Shown here piece after piece: positions 1 to 64,000 of a DNA stretch of 64,000 nucleotides. The number at the start of each line of letters is the position of its first letter. Positions within the stretch are counted from its first letter, which is position 1. The notes under the pieces were generated by a model, which saw only the letters and a list, made by a program, of their open reading frames with translations, searched no databases and was not told the DNA's origin. Position numbers and translations under genes: made by a program. The stretch is from an uncultured Chloroflexia bacterium (GTDB taxonomy: Bacteria; Chloroflexota; Limnocylindria; QHBO01): contig CAWEQC010000003.1 of NCBI GenBank assembly GCA_963811145.1, positions 785,511-849,510 of the forward strand, read 5' to 3'.

Positions 1-377
1 AGGCAGATCTGGACGGTCGCGGCGTCGGGCAGCTTGTTGTAGTACTCGACCGGCTTCAGCGTCTTCTCGTCCCGGTACAGGCCGATGTGCCAGACCTCCG
101 CGATCGGCAGCAGCTCGAGCATCGCGTCGACCATGCCGAGGCCGGCTCGCAGGATCGGGATCAGGCCGACCCTCGGCTCGAGACTCGCCGCGGTCATCGG
201 CTCGAGCGGCGTCTCGATCGGCTCCGGGCGGGTGGCGAGGTCGGCCATCGCCTCGTAGCCGAGCAGCCAGGTCAGCTCGCGGACCAGCTCGCGGAACTTC
301 TTCGGCTCCGTCGTCTTGTCGCGGAGGATGGCGAGCTTGTGCGCCACGAGCGGGTGGCTGCTGCGGTGGAGTGACAT
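1..377 (-). CDS. upp: Uracil phosphoribosyltransferase (3' end runs off the window)
   Basis: Manual minus-strand translation from ATG at 377: MSLHRSSHPLVAHKLAILRDKTTEPKKFRELVRELTWLLGYEA..., later PILRAGLGM and HIGLYRDEKTLKPVEYYNKLP, which are UPRTase signatures. Confidence 0.93.
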   Translation of the reverse strand, partial: MSLHRSSHPLVAHKLAILRDKTTEPKKFRELVRELTWLLGYEAMADLATRPEPIETPLEPMTAASLEPRVGLIPILRAGLGMVDAMLELLPIAEVWHIGLYRDEKTLKPVEYYNKLPDAATVQIC

Positions 378-387
378 CGGCGCGATT

Positions 388-552
388 CTAGTCCGCGCGA
401 TCGGTCCGTCGTTGGTCGGCGTGCTGGGGGAGGTTGCCGGCCTTCCTCATCGTGATCCCGGTCGCGGCCGCCACGATCGCGCTCACGTCGCGCAGCCGCG
501 TCGCCCGCGTCCGAGGCCGGCGGACGGGTACGCGTCCTGCGGTTCTGGCCAT
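388..552 (-). CDS. Possible small basic protein (54 aa)
   Basis: ATG at 552 gives MARTAGRVPVRRPRTRATRLRDVSAIVAAATG..., stop at 388. It fills the gap between upp and the bactofilin gene; no recognisable homology. Confidence 0.25.
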   Translation of the reverse strand: MARTAGRVPVRRPRTRATRLRDVSAIVAAATGITMRKAGNLPQHADQRRTDRAD

Positions 553-671
553 GGAACTACCTTGGGTGGCGGCATGCTGGTAGGCTATCGGTCCCAGCAC
601 GACCCGATTCGCTGCACGGACCATGTGGCCCGCTCGTCGCGCGGATCCGCCACCTAGGAGGTTAGAAGAGC

Positions 672-1313
672 ATGGTCTTCGGATCAAAGCGTGAAACCAA
701 GCCGGACAGCCTCTCGCGCGAGGATGTGGTCGGGAACCTGTATCCGGATAGCCTGACGAGTGAGGTCGACGTGGCACAGTCACCCAGCGAGTTCCCCCGC
801 CGCGATGATCGCGGCAACGAGAGCGTCATCGATCCGCACGCCCGCTTCAATGGCAAGTACGTCAGCGACCGCGATCTCCGGATCGAGGGCGAGGCGCAGG
901 GCGAGATCGAGTGCCAGGGGACACTGATCATCAGTCCACAGGCCCGTGTCCGCAGCGCGATCAAGGCCCACAACGTGGTCGTCAACGGCGACTACGAGGG
1001 CGACGTCGATTGCGGCGGTCGGTTCGAGATCGGCTCGACCGGTCGGGTGAAGGGCAACATCAAGACGCAGGTGCTCGTGGTCAAGGAGGGCGCCCACTGG
1101 GAGGGCGGCGTGACCATGACGCGTGAGCCCGGCGCACGCCCCGCCCCAGGACAGCAGCCCGGGCAGTCTGGACAGCCCGCGCAGGCTGGCGCCCAGGCCT
1201 CCAAGCCGGGCGGCGCCAGCATCTTCAGCAAGGGCGAGCGCGACGGCGAGAAGGCCGGCGCCGAGCAGCGAGAGGGCCAGCCGGCCGGACAGGGCGGTGG
1301 CGGCGGGCAGTAG
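672..1313 (+). CDS. Bactofilin (polymer-forming cytoskeletal protein)
   Basis: RBS AGGAGG upstream; beta-helical repeats (DLRIEGEAQGEIEC, VVVNGDYEGDVDC, GRVKGNIKTQVLVVKEGAHWEG); disordered G/Q-rich tail. Confidence 0.88.
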   Translation: MVFGSKRETKPDSLSREDVVGNLYPDSLTSEVDVAQSPSEFPRRDDRGNESVIDPHARFNGKYVSDRDLRIEGEAQGEIECQGTLIISPQARVRSAIKAHNVVVNGDYEGDVDCGGRFEIGSTGRVKGNIKTQVLVVKEGAHWEGGVTMTREPGARPAPGQQPGQSGQPAQAGAQASKPGGASIFSKGERDGEKAGAEQREGQPAGQGGGGGQ

Positions 1314-1367
1314 GCCCACCGTCACGCCGACCCGGTCATCGCCCCCGGTTCCGCGCCCGCCGTCCAC

Positions 1368-2456
1368 GTGACCGCGACACGCGGGCAGGCGGCTCGCCGC
1401 TCTGCGGCCGCGCCGCCCGTGCTGGTCGAGGTCACGCGCGGCGACAGGGTCGAGTCAGCACATCGCGGCTCGATCGCCGTCGTCGCTCCGGACGGCACGC
1501 CGATCGTCTCGGCCGGTGACCCCGACCAGTTCATCTTTCTGCGCTCGAGCGCCAAGCCCTTCCAGCTCGCGGCGTTCGTCGCGTCCGGCCGGTTCGACGA
1601 GTACGAGCTCGGCACCGAGGCGCTCGCGATCATGGCGGCGAGCCACAGCGGCGAGGATCGCCACGTCCGCCTCGTCCAGGAGATCCTGCGGCGAGCGGGA
1701 CTGACCAGCGGCGTGCTCCAGAACCAGGTCCACGCGCCCTACGATGCCGAGACCGCGCAGCGACTGGTCCGCGACGGGGAGCAGCCGACGGTCCTGCGCG
1801 GCAACTGCTCCGGGAAGCACGCCGGGATGGTGCTGTTCGCGAAGGCCTCGGGCTGGCCGATCGACAGCTACTGGCACCCCGGTCATCCGGTCCAGCGCCT
1901 CGCGCTGGAGACGGTCTCGGCGCTCTCCGACGTCCCGATCGAGGAGATCGTGACCGCGACGGACGGTTGCGGTGTGGTCTCGTTCGGCATGCCGTTGCGC
2001 GGCCTCGCCCTCGCGTTCTCCCGCCTTGCGGATCCGTCTGCCGTCGCCGATCCGCCGCTGCGATCGGCGCTGACCCGCATCCGGGACGCGATGATGGCCC
2101 ATCCCGAGCTGGTCGGTGGCGAACGGCGCCGAATCGACACGGCGCTCATGCGAGCCTATCCGAAGCGAATCGTGAGCAAGGGCGGAGCCGAGGGCGTCCT
2201 GGCGATGGGCCTGCCACCTGGCGCACTCCCGTCGCAGGCGCGCCACGGTGACGGGCCGATGGGGATCGCGGCGGCGATCGAGGACGGCAACCTCGCTCGC
2301 CGGGCCGGCGACGCGACCGCTGTCGAGATCCTGCGGCAGCTCGGCCTGGCGAGCGACCCACTGCCGGGAACGCTGGCCGAGTACGCGTCGCCCGCGATCC
2401 TCGACCCGAGGGGCGAGCGAGCCGGCAGCGTGCGCGCCGCCTTCCGGCTCACCTGA
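1368..2456 (+). CDS. L-asparaginase II family protein (Rhizobium etli AnsA type)
   Basis: Motifs VESAHRG, RSSAKPFQ, ASHSGE, NCSGKHAGM, DGCG, KGGAEG. Confidence 0.88.
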   Translation: MTATRGQAARRSAAAPPVLVEVTRGDRVESAHRGSIAVVAPDGTPIVSAGDPDQFIFLRSSAKPFQLAAFVASGRFDEYELGTEALAIMAASHSGEDRHVRLVQEILRRAGLTSGVLQNQVHAPYDAETAQRLVRDGEQPTVLRGNCSGKHAGMVLFAKASGWPIDSYWHPGHPVQRLALETVSALSDVPIEEIVTATDGCGVVSFGMPLRGLALAFSRLADPSAVADPPLRSALTRIRDAMMAHPELVGGERRRIDTALMRAYPKRIVSKGGAEGVLAMGLPPGALPSQARHGDGPMGIAAAIEDGNLARRAGDATAVEILRQLGLASDPLPGTLAEYASPAILDPRGERAGSVRAAFRLT

Positions 2457-2460
2457 GGCT

Positions 2461-3195
2461 TCAGGGGAGGGCGTCGCGAACGAGGCTGGCGATGCGCACG
2501 AAGATCGGCGCGAGCAGCAACGCCGGCAGGAAGCTCGCCACGCGCACCTGCTTGAGCTCCAGCAGCCGCAGCGCGACCCCGACCAGGATGATGCCGCCGG
2601 CCGACGTGATGGCCAGGATGGTTCGCTCGTCCATGGCGTCGCGGAGCAGGAAAGCACCCGCCGCGATGCCGCCCTGGACGACCAGCACCGTGATGGCCGC
2701 GAGCGCAACGCCCGCCCCCAGCGTGGCGGCAAACGCGACGCTTGCCACGCCGTCGAGGAGCGACTTGATCGCGAGCAGCTGGACGTCGCCGGTGAGGCCG
2801 TTCGCGATCGACCCGAGGATCGTGAGCGGACCGACGCAGAAGACGAGGCTCGCCGTGACGAACCCTTCGGCCACCCTGCTCGGCCGATCGCGGCTCGCGA
2901 GCCGGCGCTGGAACCAGGCGCCGAGCGACTCGAGGCCGTCGTGCAGGCGCAGGATCTCACCAGCGGCGACGCCGAGGAGCACGGCGCTGAGCACCGCCAG
3001 GTCGTCGCCCGGCTGGGCGGCCGGATCGGTGAAGATGCCGATGCCCATGCTGACACCCAGGAGTGCCGTGAACAGCCCGAGCCCCGTCGTGACGCTCGAC
3101 TGCATGCGGTCCGACATGCGGGCGCCCAGCACAAGGCCGATCAGCGTGCCGATCAGCACGGTCACGACGTTCAGGATGGTCCCGGTCAGGAACAT
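2461..3195 (-). CDS. DUF554 family membrane protein
   Basis: MFLTGTILNVVTVLIGT..., EGFVTASLVFCVGPLTILGS, KSLLDG motifs. Confidence 0.88.
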   Translation of the reverse strand: MFLTGTILNVVTVLIGTLIGLVLGARMSDRMQSSVTTGLGLFTALLGVSMGIGIFTDPAAQPGDDLAVLSAVLLGVAAGEILRLHDGLESLGAWFQRRLASRDRPSRVAEGFVTASLVFCVGPLTILGSIANGLTGDVQLLAIKSLLDGVASVAFAATLGAGVALAAITVLVVQGGIAAGAFLLRDAMDERTILAITSAGGIILVGVALRLLELKQVRVASFLPALLLAPIFVRIASLVRDALP

Positions 3196-3233
3196 TGGGC
3201 GGCATGCTGCATGCTCGGGGTAGGGTAGCGGCC

Positions 3234-3908
3234 GTGATTCGCCCGCGCGCCGCGATGGTCGGGTTCGTTGCCCTCGCTGGAGCACTGGCCGGATGCGCCA
3301 ACCAGGCAGAGGAGTCGGCCGTGCGCTACGTCGCGCTGGGGGACTCGTACACGATCGGCACCTCCGTGAGCGAGGAGGAGCGGTGGCCGAACCTGCTCGT
3401 CGAACGCGTCGAGGAGCTCGAGCTCGCCGGCAATCCCGCGGTCAACGGCTATACCTCGCTCGACCTGATCAACCATGAGCTGCCGGAGCTGGATCGGCTG
3501 CAGCCCGGGCTGGTCAGCGTGCTCATCGGTGTCAATGACGTCGTCCAGGGCGTCCCGGAGTCGCAGTACGCCGGGAACCTGGCCGTCATCCTGGAGGAGC
3601 TGCTGACGCGGCTGCCCGCCGGGCGGATCCTCTGCGTCGCGACCCCCGACTACACCGTCACGCCGAGCGGCGCGGCCTTCGGCGATCCGATCCAGCAACG
3701 CGAAGCGATCGTCCGGGCCAACGCGCTCATGCGTGATGCGTGCGAGAGCCGCGCGATCCGGTTCGTGCCCGAGATCTTCGAGATCAGCCGGGCGGCGCGG
3801 GACGACCGGTCGCTCGTGGCGGACGACGGCCTGCACCCGTCCGGCGTGCAGTACCGTCGTTGGGTGGACGTGATCGCGCCGGTCGTGGAGGAGCTCCTCC
3901 GGGATTGA
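3234..3908 (+). CDS. SGNH/GDSL hydrolase family lipoprotein (start uncertain)
   Basis: Lipobox-like LAGC; block I ALGDSYT; IGVND; DGLHP catalytic motif. Confidence 0.85.
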   Translation: MIRPRAAMVGFVALAGALAGCANQAEESAVRYVALGDSYTIGTSVSEEERWPNLLVERVEELELAGNPAVNGYTSLDLINHELPELDRLQPGLVSVLIGVNDVVQGVPESQYAGNLAVILEELLTRLPAGRILCVATPDYTVTPSGAAFGDPIQQREAIVRANALMRDACESRAIRFVPEIFEISRAARDDRSLVADDGLHPSGVQYRRWVDVIAPVVEELLRD

Positions 3909-6900
3909 CGACGGCGCCGTCCGGCTGGGTGAGCGGCAGGAGCCCATCGGCGCCGAGCGACTTCAGCAGGGCGATCACCTCGCCGGGTCCGATCGCATCG
4001 GGTGCCAGGTGCTGCTCGTCCAGCATGCAGAGCACGAGCTGGAGCGGCAGACCCAGCGTTTCCCAGGCCGAGCGGGCTCGGCGATAGTGCGAGTGGGCGT
4101 CCTGGCCGCTGATCGCGGCCAGCCCGGCGTCCATGGTCATCAGCGTCGCCTCGGTGGCGCGCCCCCACGTGCCGGACCCGCCCATGCCTGCGACAACGGC
4201 GGCCGCTGACTCTCGATCGCCTCCCCACAGCGCTGCGCGTGGAGCCAGCGCCCGCTGGTAGGCCGGATCGTTCCCGACGTACCCCTCGGTCGCCTCCTGG
4301 GCAAGGCGTCGCGCGGGCTCGAACTCTCCGGCGACGAACGCTGCCCAGGCGCGCGCCTGTCGCACGCCGGCGACCACCTGGCGGTCGGTATCGGCCGGGA
4401 GCGGCTCGAGCTCGTCGAGGGTGTCCATCGCGTCGGGTGCCCCGCGAAGCGTCCGGATGATCGCGGCGGTGGCCGTCAGTACGATGCGAAACGTGTCGGC
4501 CATCCCGCGCTGCGTCAGCTCGTCGATCACCTCCAGGGCCCACTCCCAGTCGCCCGTCTCGATCGCCGCGGTGCTCGCGATGTCGGCGAGGGGTACCGCG
4601 ATGTCCCCCAGCCCCATCGCGGTCGCCAGCTCCAGTCCCAGCCGGGCGGTCTCCATGGCCGCCCGCGGATCGTCGCCGAGCAGCGCCCATGCCTCGTTGT
4701 TGCGCGCCCGAAGCTCGGTGTGCAGCAGTCCGGCCTCCTGCGCCTGCGCGATCGCGGCGCGCAGGTCGGCAAGTCCGGCCTCCTCCTCTCCGAGAGCGAA
4801 CATCGCGGTCCCGCGCGTCACGCGGAGATCGGTCGCGATGCCGGTCAGCTCGAGGTGCTGTGCCGCGGCCAGCGCGCGGTCGGCCCACGTCAGGGCCTCG
4901 CGATCGTCGCCCACCAGCGTCCGCGCGCGCGCGAGCTCCGCCGCCAGGGCCACGCCCGAAGGGTCGGCTTCCCAGTTGCGCACGGCGCGGATGGCGGCCT
5001 CGAGCTCCGCCAGAGCCGGCTCGTTGCGCTGAGCGGAGAGCATCACGCTGGCGAGCCGCGCACGGGATCGGGCTGCCTCCTGTGGCTGGCCCGCGGCGCT
5101 CTGGAGCTCGATCAGCTCCCGCAGATACTCCTCCGCGACCTCCAGGCGGCCGGCCGCCTGCGCAGAGTCTGCTGCCTCCCCCAGAAGCATCGGTCTCTGC
5201 CCGACTGCCCCCACGCGTAGAGCGGTCTGGAGCAGGCCGAGCGCGCGCTCGGGAACGTGCAGCGCCATCGCGCCACGGGCCGCGCTGCGGAGCGCGGCAA
5301 CCGCGCGTCGCCCGAGGCGATCCGCCTCACGGGATTGGGCGGTGAGCTGATGCGCCTCGACCAGATGGCCTGCCAGCTGTTCGGCGACGTCGTCATCGAG
5401 CGCCTCGAGGTAACGAGCCGCCGCCAGGTGGAGCGCGCGCCGTTCCGTCCTCGCGAGCGTGTGGTAGGCCACCTCGCGCACCAGGTCCTGCACGAAGCCG
5501 AGCTCCCCGTGACCGGGGGAGCTGAGCTCATCGTTGACGGCCAGCAGCTCGCGGCGAAGGAGGCCATCCGTGAGCTCGCGCGTGCGGGCCGCATCTCCCC
5601 CTGCCACCGTGACCAGCGCGTCCGGGCGGAAGCGGTGTCCGAGCACGGCCGCGGCGAGCAGGAGCCGTCGTTCGTCCGGTGGCAGCGAGTCGATCCGTGC
5701 CGCAATCAGCCCGTGGAGCGAATCGGGCACATCGATCTGGCCCACCTGCGTCCCACCTGCGCCGGCCGCCGGGCGGCGGTCGCTCAGCATTCGCGCGACC
5801 TCGACCGCGTAGAGCGGGACGCCGCCGGCGTGCTCGAGAATCGGCTGAACGAGGCCACGCGGCAGATCGGGCGCGCGCAGCGCGAGCAGCTCGCGCATCG
5901 CGTCGTCGGGCAGGCGCTCCAGGCTGATGGCGGTGAAGCTGCCGGCCCCGGCGCCCCACGACGGGTGATGGTCGAGGAGCTCGGGGCGCGCCAGCGCGAG
6001 GATGAAGATCGGGTGCGACCTCGACCACGTCGCCATGTGCTCGATGAAGTCGACCAGGCTGGGATCGGCCCATTGGAGGTCCTCGAAGACGAGGACGACC
6101 GGCGTCCGCTCCGACAGCCGCTCGAAGAACCGCCGCCAGGCAGCGAAGAGCTCGTCGCGATCGAAGGCGCCGGCATCCTCCCGTCCCAGCAACGTCGCGA
6201 GCCGCGGCTCGATCCAGTGTCGTTCGGCGTCGTTGCGGATGAGCTCCTCGAGCGCGATTCCCAGCTGCCGTCGGGCGAGCTCGGGCGGCGCGCCATCCCC
6301 GATGCGGGCGCGCCGGCGGATCATCTGGGCGACGGCGGAGAACGCGATCCCCTCCCCGTAGGCCAGCGCCCGGCCGTCGTGCCATGCGATCTCGTCGGGA
6401 TGCTCGTCGACCCATCGGTCAAGCTCCCACGCCAGCCGGCTCTTGCCGATTCCGGCGATGCCGGTCACCGACACCAGGCGGCTGCGACCGTCGCGCATCA
6501 CGGCGCTGAGCAGGCCGGTCAGCTCGTCGAGCTCGCGATCGCGCCCGACCAGGCGCCCGGTGTGCACGCCGCTGCTTCCGCCGGCGGTACCGTGCTCGGC
6601 GCTCGTCGCCCGGAAGGCCTCGAGCCTGCCGGTCCTGCCCTTGAGCTGAAGCGATCCGACCCGCCGATACGACGCCGAGGTCGCCGCCCGGTCGCGAGTG
6701 GTCCTGTCGACCAGCACGCCGCCGACGGGCGCTCGACTCTGGAGACGCGCTGCCACGTTCACGAGGTCGCCGGCGACCATGCCCTGGCCCGTGGCGCCGA
6801 TCGTGACCGCGGCCTCCCCGGTCGTCACGGCGGCGCGGCTGCGCAGAGCTCGACCCGATGCGGCTCCGCCCATTCGATCGACCGCGTAGACGATGGCCAG

Positions 6901-7344
6901 TGCCGCGCGCACAGCCCTCTCGGCATCATCCTCGTGGGCGAGGGGCGCGCCCCAGACGGCCATCACCGCGTCGCCGATGAACTTCTCGATCGTGCCCGCG
7001 TACGTCGCGACGATCGATCGCGCCACCTCGAAGTAGCGCGACTGAACGGAGCGCACCTCCTCGGGGTCCATCGACTCGGCCAGCGCCGTGAAGTTGGCAA
7101 GGTCGACGAACAGCACCGAGATGCGACGCCGTTCCGCCACCGGAACGGGCTCGGCGTCCGCTGGCTCGCTCGCGGGTTTCGAGTCGCGGGGCGCCCATAC
7201 CGGCTTGCCACATGAGATGCAGAACCGTGCATTGGACGTGAGCTCGGCACCGCAGTGCGGGCACGCCCGGGCGAGCATGCTCCCGCATGACGCGCAGAAC
7301 TGCGCCGCCTCCGGGTTATTCGATTCGCACGACGGGCATCGCAT
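3784..7344 (-). CDS. Double zinc-ribbon, class III adenylate/guanylate cyclase, STAND AAA ATPase and TPR-like protein
   Basis: Four N-terminal CxxC pairs; LFVDLANFT, EKFIGDAVMAVWG, GDLVNVAARLQ; Walker A GIAGIGKS; Walker B VFEDLQWAD; GGVPLY; helical C-terminus. Confidence 0.9.
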   Translation of the reverse strand: MRCPSCESNNPEAAQFCASCGSMLARACPHCGAELTSNARFCISCGKPVWAPRDSKPASEPADAEPVPVAERRRISVLFVDLANFTALAESMDPEEVRSVQSRYFEVARSIVATYAGTIEKFIGDAVMAVWGAPLAHEDDAERAVRAALAIVYAVDRMGGAASGRALRSRAAVTTGEAAVTIGATGQGMVAGDLVNVAARLQSRAPVGGVLVDRTTRDRAATSASYRRVGSLQLKGRTGRLEAFRATSAEHGTAGGSSGVHTGRLVGRDRELDELTGLLSAVMRDGRSRLVSVTGIAGIGKSRLAWELDRWVDEHPDEIAWHDGRALAYGEGIAFSAVAQMIRRRARIGDGAPPELARRQLGIALEELIRNDAERHWIEPRLATLLGREDAGAFDRDELFAAWRRFFERLSERTPVVLVFEDLQWADPSLVDFIEHMATWSRSHPIFILALARPELLDHHPSWGAGAGSFTAISLERLPDDAMRELLALRAPDLPRGLVQPILEHAGGVPLYAVEVARMLSDRRPAAGAGGTQVGQIDVPDSLHGLIAARIDSLPPDERRLLLAAAVLGHRFRPDALVTVAGGDAARTRELTDGLLRRELLAVNDELSSPGHGELGFVQDLVREVAYHTLARTERRALHLAAARYLEALDDDVAEQLAGHLVEAHQLTAQSREADRLGRRAVAALRSAARGAMALHVPERALGLLQTALRVGAVGQRPMLLGEAADSAQAAGRLEVAEEYLRELIELQSAAGQPQEAARSRARLASVMLSAQRNEPALAELEAAIRAVRNWEADPSGVALAAELARARTLVGDDREALTWADRALAAAQHLELTGIATDLRVTRGTAMFALGEEEAGLADLRAAIAQAQEAGLLHTELRARNNEAWALLGDDPRAAMETARLGLELATAMGLGDIAVPLADIASTAAIETGDWEWALEVIDELTQRGMADTFRIVLTATAAIIRTLRGAPDAMDTLDELEPLPADTDRQVVAGVRQARAWAAFVAGEFEPARRLAQEATEGYVGNDPAYQRALAPRAALWGGDRESAAAVVAGMGGSGTWGRATEATLMTMDAGLAAISGQDAHSHYRRARSAWETLGLPLQLVLCMLDEQHLAPDAIGPGEVIALLKSLGADGLLPLTQPDGAVVNPGGAPPRPARSRPPNDGTARRTGAGRRPPRATGRPAPPG

Positions 7345-7384
7345 GAGCCACCTGCCACCGCGGGCGGGTCAGCGCCCTCGGTCG

Positions 7385-7906
7385 TTACCTGTCGGCCGGG
7401 TCATCATCCGGATGCGGGTGCTTGTAGATCATCTGCCCGGCTCGCGCGCCATCCTCCATCACGAGCACGCTCTGCTTCCAGCGCGCCAGGGTGTTGTCGT
7501 GGTTGATGACGAAGGTCGCGATGTTCGCCAGCTCCGGTCCCGGGTAGCGCTCGACGGAGCCCTGGATGTCGAGGTCCTCGGGCAGCCGGCCACCTGGGCC
7601 GGGCCCCTTTCGGTTGTCGGCATCCAGCGTGCGGCCCGGCTTGTGCAGGGCCCACTCGGACTCGCGCGTGCTGCTCTTGAACATCGCGAACGAGATGCTG
7701 ATCGAGTCGCCCGTGTCGACGAAGGCTCTCAGGACGGGGTTCTGGTCCAGCGCCTCTTCCCTGAACAACGAAGCGTCGTTGATCCTGAAGTAGGTGTTGT
7801 ACCCGTCTGCCGATCCGGCCCTGTCGTCGCCGGGCAGGTCCGCGCCCCGCGGGAACTGATCGTAGAGCTCGTTCTCGGGCTCCAGGTTGTCGCCGTTGAT
7901 GACCAT
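7385..7906 (-). CDS. Hypothetical protein (173 aa)
   Basis: RBS GGAGGA before ATG 7906; MVINGDNLEPENELYDQFPRG... with normal codon usage; the upstream part of the ORF-track call is the antisense shadow of gltX. Confidence 0.7.
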   Translation of the reverse strand: MVINGDNLEPENELYDQFPRGADLPGDDRAGSADGYNTYFRINDASLFREEALDQNPVLRAFVDTGDSISISFAMFKSSTRESEWALHKPGRTLDADNRKGPGPGGRLPEDLDIQGSVERYPGPELANIATFVINHDNTLARWKQSVLVMEDGARAGQMIYKHPHPDDDPADR

Positions 7907-7993
7907 GCTCGGGTCCTCCGGTGTTGGAGAGGCGATGATAGGTGCGGCACGTGGCGATGCATACCCCCGCGGCCGGCCTGCTAGCATCGGTGG

Positions 7994-9475
7994 ATGGATC
8001 GGCCGATGCGCGTGCGAATGGCGCCCAGCCCGACCGGACCGCTGCACATCGGTACCGCCCGCACGAGCCTCTACAACTACCTGACCGCGCGTCATGGCGG
8101 CGGGACGTACGTCCTGCGCATCGAGGACACCGATACCGTCCGCAACACGGTCGAGTACGAGCACGACATCATCGACGGGCTGCACTGGCTCGGGATCACC
8201 TGGGACGAAGGCCCGCAGGTCGCCGAAGGGGAAGACGTCGGCCCGTACGCCCCCTATCGGCAGAGCGCACGGATGGAGCTCTATGCGCGTGAGGCCGATC
8301 GGCTGCTCGAAGCCGGTGGCGCGTATCGGTGCTGGTGCACGCCGGAGGAGCTTGACGCCGTTCGGAAGCAGCAAGAGGCCGCAAAGGAGCCACCACGCTA
8401 CAACGGTCGCTGCCTGAACCTGACCGATGCGGAGCGGGCCGCCTTCATCGCCGAGGATCGCCCATCGGTCATTCGCTTCAGGGTCACGCCGGAGGTCATC
8501 CGCTTCGACGACCTGGTCCGCGGCGAGGTCGAGTTCGACAACGCGCTGCTCGGCGACTTCGTGATCGTGCGCAACGACGGGGTGCCGCTCTACCACTTCG
8601 CGGTGGTGGTCGACGACGAGGCGATGGAGATCACCCACGTCATCCGTGGCGAGGACCACCTGTCGAATACGCCGAAGCACATCGCGCTCATCCGGGCGCT
8701 CGGCTACCAGGAGCCTCGCTTCGGCCACATCCCGCTCATCCTGAATCCGGACCGCAGCAAGATGAGCAAGCGCAAGGTCCAGACTGCGATGACCGCCTAC
8801 CGCGAGGAGGGCTACCTCCCCGAGGCGTTCGTGAACTTCCTTGCCTTCCTCGGCTGGTCGCCGGGTACCGAGGAGGAGATCTTCACCCTGGAGGAGCTTG
8901 CCGCGCGCTTCGACATCACGAAGGTCCACCACGGCGGCGCCGTGTTCGACCGGGACCGGCTCGACCACCTCAACGGCGTCTATATCCGCGCCATGTCGGA
9001 TGAGCAGCTGGCGCTGCGCCTGCGAGCGTGGGTGCCGGAGGCGATCCGCGACGACGACCTGCTCCGGCTGGTGCCGCTCGTCAAGGAGCGGCTGGTGAAG
9101 CTGGGCGACGTGCCCGGCCTGCTCGGCTTCATTTGGGAGCCGGACGAGGTGGTGGCCAGCTGGTACGGCCCGGAGCTGCTCATCCCGAAGAAGGGCGGAC
9201 CCGATGGCGCCCGCGCCGCCCTCGAGGCAGCGCGGTCGGCGCTCGCCGAGCTCGACGACGCCGACTTCTCCGCCGACGTGCTGGAGCAGCGCTGCCGGGA
9301 GGCGGCCGAGGCCGCCGGCATGAAGGCCGGTGACTTCTTCCTGCCGATCCGGGTGGCAGTCACGGGTCGAACTGTCTCTCCGCCGCTCTTCGCGTCGCTC
9401 GAGATGCTCGGTCGCGAGCGTTCGCTGGCTCGCATCGAGCACGCCCTCGGACAGCTGACGCAGGTGCCCGCATGA
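7994..9475 (+). CDS. gltX: Glutamate--tRNA ligase
   Basis: RMAPSPTGPLHIG, LRIEDTD, HVIRGEDHLSNT, KMSKR, SPPLF. Confidence 0.96.
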   Translation: MDRPMRVRMAPSPTGPLHIGTARTSLYNYLTARHGGGTYVLRIEDTDTVRNTVEYEHDIIDGLHWLGITWDEGPQVAEGEDVGPYAPYRQSARMELYAREADRLLEAGGAYRCWCTPEELDAVRKQQEAAKEPPRYNGRCLNLTDAERAAFIAEDRPSVIRFRVTPEVIRFDDLVRGEVEFDNALLGDFVIVRNDGVPLYHFAVVVDDEAMEITHVIRGEDHLSNTPKHIALIRALGYQEPRFGHIPLILNPDRSKMSKRKVQTAMTAYREEGYLPEAFVNFLAFLGWSPGTEEEIFTLEELAARFDITKVHHGGAVFDRDRLDHLNGVYIRAMSDEQLALRLRAWVPEAIRDDDLLRLVPLVKERLVKLGDVPGLLGFIWEPDEVVASWYGPELLIPKKGGPDGARAALEAARSALAELDDADFSADVLEQRCREAAEAAGMKAGDFFLPIRVAVTGRTVSPPLFASLEMLGRERSLARIEHALGQLTQVPA

Positions 9476-10221
9476 GCGTCGACGAGCCGCTCCCCGGAGA
9501 GCTGGCGCCACGGCTCGACGCATTGATCGACGCCGAGCTGGTGGTGCCGATTCGGTCGTCGACCGGGGCCAATCCGGATCCGGAAGTGCTGGATGCAGAC
9601 GCGTTCCGCCACGGCACCGATGACGAGGGCGGTCGCTTCATCGCTGCCTTCAGCTCACCCTCGGCGCTCGTCGAGTTCGGCCCCCCGGGCAGCGACAGCA
9701 TCCGGATGCTGGCGCGTGACCTGTTCGAGCGTGCGGATGCAGTCCAGGAGCGGGTGGTGGTCGACCCCGGCGCGCCGACGCAGGTCGAGGTGGCGGTCGG
9801 CGTCCTGCCCTTCCTGGCGGCCGGCATCGATCCCAACCGTCCCGATGTCCAGCGCTCGCGGCGACCGCTCGGCGACCTCCCTGTGCTCGAGGCGCCGGAG
9901 CAGATCCCGGAGCCATTCGGGCGCGAGCTCCACGGCGCACTGGCGGACCTTCCGCATGTCGAGCGTGCCTGGCTGCTTCGGGCCGGAACAGCGTGGACGG
10001 CGGGGGTGCAGCTGCATCCCGATGCACTGCTCGCCGATTTCGACGCGGTGCGCAACCGCCTGCACGCGGTGGCAACCGAGCACCTCGGGTCGCGGCGGCT
10101 GCTTGCCGTGACCGACCTGCGCGCGCAGTCGTTGCGGGACGCGTACGACGCCACGGCCGCCCCGTTCTACGTGCGTCACCAGGATCGAAAGGGCATCCTC
10201 TCCCGCCTCTTCGGCGGTTGA
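9472..10221 (+). CDS. SseB-like family protein
   Basis: N-domain pattern (LVVP...FIAAFSS...VVVDPG) and C-domain pattern (VERAWL...PFY...LSRLFG); ATGA overlap with gltX. Confidence 0.6.
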   Translation: MSVDEPLPGELAPRLDALIDAELVVPIRSSTGANPDPEVLDADAFRHGTDDEGGRFIAAFSSPSALVEFGPPGSDSIRMLARDLFERADAVQERVVVDPGAPTQVEVAVGVLPFLAAGIDPNRPDVQRSRRPLGDLPVLEAPEQIPEPFGRELHGALADLPHVERAWLLRAGTAWTAGVQLHPDALLADFDAVRNRLHAVATEHLGSRRLLAVTDLRAQSLRDAYDATAAPFYVRHQDRKGILSRLFGG

Positions 10222-10228
10222 CGCGCGC

Positions 10229-11248
10229 CTAGGGCACCAGCACCAGGCGGCCTGAGACGTCGCCGGCCCGCAGTCTGCGGTGCGCGGTCGCGGCCTCGAC
10301 GAGCGGCAGCGCCTCCACCTCCCAGCGCAGGCGGCCGGCCTCGGCCAGGGCCACGACTCGCCGAAGATCATCGACGGAGCCCCACGCAACCGTGGTCAGC
10401 CACGACTCGATCGGGACGTCGTCGAAGCCGAAGGCCGATGAGCCGCCCGCCTCGCCGACGAGCAGCACCAGCCCGCCCGGCCCGACGACCGCGGTCGCGT
10501 GTGCCAGCGTGTCATCGGTCCCGACGAAGTCCAGCACGACATTCGCCCGACCTCCGAGCGCCTCGATCGAGCCCGACGGCTCACCGGCCAGCAGCGTGAC
10601 GTCCGCGCCGAGCTCCTTCGCGGCCGCCAGGCGCGCCGGCGACAGCTCGCTCACGCCGACGATCAGCTGGACGCCGGCTTCGGGCACCATTCGCAGGTAC
10701 TGGAGGGCGAACTGACCGAGCCCTCCACAACCGATGAGCAGCACGCGAGCGCCCGCCACGAGCCAGGGCTCGGCGCGCCGGACCGCGCGGTACGGCGTGA
10801 TGCCTGCATCGCCGAGGGGCGCCGCTCGCACCGGATCGAGGTCGCGCAACGGCACGAGGTGGCGCGAGTGCGGGACGAGCATCGCCTCCGCGTAGCCGCC
10901 ATCCGCCTGGAAGCCGGGCGCCACCGAGCGTTCGCAGCGCTGCTCGTCACCGGCCCGACATTCGCTGCACTCCCCGCAGCCCCAGCCGCCATGGACGACG
11001 ACCGGATCGCCGATCCGAAGGCCGGTCTCGACATCCGGACCCATGGCGTCCACCCAGCCGGCGACCTCGTGGCCGAGCGTCACCGGCAGCTCGACCCGCG
11101 TCTGGACGCCGTCGACGATGTGCAGGTCGGTGTGGCACACCCCGCAGCCGGCGATCCTGATCCGAACCTCGCTGCCCGCCGGCTCGGGCAGGGGCAGCTC
11201 CTCGATGCGCAGCTCCTCGTGAGCCGCGTGGAGCCGCACCGCGCGCAT
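10229..11248 (-). CDS. Zinc-dependent alcohol dehydrogenase (MDR family)
   Basis: GVCHTDLH, LGHEVAG, CGECSEC-x7-C structural Zn site, GCGGLG Rossmann motif. Confidence 0.92.
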   Translation of the reverse strand: MRAVRLHAAHEELRIEELPLPEPAGSEVRIRIAGCGVCHTDLHIVDGVQTRVELPVTLGHEVAGWVDAMGPDVETGLRIGDPVVVHGGWGCGECSECRAGDEQRCERSVAPGFQADGGYAEAMLVPHSRHLVPLRDLDPVRAAPLGDAGITPYRAVRRAEPWLVAGARVLLIGCGGLGQFALQYLRMVPEAGVQLIVGVSELSPARLAAAKELGADVTLLAGEPSGSIEALGGRANVVLDFVGTDDTLAHATAVVGPGGLVLLVGEAGGSSAFGFDDVPIESWLTTVAWGSVDDLRRVVALAEAGRLRWEVEALPLVEAATAHRRLRAGDVSGRLVLVP

Positions 11249-11260
11249 GGCCTCTGCGCC

Positions 11261-11779
11261 TCAGGAGCCGGTTGCGGCGTCCTCGGCGGCGGCCGGGATC
11301 GGCTCGGAGAGCGCCTGCATCGCCTGGTCGACCAGCGACTCGGGATCCACGCGCTCGATGACGGCCCTGACGATCCCCTCGCGGTCGACGGCCAGCGCGA
11401 CCGGCTGCGCGACGTTGACGTTCTCGCCGTCGGCGACGGTCGGGATGCCGACCACCTCGACCGCACTGCGTCGCTCGTCGCTCAGCAGCAGGAATGGGAG
11501 CTTCTGCTGTGCGGCGAACTCGGCCTGCTGCTCCACCGAGTCGCAGCTGACGCCGACGACCGCGATGCCGGCCTCGTGCAGTCGCTGGTAGCCGGTCGTG
11601 AGGGCCTCGAGCGCCTTCATGCCGCGGCGGCGTGCGGCAGCGCTCAGCGTCGGAGCTCCGAAGAAGAGGATCACGGCCGGCTGCTTGGTGACGAAGGTGC
11701 GCAGGTTCAACAGGTACCCGTCGGTGGCCCGCAGCCCGACCGACGGCAGTGGGTCGCCAACCGCCAGCTTCAAGCTCAT
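11261..11779 (-). CDS. AhpC/TSA (BCP-like) fold protein lacking the canonical peroxidatic Cys
   Basis: LAVGDPLP, VILFF, VVGVSCDS, FAAQQKLPFLLLSD match BCP; the PxxxTxxC site is replaced by GAPTLSAAARRR. Confidence 0.75.
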   Translation of the reverse strand: MSLKLAVGDPLPSVGLRATDGYLLNLRTFVTKQPAVILFFGAPTLSAAARRRGMKALEALTTGYQRLHEAGIAVVGVSCDSVEQQAEFAAQQKLPFLLLSDERRSAVEVVGIPTVADGENVNVAQPVALAVDREGIVRAVIERVDPESLVDQAMQALSEPIPAAAEDAATGS

Positions 11780-12685
11780 GCGCCGATTGTAGCGGCGCCC
11801 AGCCGGACGATGCCTCCCGAGCGATGGGCCAGGCCGTCGCGCTCGAGCGCCTCCATGACCCGCAGCCACCCTGCATCGTCGAGCTCAGGGCCGATGCGCC
11901 GCTGCTCAGTCGCCAGGCCCGCCCGCAGGTCGCGGTCCTCCAGCGCGTGGCCGGGAGCCGCGGACAGGATGCGCATCGTCGCGCCCCGGTAGGCGCGGTC
12001 GGAGCCGCGCAGCGTCGCCTGGCGCGGCACCGGGATCGCGGCCGCCGCGCCTCGCGAGGGGCAGCCACTCGGCGATCGGGCATTCGCCGCAGCGCGGGTC
12101 GCTCGAGCGGCAGATCGCGGCACCGAACTCCATCGTCGCGTGCGTCCAGGCGGCCACGCTGGTCGACCGGCCGGGGGCGGCCAAGGCATCGGCCAGGGCC
12201 TGCAGGCGACCCGGCTGGTCGGGGCCGCCGAACCGCCGCAGGAGCCAGCGGCGCACGTTCGTGTCGACGACCCCGACCGGCGTGCCGAAGGCGAGCGATG
12301 CAACGGCGCGCGCCGTGTAGGGGCCGATGCCGGGCAGGCGGGCCAGCCCGGCCACGTCGCGCGGCCAGCCATCGCGGGCGACGATCGTCGCCGTCCTCTG
12401 GAGGGCAAGCGCTCGTCGGTTGTAACCGAGGCCGCTCCAGGCGGCGAGGACCTCCGCCGACGACGCGTTCGCCAGCGCCGCCGCGGTGGGGAAACGGGCC
12501 ATGAACGGCGGAAAGCGCGCGGCGATCCGCGACGCCTGCGTCTGCTGGAGCATCACCTCGCTGACCAGCACGGCGAACGGGTCGTGGGTCTCCCGCCACG
12601 GAAAGTCGCGGTGGCCGGCCGCATACCAGTCGAGCAGAGCGCGCCGCACGCGCCCACGGGTGGCCGGGCTTGGATGGGCGGACAC
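11776..12685 (-). CDS. mutY: A/G-specific adenine glycosylase, short form (one apparent frameshift near 12060)
   Basis: RDFPWR, VLVSEVMLQQT, WSGLGYNRRA, HhH LPGIGPYTA, VDTNVRR, Fe-S motif C-x6-C-x2-C-x5-C across the frameshift. Confidence 0.9.
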
Positions 12686-12750
12686 ACCGGCAGCGTAGCA
12701 AGGACCGCCCGAGCGCATCGGCGTCGCATGGTGCGCTACCGTTGCGGGCC

Positions 12751-13537
12751 ATGGGCTCCTACCGACTGCTCTGTCTCGACGCGGGATTCACGCTCCTGTC
12801 GCCGCGCCCGACCCTGGTCGACGCGCTGGCCGGCGTGCTCATGCCCGACGGCCGCCCGATCACCGAGGAGGACCTCCGCGCCGCGTGGGAGGACTCGGAT
12901 CGCTGGTTCTGGGACGAGTACCACCGGCCCGACAACGACACCTGGACCGATGACGGCCGCATCGAGGAGTACTGGCGTCGATACCACAGCATCCTGCTCG
13001 AACGCATCGGCGTCGAGGCCCATCGCGAGGTGCTCGACCGCATCCTGGCCAGCCAGTTCTCGACCGATGCGTGGGAGCTCTACCCGGACGTCGAGCCGAT
13101 GCTGGCGCGATGTCAGCGCGCTCGGCACGGTGACGATCGGGATCGTCAGCGACTGGGGCTCGAACCTGCGTCCGATCGTCGGCGAGCTCGGCCTCGACCG
13201 CTACCTCGACTTCGTCCTGCCCTCGGGAGCGGTCGGCGTGGCCAAGCCGAATCCGGCCTTCTTCCGCATGGCGCTCGACCGTGCCGGGGTGCGGCCCGAC
13301 GAGGCGCTGATGGTCGGCGACTCGTATCGGGCCGACGTCCAGGGCGCGTGGGGTGCGGGAATGGACGCCGTCTGGCTGGATCGGCACGAGGGGATCCGCA
13401 TCACGCCGGACGGCGAGCCGGTGCCCACGGACGTGCGCATCGTCCACTCCCTCGACGAGCTGCCCGAGATCGTGCGCGCGGGCGGTCCGCTGCCGCGCGG
13501 CGAGGTGAGCATGGCCGACCAGCCGGCCACCGCCTGA
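12751..13537 (+). CDS. HAD-superfamily hydrolase (frameshift near 13110)
   Basis: Motif I LDAGFTL; IGIVSDW; AKPNPAFF; MVGDSYRADVQGA. Confidence 0.85.
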
Positions 13538-13547
13538 GGCCGGCAGC

Positions 13548-14565
13548 GTGACCCGGCAGACGTCGTCCGAGATCGTCGTCGACAAGTTCGGCGGATCGGT
13601 CCTGCGCCGCCCCGAGGACATCGCCGCGGCGGTGGACGTCGTCGCCCGCCAGCTGGCGGCGGGCCTGCGCCCGGTCGTCGTGGTCAGCGCGTTCGAAGGG
13701 GTGACCGATACGATCCTGGGCGCGGCGCGCGTCCTGCTGCCCGACCGGGGCGACTCGCTGCGAGCGCCGGGCCACGCCGCCGACTCGGGGCTCGCGCGCG
13801 AGACGGATCGGGCGCTGGCCACGGGGGAGGCGCTCTCGGCCTCGCTCTTCGCGCTCGGCCTGCAGGGTCGCGGCATCCCGGCTCGCGTCGTTCTCCGGTG
13901 CCGAGGCCGGCATCCGCACCGCGGCGGCGCACCTTGGCGCCGAGGTCCGTCGCGTGCTGTCGCGACCGCTGCGTGCCGCGCTCAACGACGGCCTCGTGCC
14001 GGTGGTCGCCGGATTCCAGGGGATCGGCACCCACGGCGAGCTGACGACGCTCGGTCGCGGTGGCACCGACCTGTCGGCCGTCGCGTTGGCGGTGGCGCTG
14101 CGCGCCGATCGCTGCGAGCTGTTCAAGGACGTCGGAGGGATCCTCGACGCCGATCCGCACCTGGTGCCGGCGCTCGCTTCCTGCCGTTCGTGGATGCGCT
14201 TCAGCTCGAGCTGCTGGCCGAGATGGGCGCCGAGGTCGTCCATCCGGTGGCGGTCCGACGAGCGCGCCGCGGCCGGCTGCTGCTGGTGGTGCGCGCGATC
14301 GAGGATGACGCGCCGCAGACGGTCGTCCGTCCGTCGTCGCGCGACGAAGGCGGGCGTGCTCATGCTCGCCGTCGATCAGAAGGAGCGCATGGCCCGCATC
14401 AGCCTGGTGGGGCCGGCGTCGATGACTCCCGAGGTGCTGCCGCTGCCGGCCCACGGTGAGGGCGCGTTCGACGAGGGTGGGATGCGCGTGGTGTGGGCCG
14501 AGGTGCCGGTCGCGTCGGCCGGCGTTGCCGCTCAGCGCGTCCATGCCGCGCTGATGGCGACCTGA
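13548..14565 (+). CDS. lysC: Aspartate kinase family protein (frameshifted)
   Basis: KFGGS, VVVVSAF, ATGEALSA, VPVVAGFQG, TTLGRGGTDLSAVALA, KDVGGILDADP, LAEMGAEVVHP spread over three frames. Confidence 0.82.
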
Positions 14566-14614
14566 GGCTCGATCGACCGATGGACGGGCGCGAGGCCCGC
14601 CCAGCAGGTCGCGT

Positions 14615-15372
14615 TCAGCGGCGTCGGGAGCGCGAGCGGCGCACCGCCACCAGGGTGAGCCCGGCGGACCCGCCCAGGAGGAGCGCGCCGGCGAGGAGCG
14701 CCAGCGACGAGACCGCAGGCATCCATCGCCGTGTCGGGCAGGAGCGCGGCCGGACCGCCGCTGCTGCCTGCCGGTGCCCGAGCGCGGATCGGGTTGTTGC
14801 CCGGGAGCGTTCCACCGCCACCACCGTTACCACCGCCGGGTGGATTCACGGGCGTGCTGTCTCGCACGGCTCGACCCAGAAGACCTTGTGCTTGGTGTCC
14901 GCGCCCTGCGATCCGGGTGCGTGGATCGTCAGCTTGACGTGGTAGCCCTGCTGGGGATGGCGGGTACGCGCGTGAACGCCACGGTCAGATACGTCTCCGA
15001 CTTGCGTCGTGGCCGGCCTCGCTGCCACCGCCGCTGTTGTCATCCTCGCCGATGACGGCGTGAGGCTTCCGGTCGTCACGGACATCGTCCGCCCGGCTGC
15101 CGGTCGGCGCGATGCGACTCGAAGATGACCTGCGCGAGTACGTGGGGTCGCCGATCGCCTGCGTCGAATCCGTAGAAGTCGACCTGGAAGACGCAGCCAA
15201 CGTGCGGCTCGTTGTTGGGGTGGATGTCCCACTCGACGCCGTCGATCTTGACCGTGCCGTTGTTGCCCGGCGGGTTCTTGGCCGCTACCGGTGCCGCGAC
15301 GACGAGCGCCAGCAGCATCGACAGCGTGAGGATCGTCAAGCCGGCCGACCGCCGGGTACGAAGTGGCAGCAT
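14615..15372 (-). CDS. Secreted protein with G/P-rich linker and C-terminal LPDTA sorting-like signal (frameshifted)
   Basis: RBS GGAGGG; signal peptide MLPLRTRRSAGLTILTLSMLLALVVAAPVAA; segments PPGNNGTVKID, QGYHVKL, KHKVFWVE; ends LPDTA, hydrophobic helix, RRSRSRRR. Confidence 0.65.
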
Positions 15373-15541
15373 CGTCGCCCTCCCTGGTCTGCGGGCCCGG
15401 CAGGCTGCCTGGCTCCGCATCGAACGTAGCCGATGGTCCTGTCGACCGGTAGTACCTTTGGAGGTGCGGTCGGCATGGGTCCGCGCCGGTCCCCGACGGT
15501 GCGGTGAGCAGGCCGTTGCCGCTGGGCACCGGGTTTTTGCG

Positions 15542-16507
15542 CTATCCGGAGACCGCCTCGTGGTCCGCGGCGGTCGTCCCGCCGACCTGGAGCAGGACGG
15601 CCGCCAGCAGGATCAGCGCGCCGCCCGCCAGCTGGAGGAGGTGCCGGCTGCTCGCCGAGCAGCCAGGCCGCCAACGCCACGCCGACGACCGGCTCGAGGG
15701 TGGCGAGGATCGCGGCGCGCGGGGCGCCCAGCAGCCGGATGCCGGTGATGAAGCAGACGGTCGGGATCGCCGCGCCGATGAAGCCGGCAAGGAGGATGAG
15801 CACCGAACGCCTCGCCGCTGGCCGCGGGCGCGCCGAGGGAGGCGAGCTGCCCGGTGACGAGCGGCGATGACCAGGTAGCCGAGCGCCGCGCCACCCATGG
15901 TCATCGGCCGCCGCCTCGATCGGTGGAACGCGGGCGAAGCCGTGGCGCGCCGCGAGGACGTAGAAGGCCTGCGCCAGCGCGGCCAGGAACGCCAGGCCGA
16001 TGCCGGCCGGCATCGAGGGTCGCCGACGCCGCCCGAGCCGGACAGGGTGAGCGCGAGGCCCGAGCATCGACAGGCCGAGGGCGGACCAGCGCACGGCGTC
16101 GAGACGCTCGCCGAACCAGAGCACCGATGCCAGCGCAACGAACGCCGGGTAGCTGTAGAAGACGAGCAGCGCGAGGCCGATCTCGATCCGGACGAAGGCG
16201 ATGAACATCGCCAGGTTGAGGACGAGGTTCGCCATCGAGGCCGCGCCGATGAACAGGCGGTCGCGCCTTGGAACCGCGCCGAGCGAGAGCGCGCGGCGGC
16301 CGGCGGCGCCGCGCAGGACGAGCAGCAGGAGCAGCATCGCCGTGGCGCCGATCCCGGCCCGCCAGGCGACGATCGCCAGCGAACCGACGCCGGCGTCGTC
16401 GGCGAAGCGGGTGATCGGGCCGAGCGTGCCGAAGCACACCGCGGCCAGGGCGACCAGGCCGGCCCCGAGCCACCCGCTCGATCCCGTCCGGGCGAGCGGA
16501 CGGTCAC
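15542..16507 (-). CDS. EamA/DMT family transporter (frameshifted)
   Basis: Multi-TM; FYSYPAFVAL...LWFGERL and RAAILATLEPVVGVALAAWLLGE motifs. Confidence 0.85.
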   Translation of the reverse strand: MTVRSPGRDRAGGSGPAWSPWPRCASARSARSPASPTTPASVRWRSSPGGPGSAPRRCCSCCSSCAAPPAAARSRSARFQGATACSSARPRWRTSSSTWRCSSPSSGSRSASRCSSSTATRRSLRWHRCSGSASVSTPCAGPPSACRCSGLALTLSGSGGVGDPRCRPASAWRSWPRWRRPSTSSRRATASPAFHRSRRRPMTMGGAALGYLVIAARHRAARLPRRARGQRRGVRCSSSLPASSARRSRPSASSPASGCWAPRAPRSSPPSSRSSAWRWRPGCSASSRHLLQLAGGALILLAAVLLQVGGTTAADHEAVSG

Positions 16508-18509
16508 TCGCTGCCGACCAGCTGAGGCTCCTCGGCCTTCTCCAGCTCGGCGCGGAGGTCGGCCAGCTCCGGCCCGATCGCGTCGGTTCGGTCACGCAGC
16601 GCGTTGTGGCGCTCGACCAGCGATCGGACGAGGGATGGCATCGGCGTAGGTGGTCGGGTCGGAGAGCCGCTCGGTGATCTCGGCCAGCTCCCGCTCCGCT
16701 TCGACGGCTTCAGCCTCGGTCCTGGCGACCGTCGATCGCAGCTCTCGGGTGCGCCGATGACGAGCGTTGCGCTCCTCGGCCTCGCGCCGCTTCCGATCCA
16801 CGGCTGCCCTGGCGGACTCTCGCGGCTTCGGCGTGCCGGCCACGACGCCGCGCGGCGTCGAGCGCGCGCCCTCCACCGCCCCGCGCGTCTCGATGTCGAC
16901 GCCCCGCTTGGCGGCGTAGTACTCGAAGTCGCCGGGATACACGACGGCCTTTCCGTCGTTGACCTCGATGATCGTGTTGGCGACGCTGCGGATCAGGTAT
17001 CGGTCGTGGGTGATGAGCACGATGGTGCCGTTGAACGCGTTCAGCGCATCCTCGAGCACGTCGCGCGACTGGATGTCCAGGTGGTTGGTCGGCTCGTCGA
17101 GGCAGAGCAGGTTCGCTGGATCGGCCAGCAGCTTGGCCAGTGCCAACCTCGTCTGCTCGCCGCCGGACAGGACGCCGACCTGCTTCTCGACCGCCTGGCC
17201 GCTGAACAGGAACGCGCCGAGCAGCTTGCGCATGTCGGTGGTGGACATCATCGGCGCGGCGTCGTTCAGCTCGTTGAAGACCGTGTTGTCCGGGTTGAGC
17301 GCCTCGATCTGGTGCTGCGCGAAGTAGGCGACCCGCACGTTGCTCCCCAGCTCTCGAGAACCTCCTTCGAACTCGAGCACCCCGGCCAGGATCTTGAGCA
17401 GGGTCGACTTGCCGGCACCATTGGGGCCGATGAGCGCCACCTTCTGGCCACGCTCGAGCGTGAGGTTCAGGTTGCCCGGGTAGACGACGTTGTCGCCGTA
17501 TCGCTTCTCGATGTCGGTGAGCGTGATCACCGTCCGGCCGCTGCGCGCCGGGGCGGGAAATCGGAACTTCACTGACTTCGCACGCGCGCCGGGCGAAGCG
17601 ACGCGGTCCATTCGTTCGAGAGCCTTGACGCGGGACTGCACCTGGCGCGCCTTCGAGGCCTTGTATCGGAATCGGTCGATGAAGGCCTGGGTATGAGCGA
17701 TCTTTCGCTGCTGGTTCTTGGCCGCCGCCTCCAGCTGGATGATCCGCTCCGTGCGCTGCTCGACGAAGTCGGCGTAGTCGCCGACGTACTCGGTGGCGCG
17801 CTCGTCGTGGAGCTCGACCACGCGGTTGGCGATCTCGTTGATGAAGTCCCGATCATGGCTGACCAGCACGACCGCGCCGGCGTAGTCGGCCAGGAAGGTC
17901 TGGAGCCACTCGACGCTCGCCAGGTCGAGGTGGTTCGTCGGCTCGTCGAGGAGCAGCACGTCCGGGTTCTGGAGCAGGAGGCGCGCGAGCGCCACGCGCA
18001 TCATCCATCCGCCGGAGAACTCGCCCATGTCGCGCTCGACGTCGGCATCGGCGAACCCGAGACCCGGCAAGGATGCGCCGCGCCTCCGACTCGATGCCGT
18101 AGCCACCGAGCGCCTCGAACCGATGCTGGAGGCGCCCGTACTCGTCCATCAGCTCGACGAGCTCCTCCTCGTCGTCCGCGTCCTCCATCTCTGACTCGAT
18201 GTGGCGCATCCGGCGCTCGATGCCGCTCACCTCGCCGGCCCCGGCCAGCACCTCGGCCAGCACGCTCCGCCCGCGGCTCTCGGCCACCTCCTGGCGCAGG
18301 TAGCCGATGACGACCTCGCGGGCTCGGGTGATCGTTCCGGCGTCGGGCTCCTGGTCGCCGGTGATGAGCTCGAGCAGCGTGGTCTTGCCGGCCCCGTTGG
18401 GACCGACGATCGCGATTCGACGCCCAGCGCTGATCATCAGGCCGACGTCGCTGAAGAGGTGCTGCGCGGCGTGGCTCTTCGACACGCCGGCGATGGTCAC
18501 GAGGCTCAT
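16504..18509 (-). CDS. ABC-F family ATP-binding protein (frameshifted)
   Basis: Two ABC cassettes ([27 protein letters not shown] and [25 protein letters not shown]), linker [18 protein letters not shown], no TM segments. Confidence 0.92.
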
Positions 18510-18580
18510 GGGGCGTTGTGCATGGTAGCGGGGGAGCGAAGCGCGCTGGCGACCGTCGGTTCCGGGCTCCGCACACTGTC

Positions 18581-18618
18581 GTCACGAGTTATATCAGTAG
18601 TGATACATCGGCTGACAG
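18581..18618. repeat. 38-bp AT-rich imperfect palindrome, copy 1
   Basis: GTCACGAGTTATATCAGTAGTGATACATCGGCTGACAG; matches 33671-33708 at 35/38 positions in the same orientation. Confidence 0.85.
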
Positions 18619-18654
18619 CCGCGAACACGGCCGACCGGGGAGGTCCAGCTGACC

Positions 18655-19565
18655 TTAGTCGGCGACGAGCTTGGCTCCGGTCGTGTCGAACCGAAGGCGC
18701 GTGGCCATGCCCGGGACGCCGGAGGCGTTCCACGCCTTCTCGACGGCGTGCGCGTTGGTGGGCGAGTCGCAGATGGCGAGGACGGTCGGGCCGGCCCCGG
18801 AGAGGCACGCGCCGGCCGCGCCACGCTCGTAGGCCAGCTCGATCAGCTCGCGGCTGCCCGGCAGGCGCGGAAGCCGGTAGGGCTGATGAAGCTCATCGGT
18901 CATCGCGCTGCGCAGCAGGCCGGCGTCCGACGTCATGATCGCCGTCGCCAGCAGCGCGCTGCGCCCGCCTGGCGTGCCGCGGCAGCGTGCTCGACCATGG
19001 CCGGCAGCGCCGCGCGCATGTCCCGGGTGCGGCTCTCGCGCTGCGGGATGAACGCGACCGGGATCCATGCCTCGGGCGCGCGGAAGCGACGGAGCGTGAC
19101 GCGCTCGTCGTCGGCGACGGCGACCGTGAAGCCGCCGTACAGCGCGGCCGCCACGTTGTCGGGGTGGCCCTCGAGGGCGGCCGCCATGGCGAGCAGCTCG
19201 TCGGCCTCGACCGTCTGACGGCCGACGGCGGCGCCGAGCACGACGCCGGCGACGATCGCGGCGGCACTGCTGCCGAGCCCGCGCGCGGCCGGGATCATGC
19301 TCGAGACCTCGAGCCGCCACGAGGCGCCGCCCGGGGCGGACGACGCGCGCAGGCCGTCGCGGAAGGCCCGGATCAGGAGGTTCTCGTCTGCCGGCTCATC
19401 GTCCCGCGGCGCACCCTCACCTCGGGCGTTGAGCACGATGCCCGCCTCGTCGCCGTGCCACAGCTCGGCGCGCAGCTTCAGGGACAGCGCGGCCGCGAAG
19501 CAGTCGAAGCCGCTCCCGAGGTTGGCGCTCGAGGCGGGAACATCGACGCTGGCGATCGGCGGCAT
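18655..19565 (-). CDS. thrB: Homoserine kinase (frameshift near 18960)
   Basis: VPASSANLGSGFD, IPAARGLGSSAAAIV, EGHPDNVAAALYGG, DELHQPYR, LSGAGPT. Confidence 0.93.
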
Positions 19566-19589
19566 GCGCTGGCGAGTATAGGGTCGCGA

Positions 19590-19605
19590 CTACGTCATCC
19601 GGCCG
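19590..19605 (+). promoter_or_regulatory. Candidate response-regulator binding motif, copy 1
   Basis: CTACGTCATCCGGCCG; the same core recurs at 24850-24861 and inverted at 31926-31941, each upstream of a gene start. Confidence 0.5.
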
Positions 19606-19689
19606 GTCGGTCGCTCGGCCAACGTCGGGGTCGAAGCGAGACATCTCGCGGTGGGACGCACGGCGGCCGGCGCGCTCGACACTCCGGCC

Positions 19690-20171
19690 ATGCAACGAGC
19701 CGCTCGCGCCAAGGCTGCCGCCGCGTCGCCGCCCCGCCGCCCCGAGGCGGAGGCCGCACTGCGGGAGGACCCGGTCGTCTGGATGAGCTCCATCCAGGCC
19801 GATGGTCGCCCGCACCTGGTGCCCGTCTGGTTCCATTGGGACGGAGAGCGGATCGTCGCCTTCAGCAAGCCTCGCGCTCGCAAGGTCGACAATCTTCGCG
19901 ACGAGCCGCGCGTGATGCTGGCCGTCGGGACTCCCGGCCCGGACTTCGAGGTCGAGCTGATCGAGGCCACCGCGGAGCTTCCCGATGCTCCGGCAGCCGA
20001 CGTGATGCCCGCCGGCTTCGGCGTGAAATATCGAGAGCTGCTGCGCCGTGCCGAACCTGACCGTGCAGCGATTCGCCGAGGTCTACTCGCAGCCGATCGT
20101 GCTGCGTCCGACGCGCTTCCTCGGGCTACGGCGGCCGCGGATGGGCCGAGGGCGCAGCCGCCGCAAGCTGA
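19690..20171 (+). CDS. Pyridoxamine 5'-phosphate oxidase-like (PPOX class, putative F420-dependent) protein (frameshift near 20055)
   Basis: VVWMSSIQADGRPHLVPVWFHWDG, RKVDNLRDEPRV. Confidence 0.8.
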
Positions 20172-20183
20172 AGCGCTCGCGGG

Positions 20184-20548
20184 TCAGCCGGAGGGCCGAG
20201 CGCGCTCGACGGCCGTGATGAGGTCGTCGAAGCCGAATGGCTTGGCCACGAAGGCCGATGCCGCGATCTCGGCCGCCCAGCGCGCCGCGTCGCGCGCGGC
20301 GGTCATGACCACGATCGGCGTGCGATGGCCGCGTCGCCGCAGCTCACGTTCGAAGCCCCAGCCGTCGAGCACCGGCATCCGCATGTCGAGCAGGATGAGG
20401 TCCGGCTCCTGCTCGCTCGATGGCGCGGAGCGCGTCGACGCCGTTGGCCGCCTCGTCGACGTCGATAGCCCTCGATCTCGAGCATGGCTGAGACAGTGGC
20501 GCGGATGTCGGCCTCGTCGTCGACGATCAGCACGCGTACCTCAGGCAT
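20184..20548 (-). CDS. Single-domain response regulator (frameshifted)
   Basis: [35 protein letters not shown]. Confidence 0.85.
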
Positions 20549-22462
20549 CGGCCGCGGCCTCCGCGCCTGGCGCGAGGCCCCAGCTGCCTGTGTCGGCTGG
20601 CGGGCTGCTCCGGTTGGTCCGCCGCGGGTACGGCGCGAGCGGCAGCGCGACCGTGAACGTGCTGCCGCCGCCCGGCGTCGGCTCGACCCAGATCCGGCCG
20701 CCGTGCTCCTCGACGATGCGGCGGCAGATGAAGAGGCCAAGCCCCATGCCGGTGTCGGTGATGCTCTGCGCATTCGATGGCGCGGTAGAAGCGATCGAAG
20801 ATGCGAACGCGTTCTGACGCCGGGATCCCGACGCCCCGGTCGACGACCGCGAATCGCGCCTCGCCGACCCTCGGTCCAGATCCGGATCCGCGGCGGCTCG
20901 GCGCCGCTGCTGTACTTCAGCGCGTTCTCGATGAAGGTTGTCGAGCACCTGCTCGACACGCATCCGATCGATCGAGCTGAGGATCGGCACCGCACGGCTC
21001 GCTGACCTCGAGGGCCAGCCCTTCTCCAGCTGCCGGCTCGGCGCACCGCCTCGACCACAGAGCGCAGGTCGAGCGTCAGGCGGTCCATGACGGCCCCCGG
21101 CTGCTCGAGCCGCTGCGCGTCGAGCAGCTCGTTGATCAGGTCCCGCAGGCGGCGCGACTCGCTGGCAATGCGCGCGACGCCGGCCGCATCGACCGGCGCC
21201 GTTGGATCGCGGGAGATCCGTCGCTCGAGCAGCTCCGCCTGACCGAGCACGACGGTGAGCGGCGTGCGGAGGTCATGCGCCGCCGCCGACAGGAACTCCT
21301 CCTTGAGCCGCGCGGCCTCTTCGCGCCCCTGCAGCTCGCTGGCGTGCCGTGCCCAGCTCACGAGCCTCGAGCAGGACGGCCGTGTGGTCGGCGAGCAGCT
21401 CGATCAGCCACAGGTCGTCCTCGACGAAGATCGGCGCCCGCTCCGCGTAGATGGCGAGCGCGCCGATGCGGCGCTCGTCGGTCGTGATCGGCGCGGCGAT
21501 CACGGTGCGCGCCTGGTTGGTCTCGTAGGTGTGCGGCGTTGTCCGGGTCGTCGGCCGCCGCGTCGCAGCGCAACCACGCGGCGCTGCTCAGTGAAGGCGC
21601 GACCGGCGATGAAGGCCGTGTCGGGGTACTCCAGCCACTCGCCCGCGGCGTCGACGTACCGGAGGATCGATCGGTCGGCGTCGGCGAGGCCGATGCTGGC
21701 GCCGGTTGCTCCGAAGGCGGCCGCCGCCGACTGCTGCAGCTCGGAGAGCACCACCCGATCGTCGCTCGACGCCGACGAGGCGGATGGAGCGCTCCAGGAA
21801 CCCTCGGAGATCAGGCTCGCGCCACGCCCGGCGGATCCAGGAGGGCGGCGCGAAGCCGAGGAAGAACGCGAGCACCGCGGCCAGCGCCGCGAGCTGGCCA
21901 ACGATGCCGAGCAGCGATCCCTCGCTGCCGACCAGCGCGTTCGAGGAAGACGACGACGATCGCCGCGATGAAGAGGACCGCGCCGGTGGCGACGGCCATC
22001 ATGCGACGCCGGGTGATGCCGCGGGTGCGGCCGCTCTGGCGCGCGAATGCGTAGGCGGCGTAGCCACCGACGGCCAGGAACCAGGTGATGATCGCCAGCT
22101 CGACGATCTGCGGCTGCGACGTGAAGGCAAAGCCGAGGGCCGCGATGCCGACGTATGCCACGGCGCCGCGCGACCTGGATCCAGCGCGGCGTGCCGCTGA
22201 AGTCCGCGGCAAGCCGGATCATGGCGTAGGGCGCCAGGTTCAGCAGCAGCAGCAGGAGCGAGGTCACGATCGGCGCGGCAGCCGGTGCTCGGTGAGCTGC
22301 GCGACGCCGGCTCAGCAGTACGACGGCGGTCACCGAGCCGAACAGCAGCGCGGTATCGAAGCCGGCGCGCGAACGCTGACGGAGGGCATCCCACAGGACG
22401 GCCACGAAGAGGCCGACGAAGAGAACCTGGGTGACGAGGCTGATCAGCTCGAGTGCGGTCAT
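20541..22462 (-). CDS. Membrane-bound GAF sensor histidine kinase (multiple frameshifts)
   Basis: N-terminal multi-TM region, GAF segment (IAAPITT...IGALAIY), H-box [16 protein letters not shown]-box ENALKYS, G2 [18 protein letters not shown]. Confidence 0.85.
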
Positions 22463-22526
22463 CTCGGCTCGGGCACGATGTTTCGGCGGATACCAGCACG
22501 CGGCGTGCCACCGAGCAAGCGAATGG

Positions 22527-23087
22527 TCAGGCATCGAAGTCAGGATGGCGGAAGCAGTCGAGCAGGTGATCGTTGACGAGGCCGGCCGACTGCATGAGGG
22601 CGTAGCAGATGGTCGGGCCCACGAACGGAAGCCCCGATCACGGAGCTCGCGCGACATCGAGCGCGAGGCGTCGGTCTGGGCAGGAAGCTCGTCCATCGTG
22701 CGCCATCGGTTCACCACCGGTGTACCGCCCACGAACGACCAGATGAGCTCGACCGGGTCGTCGATGCTCGCGCCAGGCCGCAGCATTGCCGATGAACGCG
22801 TTGACCTTGGCGCGGTTTCGCACGATGCCGGGATCGGCGAGCAGTCGGGCCCGGTCGTCGTCGCCGTAGGCGGCCATGCGCTCGACGTCGAAGTCATCGA
22901 AGGCGGCGCGATACCCCTCGCGCTTGCGAAGGATCGTGATCCAGGCGAGCCCGGCCTGGGCACCCTCGAGGCAGAGGAGCTCGAAGAGCCGATGCGGATC
23001 GCGCATCGGGACTCCCCACTCGGTGTCGTGGTAGCCGATGAGGAGCGCGTCGGTGCCCGCCCAGGGGCAGCGGGGCGGGTCGGTCAC
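22527..23087 (-). CDS. tag: DNA-3-methyladenine glycosylase I (frameshifted)
   Basis: RCPW, YHDTEWGVP, LFELLCLEGAQAGLAW, GIVRNRAK, C-terminal NDHLLDC Zn motif. Confidence 0.92.
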
Positions 23088-24450
23088 AGGCCGAGCACGG
23101 CCCGCGCGATGAGGAAGTAGATGACGAGCCCGCTCGCGTCGACCAGGGTGGTGATGAACGGCGCGCTCATGACGGCCGGGTCGACCCCGACCCGCGGGCG
23201 ATCAGCGGCAGCAGGGAGCCGACGAAGGCGGCCAGGGTGCAGACGGCGAGCAGCGTCAGGCTCACCACGATGCCGATGTCGCGCCCCGCGAAGATCCATG
23301 CGGGTCCGAGCGCCAGCAGGCCGAGCATGCCGCCGAGCAGGAGCCCGACCCGCGCCTCGCGCAGGATCACGCTGCCGAGGTCGTCGTAGCGCACCTCGCC
23401 GACCGCCAGGGCGCGGGTCACGGTGGTCGCCGCCTGGGCTCCCGTGTTGCCACCGGTGCCGATGATCAGCGGGATGAAGAGGGCCAGCGTCACGACCTGG
23501 TGCAGGGTCCCCTCGAAGACCTGGAGCACGTTCACGGTCAGGGTGGCGGCGACGATCAGGAAGAGCAGCCAGACGACGCGGGAACGGGCGATCTGCAGCA
23601 CCGAGGTGCTGAGGTACGGGCGGCCCAGTGGCTCCGCGCCACCGGCGCGTGCGACGTCCTCGGTCACCTCCTCCTCGAGGACCTCCATCGCGTCGTCGAC
23701 GGTGACGATGCCCACGAGGCGGTCCTCGTTGTCGACGATCGGCAGCGCCAGCAGGTCCGCCTCGCGAATCAGGCGCGCAACCTCCTCCTGGTCGGCGTCG
23801 ACGCGCGCCGAGTACACGTCGGTGTCCATGAGCTCGCCGACCGGCGTCTCCGGATCGGCCAGGACGAGGTCTCGGAGCCCGAGCGCGCCGACCAGGCGAC
23901 GATGATCGTCGGTGACCGGCAGCGCGTAGATGGTCTCGGCGGATCGGCCGATGCGCCGCAGCCGATCGAGCGCCTCGCCGGCGGTCATGCCGGCGCGCAG
24001 GCTGGCAACCTCCGGCGACATCAGGCGGCCGGCCGAGTCCTCGGCGTACCCGAGCAGCGTCGAGGTCAGGCGCCGCTCGTTCGGCGAGAGCCCGGCGAGC
24101 AATCGCCGCGCGACCTTCGCCGGCATCTCCTCGGTCAGGCGCGCGCGGTCGTCCGGGTCGAGATCCTCGAAAAGCTCGCGCACGTTCGTCTCGCGCAGCG
24201 CCTCGAGCAGCTCCTGCTGCAGCGATGGGTCCAGGAGCTCGAAGACCTCGAGCGCCCGATCCTTGCTCAGGAGCCGGAATGGCACGGCGCGCTGCTCGCG
24301 CGGCAGGCGCGAGAGCTCGTCCGCGATCTGGACCACGCCGACCTGCCCGAGCCATCGGTCGATGAGCTCGAGGTCGCCGTCCTCGAGCAGCTCGTCGAGC
24401 TCGACGGTGGGGACAGCGTCCGGGGTGCCGGTCAGCGTCGGTCGAGTCAC
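23084..24450 (-). CDS. mgtE: Magnesium transporter MgtE (frameshift near 23195)
   Basis: N-domain, CBS pair (SAGRLMSPE, LVGIVTVDDA), FIPLIIGTGGNTGAQ, DPAVMSAPFITTLVD. Confidence 0.93.
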
Positions 24451-24482
24451 GCCACGGAGGATAGCCGCGCACGACGCGCCAG

Positions 24483-24511
24483 GACGCCCGGACCGTATCG
24501 GCCCGGGCGTC
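24483..24511. terminator. GC-rich hairpin downstream of the small ORF at 24528-24735
   Basis: GACGCCCGGACCG-TAT-CGGCCCGGGCGTC. Confidence 0.5.
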
Positions 24512-24527
24512 TTCTGTGCGGCTGAGG

Positions 24528-24735
24528 TCAGTAGGGGTAGTTCGTGAGCCTCGGCATCCAGTCGGTTGACCGGTGCATCAGCCGCATGAGCAAGCTCGTG
24601 GCGGATCGTGCGAAGCATCGAGCTGATCCTGCCGCCCCTGCCGGTCCTCCGCTCCGACCGTGACGGCCGACTCGGAGGCGGCGAGAAGAACGAGAAGTCG
24701 CTCAGGCCGATCGCCATTGCGCGTGCTGCTGTCAT
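24528..24735 (-). CDS. Small protein of about 68 aa ending ...WMPRLTNYPY (one apparent extra base)
   Basis: Strong RBS GAAAGGAGG before ATG 24735; removing one base near 24565 gives TGG ATG CCG AGG CTC ACG AAC TAC CCC TAC TGA, followed by a hairpin. Confidence 0.5.
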
Positions 24736-24849
24736 CGTGCTGCCTCCTTTCCGTTGAGTGCTATCTGACACCGCCATGATCCCCGGCCCGACGTGCGCCG
24801 GCCACGGCCAGTGGTCGCGGTTCGTCCCCGATGTCGGGACGATGCCGGC

Positions 24850-24861
24850 CTACGTCATCCG
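24850..24861 (+). promoter_or_regulatory. Candidate response-regulator binding motif, copy 2
   Basis: CTACGTCATCCG immediately upstream of the TATGCT -10 (24866-24871) of the cyclase-REC-LuxR gene. Confidence 0.5.
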
Positions 24862-24876
24862 TCGGTATGCTTGCGG

Positions 24877-26115
24877 GTGGAGGACGCCGAACCAGCGACG
24901 CGCCATCTCACCTTCCTGTTTGCCGACGTGGAGGGCAGCACGCGCCTGGTCGAACACCACGGCGCCGATGCCGGCACGGCGCTGTCGCGCTACCACGAGC
25001 TGGTCGAATCGCATTCCGCACGCCGCGGCGGGCGGCTGTTCGAGCGCATCGGTGACGGCGCCTACGCCTGCTTTCCCTCGACGCGTCGGAGGCCGTCGCT
25101 GCGGCCGACGACATCCAGGACGGCAATCGCGGATCATGACTGGGGCGATGTCGGGCGCATCCGCATTCGAATCGCGCTGGTGAGCGGCGAGGTCGAGGTG
25201 CAGGGCGATCGCTTCTACGGGCGAGCACTGTTCCGTGCCGCGCGGCTGCAGGCCTTCGCCAAGGGCGGCGAGACGCTGATCGCCGGAAGCACCGTCGCGG
25301 AGCTGGGCGGGGCGCTGCCACCGGGGACCATCCTCCGCGACCTCGGCACGCAGCGGCTCCGCGACGTCCCGGAGCCGGAACGGGTATTCGCGCTGGTGCA
25401 TACTTCCCGCGCCCGTTCCAGTGACGCGGCCCAGGCGGACGAAGCCGAGATGCAGGGGACCGATACGGTGATTGACGAAGAAGGGCCGATCCGCGTGCTG
25501 CTCGTCGACGACCACTCGGTGGTGCGACGCGGCCTGCGCGGTTTCCTGGAGCTCCTCAAGGACTTCGACGTGGTCGGAGAGGCGGAGAATGGTCGCGAAG
25601 GCGTCGCGGCGGCCGACCGGCTCGCCCCCGACGTGATCCTCATGGACCTGCTCATGCCCGAGATGGGCGGCCTCGAGGCCATCGCGGCCATCAAGCAGGC
25701 GCATCCCGAGATCGAGATCGTGGCGGTCACCTCGTTCATCGAGGAGGAGAAGGTGACCTCCGCGCTGGAGGCGGGAGCATCGGGCTATCTGCTCAAGGAC
25801 GCCGAGGCCGAGGAGGTGGCGCAGGCGATCCGCGCCGCGTATAACGGCGAGGTCCACCTGGATCCGGCCGTTTCGCGCCTGCTGGCGCAACGACTCCGCC
25901 AGCGGAAGGACGCCGAGCCGATCGAGCCGCTCACGGCGCGCGAGAAGGAGGTCCTCTCACAGCTGGCCAAGGGCGCCAGCAACAAGGAGATCGCCTACGA
26001 GCTGGGCATCACCGAGCGCACAGCACGCACCCACGTCTCGAACATCCTCGGCAAGCTGGCGCTGGCCTCGCGGACCCAGGCCGCCCTGTACGCCGTGGAG
26101 CACAAGCTGGTCTGA
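24877..26115 (+). CDS. Class III nucleotide-cyclase domain, REC and LuxR/NarL HTH fusion response regulator
   Basis: LTFLFADVEGST, ERIGDG, RAARLQ, RDLGTQRLRDVPEPERVF, then IRVLLVDDH, ILMDLLMP, GYLLKD, LTAREKEVL, SNKEIA, HVSNILGKL in one ORF. Confidence 0.85.
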   Translation: MEDAEPATRHLTFLFADVEGSTRLVEHHGADAGTALSRYHELVESHSARRGGRLFERIGDGAYACFPSTRRRPSLRPTTSRTAIADHDWGDVGRIRIRIALVSGEVEVQGDRFYGRALFRAARLQAFAKGGETLIAGSTVAELGGALPPGTILRDLGTQRLRDVPEPERVFALVHTSRARSSDAAQADEAEMQGTDTVIDEEGPIRVLLVDDHSVVRRGLRGFLELLKDFDVVGEAENGREGVAAADRLAPDVILMDLLMPEMGGLEAIAAIKQAHPEIEIVAVTSFIEEEKVTSALEAGASGYLLKDAEAEEVAQAIRAAYNGEVHLDPAVSRLLAQRLRQRKDAEPIEPLTAREKEVLSQLAKGASNKEIAYELGITERTARTHVSNILGKLALASRTQAALYAVEHKLV

Positions 26116-26134
26116 CCCCGACGGGCATGGCGAA

Positions 26135-26158
26135 GGCGGGCCGGTTTCCCGGCCCGCC
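26135..26158. terminator. Hairpin between convergent genes
   Basis: GGCGGGCCGG-TTTC-CCGGCCCGCC, a perfect 10-bp stem with a GAAA loop on the minus strand. Confidence 0.65.
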
Positions 26159-26175
26159 CATCGGTGCGGTGGTGA

Positions 26176-26604
26176 CTAGGCGGTCTGACGGAAGCGCTCC
26201 GGAACGATCGGCTCGACCGAATTGAGCGCCGACCGGACCAGGCCCATCGGGCTGCCGTAGACGCGGATGACGTCCACGACGAGCAGCGTGACCAGGGCGA
26301 CCTCGATGCCCTTGGCGATGAAGCCGAGGGTGAAGTAGGGGCCCATCACCAGGTAACCGGCGATCGTCATGAGCGTGTAGCCGATGAGCGCCAGGCGCGG
26401 GAACCAGCTGAACCGCTCCACGGTCGCCACCGGGGCGGCGGCGCCGATCACGATCAGCGCGGCCAGGCCAAGGTAGCCGAGCGCGTTGAGGGTGAAGAGC
26501 AGTCCACCGAGGGTCGAGTGGATGTATGCCGTCGCGAGGGTGAGCCCGACGATGGCGACGGTGAGCACGGCGCCGGCGGCGCGTGTGCGCAGGAACTGGG
26601 GCAT
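26176..26604 (-). CDS. Four-TM hypothetical membrane protein
   Basis: RBS GGAGG; MPQFLRT...LATAYIHSTLGGLLFTLNALGY...GFIAKGIE. Confidence 0.75.
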   Translation of the reverse strand: MPQFLRTRAAGAVLTVAIVGLTLATAYIHSTLGGLLFTLNALGYLGLAALIVIGAAAPVATVERFSWFPRLALIGYTLMTIAGYLVMGPYFTLGFIAKGIEVALVTLLVVDVIRVYGSPMGLVRSALNSVEPIVPERFRQTA

Positions 26605-26779
26605 TGCGGGGACCTCCGTTCGGATGAGGGCTCGATGCCCGCGTCGGCATCGGTTCGCAGTGGCTGACCGAAGTCTCACCGCGATGGGTCGGGGTGGAAT
26701 CGGCCATCCGGGGCAGGGCTTCGCAAGACATATGACTGTAGGAGCCGCTCGCGCGGGATGGCGTATCCTCTGCGCCCTC

Positions 26780-29700
26780 ATGACCCGCGCCCCGTCCCGC
26801 CCGAAGCCGAAGACGCCGGTACGCGCGATCCGCGAGCAGCCGGACAGCCACGCGCTGCTGTCGCGCGCCGTCGAGGAGGCCGCCCGCCTGTTGAACGCGG
26901 ATGGCGCAATGGTCTACCTCGTCGACCGGGATCAGGGCCGGCTCCAGTTCGCGGTCGATGCCGGCATCAGCAACGCCGAGGCTCGCCAGCTGATCCGCGA
27001 CCTGTCGCTACCGGTCGGCGTCGGCCTCTTCGGCCACGCGATCGCGACCCGCGAGGTGGTCGTCTCGGGAGACTACCGGCGCGACAAGCGCTTCCCCCAT
27101 TCGCCGGTCGCGGACCGGATCGTGACCATCACCAACATGCGCTCGATGGTCGCCGCGCCCCTCATCGCCGAGGGCGACGTGCTCGGTGCGCTCGGGGCGT
27201 ACTCGTCGCAGATCGACGACTTCGACGAGGCCGAGGTCGCCCTTCTGCGGGCCCTGGCCGATCACGCCGCCGCAGCCATTGCCAACCAGCGCCTCATCGA
27301 ACGCCTCGCGCGCTCGCAGGAGGAGCTTGCGCGACGGGTCGAGGCGCAACGCACGCTGGGCGAGATCGCGGCCAGCATCGCGGTCATCCGGCAGCCCGGC
27401 GAGATCCTGCACTCGGTGGTCGACGCCGCCCGACGGCTCATCGGCTCCGACGGCGCGCACCTGACGTTGATGCAGCCAGGCGGGCACGTCCTGCGACCGA
27501 CGGTCGTGGTCGGCGGCAACGCCGCATGGACGGAGGACTGGCTCGCGCAGCTCGACTTCCCGGTTGACGGGGGAATCAACGGGCTTGCGGCAGCGCGTGG
27601 CGAGGTGATCCACACGGAGGACTACCTGCTCGATCCCCGGATTCCGCACGACGAGGCCGACCAGTCGGTCGCGGAACGACTGGCCCTGCGTGGCATGGCC
27701 GCCGCGCCGATGCTCGCGCCCGGCGGCGAGGTGATCGGCACCCTGGCCGTCTCGTTCGGGGCACCCCATCGGTTCAGTGACGACGAGCTCACGCTGCTCC
27801 AGGGGCTGGCGGACCAGGGTGCCATCGCCATCTCGAACGCTCGCCTGACCGAGGAGCTCGAACGGTCCAGGGAGCAGTACCGATACCTGGTCGACGAGTC
27901 GGTCGACATCATGTGGTCGATCGACGCCGACATGCGGTTCACGTACATCAGCGACAGCGTCGAGCGCATGACCGGCTTCCGGCCCGACGAGCTCATCGGC
28001 GAGCATGTCTCGATCGCCACCGCGCCGGAATCGATGGACCTCGTGGCGGCCACCTTCTCCGAGCTTCGCGAGCACCCCGAGCGCGTGTACCGGCTCCGGA
28101 TTCTCGAGCCGCGCAAGGACGGAAGCATGCTGCCGGTCGAGATCCGGGCGACGGGCATCATGGATGCCGACGGCCGGCTGACCGGCGCGCACGGCACCAA
28201 CCGCGACATCACCGAGATCGCGCGCCTCGAGCAGGACCTGCGGGAGCAGGCGGATGAGCTCGCCCACCGCGTCGAGGCCCAGCGCACGCTGGCCGAGATG
28301 GCCGCGCAGCTGACCTCGCTGCGCGATCCCTCGGCCGTGCTCGAGCAGACCCTCACCGCCGCCGTGCGGCTGCTCAAGGGCCACGGCGGCCAGATCGGCA
28401 TGGTGGCTGCCGACGCCGAGGGCATCGTGCGCTGGGGGGATGGCCAGTCGCTCGTCAACGATGAGCTCGTCGCGTTCACCGAGCGTGATCACACCAGGGC
28501 CGACGACGGCGTCTCCGGTCGGGCGATCCAGATCGGGCGCGCCACGTGGACGGACGACTACCTCACCGATGACTCCTTCACGCACGAGGCGCTGTCGGAC
28601 GCCGTCGCGCGCGATCTCGGCATCCGTGCCGTGGTTGCTGCACCGCTGCTCGGCGAGGATGGGCCGATGGGCGCCATCGGCGTCTTTGCACGGACCCCCG
28701 GGGCTTTCGGCGCCGATTCGGGCGAGCTGCTCGGTCTGCTCGCCGACCAGGCGGCGATCGTGCTGGCCAATGCCAGCCTCAACGCTGAGGCGGAGGTCAC
28801 GGCCGAGAAGCTCGCTCACCAGGTCGAGGCGCAGCGAACCCTGGGTGAGATCGCGGCCTCGATCACGTCGCTCCGCGACCCCTCAGCCGTCCTGAGCCGC
28901 GCGGTGGCGGAGGCGAAACGATTGCTCGACGCGGAGCACGTCGTCATCCACCAGGTGCGCGCCGGGACGACCGAGCTCGCCGACTACCGCGAGGCCCTCG
29001 GCGCCGGGGGAGCCGCGCGACCGGTCGAGGAGACCGTCGTCAGCATCGGCCAGGGCATCGCCGGGCGGGCGGTTGCCGAGGGAACCGTGGCGTGGACGGG
29101 CGACTACCTCGTCGACGAGTCGTTCACGCACACAGCGCGCGCCGACGAGTGGATCGGACGCTACGGCTATCGGTCGCAGATGAGCGCGCCGCTGATCGGC
29201 GAGTCGGAACCGCTCGGGGCGATCAGCGCGTATTCGTCGCGGCCGAACGCGTTCGACAAGGACGACGCCGAGCTGCTCGGAGCGCTCGCCAGCCAGGCGG
29301 CGATCGTGCTGGGCAACGCGCGCCTGTACGAGGAGCTCGAGCGCCGGGTCGAGGCACAGCGCTCGCTCGGCGAGATCGCGGCGCGCATCACGGCCATCCG
29401 CGATCCGGGCGACGTCCTGCAGCGAACGCTCGACGAGGCCGTGCGGCTCCTGGACGCCGACGGCGGCAGGATCGAGCTTGTGGCTGCCACTGGTGGGCTG
29501 CACTGGGCATTCGGCCACTCTGCCATCGACCTGCCGATCGAGCGGGACGAGACCGCCGACCCGGTCGAGCTCAACGAGGGCGTCTCCGGGCGCGCGGTGA
29601 TCGAGCGACGGGTCGTCCGCACCGGCGACTACCTTGCCGATCCCGAGTTCACCCATACCGAGGCGCCCGACCGCTACATCCGCCAGCACGGGATCCGATC

Positions 29701-31936
29701 CGTGATGAGCGCGCCGCTGATCGGCGAAGACGGCGCGATCGGCTCACTGACCGTCCACTCCCAGGCCCGTGACGCGTTCGACGCCGCAAACGCGGAGCTG
29801 CTCGAGGTGCTGGCCAGCCAGGCGGCCATCGCCGTCACCAACGCCCGTCTCTACGAGCAGCTCGGCGAGGAGTCGGCGGCTCTGGCCCGCCAGACCGACT
29901 CGCAGCGGCGGCTGCTCCAGATCAACCAGCAGCTCCTCTCGACGCTCGAGCCCGCCAGCGTCCTCGAGCTGATCGCCGACGGCCTCAAGAGCGTGGTCTG
30001 GTACGACAACCTCAGCGTCTATCGGGTCGACGAGGAGGATCACGGGGGGACCCTGAAGCCGATGCTGGCCCGCGACGAGCGCTACGCCGAGGAGCTGCTC
30101 GGCTTCTCGATCCCGAGGGGTCAGGGCCTCACCTGGTGGACGGTCGAGCACCGCGAGCCGATTCTCCAGAACGACGCGCTCAGCGATGCGCGCCTCATCC
30201 AGATCCCGGGGACGCCGCTCGACGACCAGGCGATCATCATCGTTCCGCTGGTCAGCGGCGACGAGGTCATCGGCGCCATGAATATCGGCCGCATGGGCGG
30301 CAGCGAGGTGGCGTTCACCGAAGCGGATTTCGAGCTCGTCCAGCTCTTCGCTGCGCAGGCCGCCGTGGCGATCACGAACGCTCGCCTCTGGGAGGAGCTT
30401 CGGGAGCGCTCCGACGCCCAGCGCAGCCTGGCCGAGATCGCGGCCCAGATCGCCTCGCTGCACGACCCGCTGACCGTGATCCAGCGGGCGGTCGCCGATG
30501 CCGCACGGCTTCTGCGCGCCGACCGCGCCCAGATCAACCTGGCCGCCGAGGGCGGCGAGCATCTCGAGCGACCGATCGCGGCCGCCCCGCTGCCGCCGTC
30601 ACCTGACGACGTCGTCGTGCCACTCGGCTCGGGCATTGCCGGCATGGCCGCCGCGGAGCGCCGCGTGCGCTGGACCGGGGACTATCTCGGCGACGATGAC
30701 TTCCCGCACGACGAGGGTGACGCGCGCATCGAGGCGCAGGACATCCACTCGATGATGTCGGCGCCGCTGGTCGGCCCCGATCGCCTGATCGGCACCATCA
30801 CCGTCCAGTCGACCGCCACGAACGCATTCAACGCCGGGGACGCTGAGCTGCTCAAGCTGCTCGCCGACCAGGCGGCCATCGCGCTGACGAACGCTCGCCT
30901 GTACGCCGAGGTCGAGGAGTCCGAGCGCCGATATCGCCACCTCGTCGACAACTCGCCCGACATCGTGTGGAGCGTCGACGCCGACGGCAACTTCAGCTTC
31001 TTCAGCGATTCGCTCGAATCGCGGACGGGCTGGAAGCCGGAGGAGCTCCTCGGCCGCCCGTTCGGCGCGCTGGCTTCAGAAGGGGAGCTTGCCCCGGCGA
31101 TCGCCGCGTTCGAGCTGCTGAAGCTCGATCCGGATCGGGAGCAGCGTTTCCGTCTCGACCTTCCGCTGCCCGACGGCCGCATCAGCCAGACCGAGGTCGC
31201 CATGACCGGCACCATCGTCGATGGCCGCTTCGCCGGTGCGCACGGCTCGGTCCGCGACATCAGCGAGCGCGAGCGGCTGGCGGGCGACCTGCGCGACCAG
31301 GCCGCCGAGCTCGCGGCCAGCCAGGAGCGGGCTCACCTGGCGCGTGAGCTGCACGATTCGGTGACGCAGGCACTGTTCAGCATGGGGCTCACGCTCCGCA
31401 CCCTCGAGATCCTGATGGCCTCGGACCCCGAGGCGGCGCGCGGCAAGCTGGTCGAGCTGCGCGAGCTCCAGAAGGACGCGCTGGCCGAGATGCGAACCCT
31501 CATCTTCGAGCTGCGACCGTCGAGCCTGGAATCCGATGGGCTCGTGCAGGCACTTCGCACGCACGCCACCGCCGTCCAGCGTCGAACGGGCCTCACCATC
31601 GTGGTCGACGCGGAGCCGATCGAGCGCCTGGCCCTGCCGGCCGAGGAGGCGCTGTATCGGATCGGGCAGGAGGCGCTCCACAACGTCGTGAAGCATGCGA
31701 ACGCCTCGAACGTCACGCTGCGCATCGTTGCCGACGGCAGTCGCGTGCTGCTGAGCGTCACCGACGACGGGGTCGGCTTCGCGCCGGACCAGGTGCCGCG
31801 CGGCCATCTCGGCCTCATCGGCATGCGCCAGCGGGTCGACCTCGTGGGCGGCGAGCTGCGCGTCGAGAGCAAGGCCGGTGGCGGCACCTCCATCGAGGCG
31901 GCGGTGCCGATTGGCGAGGACACCTCGGCCGAATGA
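26780..31936 (+). CDS. Cytoplasmic multi-sensor histidine kinase: GAF-GAF-PAS-GAFx5-PAS-HisKA_3-HATPase (1718 aa)
   Basis: Seven repeats ending LAxQ/HA...NAR/QL, two PAS units (YRYLVDES...RDITE; YRHLVDNSPD...RDISER), ERAHLARELHDSVTQAL, YRIGQEALHNVVKHA, DDGVGF, HLGLIGMRQR; no TM segment, no frameshift. Confidence 0.93.
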   Translation: MTRAPSRPKPKTPVRAIREQPDSHALLSRAVEEAARLLNADGAMVYLVDRDQGRLQFAVDAGISNAEARQLIRDLSLPVGVGLFGHAIATREVVVSGDYRRDKRFPHSPVADRIVTITNMRSMVAAPLIAEGDVLGALGAYSSQIDDFDEAEVALLRALADHAAAAIANQRLIERLARSQEELARRVEAQRTLGEIAASIAVIRQPGEILHSVVDAARRLIGSDGAHLTLMQPGGHVLRPTVVVGGNAAWTEDWLAQLDFPVDGGINGLAAARGEVIHTEDYLLDPRIPHDEADQSVAERLALRGMAAAPMLAPGGEVIGTLAVSFGAPHRFSDDELTLLQGLADQGAIAISNARLTEELERSREQYRYLVDESVDIMWSIDADMRFTYISDSVERMTGFRPDELIGEHVSIATAPESMDLVAATFSELREHPERVYRLRILEPRKDGSMLPVEIRATGIMDADGRLTGAHGTNRDITEIARLEQDLREQADELAHRVEAQRTLAEMAAQLTSLRDPSAVLEQTLTAAVRLLKGHGGQIGMVAADAEGIVRWGDGQSLVNDELVAFTERDHTRADDGVSGRAIQIGRATWTDDYLTDDSFTHEALSDAVARDLGIRAVVAAPLLGEDGPMGAIGVFARTPGAFGADSGELLGLLADQAAIVLANASLNAEAEVTAEKLAHQVEAQRTLGEIAASITSLRDPSAVLSRAVAEAKRLLDAEHVVIHQVRAGTTELADYREALGAGGAARPVEETVVSIGQGIAGRAVAEGTVAWTGDYLVDESFTHTARADEWIGRYGYRSQMSAPLIGESEPLGAISAYSSRPNAFDKDDAELLGALASQAAIVLGNARLYEELERRVEAQRSLGEIAARITAIRDPGDVLQRTLDEAVRLLDADGGRIELVAATGGLHWAFGHSAIDLPIERDETADPVELNEGVSGRAVIERRVVRTGDYLADPEFTHTEAPDRYIRQHGIRSVMSAPLIGEDGAIGSLTVHSQARDAFDAANAELLEVLASQAAIAVTNARLYEQLGEESAALARQTDSQRRLLQINQQLLSTLEPASVLELIADGLKSVVWYDNLSVYRVDEEDHGGTLKPMLARDERYAEELLGFSIPRGQGLTWWTVEHREPILQNDALSDARLIQIPGTPLDDQAIIIVPLVSGDEVIGAMNIGRMGGSEVAFTEADFELVQLFAAQAAVAITNARLWEELRERSDAQRSLAEIAAQIASLHDPLTVIQRAVADAARLLRADRAQINLAAEGGEHLERPIAAAPLPPSPDDVVVPLGSGIAGMAAAERRVRWTGDYLGDDDFPHDEGDARIEAQDIHSMMSAPLVGPDRLIGTITVQSTATNAFNAGDAELLKLLADQAAIALTNARLYAEVEESERRYRHLVDNSPDIVWSVDADGNFSFFSDSLESRTGWKPEELLGRPFGALASEGELAPAIAAFELLKLDPDREQRFRLDLPLPDGRISQTEVAMTGTIVDGRFAGAHGSVRDISERERLAGDLRDQAAELAASQERAHLARELHDSVTQALFSMGLTLRTLEILMASDPEAARGKLVELRELQKDALAEMRTLIFELRPSSLESDGLVQALRTHATAVQRRTGLTIVVDAEPIERLALPAEEALYRIGQEALHNVVKHANASNVTLRIVADGSRVLLSVTDDGVGFAPDQVPRGHLGLIGMRQRVDLVGGELRVESKAGGGTSIEAAVPIGEDTSAE

Positions 31937-31941
31937 CGTAG
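31926..31941 (-). promoter_or_regulatory. Candidate response-regulator binding motif, copy 3 (inverted)
   Basis: Reverse complement CTACGTCATTCGGCCG matches copy 1 at 15/16 positions; overlaps the kinase stop codon, about 60 bp upstream of the REC gene. Confidence 0.5.
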
Positions 31942-32000
31942 GCGAGCGTCGGGCGGATGCCCTCTAGGCGGCTCGCCTTTAGGAAGCTAGGCTCGTTTAC

Positions 32001-32399
32001 ATGTCCGCCACTCAGCGCCCCACTCTGCCCACGTCGCCGCGGGTGGTGATCGTCGATGCGGATCGTCGCGTCCAGCAGAGCCTTGCCGACCTCCTGGGCG
32101 TGACCGGCGAGGTCCGCGTGGTTGGTCGCGCCGGTGACGTCCGCGCCGCCCTCGAGCTGGTGGAGGAGGAGCGCCCGGATGTCGTGCTGGTGGATCCGCG
32201 GCTGCCGGACATCGAGGCAGGTCTCGCGCTCATCGCGGGGCTTGCTCGCGCATGGCCATCGATGCGCGTCGTGCTGACGGGCTGGAGCGACACGGAGGGC
32301 CACGCGCCGCTCGCGGCGGGCGAGGCCGCCTACGTGAGCAAGAGCGCGAGCCCGGAGCGATTCGCCGAGGCCATCGTCGACGCCTGCTGCCCGGCCTAG
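32001..32399 (+). CDS. Stand-alone receiver-domain protein
   Basis: RVVIVDAD, PDVVLVDPRLP, VVLT, YVSKS. Confidence 0.8.
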   Translation: MSATQRPTLPTSPRVVIVDADRRVQQSLADLLGVTGEVRVVGRAGDVRAALELVEEERPDVVLVDPRLPDIEAGLALIAGLARAWPSMRVVLTGWSDTEGHAPLAAGEAAYVSKSASPERFAEAIVDACCPA

Positions 32400-33461
32400 A
32401 GCTCCATCGCCGTCCCGGATGGCGCCGGGATCGGCCGGGATCGGCGTCAAGGTTCCCTCATCGGCCTGGACCGCGTCCGGATCCTTGAGGCCATGACCGG
32501 TCAGCACGCAGACCACCGTCTCGCCTGCGCCGATGCGCCCTTCGCGCGCGAGGCGTCGCACGCCCGCGACGCCGGCCGCTGAGGCAGGCTCGCAGAAGAC
32601 GCCCTCGAGCCGCACGATCAGGCGCTGGGCCTCGAGGATCTCATCGTCGCTGACCGCCTCGATCAGGCCGCCCGATTCGTCGCGCGCGGCCACGGCCGCC
32701 TGCCACGAAGCCGGGTTGCCGATGCGGATGGCAGTGGCGACCGTCTCGGGCGCCTCGACGGGCTCGCCGCGTACGATGGGCGCGGCGCCTTCCGCCTGGA
32801 AGCCAAGCATCCGCGGCAGCTTCGCGTCGGGGGTGCGGCCCGCATCGGCATACGCCCTGAAGCCGGCCCAGTAGGCGGTGATGTTGCCGGCGTTGCCGAC
32901 CGGGAGCGCCAGCGAGTCGGGAGCCCGGCCCAGCGCATCGACGATCTCGAAGGCGGCCGTCCGCTGCCCGGTCAGTCGGTCGGGGTTGATCGAGTTGACC
33001 ACCACCGCCAGGCCCTCCTCGCCCAGGCGACGCACGGCGGCCAGCGCCACGTCGAAGTTTCCGTCGACCATGATCAGCCGCGCGCCGGCAGCGAGTGCCT
33101 GGATCAGCTTGCTGCGCGCCACCTTGCCGGCCGGCAGGATCACGTGGCACGGCAGCCCAGCCGCCGCCGCGTACGCCGCGGCGGATGCGCTGGTGTTGCC
33201 GGTCGACGCGCAGACCACCGCCCGAGCGCCCGCGGCCACCGCCCGGTTCACGGCCAGCACCATGCCACGATCCTTGAACGAGCCGGTCGGGTTGGCCCCC
33301 TCGAACTTGAGGTACAGCCGCTCGACGCCGATCTCGGCGCCGAGGCGCCTGGCGCGCATCAGCGGCGTGCCGCCCTCGCCGAGCGAGATCGGAAATGATT
33401 CGCCGTCCTCGGCGATCAGGTCGCGGTAGCGCTCCAGGAGCGGCTGCAGGTGGGGCGTCAC
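32396..33461 (-). CDS. thrC: Threonine synthase (apparent frameshift in the last codons)
   Basis: SLGEGGTPL, KFEGANPTGSFKDRG, CASTGNTSAS, PVGNAGNI, ETVATAIRIGNP, EGVFCEPASA, LTGHGLKDPD. Confidence 0.94.
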
Positions 33462-33500
33462 GACACGGAGTATAGGAAGGCGCGGACATGATCGGCCGCG

Positions 33501-33887
33501 ATGCGCTGGCTGTCCGCCGCGCTCCTCGTGGCCGTCAACACCATCCCGCTCATCGGCGTCGCCCTTCTTGGGCTGGTGCTTGTGGTGATCTTGGTCCTCT
33601 ATTGGATCGAGTCGGCGATCGTCGGCATCGTCGACGTCCTCAAGATCGCGCTGGCGCGCGCGGCCCCTCAGTCACGGGTTATATCAGTAGTGATATATCG
33701 CCTGACAGTGGCGTCCCACCGAGCGTCTGCGTGTACGGCTGGAGTCAACTCGCCTGGAAGGGGACGGGCGCCGATCAGTTCGGCGACTTGTGATCCCGGG
33801 ATTGGTCGTCGGTCGTCACCCGTTCAGTGCCCCGTGAGCGCCTCGCGGACGATGCGTGCCTGCTCGACGTGGTGCGCCGCCGGATAG
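33501..33887 (+). pseudogene. Probable truncated DUF6498-like membrane protein fragment
   Basis: LLVAVNTIPLIGVALLG...LYWIESAIVGIVDVLKI resembles the DUF6498 N-terminus; protein-like sequence ends where the 38-bp element starts (33671). Confidence 0.5.
33671..33708. repeat. 38-bp AT-rich imperfect palindrome, copy 2
   Basis: GTCACGGGTTATATCAGTAGTGATATATCGCCTGACAG; core TATATCA-GTAG-TGATATA is a perfect inverted repeat. Confidence 0.85.
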
Positions 33888-36800
33888 CCCTCCGCGGGGC
33901 GAGAGCGCTCGGGACGCGAGATGTCGCCGAGCGGGATCTTGTACGGCACGAGGTGCCGGATCCGTGGCAGCACGAACTTGCGCGCGCCCATGTTGCGCGG
34001 CTCCTCCTGGACCCATGCGAACGACTCGATCTTCGGATAGCGATCGAGCACCGCCTGCAGGTCGGTGTCCGGGAAGGGGTAGAGGCGCTCGACCCGGACG
34101 ATCGCGACGTCCGGGGCATCCTCGCATCTCCGGAGCGCCGATCAGGTCGTAGTAGATCTTGCCGCTGCAGAGCAGGATTCGGCGGACCTTCGCGGCCGCC
34201 TCCGCATCGGCGGCGGAGCGCGGGTCATCGAGGACGCTCTGGAACGCGCCGGTCGTGAGCTCTGACGTGCGCGAGGCCGCCTCCGGCAGGCGGAGGAGCG
34301 ACTTGGGGGTCATGACCACGAGCGGTCGCGCGTCGCGGTGGCGCGCCTGACGGCGCAGCAGGTGGAAGTACTGAGCCGGCGTCGTCGGATAGACGACACG
34401 GATATTGCCCTCGGCGCCGAGTGCCAGGAAGCGCTCCAGCCGGGCCGACGAGTGCTCCGGGCCGGAGCCCTCGTAGCCGTGCGGCAGGAGCAGGGTGAGG
34501 CGTGAGGTCAGCCGCCACTTCGCCAGCCCGGATACCAGGAACTGGTCGATGATGATCTCGGCCCCGTTGACGAAGTCGCCGTACTGCGCCTCCCACAGCA
34601 CCAGCGCGTCCGGCGCGGTGACCGCGTACCCGTACTCGAACCCGAGCGACGCGTACTCGGAGAGCGGGGAGTTATGGAGCTCGAACGCCGCCTGTGAGCC
34701 GGGCAGGTGCTGGAGAGGCACGTACCGCTCCCCGGTGATCGCGTCCCAGAGCGCCGCATGTCGCTGGCTGAACGTGCCGCGCGCCGTGTCCTGGCCGGTC
34801 AGCCGGATCGGTGTCCCCTCGTCGAGCAGCGTGGCGAAGGCCAGCAGCTCCGCGTGCCCCCAGTCGATCCGCGGCTCGTCGTCGCCCAGGGCATCCGCCC
34901 GACGCTTGAGCTGCTTGCCGAGCTTGGGGTGAATCGTGAATCCGTCCGGGACGGTCGCGATCGCAGCGTTCAGCTTGCGCAGCCGGCGCAGCCTGCACGG
35001 CGGTCTTCGGCTCCGTCTCCTTCTGCTGCGGGATCGCCTCCGAGCCGCGGTCGAGCTCGCCCTCGCTCTCGTCGGTCCCCTTGCGCAGCGACGCCTGGCG
35101 CGCCGCCAGGTCGCGCTGCGCCTCCTTGATCCTGGCCTCGGCTTCGGCCGCCGTGATGGCCCCGACCTCGACCAGCTGGGCCTGGTAGAGCTCGCGAACG
35201 CTCGGGTGCTCGGCGATCCGGGTGTACATCGCGGGCTGGGAGTAGGCCGGCTCGTCGCCCTCGTTGTGCCCGTAGCGCCGGTAGCCGACCAGGTCGATGA
35301 CGACGTCGTGCCCGAACGCCTGGCGGTACATCATGGCGAGGCGGGCGGCCGCCAGGCACGCCTCCGGGTCGTCGGCATTGACGTGGACGATCGGCGCGTC
35401 GAAGCCCTTGGCCAGGTCCGAGCTGTAGGCGGTGGAGCGGCCCTCGCGCGGACCGGTCGTGAAGCCGACCTGGTTGTTGGCGATGAGATGAACGGTGCCG
35501 CCGGTGCTGTAGCCGTCGAGCCGTGCCAGGTTAAAGGTCTCCGCGACCACGCCCTGCGCGGCGAAGGCGGCGTCGCCGTGGATGAGCAGCGGCAGGGTGG
35601 ATGCCGGCGCCGTCGTTGCGGCCGGCACGGAACGATCCGTCTGATCGGCGCGCGTGCGGCCCTCGATGACCGGGTCGACGGCCTCCAGGTGGCTCGGGTT
35701 CGGGGAGAGCACCACGCGCACCTCCTCGTCATCGGCGGTGAGGTAGCCGCCCTCGGCGCCGAGGTGATACTTCACGTCGTCGAGGCCGCCCTTCGGCGCC
35801 GTGCCTGCGTCACCACCGGCCCGGCCGGCCTCGAACTCGGCGAGGATCGCCTCGTAGCTGACACCGACGACGTGGGCAAGCACGTTCAGCCTGCCACGGT
35901 GCGCCATCCCGATCATCACCTTGCGGGCGCCCTGGTCGGCGGCATCGCCGATGATCACGTCGAGCATCGGCACCATGGCATCGAGGCCCTCGATGCTGAA
36001 CCGCTTCTGCCCGAGGTACGCCTTGTGAAGGAAGCGCTCAAGCGTCTCGACGCTGATCAGCCGCTCCAGCAGCGCGACCTGGTCCTCGACCTGCATCGGC
36101 AGCCGATGCTCGCCCGACTCGATGATCCGTCGCAGCCAGACCCGCTCCTCGTGCGAGCCGATGTGCTCGACCTCGTAGGCGATCGTGCCGCTGTAGGTCT
36201 CCTGGAGATGGGGGAGCGCGTCGGCAAGCGTCTTCCCGGGGACGTAGATGCGCATCAGCTCGGCCGGGACCGTCCGCATGTTCTCCGGGGTCAGGCCCAA
36301 TGGCGCCGGATCGAGCGCCGGGTCGCCGGCCGGCTCCGAGCCGAGCGGATCGAGCCGGGCGGCCTTGTGCCCGAAGTAGCGGTACGCCTTCACCAGCGCC
36401 ATCCCCGCTGCCACCGCCTTGAGCCGCTCGCGCTGCTCGCCCTCGGTTGCGGTGACTTCCGGCGCGCCCGCCGACTCGGCCGGCGACGGCATCGGCTCGT
36501 CGGTCGTCACGTCCGCGGTCCTGGCACCCAGGTCGCCGAACAGGTCGGCAAAGAAGCCGTCCTCGCCTGAGAGGAGCGATTCCGATGCGCCGCAGGAATG
36601 CCCCGGACTCCGCGCCCTGGATGATCCGATGGTCGTAGGTCGAGGTGATCGTCATGCGCCGATCGCCGCCGACGCTGCGAATCGTGCCGGTGGCGACGAT
36701 CGTGCCCTGGTTCGGCATCAGGCGCGGCACGCTGGCGGTGGTGCCGAGCGTGCCAGGGTTTGTCAGGGTGACGGTCGCGCCGGCGAAGTCGTCCGGCGAC

Positions 36801-37491
36801 AGCTTGTTGGTGCGCGCCTTCTCGACCAGCTCCTCGTAGCGGGCGTGGAAGGCGGCGAAGTCCATCTCGTCGGCGCCCTTGATGACCGGCACCACCAGGA
36901 AGCGCGACCCATCCTTGCGCTCGACGTCGACCGCCAGCCCGAGGTTGATCCTGCCCGGGTCGACCCGATAGGCCTGCCCGGCGATCTCGGTGAAGTAGTG
37001 GCTCATCGAGCGCTGCTCCGTCGACGGCGCGCACGATCGCCCAGCCGATCAGGTGGGTGAAGCTCGACCTTGCGTGGCGCGATCTGCTGGTTGAGCTCAT
37101 TCCGCCGCGCCTCGAGCATCGCGACGTCGATGTCGCGGAAGCTGGTGGCGGTCGGGACGCCCAGGCTGGCCACCATGTTCTGGGCGAGCCGCGCGGCCGG
37201 GCCCTTGATCGGTGTCGCGCCTTCGGGGACCGATGGCGTTGCTGGGGTGGCTTCAGGCGTGGTCGGGACGGCGTCGGGCGCCGGTGGCGCCTCGGCGTCG
37301 ACCGGGCGATTGCCATTCGAGGACGACGCCACCGGCTCGTAGCCACCGGCTCCCGAGTCGAACAGGCTGCGCCACTCGGCGTCGACGCTGGCGGGGTCGC
37401 TGCGATAGCGCTCGTATAGATCGGCCACGTAGCCGGCGTTGACGAGGTTCAGCTCGTCGAGCGTATCGGTCGGCCGTTCAGCGTCGGACAT
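33824..37491 (-). CDS. kgd: Multifunctional 2-oxoglutarate dehydrogenase E1 with fused succinyltransferase domain (Kgd/OdhA type; several frameshifts)
   Basis: NAGYVADLYERY; E2-like INLGLAVD, TLTNPG, TYDHRIIQGAESG; E1 GQKRFSIEG, GMAHRGRLN, DVKYHLG, HGDAAFAAQG, GHNEGDEP, WEAQYGDF, GPEHSSARLERFL, WVQEEPRNMG. Confidence 0.93.
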
Positions 37492-37581
37492 GTCGTAACC
37501 AAGGATACGGTGCGCGCGCAGGCCTCGCGGAGCACCACGCCATGGGTCCGCGGGCTACACCGAGCCGGACGTTCCCCGGCG

Positions 37582-38165
37582 CTACGCCCCCTTTGGTTCG
37601 CGGCGCTCGAGCATCCCCCGGAACAGGACCACGACCCCGATCCCGATCACGGCCACGGGCAGCAGCCACTCGGGGAGCGCAAGCCGCTCGCCGCCGATTC
37701 CGATGACCCCCTCGAAGAACAGGAAGCCGACGGCGAAGAGGGCGAGCCCTCCGAGCAGGCCCCAGGTCCCGTTCCGAAGGTCGCTGACGCTGCCGCTGCG
37801 CACCCCCCACAGCGCCAGCCCGAGCCCGCTGGCGGCCGGCCCGACCAGCGCCCAGGCGTAGGCCCAGCTCTCCCATCGGCCGGTCTGGTCCTGGTAGAAG
37901 AGAACGAGCCCGACGGTGGTGACGATGGTCCCGCCGATGACCATGCCCTGCTCGTTCGCGACCAGCAGGCCGATCAGGAGGATGGCCAGGCCGGTGGCGA
38001 TCACGAAGAAGGGCCAGCCGATGTCCTCGATGCCGATGCCGGCCAGCTGGCCGGCGAAGAGGCCGCCCCGACGAGCACCAGGATGAGGCCAAACGCCAGG
38101 GTTGGCGTGGCGTTGCTGTGTGCCGCGGGCTGGCTCGTGGCGGCGTCGGTCGGCGACTCTGTCAT
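37582..38165 (-). CDS. Multi-TM hypothetical membrane protein (frameshift near 38065)
   Basis: GWPFFVIATG, GLVLFYQ...RWESWAYAWALV, WLLPVAVIGIG. Confidence 0.7.
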
Positions 38166-38217
38166 GCGCCGATCCTAACCCCCGATGCAATGGTGGTCGC
38201 GGCTAGCATGTCGGCTG

Positions 38218-38977
38218 ATGGACCTCAACGCCGATCTCGGCGAGAGCTTCGGCCGCTGGACGCTCGGCGACGACGAGCGCCTGGCGCGACACATCACCAG
38301 CGCCAACCTCGCCTGCGGATTCCACGCCGGCGACTTTCGGGTCATGGAGATGACGGTGGCCATCTGCCGCCGGGCCGGCGTTGCGGTCGGGGCGCAGCCC
38401 GGCTATCCCGACCTCCTCAACTTCGGCCGTCGGCCGCTCGACGTACGGTCCGGACGAGGTCGAGTCGATGGTGCGCTATCAGATCGGCGCGCTCGAGGCG
38501 TTCTGCCGCGCCAGCGGCATCGAGATGCAGCACGTCAAGCCGCACGGCGCGCTCTACAACCAGGCGGCGGCCGACCCGGCGCTGGCGGGCGCCATCGCGC
38601 GGGCGACGGCGAAGTTCAGCCGTGACCTGGCGCTCTACGGGCTGGCCTCCTCGGAGCCGATGGCCTCGGCCGCGGCGGAGGCGCACCTGCGCTTCGTGCC
38701 CGAGGCATTCGCCGACCGGCGCTACCTCCCCGACGGCTCACTCCAGCCGCGCGGCGAGCCCGGATCGCTGCTGACGGACCCGGCGGACGCGGCCGCGCAG
38801 GCCGTCTCGATCGCGGTGGGCGGGCACGTCTCGGCCGCCGACGGCAGCCTGGTCTCGCTGCGGGCGGAGAGCATCTGCTGCCACGGCGACACCCCGGGCG
38901 CCGTCGAGATCGCCGCCGCCGTTCGGCGTGGGCTGGAGGGCGCGGGCGTGACGGTGGCCGCACTCGGCGCTCCGTGA
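38218..38977 (+). CDS. pxpA: 5-oxoprolinase subunit A (LamB/YcsF; frameshift near 38445)
   Basis: [51 protein letters not shown]. Confidence 0.92.
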
Positions 38978-39582
38978 TCCGGCCGTTCGGCGAGGCCGCG
39001 CTGCTCGTCGAGCTCGAGTCCGCCGACCTCGCACAGGCACTGGCCGCCTCCCTTCGCGCGGAACCGCCCGCCGGGATGGTCGAGACGGTGCCGGGCCTGC
39101 GGTCGCTGCTGGTGGAGCTCGATCCGCTGGCGGCCGACGTCGAGCTGGTCTCGGGCCAGATCGAGCGTCACCTCGCTGGCCTGCGGCCGCTTCCGGCAGG
39201 CGGCAGGCTGCACGTCATCCCGGTCACCTACGACGGGCCGGACCTCGCGGAGGTGGCGGAGCTCACCGGCCTCGCGGCGGCCGAGGTCGTCGCCGCCCAC
39301 GCCTCGGCCGAGCTGCGCGTCCTGTTCTGCGGCTTCGCGCCGGGCTTCGCGTACCTCGGCGACCTGCCCCCTGAGCTGCGGGTCGGTCGGCTCGCCACCC
39401 CGCGCACCCGGACGCCAAGGGGCTCCGTCGCCATCGCGGGAGCGATGAGCGCCATCTATCCCGCCGATCTGCCCGGAGGCTGGCGCGTCATCGGCCACAC
39501 CGACGTCGCGCTCTTCGATCCACACAGCGAGAGCCCATCGCTCCTCGTGCCGGGCGATCGGGTCCGATTCGAGCCGGCATGA
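38974..39582 (+). CDS. pxpB: 5-oxoprolinase subunit B
   Basis: YDGPDL, GFAPGFAYL, GSVAIAG, IYP..LPGGWRVIG. Confidence 0.9.
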   Translation: MIRPFGEAALLVELESADLAQALAASLRAEPPAGMVETVPGLRSLLVELDPLAADVELVSGQIERHLAGLRPLPAGGRLHVIPVTYDGPDLAEVAELTGLAAAEVVAAHASAELRVLFCGFAPGFAYLGDLPPELRVGRLATPRTRTPRGSVAIAGAMSAIYPADLPGGWRVIGHTDVALFDPHSESPSLLVPGDRVRFEPA

Positions 39583-40531
39583 TCGAGGTCGTCGAGCCGG
39601 GGGCACTGACGTCGGTCCAGACCGCCGTGGGGACGGCCGGGATGGCGCCACCTCGGCGTGCCGGTTGGCGGTGCCGCCGATGCCTGGAGCGCGCGGCTGG
39701 CGAATCGGCTGGTCGGCAACGAGGATGGCGCCGCGCTGCTCGAGATCACCCTGATCGCGGGCCGACGCTGAGGTTCGAGACGGCCACGGCGGTCGCGATC
39801 ACCGGGGCGCGCGTTCGACGCCACGCTCGACGGCCTGCCGCTGCCACCGTTCGCAGGACGTCCGGTGCGCGCCGGCTCGCTGCTGCGCATCGGACGTCAG
39901 GCGATGGGGCGCGTGGCTACCTCGCGATCTGGCGGCGGGATCGAGGTTCCGTCGGTGCTCGGTTCGGCAGGCGACCGACCTGCGGAGCGGATTCGGTGGG
40001 CATGAGGGGCGGGCGCTGCGCGCCGGCGATCGCCTGGCGCTCGGGACGTCGGTCCGGCATCGTCCGACGCTGGACCGGCCATCTGCGGCAGGGACCGATT
40101 CGGATCGTGGCCGGGACCGCACGTCGGGCTGCTGGGCCTGGAGGCGCTGGTCGACGCGAGCTGGGTGGTCGGCACCGAGGCCGATCGCGCGGGCGTGCGG
40201 CTTGACGGTCCCGCGCTGGCGGCCGCAGCGCAGGACGTGCCCTCGATGGGCCTGCCGATCGGCGCCGATGCAGGTGCCCCCCGACGGCCGGCCGATCGTC
40301 ATGCTGGCCGACCGCCCGGTCACCGGCGGCTACCCCGTGCCGGCCTGCGTGATTCGCGCCGACATCGGCCGCGTCGCGGCGTTACGAACCGGCGACCAGG
40401 TGACGTTCGCATCGGTCTCCGTCGAGGATGCTCGCGCGGCGCTGTTGGAGATGGAGAACGAGCTCGCCGCCATCGAGGACGTGGATTCGTCTCCGGGCGA
40501 CGAGCTCGGCTGGGCTGGAGCCCTGGAGTGA
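39579..40531 (+). CDS. pxpC: 5-oxoprolinase subunit C (multiple frameshifts)
   Basis: PGALTSVQ, ANRLVGN...LEITL, DRAGVRL, QVPPDGRPIVMLADRPVTGGYP. Confidence 0.88.
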
Positions 40532-40532
40532 G

Positions 40533-40833
40533 CTAGTCCTGGAGCTCGTCCTGCGGACGGAAGACGAGATGCCTGGCGCCATCATCGGCGGTCACGTCGA
40601 TCGCCGCGTCCTCGAGCGGAGCGGCGAGCTCGGGCGCCACGAAGACCCGCAGGCCGTCCTGCTCGGTCACGTGGTCGCCGTCGGCCGGCGTATCGGTGAA
40701 GCCGAGGCCGACCGTGATCTCGTCGGGCTCGGTCGTCTCGGGAAAGATGCGCAGGCCGTACGTCTCGGGAACGTCCTGCCCTTCGCGGAGCTCGGACAAG
40801 GAAGGTGGCCGCGTCGGGAGTGATCTGAAGCAC
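40533..40833 (-). CDS. HesB/IscA-like domain protein without Cys ligands (frameshift near 40800)
   Basis: LQITPDAA...GLRIF...PADGDHVTEQDGLRVFV...LEDAAID; RBS AAGGAG. Confidence 0.65.
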
Positions 40834-40894
40834 TGGTTCTCCTTGGGATGTACCTACGAGGCGCTTCAGGCCCGCAAGACCGATACCACCGCGC

Positions 40895-41874
40895 TCATCC
40901 GGCGGCCAGGACGGTGCGCAGCGTCTCGACGCTCACGTTGCGGCCGGTGGTGACGATGGCCACGCGGCGGCCGGCGAGGTCCAGCAGCCCTGGACGCAGC
41001 GCCGCGATCCCGAGCACGGCACTGCCCTCCAGCAGCAGGTGCGGCACCTCGACCGCCCAGCGCATTGCCTGCGCGATCTCCTCCTCCTCGACCACGACCA
41101 CCTCGTCGACGAGCTGGCGGCAGAGGCGCCAGGTGATGCTGGTGCGCTCGATGTTGCCGGCCACGCCATCGGCGAGGGTCGGGGCGATCGGCATCGGGTC
41201 GGTCGAGCCGGTCTCGAAATGGGCGTACATCGGCGGCGACGCGGCCGGCTGGACGCCGATCAGCCGCAGGCCGGGCTTCATCGCCTTTGCCCACAGGCCG
41301 ATGCCGGCGATCAGCCCGCCGCCGCCGATGGGCACCACGATGGTGTCGACCTCCGGCCAGTCCTCCAGGATCTCGACCCCCACCGTCGCCTGGCCGGCGA
41401 TCACCTCCGGATCGTTGTAGGGCGGGATGTAGATCGCGTGGCCGGCGTCGTCTCGCCGGCGGGCCTCGGCCTCGGCGTCATCGGTGTCGTTGCCCGCGAG
41501 CTCGACCGTGATGCGGCTCGTCTCGAGCGCGCGAAGCCGCTCGAGCTTGGCCGGTGAGACCGATCGACCGACGAGCACGGTGAGCCGCATGCCGTGGCGG
41601 ATGGCGGCGGTGGCGACCGCGATCCCGTGGTTGCCGCTGCTGGCGGTCACCAGCGCCGCCTCGGGGCGCTCCTCGGCCACGATCGCGACCTTGTTGTGGG
41701 CGCCGCGCGTCTTGAACGCGCCGGTCGGCTGAACCTCCTCGCGCTTCAGCCGCACCTCGGCCGCGCCGGTCGCCTCGGCCAGCTCACGACTCGGCTCCAG
41801 CGGGGTGTGGAGCGCGATGCCGCGCAGCCGCGTTCGTGCGGCGTTGACGTCGGCGAGGGTCGGACGCGAGGCAT
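40895..41874 (-). CDS. PLP-dependent threonine/serine dehydratase family protein (no ACT domain)
   Basis: HTPL, LKREEVQPTGAFKTRGA, TASSGNHG, IAGQAT, PIGGGGLIAG, TLADG, TGRN. Confidence 0.88.
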
Positions 41875-41916
41875 GCGGTGGAGTGTCGCAGGTGCTTCAC
41901 TCGCGCGCGAGGGATG

Positions 41917-42060
41917 CGCGCTTGACCCGCCCCACGGGTCAAAGCGCGGAGGAGCGACGCAGAATGCCGGGCTCAGCCGCGATCTGACCCGCAATACGGG
42001 TGGATCGCGTCGGAGCTCGCGCTCCGTCGCTCGTTGACCCGCCCCACGGGTCAGCGGCGA
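41917..42060. repeat. Three REP-like palindromes with core TGACCCG-N5-CGGGT
   Basis: CGCGCTTGACCCG-CCCCA-CGGGTCAAAGCGCG (41917-41948); CGCGATCTGACCCG-CAATA-CGGGTGGATCGCG (41978-42009); TCGCTCGTTGACCCG-CCCCA-CGGGTCAGCGGCGA (42027-42060). Confidence 0.75.
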
Positions 42061-42065
42061 ACGCC

Positions 42066-42425
42066 TCAGGCGGCGGACAGCGGCTCCGGCGGTGTCGTGT
42101 CGCGCAGGTCGCGCAGGCGAATCCCGATGCGCATCAGCGAGCCGAGGCGATCCTCGACGCGCGCTCGTTCGACCGGAGTGGCCCAGTGGCGCAGCGTGAA
42201 GTCGACCTCGTGCTTGTGGCGCTCGGCGGTGGCGAACAGCTCGTCGATCCGGCTGCGGGTCGTCGCATCCGGGCCGGCCGCGACGATCGCCCGGTACGAG
42301 GTGAGGACCTCGAGGTAGTACGACGTCGCGAGCCTGTCGAGGTCACGCTGGGCGCCATGCTCCCACGGCTCGGGAGGACCACCGAACCCGAACTTCCGCC
42401 ATTGGTGCGGCTGGACCTGCTGCAT
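42066..42425 (-). CDS. Hypothetical helical protein (119 aa)
   Basis: RBS GGAAGGG; MQQVQPHQWRKFGFGGPPEPWE...; typical high-GC codon usage. Confidence 0.7.
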   Translation of the reverse strand: MQQVQPHQWRKFGFGGPPEPWEHGAQRDLDRLATSYYLEVLTSYRAIVAAGPDATTRSRIDELFATAERHKHEVDFTLRHWATPVERARVEDRLGSLMRIGIRLRDLRDTTPPEPLSAA

Positions 42426-42437
42426 CGAATCCCTTCC

Positions 42438-42583
42438 GTGTGCATTGGGTGTGGACCCCGTGGACGACCACGGTATTGGCTTGCCCGCCGCACGGCGAGT
42501 GGCCGTTCAGGCTATCGGTGGCCTTACCAACGGCTGAGCCGATCTCCATCAGACCGATGCAGACCAATCCGGTCCTCCATCGG
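42438..42583. ncRNA. Candidate structured RNA or cis-regulatory leader (family not recognised)
   Basis: Nested stems found by eye: 42438-48/42554-64, 42458-63/42468-73, 42475-82/42536-43, 42486-89/42494-97, 42501-07/42529-35; alternative stem 42554-59/42578-83. Confidence 0.4.
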
Positions 42584-42676
42584 GCGTTCACAATTGGTGC
42601 ACAAGCCGCGCGCCAGCCTGAACGTCGATCGGTCAAGTGAGATGGCCGATGGACAGCAACAAAGGAGACGCAGGAC

Positions 42677-43073
42677 ATGTTCGGACGAACGATCCTCGGG
42701 GTGCTGGCGGTCATGGCGCTGGTGGCGCTCGTGGCCTTCGCGGGCACATCGGTCTACAACGCGGGAGTTAGCCAGGGGCTCGCCGACGCGGCCAGCGCGG
42801 CAGCCGCTTCCGGCGATCCGGTGCCGGTGGTGGTCGCCCCGTACGGTGGCCATTACGGCTACGGCTATGGCGGTCCGGGGTTCTTCGGGATCTTCTTCTG
42901 GATCCTGGGATTCTTCCTGATCTTCGGGCTGCTGCGCGCGGCCTTCGGCTGGGGCCGATGGGGCGGCGGCGGACCCGGGCCGCGGCGGCTGGGAGTCGCG
43001 CCAGGAGCGGATGTCGGAGCTGCACCGGGAGCTGCATCGGCGAGACGACCAGGCATCCGGATCGGCCGGATGA
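42677..43073 (+). CDS. Two-TM Gly-rich membrane protein (frameshift near 42980)
   Basis: RBS AAGGAG; YNAGVSQG, GFFGIFFWILGFFLIFGLLRAAF, C-terminal ELHRELH after frame correction. Confidence 0.7.
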
Positions 43074-43138
43074 CGACGGAGGGACGGGTGGCGCGCGCCA
43101 GCGTCGTCCGTCCGCTCGTCGCGTAGCATCGGCGCACC

Positions 43139-43811
<673 letters not shown>

Positions 43812-43819
<8 letters not shown>

Positions 43820-44975
43820 CGAAGCGCCAGGACCGATGGCGCGGCCGCGGATGGGGGCCGCCTGACGGGCGACCGGCCCCGATGGTGGCCGGAGGGCGAG
43901 CCATGGCCGCCGACCGGGAATGCGGGCCGGCGGATGCGGCGACCGCTTCATGATGGCGGGCCGGCGGCGCTTCTTCCTCGTCGTCGCCCTGGTCTTCGCG
44001 CTCCTGATCGCGTTCCTGGTCAGCGTCGTCGACCAGCCTGTTCGGCGGCCAATCCGTCCAGCGGCGCTCTCGGCGCTCCTGGCGCTCGCTGATCTTCGTC
44101 ATTCGTCGCTCGGCGCGCTGCGACGCCTCGTCCGAGGCACCGCGGCGCCGGTCGGCGATCTCGTCGACGCGGCCGGGCGCGTCGAGGCGGGCGAGATCGG
44201 TGACCCAGGTGAAGGTGCGCGGACCGGCCGAGGTCCGCTCGCTCGCCCGGGCGTTCAACGCGATGAGCGCGCGCCTCGAGGAGAACGATGCGTCGCGCCG
44301 CCGGCTGCTCGCCGACGTCAGCCACGAGCTGCGCACGCCGCTGACCGTCATGCAGGGCACGCTGGAGGGGATCCTCGACGGCGTCTACCCCGCGGACGAG
44401 GCGCACCTGCGTGCCGGTGCTCGAGGAGACCCGGGTGCTGGCCAGGCTGATCGACGACCTGCGCACGCTGTCGCTGTCGGAGGTCGGCGTGCTGCGCCTC
44501 CACCGCGAGCCGACCGACCTCGCGCGGCTGATCGAGGAGGTCGTCGCCGGCCATCGCGCCGCCGCGGACGAAGCCGGCGTGACCATCGCCGTCGACGGCG
44601 CCGGCCGACCTGCCGACTGCTCGAGGTGGATCCGTCCCGCATCCGGCAGGTGGTCGGCAACCTCGTCGCCAACGCGCTGCGCTTCACGCCGCGCGACGGC
44701 CGCGTGTCCGTCGAAGCCGGCCAGGATGCGGATGGCGCGTGGGTTCGGGTCCGATGACACGGGCCCCGGCATCGGTCCCGAGGAGCTCGACCACGTCTTC
44801 GACCGCTTCTACCGATCGCCCGGCTCATCCGGGCAGCGGCCTCGGCCTGCCGATCGCCCGCAACCTGGTCGAGGCGCACGGGGGCGAGATCTCGATCCGA
44901 GAGCCCGCCGAGCGGCGGCACGAGGTCCGCTTCACACTGCCCGCGGCTCTGCGGAGCCCCGCCAGGACCCGGTAG
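43812..44975 (+). CDS. HAMP sensor histidine kinase, BaeS-like (frameshifted)
   Basis: EVRSLARAFNAM, ADVSHELRTPLT, RIRQVVGNLVANALRFT, DTGPGI, GSGLGLPIA. Confidence 0.88.
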
Positions 44976-44985
44976 GAGCGTCGGC

Positions 44986-45689
44986 TCAGGTCCCAGGCTC
45001 GAGGCGCTGGACCGGACGGGACGAAGGCCACGCAGCAGAAGCCAGGCTGCGGGTCGAGGATCGGTCGGAGCTCGGTGACCCGTGCGCCATCAGCGATGCC
45101 TTCGGCCATCGCCAGGTTGGTGCCGCACATGAGCGGTCGGTGCGATCGGCAAGGGCGTCGAAGGGGCAGTTCCGGAGCCGGATCGTGCCGGTCGCCTCGA
45201 GATACGGCTCGTAGCCGCCCAGCCTCGAGCGCAGCCGCCAACCGTTCGCTGCGAGTCGGTGTGCCGGCGGCCGGCGGCGAGCTCCTCGCCCGAGGGCATG
45301 GGCTGCCTTGCGCAGGGCCGGCGGCGGTGAGCCGTCGCCGAGCTGCTCGAGGGCGGCGGCGAAGAGCTGCGCGGCACGCTCGTAGCGGCGGTCGGGAAGC
45401 GTCACGCTGAACTCGCGATCGGCTCGCCAATAGACGCGGGCTGGGCGGCCGGCGCCGGGACCGACCCGGCCCGTCAGCCGCTGGTAGCCGGCATCGAGGA
45501 GCCCGGCCGACGGCCAGACGGTCGAGATGGAACGTGGCGAGGGCGCGGGTGATCCGCAGCGCGCGCGCCGCCTCTTCGCGGCCCACCGGTCGCGCCTGGC
45601 GGACGACCCAGTCGTAGAGCCGGCCGCGAACGGGCTCGTCGAGCAGGCCGATCGCGGCAACGTCCTGGTCTCGTGCACTGTTCGGTCAT
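44986..45689 (-). CDS. ArsR-like HTH regulator with Cys-rich C-terminus (COG2345/SufR-like; frameshifted)
   Basis: DEPVRGRLY, FHLDRL, GPGAGRPARVY, IRLRNCPF, LMCGTNL, GFCCV. Confidence 0.8.
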
Positions 45690-45731
45690 CGGAGGCTGCA
45701 TTCTATCACGCGCATTTCGCTATTGAAAGAG

Positions 45732-45761
45732 TTGACACGCCGTCCAGTGCCGATGTATCAC
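45732..45761 (+). promoter_or_regulatory. Sigma70-type promoter
   Basis: TTGACA (45732-45737), 18-nt spacer, TATCAC (45756-45761), 6 nt before ATG 45768. Confidence 0.55.
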
Positions 45762-45767
45762 TAGCGA

Positions 45768-46076
45768 ATGCTGACGATAGAAACCTCGAGCAGCCGAGTG
45801 GTGGCGGAGTTGCGCGCGCTGCCGGTGGCCAGCCGCATTGGGCTTGCCGTCATCGTCATGGCCGGGCTGATGGACGTGAGCGGTCCACGTGGTGGGAACG
45901 GAAGGCGCACGCAGCGCATCACGGCCTTCCTGCCGGAGCACGCGGCTCACCTGCTCGGCGTCGTCGGCATGGTCCTCGTCCTGGCGGGCGTCCTCATCCA
46001 TGGCGCACGCCGCCAACTCAACGGCCGCACCGGCGCGGCCATCAATGGAGGTCTCGACGCACATGCCCCTCGGTGA
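45768..46076 (+). CDS. Small two-TM His-rich membrane protein (internal compensating indels likely)
   Basis: TM1 IGLAVIVMAGLMD; alternative frames give DVAVH...AHAAHHG; then PEHAAHLLGVVGMVLVLAGV. Confidence 0.6.
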   Translation: MLTIETSSSRVVAELRALPVASRIGLAVIVMAGLMDVSGPRGGNGRRTQRITAFLPEHAAHLLGVVGMVLVLAGVLIHGARRQLNGRTGAAINGGLDAHAPR

Positions 46077-46373
46077 CTTCGTCAACTTCATTCCCGCGCC
46101 GGTCTTCCTGCTCATCCACATCGACGGCCTTCGCCATCGGCGCGTATTTCGCCTGGCGCAGCTTCAACGCCGATGCCAGCCTGCTGGGCTGGGGCTTCAG
46201 CCTCTTCGCATTGGCGGAGATCAGCTACATGACGTACCACCTGGACTGGACCGTCTTCCTCTTCGCGCACACCATCAGCGAGGTCCTCGACCTGCTCGCC
46301 TTCGTCCTGATCTTCGTCGGCGGTCACGCGCGGCGTGACGGCGAGCCTGCGCGGTGCGGAAGGCCGGGCGTGA
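46063..46373 (+). CDS. Small three-TM membrane protein (frameshifted)
   Basis: RBS GGAGG; MPLGDFVNFIPAPVFLLIH, AFAIGAYFAWR, ALAEISYMTYHLDWTVFLFAHTISEVLDL. Confidence 0.7.
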
Positions 46374-46728
46374 TGGCTCGCCGCGGCGTTGGTCGTCGGC
46401 GCTACTGCTCGGCCGCGGCATGGCTGCTGGCGGGCTGCGCGGCCGCCAGCTCGGCCGAACCGGTCGCAACCGATCAGGTGGATCTGCCGCCGTCCTACCG
46501 CTTCGAGCCCGAGGCCATCACCGTCCCGGATGGCACGAAGGTGACATGGACCAACAACGACAACTTCACGCACAACGTGCGGCTGCTCGACGACGGCGGC
46601 GAGACCATGACCGTGGCACCCGGGTGAGAGCGTGAGCTTCACCTTCACAGGGCCCGGCGAGCACCGCTACGACTGCTCGTTCAATCCACAATGACATGAG
46701 CGGCGTGGTGATCGTCACCGAGACCTGA
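46373..46728 (+). CDS. Cupredoxin (plastocyanin/azurin-like) lipoprotein (frameshifted)
   Basis: Lipobox LLAGC; FEPEAITVPDGTKVTWTNNDNFTHNV; C-terminal YDCSFNPQ..MSGVVIV type-1 Cu loop. The expected His reads as Asn next to an indel. Confidence 0.8.
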
Positions 46729-46738
46729 TGTGTCAACG

Positions 46739-46771
46739 GAGCCGGGCACGCACCCAGGGCATGCCCGGCTC
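46739..46771. terminator. Hairpin between convergent genes
   Basis: GAGCCGGGCA...TGCCCGGCTC 10-bp stem. Confidence 0.6.
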
Positions 46772-46779
46772 TCGTGGCG

Positions 46780-47291
46780 TCAGCCCTTGGCGAGCAGGGC
46801 CTCGAGCCGATCCCATGTCTCGATCGCGCCGCCGACCATGCCGGTCGCAAGGGCGCCTTCGATGATCTCGGGGGATCCCATGTGGCCGATCGACGTGACC
46901 CTCGTCCTGCCGTCGACCTCCTCGAGGATGAAGGTCTCGGGTCCTCCCTGCGGCCCGACGCCTCAACGTCGAACATGAACGTCCACTTGTAGCCCGCCGG
47001 CGGGGTGACCTCCAGGTACTCGCCGTAGAAGACGACGTCGTCTCGATCCGGCGCAGTGCTCACGTATCGCCACGTGCCGCCGGGCCGGACGTCCATCTCG
47101 TCGACGGTCGTCGTCGTGCCGTGCGGGCCCCACCAGCGCGGAACGAGCTCCGGATCGGTGAAGGCCTTCCAGACCAGCTCACGCGGGGCATCGAAGGTGC
47201 GCTCGAACACGAGGTCGCCACCCTCCGAGTAGATCTTCGTCGTCTCGGTGCTACCCCGGTCGATTCGAGTCGCGGTCATCGTCGTCTCCAT
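46780..47291 (-). CDS. SRPBCC/AHSA1 domain protein (frameshift near 46965)
   Basis: FERTFDAPRELVWKAFTDPELVPRWWGP, MDVRPGGTWRY, GMVGGAIETWDRLEALL. Confidence 0.88.
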
Positions 47292-47640
47292 TTCCTGCTC
47301 CTTGTCCTGTATCTCGCGGAGATAGGTGTCAAGCCGTTCGAAGCTCTCCTCCCAATGCCGGCGGTACTGGCCGACCCAGTCGGCGATGTCCTTCAGCGGG
47401 CCTGCCCGCAGCCGTCGCGGTCGCCATTGCGCCTGTCGGCCCTGCTCGATGAGCCCGGCGCGCTCCAGCACCCGGAGGTGCTTGGAGATGGCCGGCTGGC
47501 TCATCTCGAATGGCGCGGCGAGGTCCTTGACCGATGCCTCGCCTTCGGCGAGACGGGCCAGGATCGCGCGCCGGGTCGGGATCGGCCAGGGCGGCGAAGG
47601 TGGTGCTGAGAGGGTCGGGCCGTTGCATCGGTTCCATCAC
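47251..47640 (-). CDS. ArsR/SmtB family regulator (frameshifted; 3' end uncertain)
   Basis: FAALADP..RAILARL, MSQPAISKHLRVLERAGLI, QWRP, WEESFERLD. Confidence 0.88.
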
Positions 47641-47645
47641 TCTAG

Positions 47646-47693
47646 GGTTATATAACCTATCGGTACTATACAGCCGTCAGATCGGGTTGTCAA
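47646..47693 (-). promoter_or_regulatory. Sigma70 promoter and palindromic operator of the ArsR-SRPBCC operon
   Basis: Minus strand TTGACA (47693-47688), 17-nt spacer, TATAGT (47670-47665); perfect palindrome GGTTATATAACC at 47646-47657. Confidence 0.7.
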
Positions 47694-47759
47694 CCCCGCT
47701 GCCGAGGCGGTCAGATTGGCCGCCGCAATCCATCCCGGATACAATCCCACGGCGTCCAC

Positions 47760-47834
47760 TGGGGAGTGGCCAAGCGGTAAGGCGCCTGACTCTGGATCAG
47801 GAGATCGAAGGTTCGAATCCTTCCTCCCCAGCCA
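47760..47834 (+). tRNA. tRNA-Gln (anticodon CTG)
   Basis: TGGGGAG/CTCCCCA acceptor stem, D-loop AAGCGGTAAG, anticodon arm CCTGA-CTCTGGA-TCAGG, T-loop GGTTCGAATCC, encoded 3' CCA; upstream TACAAT. Confidence 0.96.
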
Positions 47835-47875
47835 CGACCGCTCGTCTTGCGACGCCGGACGTGCCCCCCCTCGGC

Positions 47876-48586
47876 TCAGAGGCGATCTTCCGCGGGCGAC
47901 GTTGCTGCCTCATGGAGGCGAGCCGGGGCCAGCAGCTGGAGCCCATTCCGCCCGACTCGGGCAACCATGCCCTCGCGCTCCAGCTGGCGAATGACGCGAC
48001 TCGTCATCTCGCGGCTGGTGCCGACCATGCTCGGCAGGTGAGAGCGTGACAGCACGGCCGGCTCGCCGAAGAACAGGTCGAGGTACCTGGCGAGAACCTG
48101 GATCACACGCTGACGCGAGCTCTGATGAATGACTCCATCGAGCCGCCTGGTCATGTCCTCGATCTGTCTGGCCATACCGTCGATGGCCTCCGTCGCCAGG
48201 CCGAGGTCATCGTTCGTCAGCTTCCGGAGCTGATGTCCGGGCCATACGGCCACCCGCGCGTCTGTGAGCGCAACGAGATCAATGCCCGCCGGCCGGCCCG
48301 AGATGCTGGAGTAGCCGAACATGTCGCCCCGCGTCGGCGACGCCCAGGACGAGCTGACGCCCATCCGCCGTCGTTCGGCGAAAGAGCGCGTGTCCGTCGA
48401 GCATCAGGGTCAGGACGATCGGCTCTCCCTGGCGGAAGATGCAGTCCTTCGCGGCGAGGCTCTGCACGCGGGCGGACTGCGCAAGGGTCAGATGCGTATC
48501 AGGTCGCGCATTGGGAATCGCGCTCGCGATGATGCGAGAGAGGTCCGCGGGCTCGGGCCCCGTTGGCTGGGGATCGGTTCAGGCAT
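47876..48586 (-). CDS. Crp/Fnr family transcriptional regulator (frameshifted; start uncertain)
   Basis: IFRQGE, TADGRQLVL, GDMFG, HTH LSRSHLPSMVGTSREMTSRVIRQLEREG. Confidence 0.8.
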
Positions 48587-48632
48587 GACGGTTGCGTGTG
48601 CTGGTCACTGGCCGGGGGATTCTACCGCCTAC

Positions 48633-48668
48633 AAGACAGACCTGTCTACCCATAGACCGATCAGTCTC
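48633..48668. promoter_or_regulatory. Two tandem TetR-type (NemR-box-like) operators
   Basis: AAGACAGACCTGTCTA (48633-48648) and TAGACCGATCAGTCTC (48653-48668), 20 bp apart; both resemble TAGACC-N4-GGTCTA. Confidence 0.65.
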
Positions 48669-48716
48669 AAGCGGGTATGTTGGCGCAGGGCTACACCAGC
48701 GCCGGGAGTAATCGGC

Positions 48717-49867
48717 ATGAGGGTGGAGGACGCCGGCCACCCGGCGTTTCCGATCCAGATCGCCGGGGGGCAGCTGGGGGAACGCCGCCATGTCTGCGGC
48801 GTGTTCGAGGATCCCGAGGCTGCGTATCGAACGCTGCTGCCCTTCATCCTCGATGGGTTCGAACGCGGTCAGCGTGCGTTCCACATCGTGGATCCGGCGG
48901 AACGGCGCGCACACATCGAGCGGCTTGCCCACGCCGGAGTCGATGTCGAGGAGGCACTTGGCGCGGGCCAGCTGCAGGTCGAGACGTGGGACAGCGTGTA
49001 TCTGCGCGGTGGGCGATTCGATCGAGCGGCCACGGTCAATCTCATCCTCAATGCGCTCACCGAGGGTCGCGAGCTTGGCTTCCCGATCACTCGACTCATC
49101 GGCTTCATGGGCTGGACATATCCCGATGCGGCGACTGCCTGGGACCTCGCGAGCTACGAGTCGCAGGTCGAGGCCGCACTGCGTGGCATCCCAGATCCGG
49201 TCGTGTGCGCCTATGATCTCGAGCGAATTCCCTCCGGCCTGCTCATCCAGATGCTGGGTCTCCATCCACTGGGCATCGTCGATGGCCGCCTTCGACGCAC
49301 GGCCGGTGTCCCATTCTCGCCCCGGGACCGCATCCTCGAAGCTGCGTCGGAGCTCTTCGCCGGGCGTCGCGTCAACTCGACCGGGGTGGACATGCTGATC
49401 GAGCGGGCAGGCGTGGCGAAGGCGACCTTCTATCGGCACTTTCCCTCGAAGGATGCCCTCATCAGTGAATGGCTCCTCAATTGGCGCGCGCGTTGGATCG
49501 ATCGCCTCCGGCCGAAGGCGGAGGCGGCAGCGTCTTCGCCCGAGGAGCTCATCCCCGTCTTCTTCGACGTCGTCGCGGAGTGGCTGGAGGCGGAGGGCTT
49601 TCGAGGTTGCCCGTACCTCAACACCGCCGTCGAGATCGTGGATCCGGCCCACCCTGCTCGACAGGTGGTCCGAGATTATCTGAACGAAGTCGCCGGCTTC
49701 CTGCGTGACGTCCTGGAGTCGACGGGCCATCCTGCGGCTGAGGCACGGTCGCTCGAGCTGCAGGCGCTCCTGGCGGGCGGCATGTCGCTCGCCGTGGCCA
49801 TCGGAGCGCGGCTCCCGTGCTGGCAGCGCGCGACGCTGCGCTCAGGCTGCTTCGCGAGGCCACCTGA
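48717..49867 (+). CDS. MEDS sensory domain fused to a TetR/AcrR regulator (frameshift near 49810)
   Basis: MEDS: RHVCGVF, LLPFILDG, YLRGGRFD, TRLIGFMGW, YESQV, VVCAYDL, HP; in-frame TetR: PRDRILEAASELF, STGVDMLIERAGVAKATFYRHFPSKDALI, FRGCPYLN. Confidence 0.85.
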
Positions 49868-50269
49868 AGGGCTTGCTTGCGGCGCGCATCGGCTGCGGCA
49901 GGCGGAACATGTTCCTAGCGCTGTACCTGATCCGATGCGATGGTCGCTTGGCTGTCACTGCCCAACAGGGCGAGAGCGAGACCAGATCAATCAACGTGCC
50001 CTGCAACTCGTCGTCGAAGATCGGGAACGCCTTCCCGGCTCGGCCGATGCCCGTCGTCCCGAAACGACGGGAACCCGGAGCCCCGCGAGCCATCGTTGGC
50101 CTTCTCCCATTGGTCCTATTGGCCTCGCCATTGGCCTAGCCCAATCTGCCCATCAACTCGACATCGTCAGCGGACGTCGAGCGAGCGTGCGCAGCCAGCG
50201 CCGCGGGCCGCACGGAAGGGCAATACCAGCGATGACGGTGTATGCATTGCACGGTGGTGGGACGTGCTG

Positions 50270-51812
50270 ATGCGCCCGGAGCGCGAGAGCGCGGAGTCCG
50301 GTGCGAAGTACCGTGGCCTGCTCGAGGCGGCGCCCGACGCGATGGTGGTCGTCAACCAGGGCGGCGAGATCGTGCTGCTGAACCTGCAGGCCGAGAAGCA
50401 GTTCGGCTACCACCGCGACGAGCTGGTGGGCCAGCAGGTCACGAACATCATTCCCGAGGGCTTCGCCGAGCGCCTGATCGCGGACGACCTGCGCTCCGCC
50501 GAGGACGCGCTGGCCCAGCAGATCGGCACCGGCATCGAGCTGACCGGACGGCGCAAGGACGGCAGCGACTTCCCGATCGAGATCATGCTCAGCCCGCTGG
50601 AGAGCGCCGACGGCATCCTGGTCACGGCGGCCATCCGCGACATCAGCGTGCGCAAGGCGGCCGAAGCCGGCACTGGCGCAGATGGAGGGCAGATACCGCG
50701 GCCTGCTCGAGGCGGCGCCCGACGCGATGGTGGTCGTCAACCAGGGCGGCGAGATCGTGCTGCTCAACCTGCAGGCCGAGAAGCAGTTCGGCTACCACCG
50801 CGACGAGCTGGTCGGGCCAGCAGGTCACGAACATCATTCCCGAGGGCTTCGCCGAGCGCCTGATCGCGGACGACCTGCGCTCCGCCGAGGACGCGCTGGC
50901 CCAGCAGATCGGCACCGGCATCGAGCTGACCGGACGGCGCAAGGACGGCAGCGACTTCCCGATCGAGATCATGCTCAGCCCGCTGGAGGGCGCCGACGGC
51001 ATCCTGGTCACGGCCGCCATCCGCGACATCAGCGTGCGCAAGGCGGCCGAAGCCGACCTGCTGCAGAACGTGGAGGAGCTGAACCGCTCCAACGAGGAGC
51101 TGGAGCAGTTCGCCTACATCGCCTCACACGACCTCCAGGAGCCGCTGCGCATGGTGGCCAGCTACACGCAGCTGCTCTCCAAGCGCTACAAGGGAAAGCT
51201 GGACGCCGATGCCGATGAGTTCATCGCGCTACGCGGTGGACGGCGCCAGCCGCATGCAGCGGCTGATCCAGGACCTGCTCACCTACTCACGCGTCGGGAC
51301 ACGAGGAGCGGACCTGCGTCGACACCTCGAGCGAGGTGGCACTGCGAGCAAGCGCTGCGCGAACCTGCAGGGCGCCATCGAAGAGAGCGGCGCGGTCGTC
51401 ACGCACGACCCGCTGCCCGCCGTCCTCGCCGACGAGATGCAGCTGGTTCAGCTGTTCCAGAACCTGGTCGGCAATGCCATCAAGTACCAGGGCCCCGGAG
51501 TGCCCGAGGTCCACATCTCGGCCGGCAGGGACGGCGTCCGGAACTGGACGTTCGTCGGTGACCGACAACGGCCTGGGGATCGACCCGCAATACTTCGACC
51601 AGATCTTCGGGATGTTCCAGCGCCTGCACGGACGGGACGAGTTCGCCGGTACCGGCATCGGGCTCGCAATCAGCAAGAAGATCGTCGAGCGACACGGCGG
51701 GACGCATCTCGGTCGAGTCGAGCCTCGGGGAGGGCTCCACCTTCCGGTTGCCCTGATGGCAGCGAGGCTCGATCGTGAGCGCGCAGCGGAGAGGAGCGGG
51801 CGTACCCATTGA
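50270..51812 (+). CDS. PAS-PAS cytoplasmic histidine kinase (frameshifted)
   Basis: [15 protein letters not shown] twice; [19 protein letters not shown]; [13 protein letters not shown]; DNGLGI; [18 protein letters not shown]. Confidence 0.88.
50309..51055 (+). repeat. Near-identical tandem duplication of a PAS-encoding segment
   Basis: 50309-50669 and 50694-51055 differ at only about five positions by eye. Confidence 0.9.
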
Positions 51813-52239
51813 CGTGCTGCTGGTGGACGACAGCCCCGGCGATGTGCGGCTGACCCAGGAGGCGTTCCGCGATGCGAATGCCTCGGTCAGGCTGCACGTG
51901 GCGTCCGACGGCGTGGAGGCGATGGCGTTCCTGAGGCACGAGGGCGTCCGCACCTCGACGTACCTCGGCCCGGATCTGATCCTGCTGGATCTCAACCTGC
52001 CCAAGATGGACGGGCGCGAGGTCCTCGGCCTCATCAAGGAGTGACGAGAGCCTCATGACGATCCCGACCGTCATCCTGACCACGTCCGAGGCGCGAAGCC
52101 GACATCCTGATCACCTACAAGCTGCAGCGCGAACGCCTACGTCAGCAAGCCCGTGCATCTCGAGGCCTTCGTGAGCCTCATCAAGAGCATCAACGACTTC
52201 TGGCTGACGAAGGCGAAGCTGCCGAGCATGAGCCGATGA
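51775..52239 (+). CDS. Single-domain response regulator, Rcp1-like (frameshifted)
   Basis: [59 protein letters not shown]. Confidence 0.85.
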
Positions 52240-54414
52240 CCGGGCTCGTATTGAGCGCCCAACGCCCGCGCACGGCCCAGCGCCACCTCCTGATCGTCGA
52301 GGACAACCCGGGCGACGCACGCCTCATCCGCGAGATGTTCAGGGACTGGCGCTCATCACGAGTTCGACGTCACGCAGGTCGAGCGCATGAGCGCCGCCGA
52401 GGAGCGTCCTGGCACGAGCGTGCCTTCGACGTCATCCTTCTCGATCTCGGGTTGCCCGATGTTCAGGGGCTGGCGGCGGTCAGGCGTGCGCACGCGGCAG
52501 CGCCCCGCGTCCCCCTGGTGGTGCTCACCGGCCTCGACGACGAGTCGCTGGCCACCCAGGCGCTCCAGGAAGGCGCGCAGGACTATCACGTCAAGGGACA
52601 GATCGAGGAGCGAGGGCTGCTGCGAGCGATCCGCTATGCCATCGAGCGCAAGGGCATGGAGGAGGCGCTGCACGTCGAGCAGGAGCGGGCCCAGGTCACC
52701 CTCGACAGCATCGGCGATGCCGTCATCAGCACCGATGTGTCGGGCATCGATCACCTTCCTCAACGGGGTTGCCGAGACGATGACCGGCTGGTCGGTCGTG
52801 CGAGGCCATCGGACAGCCGATGACGGAAGTGTTCCGAATCATCGACGCCGCCAGCCGCAACGGCGTGCCGAGCCCGATGAACGCGGTGGTCGCCGAGGAC
52901 CGCACCATGCACCTGCCGCCGAACTGCCTGCTCGTGCGTCGCGACGGGTCCGAGATCCCGATCGACGACGCCATCTCGCCCATCCACGACCGGGAGGGTC
53001 AGGTGACGGGCGCGGTCATCGTCTTCCGAGACGTGAGCGCGGCGCGGGCCATGGCCGAGGAGATGGCCCACTCGGCGCGAGCACGACTTCCTGACCGGCC
53101 TGCCCGAATCGCATGTTGCTCAACGACCGGATCAGCCAGGCGATCGCGCTGGCACCACGCCACGAGAACCAGGTCGCGGTGCTCTTCCTGGACCTCGATG
53201 GGTTCAAGCACATCAACGACTCACTGGGACACCCGGTCGGCGACAAGCTGCTGCAGTCCGTCGCACAGCGCCTGGTCGGGTGCGTTCGCAGCGTCGGACA
53301 CCGTGAGCCGCCAGGGCGGCGACGAGTTCGTGGTGCTGCTCTCGGAGGCTGACCAGTGGGAGGACGCTGCCGTGCGTCGCGAAGCGAATGCTCGACGCGG
53401 TGGCCGTGCCCCACATCGATCGATGAGCAGGAGCTGCACGTCACCACCAGCATCGGGGTGAGCGTGTATCCGGACGACGGCCACGACGCCGAAACGCTGA
53501 TCAAGAACGCGGATACCGCGATGTACCAGGCCAAGGAGAACGGGCGCCAGAGCTATCGGTTCTTCAAGCCCGCGATGAATGTCCGAGCCGTGGAGCGGCA
53601 GTCGATCGAGGAGGACCTGAGGCGCGCCCTCGAGCGCGACGAGTTCGTGCTGCACTACCAGCCGAAGATCGACCTGCGGACCGGGGAGATCACCGGTGCG
53701 GAGGCGCTGATCCGCTGGATGCATCCGACTCGCGGCCTGCTCGCGCCCGCCCAGTTCATTCCCATCGCCGAGGACAGCGGTCTCATCCTGCCCATCGGCA
53801 ACTGGGTGCTCCGCGAGGCCTGCCGGCAGGCCCGCGCATGGGTCGACGCCGGCATGCCGGTGGCGACGATGGCCGTGAACGTGTCCGCGGTGGAGTTCGG
53901 AGCCGACAGCTTCCTGGATGGCCTCTTCGCAATCCTGACCGAGACCGGCCTCGAGCCGGGCGTCCCTCGAGATCGAGCTGACCGAAAGCGTGCTGATGAA
54001 GCATGCCGAGTCCGCCGCAGCGATCCTGCTGGCGCTTCGGGAACGGGGAGTCCAGGTGGCGGTCGACGACTTCGGCACCGGCTACTCGAGCCTGAGCTAC
54101 CTTCGGAAGCTTCCCGATCGACGCGCTCAAGATCGACCAGTCGTTCGTCCGCGAGATCACCGTCAGAGGACGACCTGAGCATCGTGACCGCGGTGATCAG
54201 CATGGCCCGAAGCCTCAAGCTCCGAGTCGTGGCGGAGGGCGTCGAGACGGCGGAGCAGCTTGCGTTCCTGCAGGCTCGCCAGTGCGACGAAGCGCAGGGC
54301 TACCACTTCAGCAAGCCGGTGCCGGCCAACGAGTTCGCGAACCTGCTGCGGTCCGGCGTGCCGGTGCCGACGGCTCCACCCTCGATCCAGCCGGCGCCCG
54401 CCGCCCTGGCCTAG
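52236..54414 (+). CDS. REC-PAS-GGDEF-EAL diguanylate cyclase/phosphodiesterase (frameshifted)
   Basis: [97 protein letters not shown]. Confidence 0.9.
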
Positions 54415-55349
54415 TCCGTCGCTGCCGCCGTCTCGCCGCGGCCGAAGGACGGGCGGAGGCTCCCGCGTCGGTTGACCAGCGCGATCCCGCCGATCACCAG
54501 CGCCGTGCCGAGGATCAACCGCGCGTCGATCGGCTCGGCAAGCACCAGCGCGCCGAGCAGGATGCCCCAGATCGGCAGGAGATAGGCGACGAGCGACGTG
54601 CGGGTCGCTCCCCAATGTCCGAGGAGCCTGAAGAAGACGAGGTAGGCGGCGCCGGATCCGAGCAGCCCGAGCCAGATCACCGCCAGGAGCGCCTCCGGCC
54701 GGATATCGAGCCGAACCGGCCCCTCCAGCACGATGGCCGGGATGCCGACCATGACCAGCGCGAAGGCGACCTGGAAGAGCGCCGGGATCATCGGTCGCAG
54801 CCCGCGGACGTTACGCCGGGCGTAGACGCCGCCGACCGCATAGGAGGCCGCCGCGCCGATCAGCGCCAGCTCGGCGACCAGCTCGTTGCCCACCAGCGAG
54901 GCGGGGTCGAAGCCGACCACGATCGCCACGCCGGCGAGCCCGATCAGGATGCCGATGATCTTGTTCAGGGTGATGCGCTCGTCGCGCAGGATGAGCGCCG
55001 CGAACGGAATGACGAAGAGCGGCACCGCCCCGGTCAGGACGGCGGCCAGGCTGGAGTCGACGCTGGTCTCGGCCCAGGTGATGAGCATGAATGGAAGCGC
55101 GACGCTGAAGAAGCCCATCACGACCAGGTGGCCGTACGTCTTCAGGTCGCGCGGAAGCGACTCCCGGGCGATCGCCACGACGGCGACCAGCAGCGCAAGA
55201 CCGATGAGCAGGCGCAGCGACACCAGCGTGAACGGCTCGAGGCCGGCGTCGACGCCGATCTTGATGAAGAGGTAGCTGCTGCCCCACAGGAAGCCGAGGA
55301 GGATGAAGAAAAACCAGTCGAGGCGGGAGGACGCGGGCGGCGGGTTCAC
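54411..55349 (-). CDS. EamA/DMT family transporter
   Basis: LWGSSYLFIKIG, ten-TM pattern, GATRTSLVAYLLP...LVLAEPI. Confidence 0.9.
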   Translation of the reverse strand: MNPPPASSRLDWFFFILLGFLWGSSYLFIKIGVDAGLEPFTLVSLRLLIGLALLVAVVAIARESLPRDLKTYGHLVVMGFFSVALPFMLITWAETSVDSSLAAVLTGAVPLFVIPFAALILRDERITLNKIIGILIGLAGVAIVVGFDPASLVGNELVAELALIGAAASYAVGGVYARRNVRGLRPMIPALFQVAFALVMVGIPAIVLEGPVRLDIRPEALLAVIWLGLLGSGAAYLVFFRLLGHWGATRTSLVAYLLPIWGILLGALVLAEPIDARLILGTALVIGGIALVNRRGSLRPSFGRGETAAATD

Positions 55350-55382
55350 CCCGCAATGATGCGCGCTTGCGTCGGTTGGCGC

Positions 55383-55544
55383 TCAGGCCTCGTCGATGTC
55401 GGCGTCGCTCTCCGGATCGGCGTCCGACTCGGGCGGAATGTTGGCCTCGTCCTGGTCGGTCATCGACGGATCGTAGGCGAGCCCCTCGTCGGGAGGCGGC
55501 CCGCTGGGCTGCTTGACGCTGGTCGCGTCGCGTTCCTGTTCCAT
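55383..55544 (-). CDS. Small acidic disordered protein (53 aa)
   Basis: MEQERDATSVKQPSGPPPDEGLAYDPSMTDQDEAN...; starts 5 nt after the stop of the upstream small ORF. Confidence 0.5.
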   Translation of the reverse strand: MEQERDATSVKQPSGPPPDEGLAYDPSMTDQDEANIPPESDADPESDADIDEA

Positions 55545-55548
55545 CGGT

Positions 55549-55773
55549 TCAGCGGTTCTCGCCGGCGCGCCGGACATCGTCATCGCCGGCCTGATCGCCC
55601 GCGCGATGGCCCTGCGGCCAGCTCTCGTCATCGGGCGATGCGCCCGCCTCGTTGTTCGTGACGGCCACCCGCTGTGCTCCATCGTCGAGCTGCTCGCGGA
55701 CCTGGTCGGTGTTCTCGTCGGGATGCTGGCCGATCCAGGCACCGCCCTCGCGGCGCTCGGTGTCGTCGGTCAT
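55549..55773 (-). CDS. Small acidic hydrophilic protein (74 aa)
   Basis: RBS GGAGG; MTDDTERREGGAWIGQHPDE...WPQGHRAG. Confidence 0.6.
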   Translation of the reverse strand: MTDDTERREGGAWIGQHPDENTDQVREQLDDGAQRVAVTNNEAGASPDDESWPQGHRAGDQAGDDDVRRAGENR

Positions 55774-55840
55774 GTGATTGCCTCCATTTGCTCGAGGCGA
55801 TCACATGCAAGCCGCGCGCCGGATTGGACACCGTCCTGCT

Positions 55841-56360
55841 CTAGTGGTTGTAGGCCGACATGATCCGGTCCTTCGCCCCGCTGCGGTGCTCGGGATCGGT
55901 CTCGTGGGTGTCCGTCTCGCCCGGTGAGGGCACGGCGGAGGCGATGTCGACGCCGGTGTCGACCAGCAGCGCGTTGACCGCGTTCACATAGGCGCCGATG
56001 GAGGCCTCGAGCACGTTCTCGCTGACGAACGTGCCCGGATAGAGCGGGCCGTCGGTGTCGGCCGCGGCTGCGGACGGAGAGCGAGACCGATGCCTTCGTC
56101 TCGTGGCCCGGACCGGTGGCGTGCACGTCGTAGGTCGCCAGCGCCACGCCCTCGCCGAGCAGCGGCGCCAGCGCGTCGTCGACGGCGCGCATCAGCGCGT
56201 CCACGGCACCGTTGCCGTCGGCGTGGGCGCGCCAGCGATGGCCGCCGCCACGGAGGACGAGCGAGGCGCGGCTTCCGCGCTCGCTGCCGCTGGTGGCCGA
56301 CCAGCGCTCGATGCTCAGGCCGTCCTCGGTGGGCGTGGGTTCTGGCTGGGGGAGGGTCAT
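55841..56360 (-). CDS. Stand-alone LeuA/CimA allosteric (dimerisation) domain protein (frameshift near 56065)
   Basis: RBS AAGGAG; GNGAVDALMRAVD, YDVHATGPG..KASV, VSENVLEASIGAYVNAVN; no catalytic TIM barrel. Confidence 0.75.
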
Positions 56361-56405
56361 CGGTTCGGTTCTCCTTGCGGGGTGGCCGCGGACGACGGCG
56401 GCAGG

Positions 56406-57359
56406 TCAGATCGGGGTGAGCCAGCTGGCGTAGCGGTCGTCGCTGCCGCGCACGGCGGCGAAGTAGCGACGCTGAATGTCGAGGGAGATCGGGAACTCGC
56501 CACTGCCGACCGGCCGATCGTCGATCGAGGAGATCGGCGCCACCTGGACGCCGGTGCCGGTGAGGAACACCTCGTCGGCGAGATAGAGCTCGGATCGGTC
56601 GATCCGTCGCTCGACCACGTCGAGCTGCGCATCGGCGGCGATACGAAGGATGGCGGTGCGCGTGATCCCGGCCAGGACGTCATCGGTCAGGGGTGGCGTG
56701 GCCACCTCGTTACCGCGCACCACGAAGATGTTGGCGGCCGATGCCTCGGCCACGTGACCGTCGCCGGTCAGCAGGATCGCGTCGTCGTAGCCGGCGGCGT
56801 GCGCGTCCTCGGCCGCGAAGGCGGCGTTGACGTACGAGCCGCTCACCTTGCCGCGGGCGGGGATGGCGTTGTCGCTGACCCGCTGCCAGCCGGACACCGT
56901 GACGCGGATGCCGCCGGTCGGCAGGTAGTCGCCGAGCGGGAGGGTGAACAGCGCGACCCTGTCCTCGAGCCCCGTCAGCTTGACGCGGATCGTGGGCGCC
57001 GACTTGTAGACGAGCGGCCGGATGTAGGCGTCGCCGTCGTGCGCGTTGCGGCGCAGCAGGTCGCGCGTGATCTCGACCAGGTCCTCCGCCGTCTCCGGTA
57101 CCGATGCGCGCAGGAGGCGCGCGTTGCGCAGCATCCGCTCGTAGTGCTCGCGCGCGAACAGGATGGCGGTGCTGCCATCTCCCTGCCGATACGCGCGAAT
57201 TCCCTCGAAGACGGCGGTTCCGTAGTTGAAGGTGTGGGTCGCGATGCTCACCTTCGCCTCGCCGATCGGCACCACCGCGCCCTCGAAGTAGGCCCAGGCA
57301 CCGAGCTCGGCCGGAGCGGACGCATGGACCGATGCCGCCCGTGGCTCGACCGCGGTCAC
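56406..57359 (-). CDS. ilvE: Branched-chain amino acid aminotransferase
   Basis: FNYGTAVFEGIRAY, AYIRP, GKVSGSYVN, EASAANIF, LAGITR, ADEVFLTGT. Confidence 0.94.
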   Translation of the reverse strand: MTAVEPRAASVHASAPAELGAWAYFEGAVVPIGEAKVSIATHTFNYGTAVFEGIRAYRQGDGSTAILFAREHYERMLRNARLLRASVPETAEDLVEITRDLLRRNAHDGDAYIRPLVYKSAPTIRVKLTGLEDRVALFTLPLGDYLPTGGIRVTVSGWQRVSDNAIPARGKVSGSYVNAAFAAEDAHAAGYDDAILLTGDGHVAEASAANIFVVRGNEVATPPLTDDVLAGITRTAILRIAADAQLDVVERRIDRSELYLADEVFLTGTGVQVAPISSIDDRPVGSGEFPISLDIQRRYFAAVRGSDDRYASWLTPI

Positions 57360-59010
57360 GACGCTTCTCCGGCGGCCGTGCGCGCGCGGTTGTGCGCCGC
57401 GTGCGACGAGCTCCGCTCGTCGCGGCGCTGAGGCCGTGCGTCGAGTCGCCAGATGGCGTACTCGAGCGAGTCGTGGAGTGCCGCCAGGCTGGCGGCGATG
57501 ATGTTCCCGTCGGCACCGGCCGTGAGCCAGGTGCCTGTCTCGTGCCCGGTCTCGATGATCACGCGCGTGCGCGCGCCGGTGGCCGCCTCGCCGTCGATGA
57601 TGCGGACCTTGTAGTCGATGAGGTGCACCTCATCGAGGGCGGGGTAGAACGCCCCGAGCGCCTTGCGCAGGGCCAGGTCCAGCGCATTGACCGGTCCGTT
57701 CCCGTCGGCAGCCGTGTGGAGCACCTCGCCGTCGACTTCGACCTTGACGCTGGCCTCGGCGCGCGGCGCAGCTCCATTTCGGCGTTCCACGATGACCGTG
57801 AAGTCGACGATCCGGAATGGCGCCACGTAATCGGCGCGCCGGCGCCGGACGAGGAGCTCGAAGGAGGCATCGGCACCCTCGAAGCTGGCGCCCTCGGACT
57901 CGAGCTGCTTGACCAGCCGGCTCAGCTCGGCGGGGTCGAGACCCTCCGAGGCGACGGAGCCGAGCTGGCGCACGCGCCACGCGGCATTGGCTCGCCCGCC
58001 GAGCTCGCTGACGACGAGTCGCGAGGTCCCGCCGACCACGATCGGGTCGACGTGCTGGTACGCCTGCTCGACCCGCGCGGTGGCGGCGCCGTGCACACCG
58101 CCCTTGTGGGCGAAGGCGCTGGTGCCGACGTACGGCTGGTGGGCGTCGGGAGCGATGTTGGCGACCTCGGCCACGAATCGCGACAGCTCCGGCAGGTGGG
58201 TCAGGTCTTCGCCGCCGGGGACCGTCTCGAGGCCCAGCTTGAGCGCCAGGTTGGCCCAGATGGTGACGAGATTGGCATTGCCGCAGCGCTCGCCATAGCC
58301 GTTGATCGTGCCCTGGACGTGGCGGGCACCCGCCTGCACGGCGGCGAGCGAGTTCGCCACCGCCAGCCCCGCGTCGTCATGGACGTGGATGCCGAGCGCC
58401 ACCCCGCTCGCCCAGCTCGGCGCCCACGTGCGCGCGTGATGGCGGAGATCTCGTCGGTGAGGCAGCCACCGTTGGTGTCGCACAGCGCCACCGTCGTCGC
58501 GCCGGCTTCGATGGCCGCACGCAGGGTGGCGATGGCGTAGGCCGCATCGGCCTTGTAGCCGTCGAAGAAGTGCTCGGCGTCGTAGACGACCTCGCGCCCG
58601 GCGTCGCGCAGGAAGGCGACCGACTCGCCGATCATCGCCAGGTTCTCGTCCGCCGTTGCGCCGAGCACGTCGATCACGTGCAGCAGCCAGCTCTTGCCGA
58701 AGATGGTCGTGACCGGTGTTTCGGCCTCGAGGAGGGCGCGGAGGTTCGGATCCTCATCCGCGCGGTTGGAGCGGTGGCGGGTCGATCCGAACGCAGCGAG
58801 CTTCGCGTGCCGGAAGGTCATGCTGCGTGCGGCCGCGAAGAACTCCTCGTCCTTCGGGTTCGAGCCGGGCCAGCCACCCTCGATGTACGGGAAGCCGGCC
58901 TCGTCCAGGCGCCGCGCGATCTTGAGCTTGTCGGCAAGCGACAGCACGAGCCCCTCGCGCTGGGTGCCGTCGCGCAGCGTCGTGTCGTACAGGACGATCG
59001 GGGAGGTCAT
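57356..59010 (-). CDS. cimA: Citramalate synthase (frameshift near 58430)
   Basis: [84 protein letters not shown]. Confidence 0.92.
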
Positions 59011-60106
59011 GCCGACACCTCGACTCGCTCGGTGATGCGCGCCAGCAGGAAGCGTGGCGACGGCCTCGGTGCCGTCCGAGCCACCCAGGTCGCCGGTTCG
59101 CGGGCCGTCCTCGATGCACGCGGTCACCGCGGCGTCGAGCGCATCGGCGGCGTCGATCTCGCCAAGGCTCAGCCGAAGCATCAGCGCGGCGCTCGACACG
59201 GTCGCCAGCGGGTTGGCCAGGCCCTGGCCGGCGATGCCCGGGGCGCTGCCGTGAACCGGCTCGTAGAGTCCGAAGCGGCCCTTCTCGGTCACGCGACGTG
59301 CCGAGGCTCGCCGAAGCGAGCAGCCCGAGCGAGCCGGCGATGGCGGCCGCCTCGTCCGACAGGATGTCGCCGAACATGTTCTCGGTGACGATCACGTCGT
59401 AGTGCGTCGGCTGGGTCAGGATCAGGTAGGCGGTCGAGTCGACCAGCGCGTGCTCGACGGTGACCGATGGATGCCGAGGCGCGATCTCGTCCACCACCTC
59501 GCGCCAGAGCCGGCTCGACGCCAGCACGTTGGCCTTGTCGACGCTGGTGAGGTGGCCGCGACGGTCGGCAGCCAGCCCGAAGGCGAGCTCGACGATGCGC
59601 TCGATCTCGGGTCGCGTGTAGCGGAGCGTGTCCACCGCCGACTCCACCCCGTCGTGCTCCTCGCGTCCCTGCGGGCGGCCGAAGTAGAGGCCGCCGGTCA
59701 GCTCGCGCAGGATCAGGATGTCGGCGCCGGCGCGGACCTCGGGACGCAGCGGCGAGGCGGCATCGAGCGCGGCGTGCGCCGCGACCGGGCGCAGGTTGGC
59801 GAACAGCTCGAGCGCCGATCGAAGGCCGAGGAGCGCGTCCTCCGGCCGCGTCGCTGCCGAGGGGTCGTCCCAGCGCGGGCCGCCGACCGCGCCGAGCAGG
59901 ACCGCGTCGGCCGCGCGGCACGCGTCGAGCGTGGCGGCCGGCAGCGCCTGCTCCGGCCGCGTCGATGGCCGCTCCACCGACCAGCTGCTCGTCCCAGCGC
60001 ACCTCGAATCCGAACCTCGTCCCGGCGGCCTCCACGCAGCGTCGCGCGACGTCGCAGACCTCCGGCCCGATCCCGTCGCCGGGAAGGTAGGCGACGCGGT
60101 GCCGCC

Positions 60107-60110
<4 letters not shown>
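59007..60110 (-). CDS. leuB: 3-isopropylmalate dehydrogenase (frameshifted)
   Basis: [62 protein letters not shown]. Confidence 0.93.
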
Positions 60111-62809
<2,699 letters not shown>

Positions 62810-62813
<4 letters not shown>

Positions 62814-63404
62814 GACCGGGTCGCTCCGTTCTCAGTGGTGCTGTTGGTTGCTTCAAGGTCGGCGGCCGGCGGCGCGGCCATGGCCACGGCGCCGGCCCGA
62901 ACGAGGCTGCGCAGGCCGTGTCCGCGGAGCGCGTCGAGGGCGTGGTCGATCGTGTCGGGTGTTGCCGTGAGGCGCGCTCGCCAGACGTCGGGGCCGGTGG
63001 ACAGCGTCTCGCCGCCGGCCGAGGCCAGGACGCTCCTCGAGCGAGCGTTCCGCTGCCGGCGTGCGCGGCGGATCGAGCTCCACCAGCACCAGCTCCAGCT
63101 CGATGTGCGGGGCGCTCGTCAGGTCGGTGACCTCGAGGACCTCGATGATGCGCTCCAGCTGCGCCAGCACCTGGCGAAGGTGCCCGTCGTCGCCGCGGAT
63201 GGCGATCGTCATGCGCGAGCGGCCGGGCTCGTGCGTGGTGCCCGACCGTGAGCGACTCGATGTTGAAGCTGCGGGCGCGCAGCAGTCCCGAGACGCGGTT
63301 GAGCGTCCCGGGACGGTCGACGACCAGCGCGCTCACCACGTGCCGGCGGTGGACCGCATCGGCCTCGCCGGCCGGCATCGTCCTGCGAGGCGCCGGCATG
63401 GCGC

Positions 63405-63408
<4 letters not shown>
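62810..63408 (-). CDS. ilvN: Acetolactate synthase small subunit (frameshifted)
   Basis: [46 protein letters not shown]. Confidence 0.88.

Positions 63409-64000
<592 letters not shown>

Follow-up and report, generated by a model that had tools for sequence, protein, structure and literature searches.

The central finding of the present analysis is a response regulator of 412 residues, encoded at 24877-26115(+) of the window (the whole stretch of 64,000 nucleotides that was analysed), in which a class III cyclase-homology domain (CHD), a tether, a receiver (REC) and a LuxR-type helix-turn-helix (HTH) are fused in one chain. This CHD-REC-HTH fusion is genuine and conserved in relatives, and the locus that carries it is a modestly new variant assembled from familiar parts. 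We hypothesize that the regulator belongs to a branched two-component pathway of an uncultured soil bacterium of the Limnocylindria (Chloroflexota), in which the CHD works as a dimer-dependent site for purine NTPs, coupled to the receiver and probably acting as a GTP-using non-canonical cyclase, a reading to which we give a probability of roughly 40% on the evidence of the sequence. For the role of the cyclase domain, a preliminary description of the same DNA had named GTP/ATP sensing, dimerisation and non-canonical cyclisation, and among these we lean towards a working NTP site.

The single open reading frame proposed in that description, joining a class III cyclase domain to a complete NarL-type REC-HTH, was borne out. 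The frame is open over 24793-26115(+), and the start at 24877 yields the 412-residue called protein P0004; the usual length of its orthologues is 411 residues. An assembly or gene-calling artefact joining two genes might be suspected, since the same assembly has frame breaks in the neighbouring genes mgtE and sucA, but this explanation is refuted by the results and we give it practically no weight. The fusion is intact and colinear in 36 of 80 related loci, which were assembled independently, and among the matches listed it is carried by at least 120 protein clusters at 80% identity or more, each spanning at least 97% of the query, from five source labels. A hand count among the matches listed gave an uninterrupted full-length match in 45 of the 401 genomes sampled from the class. 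In addition, short-read contigs from four soil runs of three studies bridge 25357-25599, and with it the linker, without gaps or indels; no sequencing run contained more than 0.25 of the sampled words. Homologues were found as single genes rather than as two separate ones. The statement that no characterised regulator of this domain order is known agrees with our searches of the literature outside subscription journals, which turned up no study of a regulator combining CHD, REC and LuxR-type HTH.

The N-terminal domain (residues 7-175; 24895-25401(+)) is a true, divergent CHD, despite a sub-threshold Pfam score. Guanylate_cyc (PF00211) matched the regulator with 16.3 bits over residues 9-73 only and did not reach the cut-off of 21.9, and distant proteins of the same architecture (P0130, P0139, P0147, P0184 and P0190) pass this profile with 27-59.7 bits. 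Against the PDB, phmmer matched 3mr7 (2.7e-10 over residues 10-181), Ma1120 (1.3e-8) and Rv1900c (2.2e-6), and Foldseek aligned the AF2 model, whose pLDDT over the CHD is mostly 81-91, with Ma1120 (TM 0.84-0.88, the value of 0.88 at 2.4-2.5 A) and Rv1900c (TM 0.85). PADLOC returned for the regulator only a weak partial PycC match (15.5 bits, E 0.0022), restricted to the first motif, and a complex prediction with two copies of residues 1-180 scored 0.18 (mark 0.42), which we count neither for nor against a homodimer.

The active-site residues named in the preliminary description were confirmed on HMMER alignments: D17 (FADV) and D60 (IGDG) form the metal-binding Asp pair, E56 stands at the Lys position (K101 of Ma1120) and R112 at that of the specificity Asp (D157), F119 takes the position of the transition-state Asn, and R123 is the retained Arg. 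Comparison of the window with 36 related loci (37 sequences in all) shows D17, E56, D60 and R123 in every sequence and R112 in 36, and position 119 is Phe in 32 and Tyr in four. Over the 120 listed clusters, D17, D60 and E56 occur in every one and F119 in 117, and each position of FERIGDGAY (F55-Y63) is conserved at 98% or more (A62 in 119 of 120). The base-specifying pair, Glu56/Arg112, is neither Lys with Asp or Thr nor Glu with a small residue; by its sequence, Glu56 would suit a guanylyl cyclase and Arg112 neither cyclase class. The transition-state pair of Asn and Arg is incomplete, with R123 present and Asn replaced by Phe119, and no precedent is known to us for Phe in the ribose-contacting position or for Arg in place of the specificity Asp. 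The substitution of Asn by Phe pointed out before thus stands, but its weight against activity is smaller than was implied, since Ma1120 has a natural Ala at this position and is nevertheless an active cyclase (PMC4215837). The K101E mutant of Ma1120 retains its adenylyl cyclase activity in part and acquires that of a guanylyl cyclase (PMC4215837).

Downstream of the CHD lies an acidic tether (residues 178-203; 25408-25485(+)) of about 25 residues, with eight Asp/Glu vs. two Lys/Arg, which is predicted to be disordered (AF2 pLDDT below 50 for residues 178-201). It is followed by the receiver (residues 205-320; 25489-25836(+); Pfam Response_reg, 98.2 bits), in which D211, D212, the phospho-acceptor D257 and K307 are invariant in the alignment and T285 is nearly so, and by a GerE/LuxR-type HTH (residues 351-406; 25927-26094(+); Pfam GerE, 70.9 bits). 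A full receiver residue set followed by a GerE HTH identifies the protein as a NarL/FixJ response regulator, and its scores stay below every NCBIfam equivalog cut-off, among them those for NarL (194.1 vs. 250), MctR (176 vs. 300) and MadR (164 vs. 300).

In the window, the regulator gene is followed by an opposite-strand membrane-protein gene, the gene of a soluble sensor kinase of 1718 residues and a receiver-only gene. The kinase gene (26780-31936(+)) starts at M99 of its ORF (26780), as confirmed by orthologues, and Pfam places in its product seven GAF domains (22-168, 207-351, 515-662, 699-844, 874-1019, 1058-1198 and 1237-1369), two PAS domains (365-479 and 1384-1494), HisKA_3 (1516-1583; 61.7 bits; His1525) and HATPase_c (1622-1711; 54.3 bits). 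The motifs HDSVTQ at 1525, HNVVKHA at 1634 and DDGVGF at 1662 mark it as a HisKA_3 kinase, and hydropathy gave no TM segment, just one of its 19-residue windows reaching 1.6; Pfam, the orthologous start and hydropathy thus uphold the architecture first described. The suggested tie of the GAF domains to cyclic nucleotides, by contrast, found no support. The NKFDE signature is the mark of cNMP-binding GAF domains of the PDE or CyaB type, and a regular-expression scan of the kinase found no NKFDE-type motif (N-K...F...D-E) and no NK dipeptide. The receiver-only gene (32001-32399(+)) begins 64 bp 3' of the kinase gene and encodes, as had been proposed, a single-domain receiver of 132 residues (Response_reg, 52.9 bits) with D19/D21, D65, T93 and K114 read from the translation; this product is 52-87% identical in related loci.

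The spacing of about 0.7 kb given earlier between the regulator and kinase genes is right as a distance (0.66 kb), but the interval is not empty. It holds the gene (26176-26604(-)) of a 142-residue membrane protein of no known family, which the preliminary description had overlooked; it had likewise not noticed that the CHD was lost repeatedly or that sister proteins of CHD-REC type exist. Hydropathy shows three strongly hydrophobic stretches in the membrane protein, and four helices were judged by eye from the sequence; in most related loci tblastn recovered it in alignments that start at residue 1-3 and show 58-87% identity, searches against Pfam and PADLOC gave no match, and a protein atlas search returned only hypothetical proteins of Chloroflexota, 142-143 residues long. 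Because this gene lies on the opposite strand between them, the regulator and the kinase are not one operon here and their co-expression is not given. Between the membrane-protein and kinase genes, the inverted repeat GATGCC-N6-GGCATC (26634-26651) is found in 21 of 48 aligned intergenic regions, and its loose pattern has 40 matches genome-wide; it is a weak candidate for an operator or a hairpin.

That the three signalling genes form one set, as was stated at first, is supported by synteny: in 24 of the 36 intact loci the fused regulator has 3' of it the genes for the membrane protein and the lone receiver and both termini of the kinase gene, and this set is present in 23 of the 24 intact loci whose sequence extends 7 kb or more downstream. 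In the distant relatives L071, L073 and L075, kinase, REC and regulator follow one another in this order on one strand with short gaps. Two plus-strand ORFs (32533-32874 and 32878-33429) were seemingly syntenic but are actually antisense frames of the minus-strand gene thrC, and Rfam gave no match at gathering scores over 22000-34000.

Selection on the CHD is purifying, with a dN/dS of 0.29 (666 pairs), which is roughly six times that of the receiver (0.048); the tether stands at 0.63 (644 of the 666 pairs usable). The domain is deleted or truncated, with the rest of the locus kept, in L041, L042, L044, L045, L049, L050, L051 and L076, and likewise in eight of 51 genomes of the window's own genus, and the REC-HTH of the CHD-less relatives is still 91-95% identical. 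Since these close relatives keep the rest of the locus, the CHD is dispensable. The sister CHD-REC proteins, of 308-340 residues and without HTH (P0293-P0320 in Limnocylindria; L093, 8619-9641), keep the FERIGD signature and the Arg and have His or Phe at the Asn position. In the tree, their receivers are sisters to those of the regulators at the syntenic locus (SH-like support 0.93). The genes themselves sit in unrelated neighbourhoods and occur in genera in which the syntenic regulator is without CHD. As they have no HTH, the CHD is the only candidate output there. The genome of the window holds about 35 CHDs above 125 bits in 2.69 Mb, all with both metal Asp residues, together with eight cNMP_binding matches in at least seven places, and by this content the organism uses cyclic nucleotides. 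One CHD-STAND ATPase paralogue shares the Glu/Phe/Arg signature of the regulator CHD and is a likely source of it.

In the pathway that we propose, the cytoplasmic HisKA_3 kinase would gather signals through its seven GAF and two PAS domains and phosphorylate two targets, the downstream single-domain receiver and the upstream LiaR/NarL-type regulator; the pairing with the latter is suggested by synteny and by the established partnership of HisKA_3 kinases with NarL-type regulators. The CHD retains all metal- and triphosphate-binding residues and the transition-state Arg, with a base-reading pair of swapped charge (Lys to Glu, Asp to Arg) and an aromatic residue for the ribose-contacting Asn, and by the hydrogen-bond logic of class III cyclases its pocket should fit guanine over adenine. 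Pairing of the phosphorylated receivers would let two CHDs meet and complete the sites at their interface, in the manner of PleD, and one phosphorylation event would then switch on both DNA binding and a non-canonical, probably GTP-using, cyclase. We favour a working site because the site residues are conserved, the domain evolves under purifying selection, CHD-REC sisters exist, Ma1120 offers a precedent and the organism uses cyclic nucleotides. Speaking against it are the position of the CHD N-terminal of the receiver on a tether modelled as disordered, unlike the helical linkers usual in regulated cyclases, and also the six-fold higher dN/dS than in the receiver, the repeated loss, the sub-threshold Pfam match, the Phe and Arg substitutions for which we know no precedent, and the opposite-strand gene between regulator and kinase. 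On such a tether any coupling of CHD and receiver would act by proximity alone. A bolder form of the idea, in which an active, phosphorylation-gated CHD would form cGMP or another non-cAMP cyclic nucleotide through the Glu/Arg pocket and the aromatic ribose contact, the regulator would emit transcriptional and messenger outputs and the CHD-REC paralogues, response regulators with a cyclase of the same new subtype, would have the messenger as their sole output, we regard as rather unlikely.

It is also quite possible, and to be taken seriously, that the CHD is a pseudo-cyclase that binds Mg-NTP (probably GTP) or just dimerises, without cyclising, its dimerisation, possibly nucleotide-dependent, aiding or replacing phosphorylation in pairing regulators on DNA. 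Conserved metal and phosphate sites are equally required for mere binding, a bulky aromatic residue sits where Asn orients the ribose, the flexible tether suits a proximity clamp, and a dN/dS of 0.29 with repeated loss suits an accessory modulator. However, it is usual for pseudo-enzymes to have lost catalytic Asp or Arg, whereas here all these residues are invariant (37/37), and in the CHD-REC paralogues there is no DNA-binding domain on which such a modulator could act. Moreover, Ma1120 shows that the Asn is non-essential (PMC4215837). If the CHD were instead a passenger or relic, captured from a CHD-STAND regulator and now neutral or decaying, the protein would be an ordinary NarL-type regulator. 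Such a history would account for repeated deletions beside a REC-HTH that stays so similar, and the STAND ATPase paralogue with the same signature would be its likely source, but it agrees poorly with a CHD dN/dS well below 1 and below that of the tether, and with site residues invariant over the 37 sequences and the 120 listed clusters, and we judge it improbable.

Mammalian cyclases pair C1 with C2, and the CHD could likewise be half of a heterodimer, lending its metal Asp pair to the canonical Lys, Asp, Asn and Arg of another CHD of the genome and tethering that cyclase to the regulator. It is indeed C1-like, with the Asp pair intact and the base and ribose readers altered, and canonical CHD paralogues are many in the genome. 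Yet none of the 36 paralogues tabulated has a substituted metal Asp (one is gapped at the first position), and therefore none resembles a dedicated C2-like partner without metal Asp; nor was any further CHD gene syntenic with the regulator in the loci examined. A heterodimer is thus hardly to be expected.

A single output is the rule for response regulators, and cGMP signalling is rare in bacteria. If the CHD is active, as in the reading that we prefer, the Glu/Arg pair would be a new class III solution to substrate reading, the charge-swapped mirror of Lys/Asp, and the regulator would link transcription with a messenger that diffuses. A CHD that binds nucleotide without cyclising would instead be a natural pseudo-cyclase, used by a transcription factor as a dimerisation clamp gated by its ligand. 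In both cases the locus marks a lineage, the uncultured Limnocylindria abundant in soil, in which cyclases are unusually dense (about 35 CHDs in 2.7 Mb). All the parts are of known kinds, and current understanding is not overturned.

Among known systems, Ma1120 of M. avium and Rv1900c of M. tuberculosis are the nearest solved folds to the CHD; Ma1120 keeps Lys and Asp and has Ala at the Asn position, whereas the regulator has Glu and Arg and a bulky Phe. Foldseek aligned the REC-HTH half with LiaR of E. faecium (5hev) at 53% identity and with VraR of S. aureus (4gvp) at 47%, but these have no N-terminal domain, and their kinases are small membrane-embedded sensors, in contrast to the soluble multi-GAF kinase of 1718 residues found here. 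The mycobacterial CHD-ATPase-LuxR regulators Rv0386, Rv1358 and Rv2488c share the N-terminal CHD and the C-terminal LuxR-type HTH; Santos et al. (2012; PMC3466318) treat them as a 'CHD+LuxR' sub-family and describe an alternative substrate-binding mode for Rv0386. In our regulator a phospho-receiver stands between CHD and HTH where those proteins have a STAND ATPase with repeats, and control would therefore pass to a histidine kinase. Its base-reading pair also differs, being Glu/Arg as against the Gln/Asn of Rv0386. Receiver-regulated cyclases are known as REC-CHD proteins such as the cyanobacterial CyaC and as the REC-GGDEF protein PleD. These resemble the regulator in having a receiver and a dimer-dependent cyclase fold in one chain, and the logic proposed here, from phosphorylation to dimerisation, would be the same, but in the regulator the domains follow one another in the opposite order, a linker modelled as disordered takes the place of a helical one, and a DNA-binding output is added.

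Three plus-strand genes that fit the preliminary description are present in the window, where the G+C content around the locus is about 70%. The regulator, reported there as a cyclase-homology domain (CHD) joined to a receiver (REC) and a LuxR-type DNA-binding domain (HTH), occupies 24877-26115 (+) within an ORF of 24793-26115, and its GTG start at 24877 gives the 412 aa of the called protein P0004, in agreement with orthologues that usually have 411 aa. The kinase gene (26780-31936, +, within ORF 26486-31936) starts at Met99 of its frame and encodes 1718 aa, with orthologues aligning from residue 1, and the receiver-only gene (32001-32399, +) encodes 132 aa. However, the gap of 0.7 kb described between regulator and kinase is not empty, since its 0.66 kb contain a conserved opposite-strand gene (26176-26604) for a membrane protein of 142 aa, and the locus thus reads mgtE(-), regulator(+), membrane protein(-), kinase(+), receiver(+), thrC(-). 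Save for this correction to the gene map, what had been observed is confirmed. Hydropathy shows three strongly hydrophobic stretches in the membrane protein, and inspection of its sequence by eye suggests four helices. A tblastn search recovered it from nearly all related loci, with 58-87% identity and alignments that start at residue 1-3. It has no family match in Pfam or PADLOC, and a protein atlas search returned Chloroflexota hypothetical proteins of 142-143 aa and nothing else. A perfect inverted repeat, GATGCC-N6-GGCATC (26634-26651), lies 30-47 nt upstream of this gene, and 21 of the 48 intergenic regions compared from related loci have it; the 13-mer GATGGCGTATCCT stands immediately 5' of the kinase start and is conserved in the aligned sequences shown. 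Two downstream plus-strand ORFs, at first apparently syntenic, proved to be antisense frames of thrC, whose own frame (-, about 32480-33530) is stop-free to 31815, antisense through the receiver gene.

The CHD-REC-HTH fusion is real. An independent check was important because the assembly has frame breaks in the neighbouring mgtE (23084-24777, -) and sucA (2-oxoglutarate dehydrogenase E1; 33816-36510, -), each spread over at least two reading frames, probably through assembly indel errors rather than as pseudogenes. In four soil runs that come from three studies, Logan contigs of short reads span the tether between CHD and receiver (25369-25574, 25387-25599, 25390-25572 and 25357-25507) with 1-5 substitutions and no gaps, and no indel was reported in them between 25081 and 25813. 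When 80 loci from species-representative genomes were classed by HMMs made from the orthologue alignment, 36 had the complete CHD-REC-HTH in a single frame, 7 a partial or frame-shifted CHD and 34 no CHD, the REC-HTH match being incomplete in the other 3; the single frame first reported for the fusion thus stands. A word-indexed search gave, among the matches listed, 120 clusters of 398-468 aa from five source labels (ena, jgi, lgn, ncbi and nr) at 80-100% identity and 97-100% query coverage. The surroundings are conserved as well: in 24 of the 36 intact loci, the fused regulator is followed by the genes for the membrane protein, the kinase (both ends) and the receiver. Where the DNA downstream extends for 7 kb or more, this holds in 23 of 24 loci; the exception (L017) has the kinase start in fetched DNA that stops before the kinase end. 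In three more distant relatives (L071, L073 and L075), kinase, receiver and regulator follow one another in that order on one strand, with short gaps. HisKA_3 kinases pair with NarL-type regulators, and together with this synteny the pairing supports one pathway with two receivers.

In Pfam the regulator matches Response_reg (98.2 bits) and the GerE HTH (70.9 bits), whereas its N-terminus stays below threshold (Guanylate_cyc, 16.3 bits where 21.9 are required, residues 9-73 only), and the protein reaches no NCBIfam equivalog threshold. Despite this, the N-terminal domain is clearly a class III CHD, on three kinds of evidence. A phmmer search against PDB sequences (10 distinct sequences at E <=10) matched it to 3mr7 (2.7e-10, over residues 10-181), Ma1120 of M. 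avium (1.3e-8) and Rv1900c of M. tuberculosis (2.2e-6), and more weakly to trypanosomal GRESAG4, Rv1264 and CyaB. An alignment of 47 rows gave an AlphaFold2 model whose mean pLDDT is 78.8, most of the CHD lying at 81-91. Foldseek aligned the modelled CHD with Ma1120 (TM 0.84-0.88, rmsd 2.4-2.5 A) and Rv1900c (TM 0.85). The REC-HTH half is an ordinary member of the NarL family, closest in Foldseek to LiaR (53% identity) and VraR (47%), with NarL and DesR also found. Residues 178-201 have pLDDT <50 and hold 8 Asp/Glu against 2 Lys/Arg; therefore, the CHD probably sits on a flexible tether.

The residue assignments made earlier for the CHD were upheld on the phmmer alignments. HMMER alignments to solved CHDs identify D17 and D60 as the two metal-binding Asp and R123 as the transition-state Arg, and place E56 at the base-reading Lys (K101 of Ma1120), R112 at the specificity Asp (D157) and F119 at the transition-state Asn position (A164 of Ma1120). 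Among 37 sequences (the window and 36 related loci), D17, E56, D60 and R123 are each found in 37 and R112 in 36, while position 119 is Phe in 32, Tyr in 4 and Pro in 1. Among the matches listed for the 120 clusters, E56 is present in 120, F119 in 117 and every position of the stretch FERIGDGAY in at least 98% (A62 in 119). The CHD retains its metal Asp pair and its Arg, and with them the FxDxxGST phosphate loop; changes are limited to the base and ribose readers, which are altered coherently. Median pairwise dN/dS over 666 pairs (of which 644 served for the tether) is 0.29 for the CHD, 0.63 for the tether, 0.048 for the receiver and 0.070 for the HTH. Purifying selection acts on the CHD, although it is more relaxed there than in the regulator core, and the site of the CHD is fixed but non-canonical.

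In class III cyclases, the Lys gives a hydrogen bond to adenine N1 and the Asp takes one from N6, Glu replacing the first in guanylyl cyclases. The Glu/Arg pair is a charge-swapped mirror of Lys/Asp and would accept from guanine N1-H and donate to O6; from this hydrogen-bond logic we predict a pocket suited to guanine or hypoxanthine. Active sites of CHDs assemble only across a dimer, so that with a flexible tether proximity is the simplest coupling: phosphorylation-driven pairing of the receivers would build the CHD dimer, as receiver pairing assembles the cyclase dimer in PleD. We hypothesize that the regulator works in this way and with catalysis, at a probability of roughly 0.4. The passages available of PMC4215837 restate parts of the base-reading rules and report that Ma1120, with Ala at the Asn position, is active, that its A164N mutant is inactive and that K101E keeps part of the adenylyl cyclase activity and gains guanylyl cyclase activity. 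Since Ma1120 is active with Ala there, the absent Asn does not disqualify the CHD of the regulator.

Coupling could also run in the opposite direction, CHD dimerisation promoting pairing of the regulators. Alternatively, the CHD, with its altered base and ribose readers, may serve as a clamp or sensor, a tentative reading that we rank close behind receiver-driven assembly of a catalytic CHD dimer.

The kinase, mapped by Pfam on overlapping 190-aa windows, comprises GAF domains at aa 22-168 and 207-351, PAS at 365-479, GAF at 515-662, 699-844, 874-1019, 1058-1198 and 1237-1369, PAS at 1384-1494, HisKA_3 at 1516-1583 and HATPase_c at 1622-1711. It has His1525 and the N and G boxes, and no membrane segment by hydropathy; the receiver-only protein has a complete set of phospho-acceptor residues. 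GAF3, 4, 5 and 7 are 40-51% identical in pairs, which indicates internal duplication, and GAF number seems to grow and shrink, since kinase length varies among orthologues. These four domains (aa 515-1369, window about 28322-30886) share the motif GDY-x-x-D-x-x-F-x-H and a repeated AQRTL-x-EIAA linker. A motif search of the whole kinase found neither an NKFDE-type motif nor an NK dipeptide, so nothing favours the cyclic-nucleotide binding by its GAF domains that had been proposed. The preliminary interpretation is partly supported: synteny backs a common pathway for kinase, regulator and receiver, whereas the GAF link has no support.

The organism itself clearly uses cyclic nucleotides, as its gene content argues: an iterated HMM found about 35 CHDs >125 bits, all with both metal Asp, in a genome of 2.69 Mb (five contigs, 86% complete), an unusually dense repertoire, and the cNMP_binding family is matched 8 times, at 7 or more places. 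Among 36 tabulated CHD paralogues no metal-Asp position is substituted, one having a gap at the first. Many paralogues have His at the Asn position and lie on large STAND-type proteins, an example of a CHD protein being the 1194-aa product of 3787-7368 (-). In the CHD protein at C3:317931-319457 (-), on the same contig, the specificity and transition-state residues are Glu/Gly/Asn/Arg, as in bacterial guanylyl cyclases, and cGMP signalling may occur in the organism.

The names carried by its nearest relatives assign the genome to Chloroflexota, class Candidatus Limnocylindria. In a survey of 401 genomes of the class, with a full match taken as residue <=11 to >=410 and counted by hand among the 150 matches listed, beyond which there were 27 more, an uninterrupted full-length regulator was found in at least 45 genomes (G312 and G096 included). 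All belong to f1, the family of the window, and they include 35 of the 51 other genomes in the same genus and 9 of genera g3, g5, g6, g12 and g14. Truncated forms occur in G294 and G123 and a CHD-less one in G156. In family f3, G321 has a TGA-interrupted match over 46-412, and the other matches listed are REC-HTH only. Across the phylum, an even sample of 401 genomes gave colinear CHD and REC at E <=1e-35 in 6, all of f1, G531 having REC matches only. Among the matches listed, 8 of the 51 genomes of the genus have a match starting at query residue 141-237. Matching CHD-reduced loci have mgtE directly upstream and a REC-HTH 91-95% identical; remnants persist in L041 (residues 141-186) and L042 (154-188) and none in L044, L049, L051 and L076. 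Their scatter in the REC-HTH nucleotide tree, which is of low resolution and lacks support values, is read as several independent deletions.

A sister CHD-REC family (308-340 aa, no HTH) has the FERIGD signature, its Asn position being taken by His or Phe, and is encoded elsewhere in the genome with no kinase gene alongside, as separate genes at L093 (8619-9641, beside a FabI-like gene) and L094. This family and the fused form have complementary distributions, the former having members in genera (g7, g11 and g16) whose syntenic regulator has no CHD. Because the receiver-domain tree joins CHD-REC proteins and syntenic regulators in one clade (SH-like support 0.93; 0.78 and 0.69 for the respective clades), the data fit a history in which CHD and REC would have been linked once, after which one paralogue lost the HTH and several lineages of the regulator lost the CHD. 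The best CHD paralogue in the genome (L002, C3:8441-10699, -) is 40% identical and runs into a P-loop ATPase, and a CHD-STAND ATPase regulator is the likely CHD source; since this paralogue has the Glu/Phe/Arg signature, the latter appears older than, or independent of, the receiver fusion. Five more distant protein clusters (P0130, P0139, P0147, P0184 and P0190) have the same three-domain order as the regulator at 36-39% overall identity and pass the Pfam cyclase threshold, with pocket residues that differ from those of the regulator. The N-terminus of this family is, on sequence comparison, a hotspot of domain accretion. Related REC-LuxR regulators have also acquired BTAD/Trans_reg_C, a Ser/Thr kinase domain or a second receiver (P0154, P0264, P0161).

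Receiver-cyclase fusions are known in the opposite domain order. No paper on a CHD-REC-LuxR regulator was found in the full-text literature searched, which does not extend to subscription journals; the sole match for CHD, receiver and LuxR together, PMC3466318, describes in its available text CHD with LuxR, not CHD-REC-LuxR. The modules of the regulator are well understood but their order is unstudied, and its cyclase pocket is distinctive and strictly conserved. Mycobacterial proteins of the Rv0386 type likewise carry a CHD and a LuxR HTH, but have an ATPase between them (PMC3466318, in the text available), where the regulator has a receiver.
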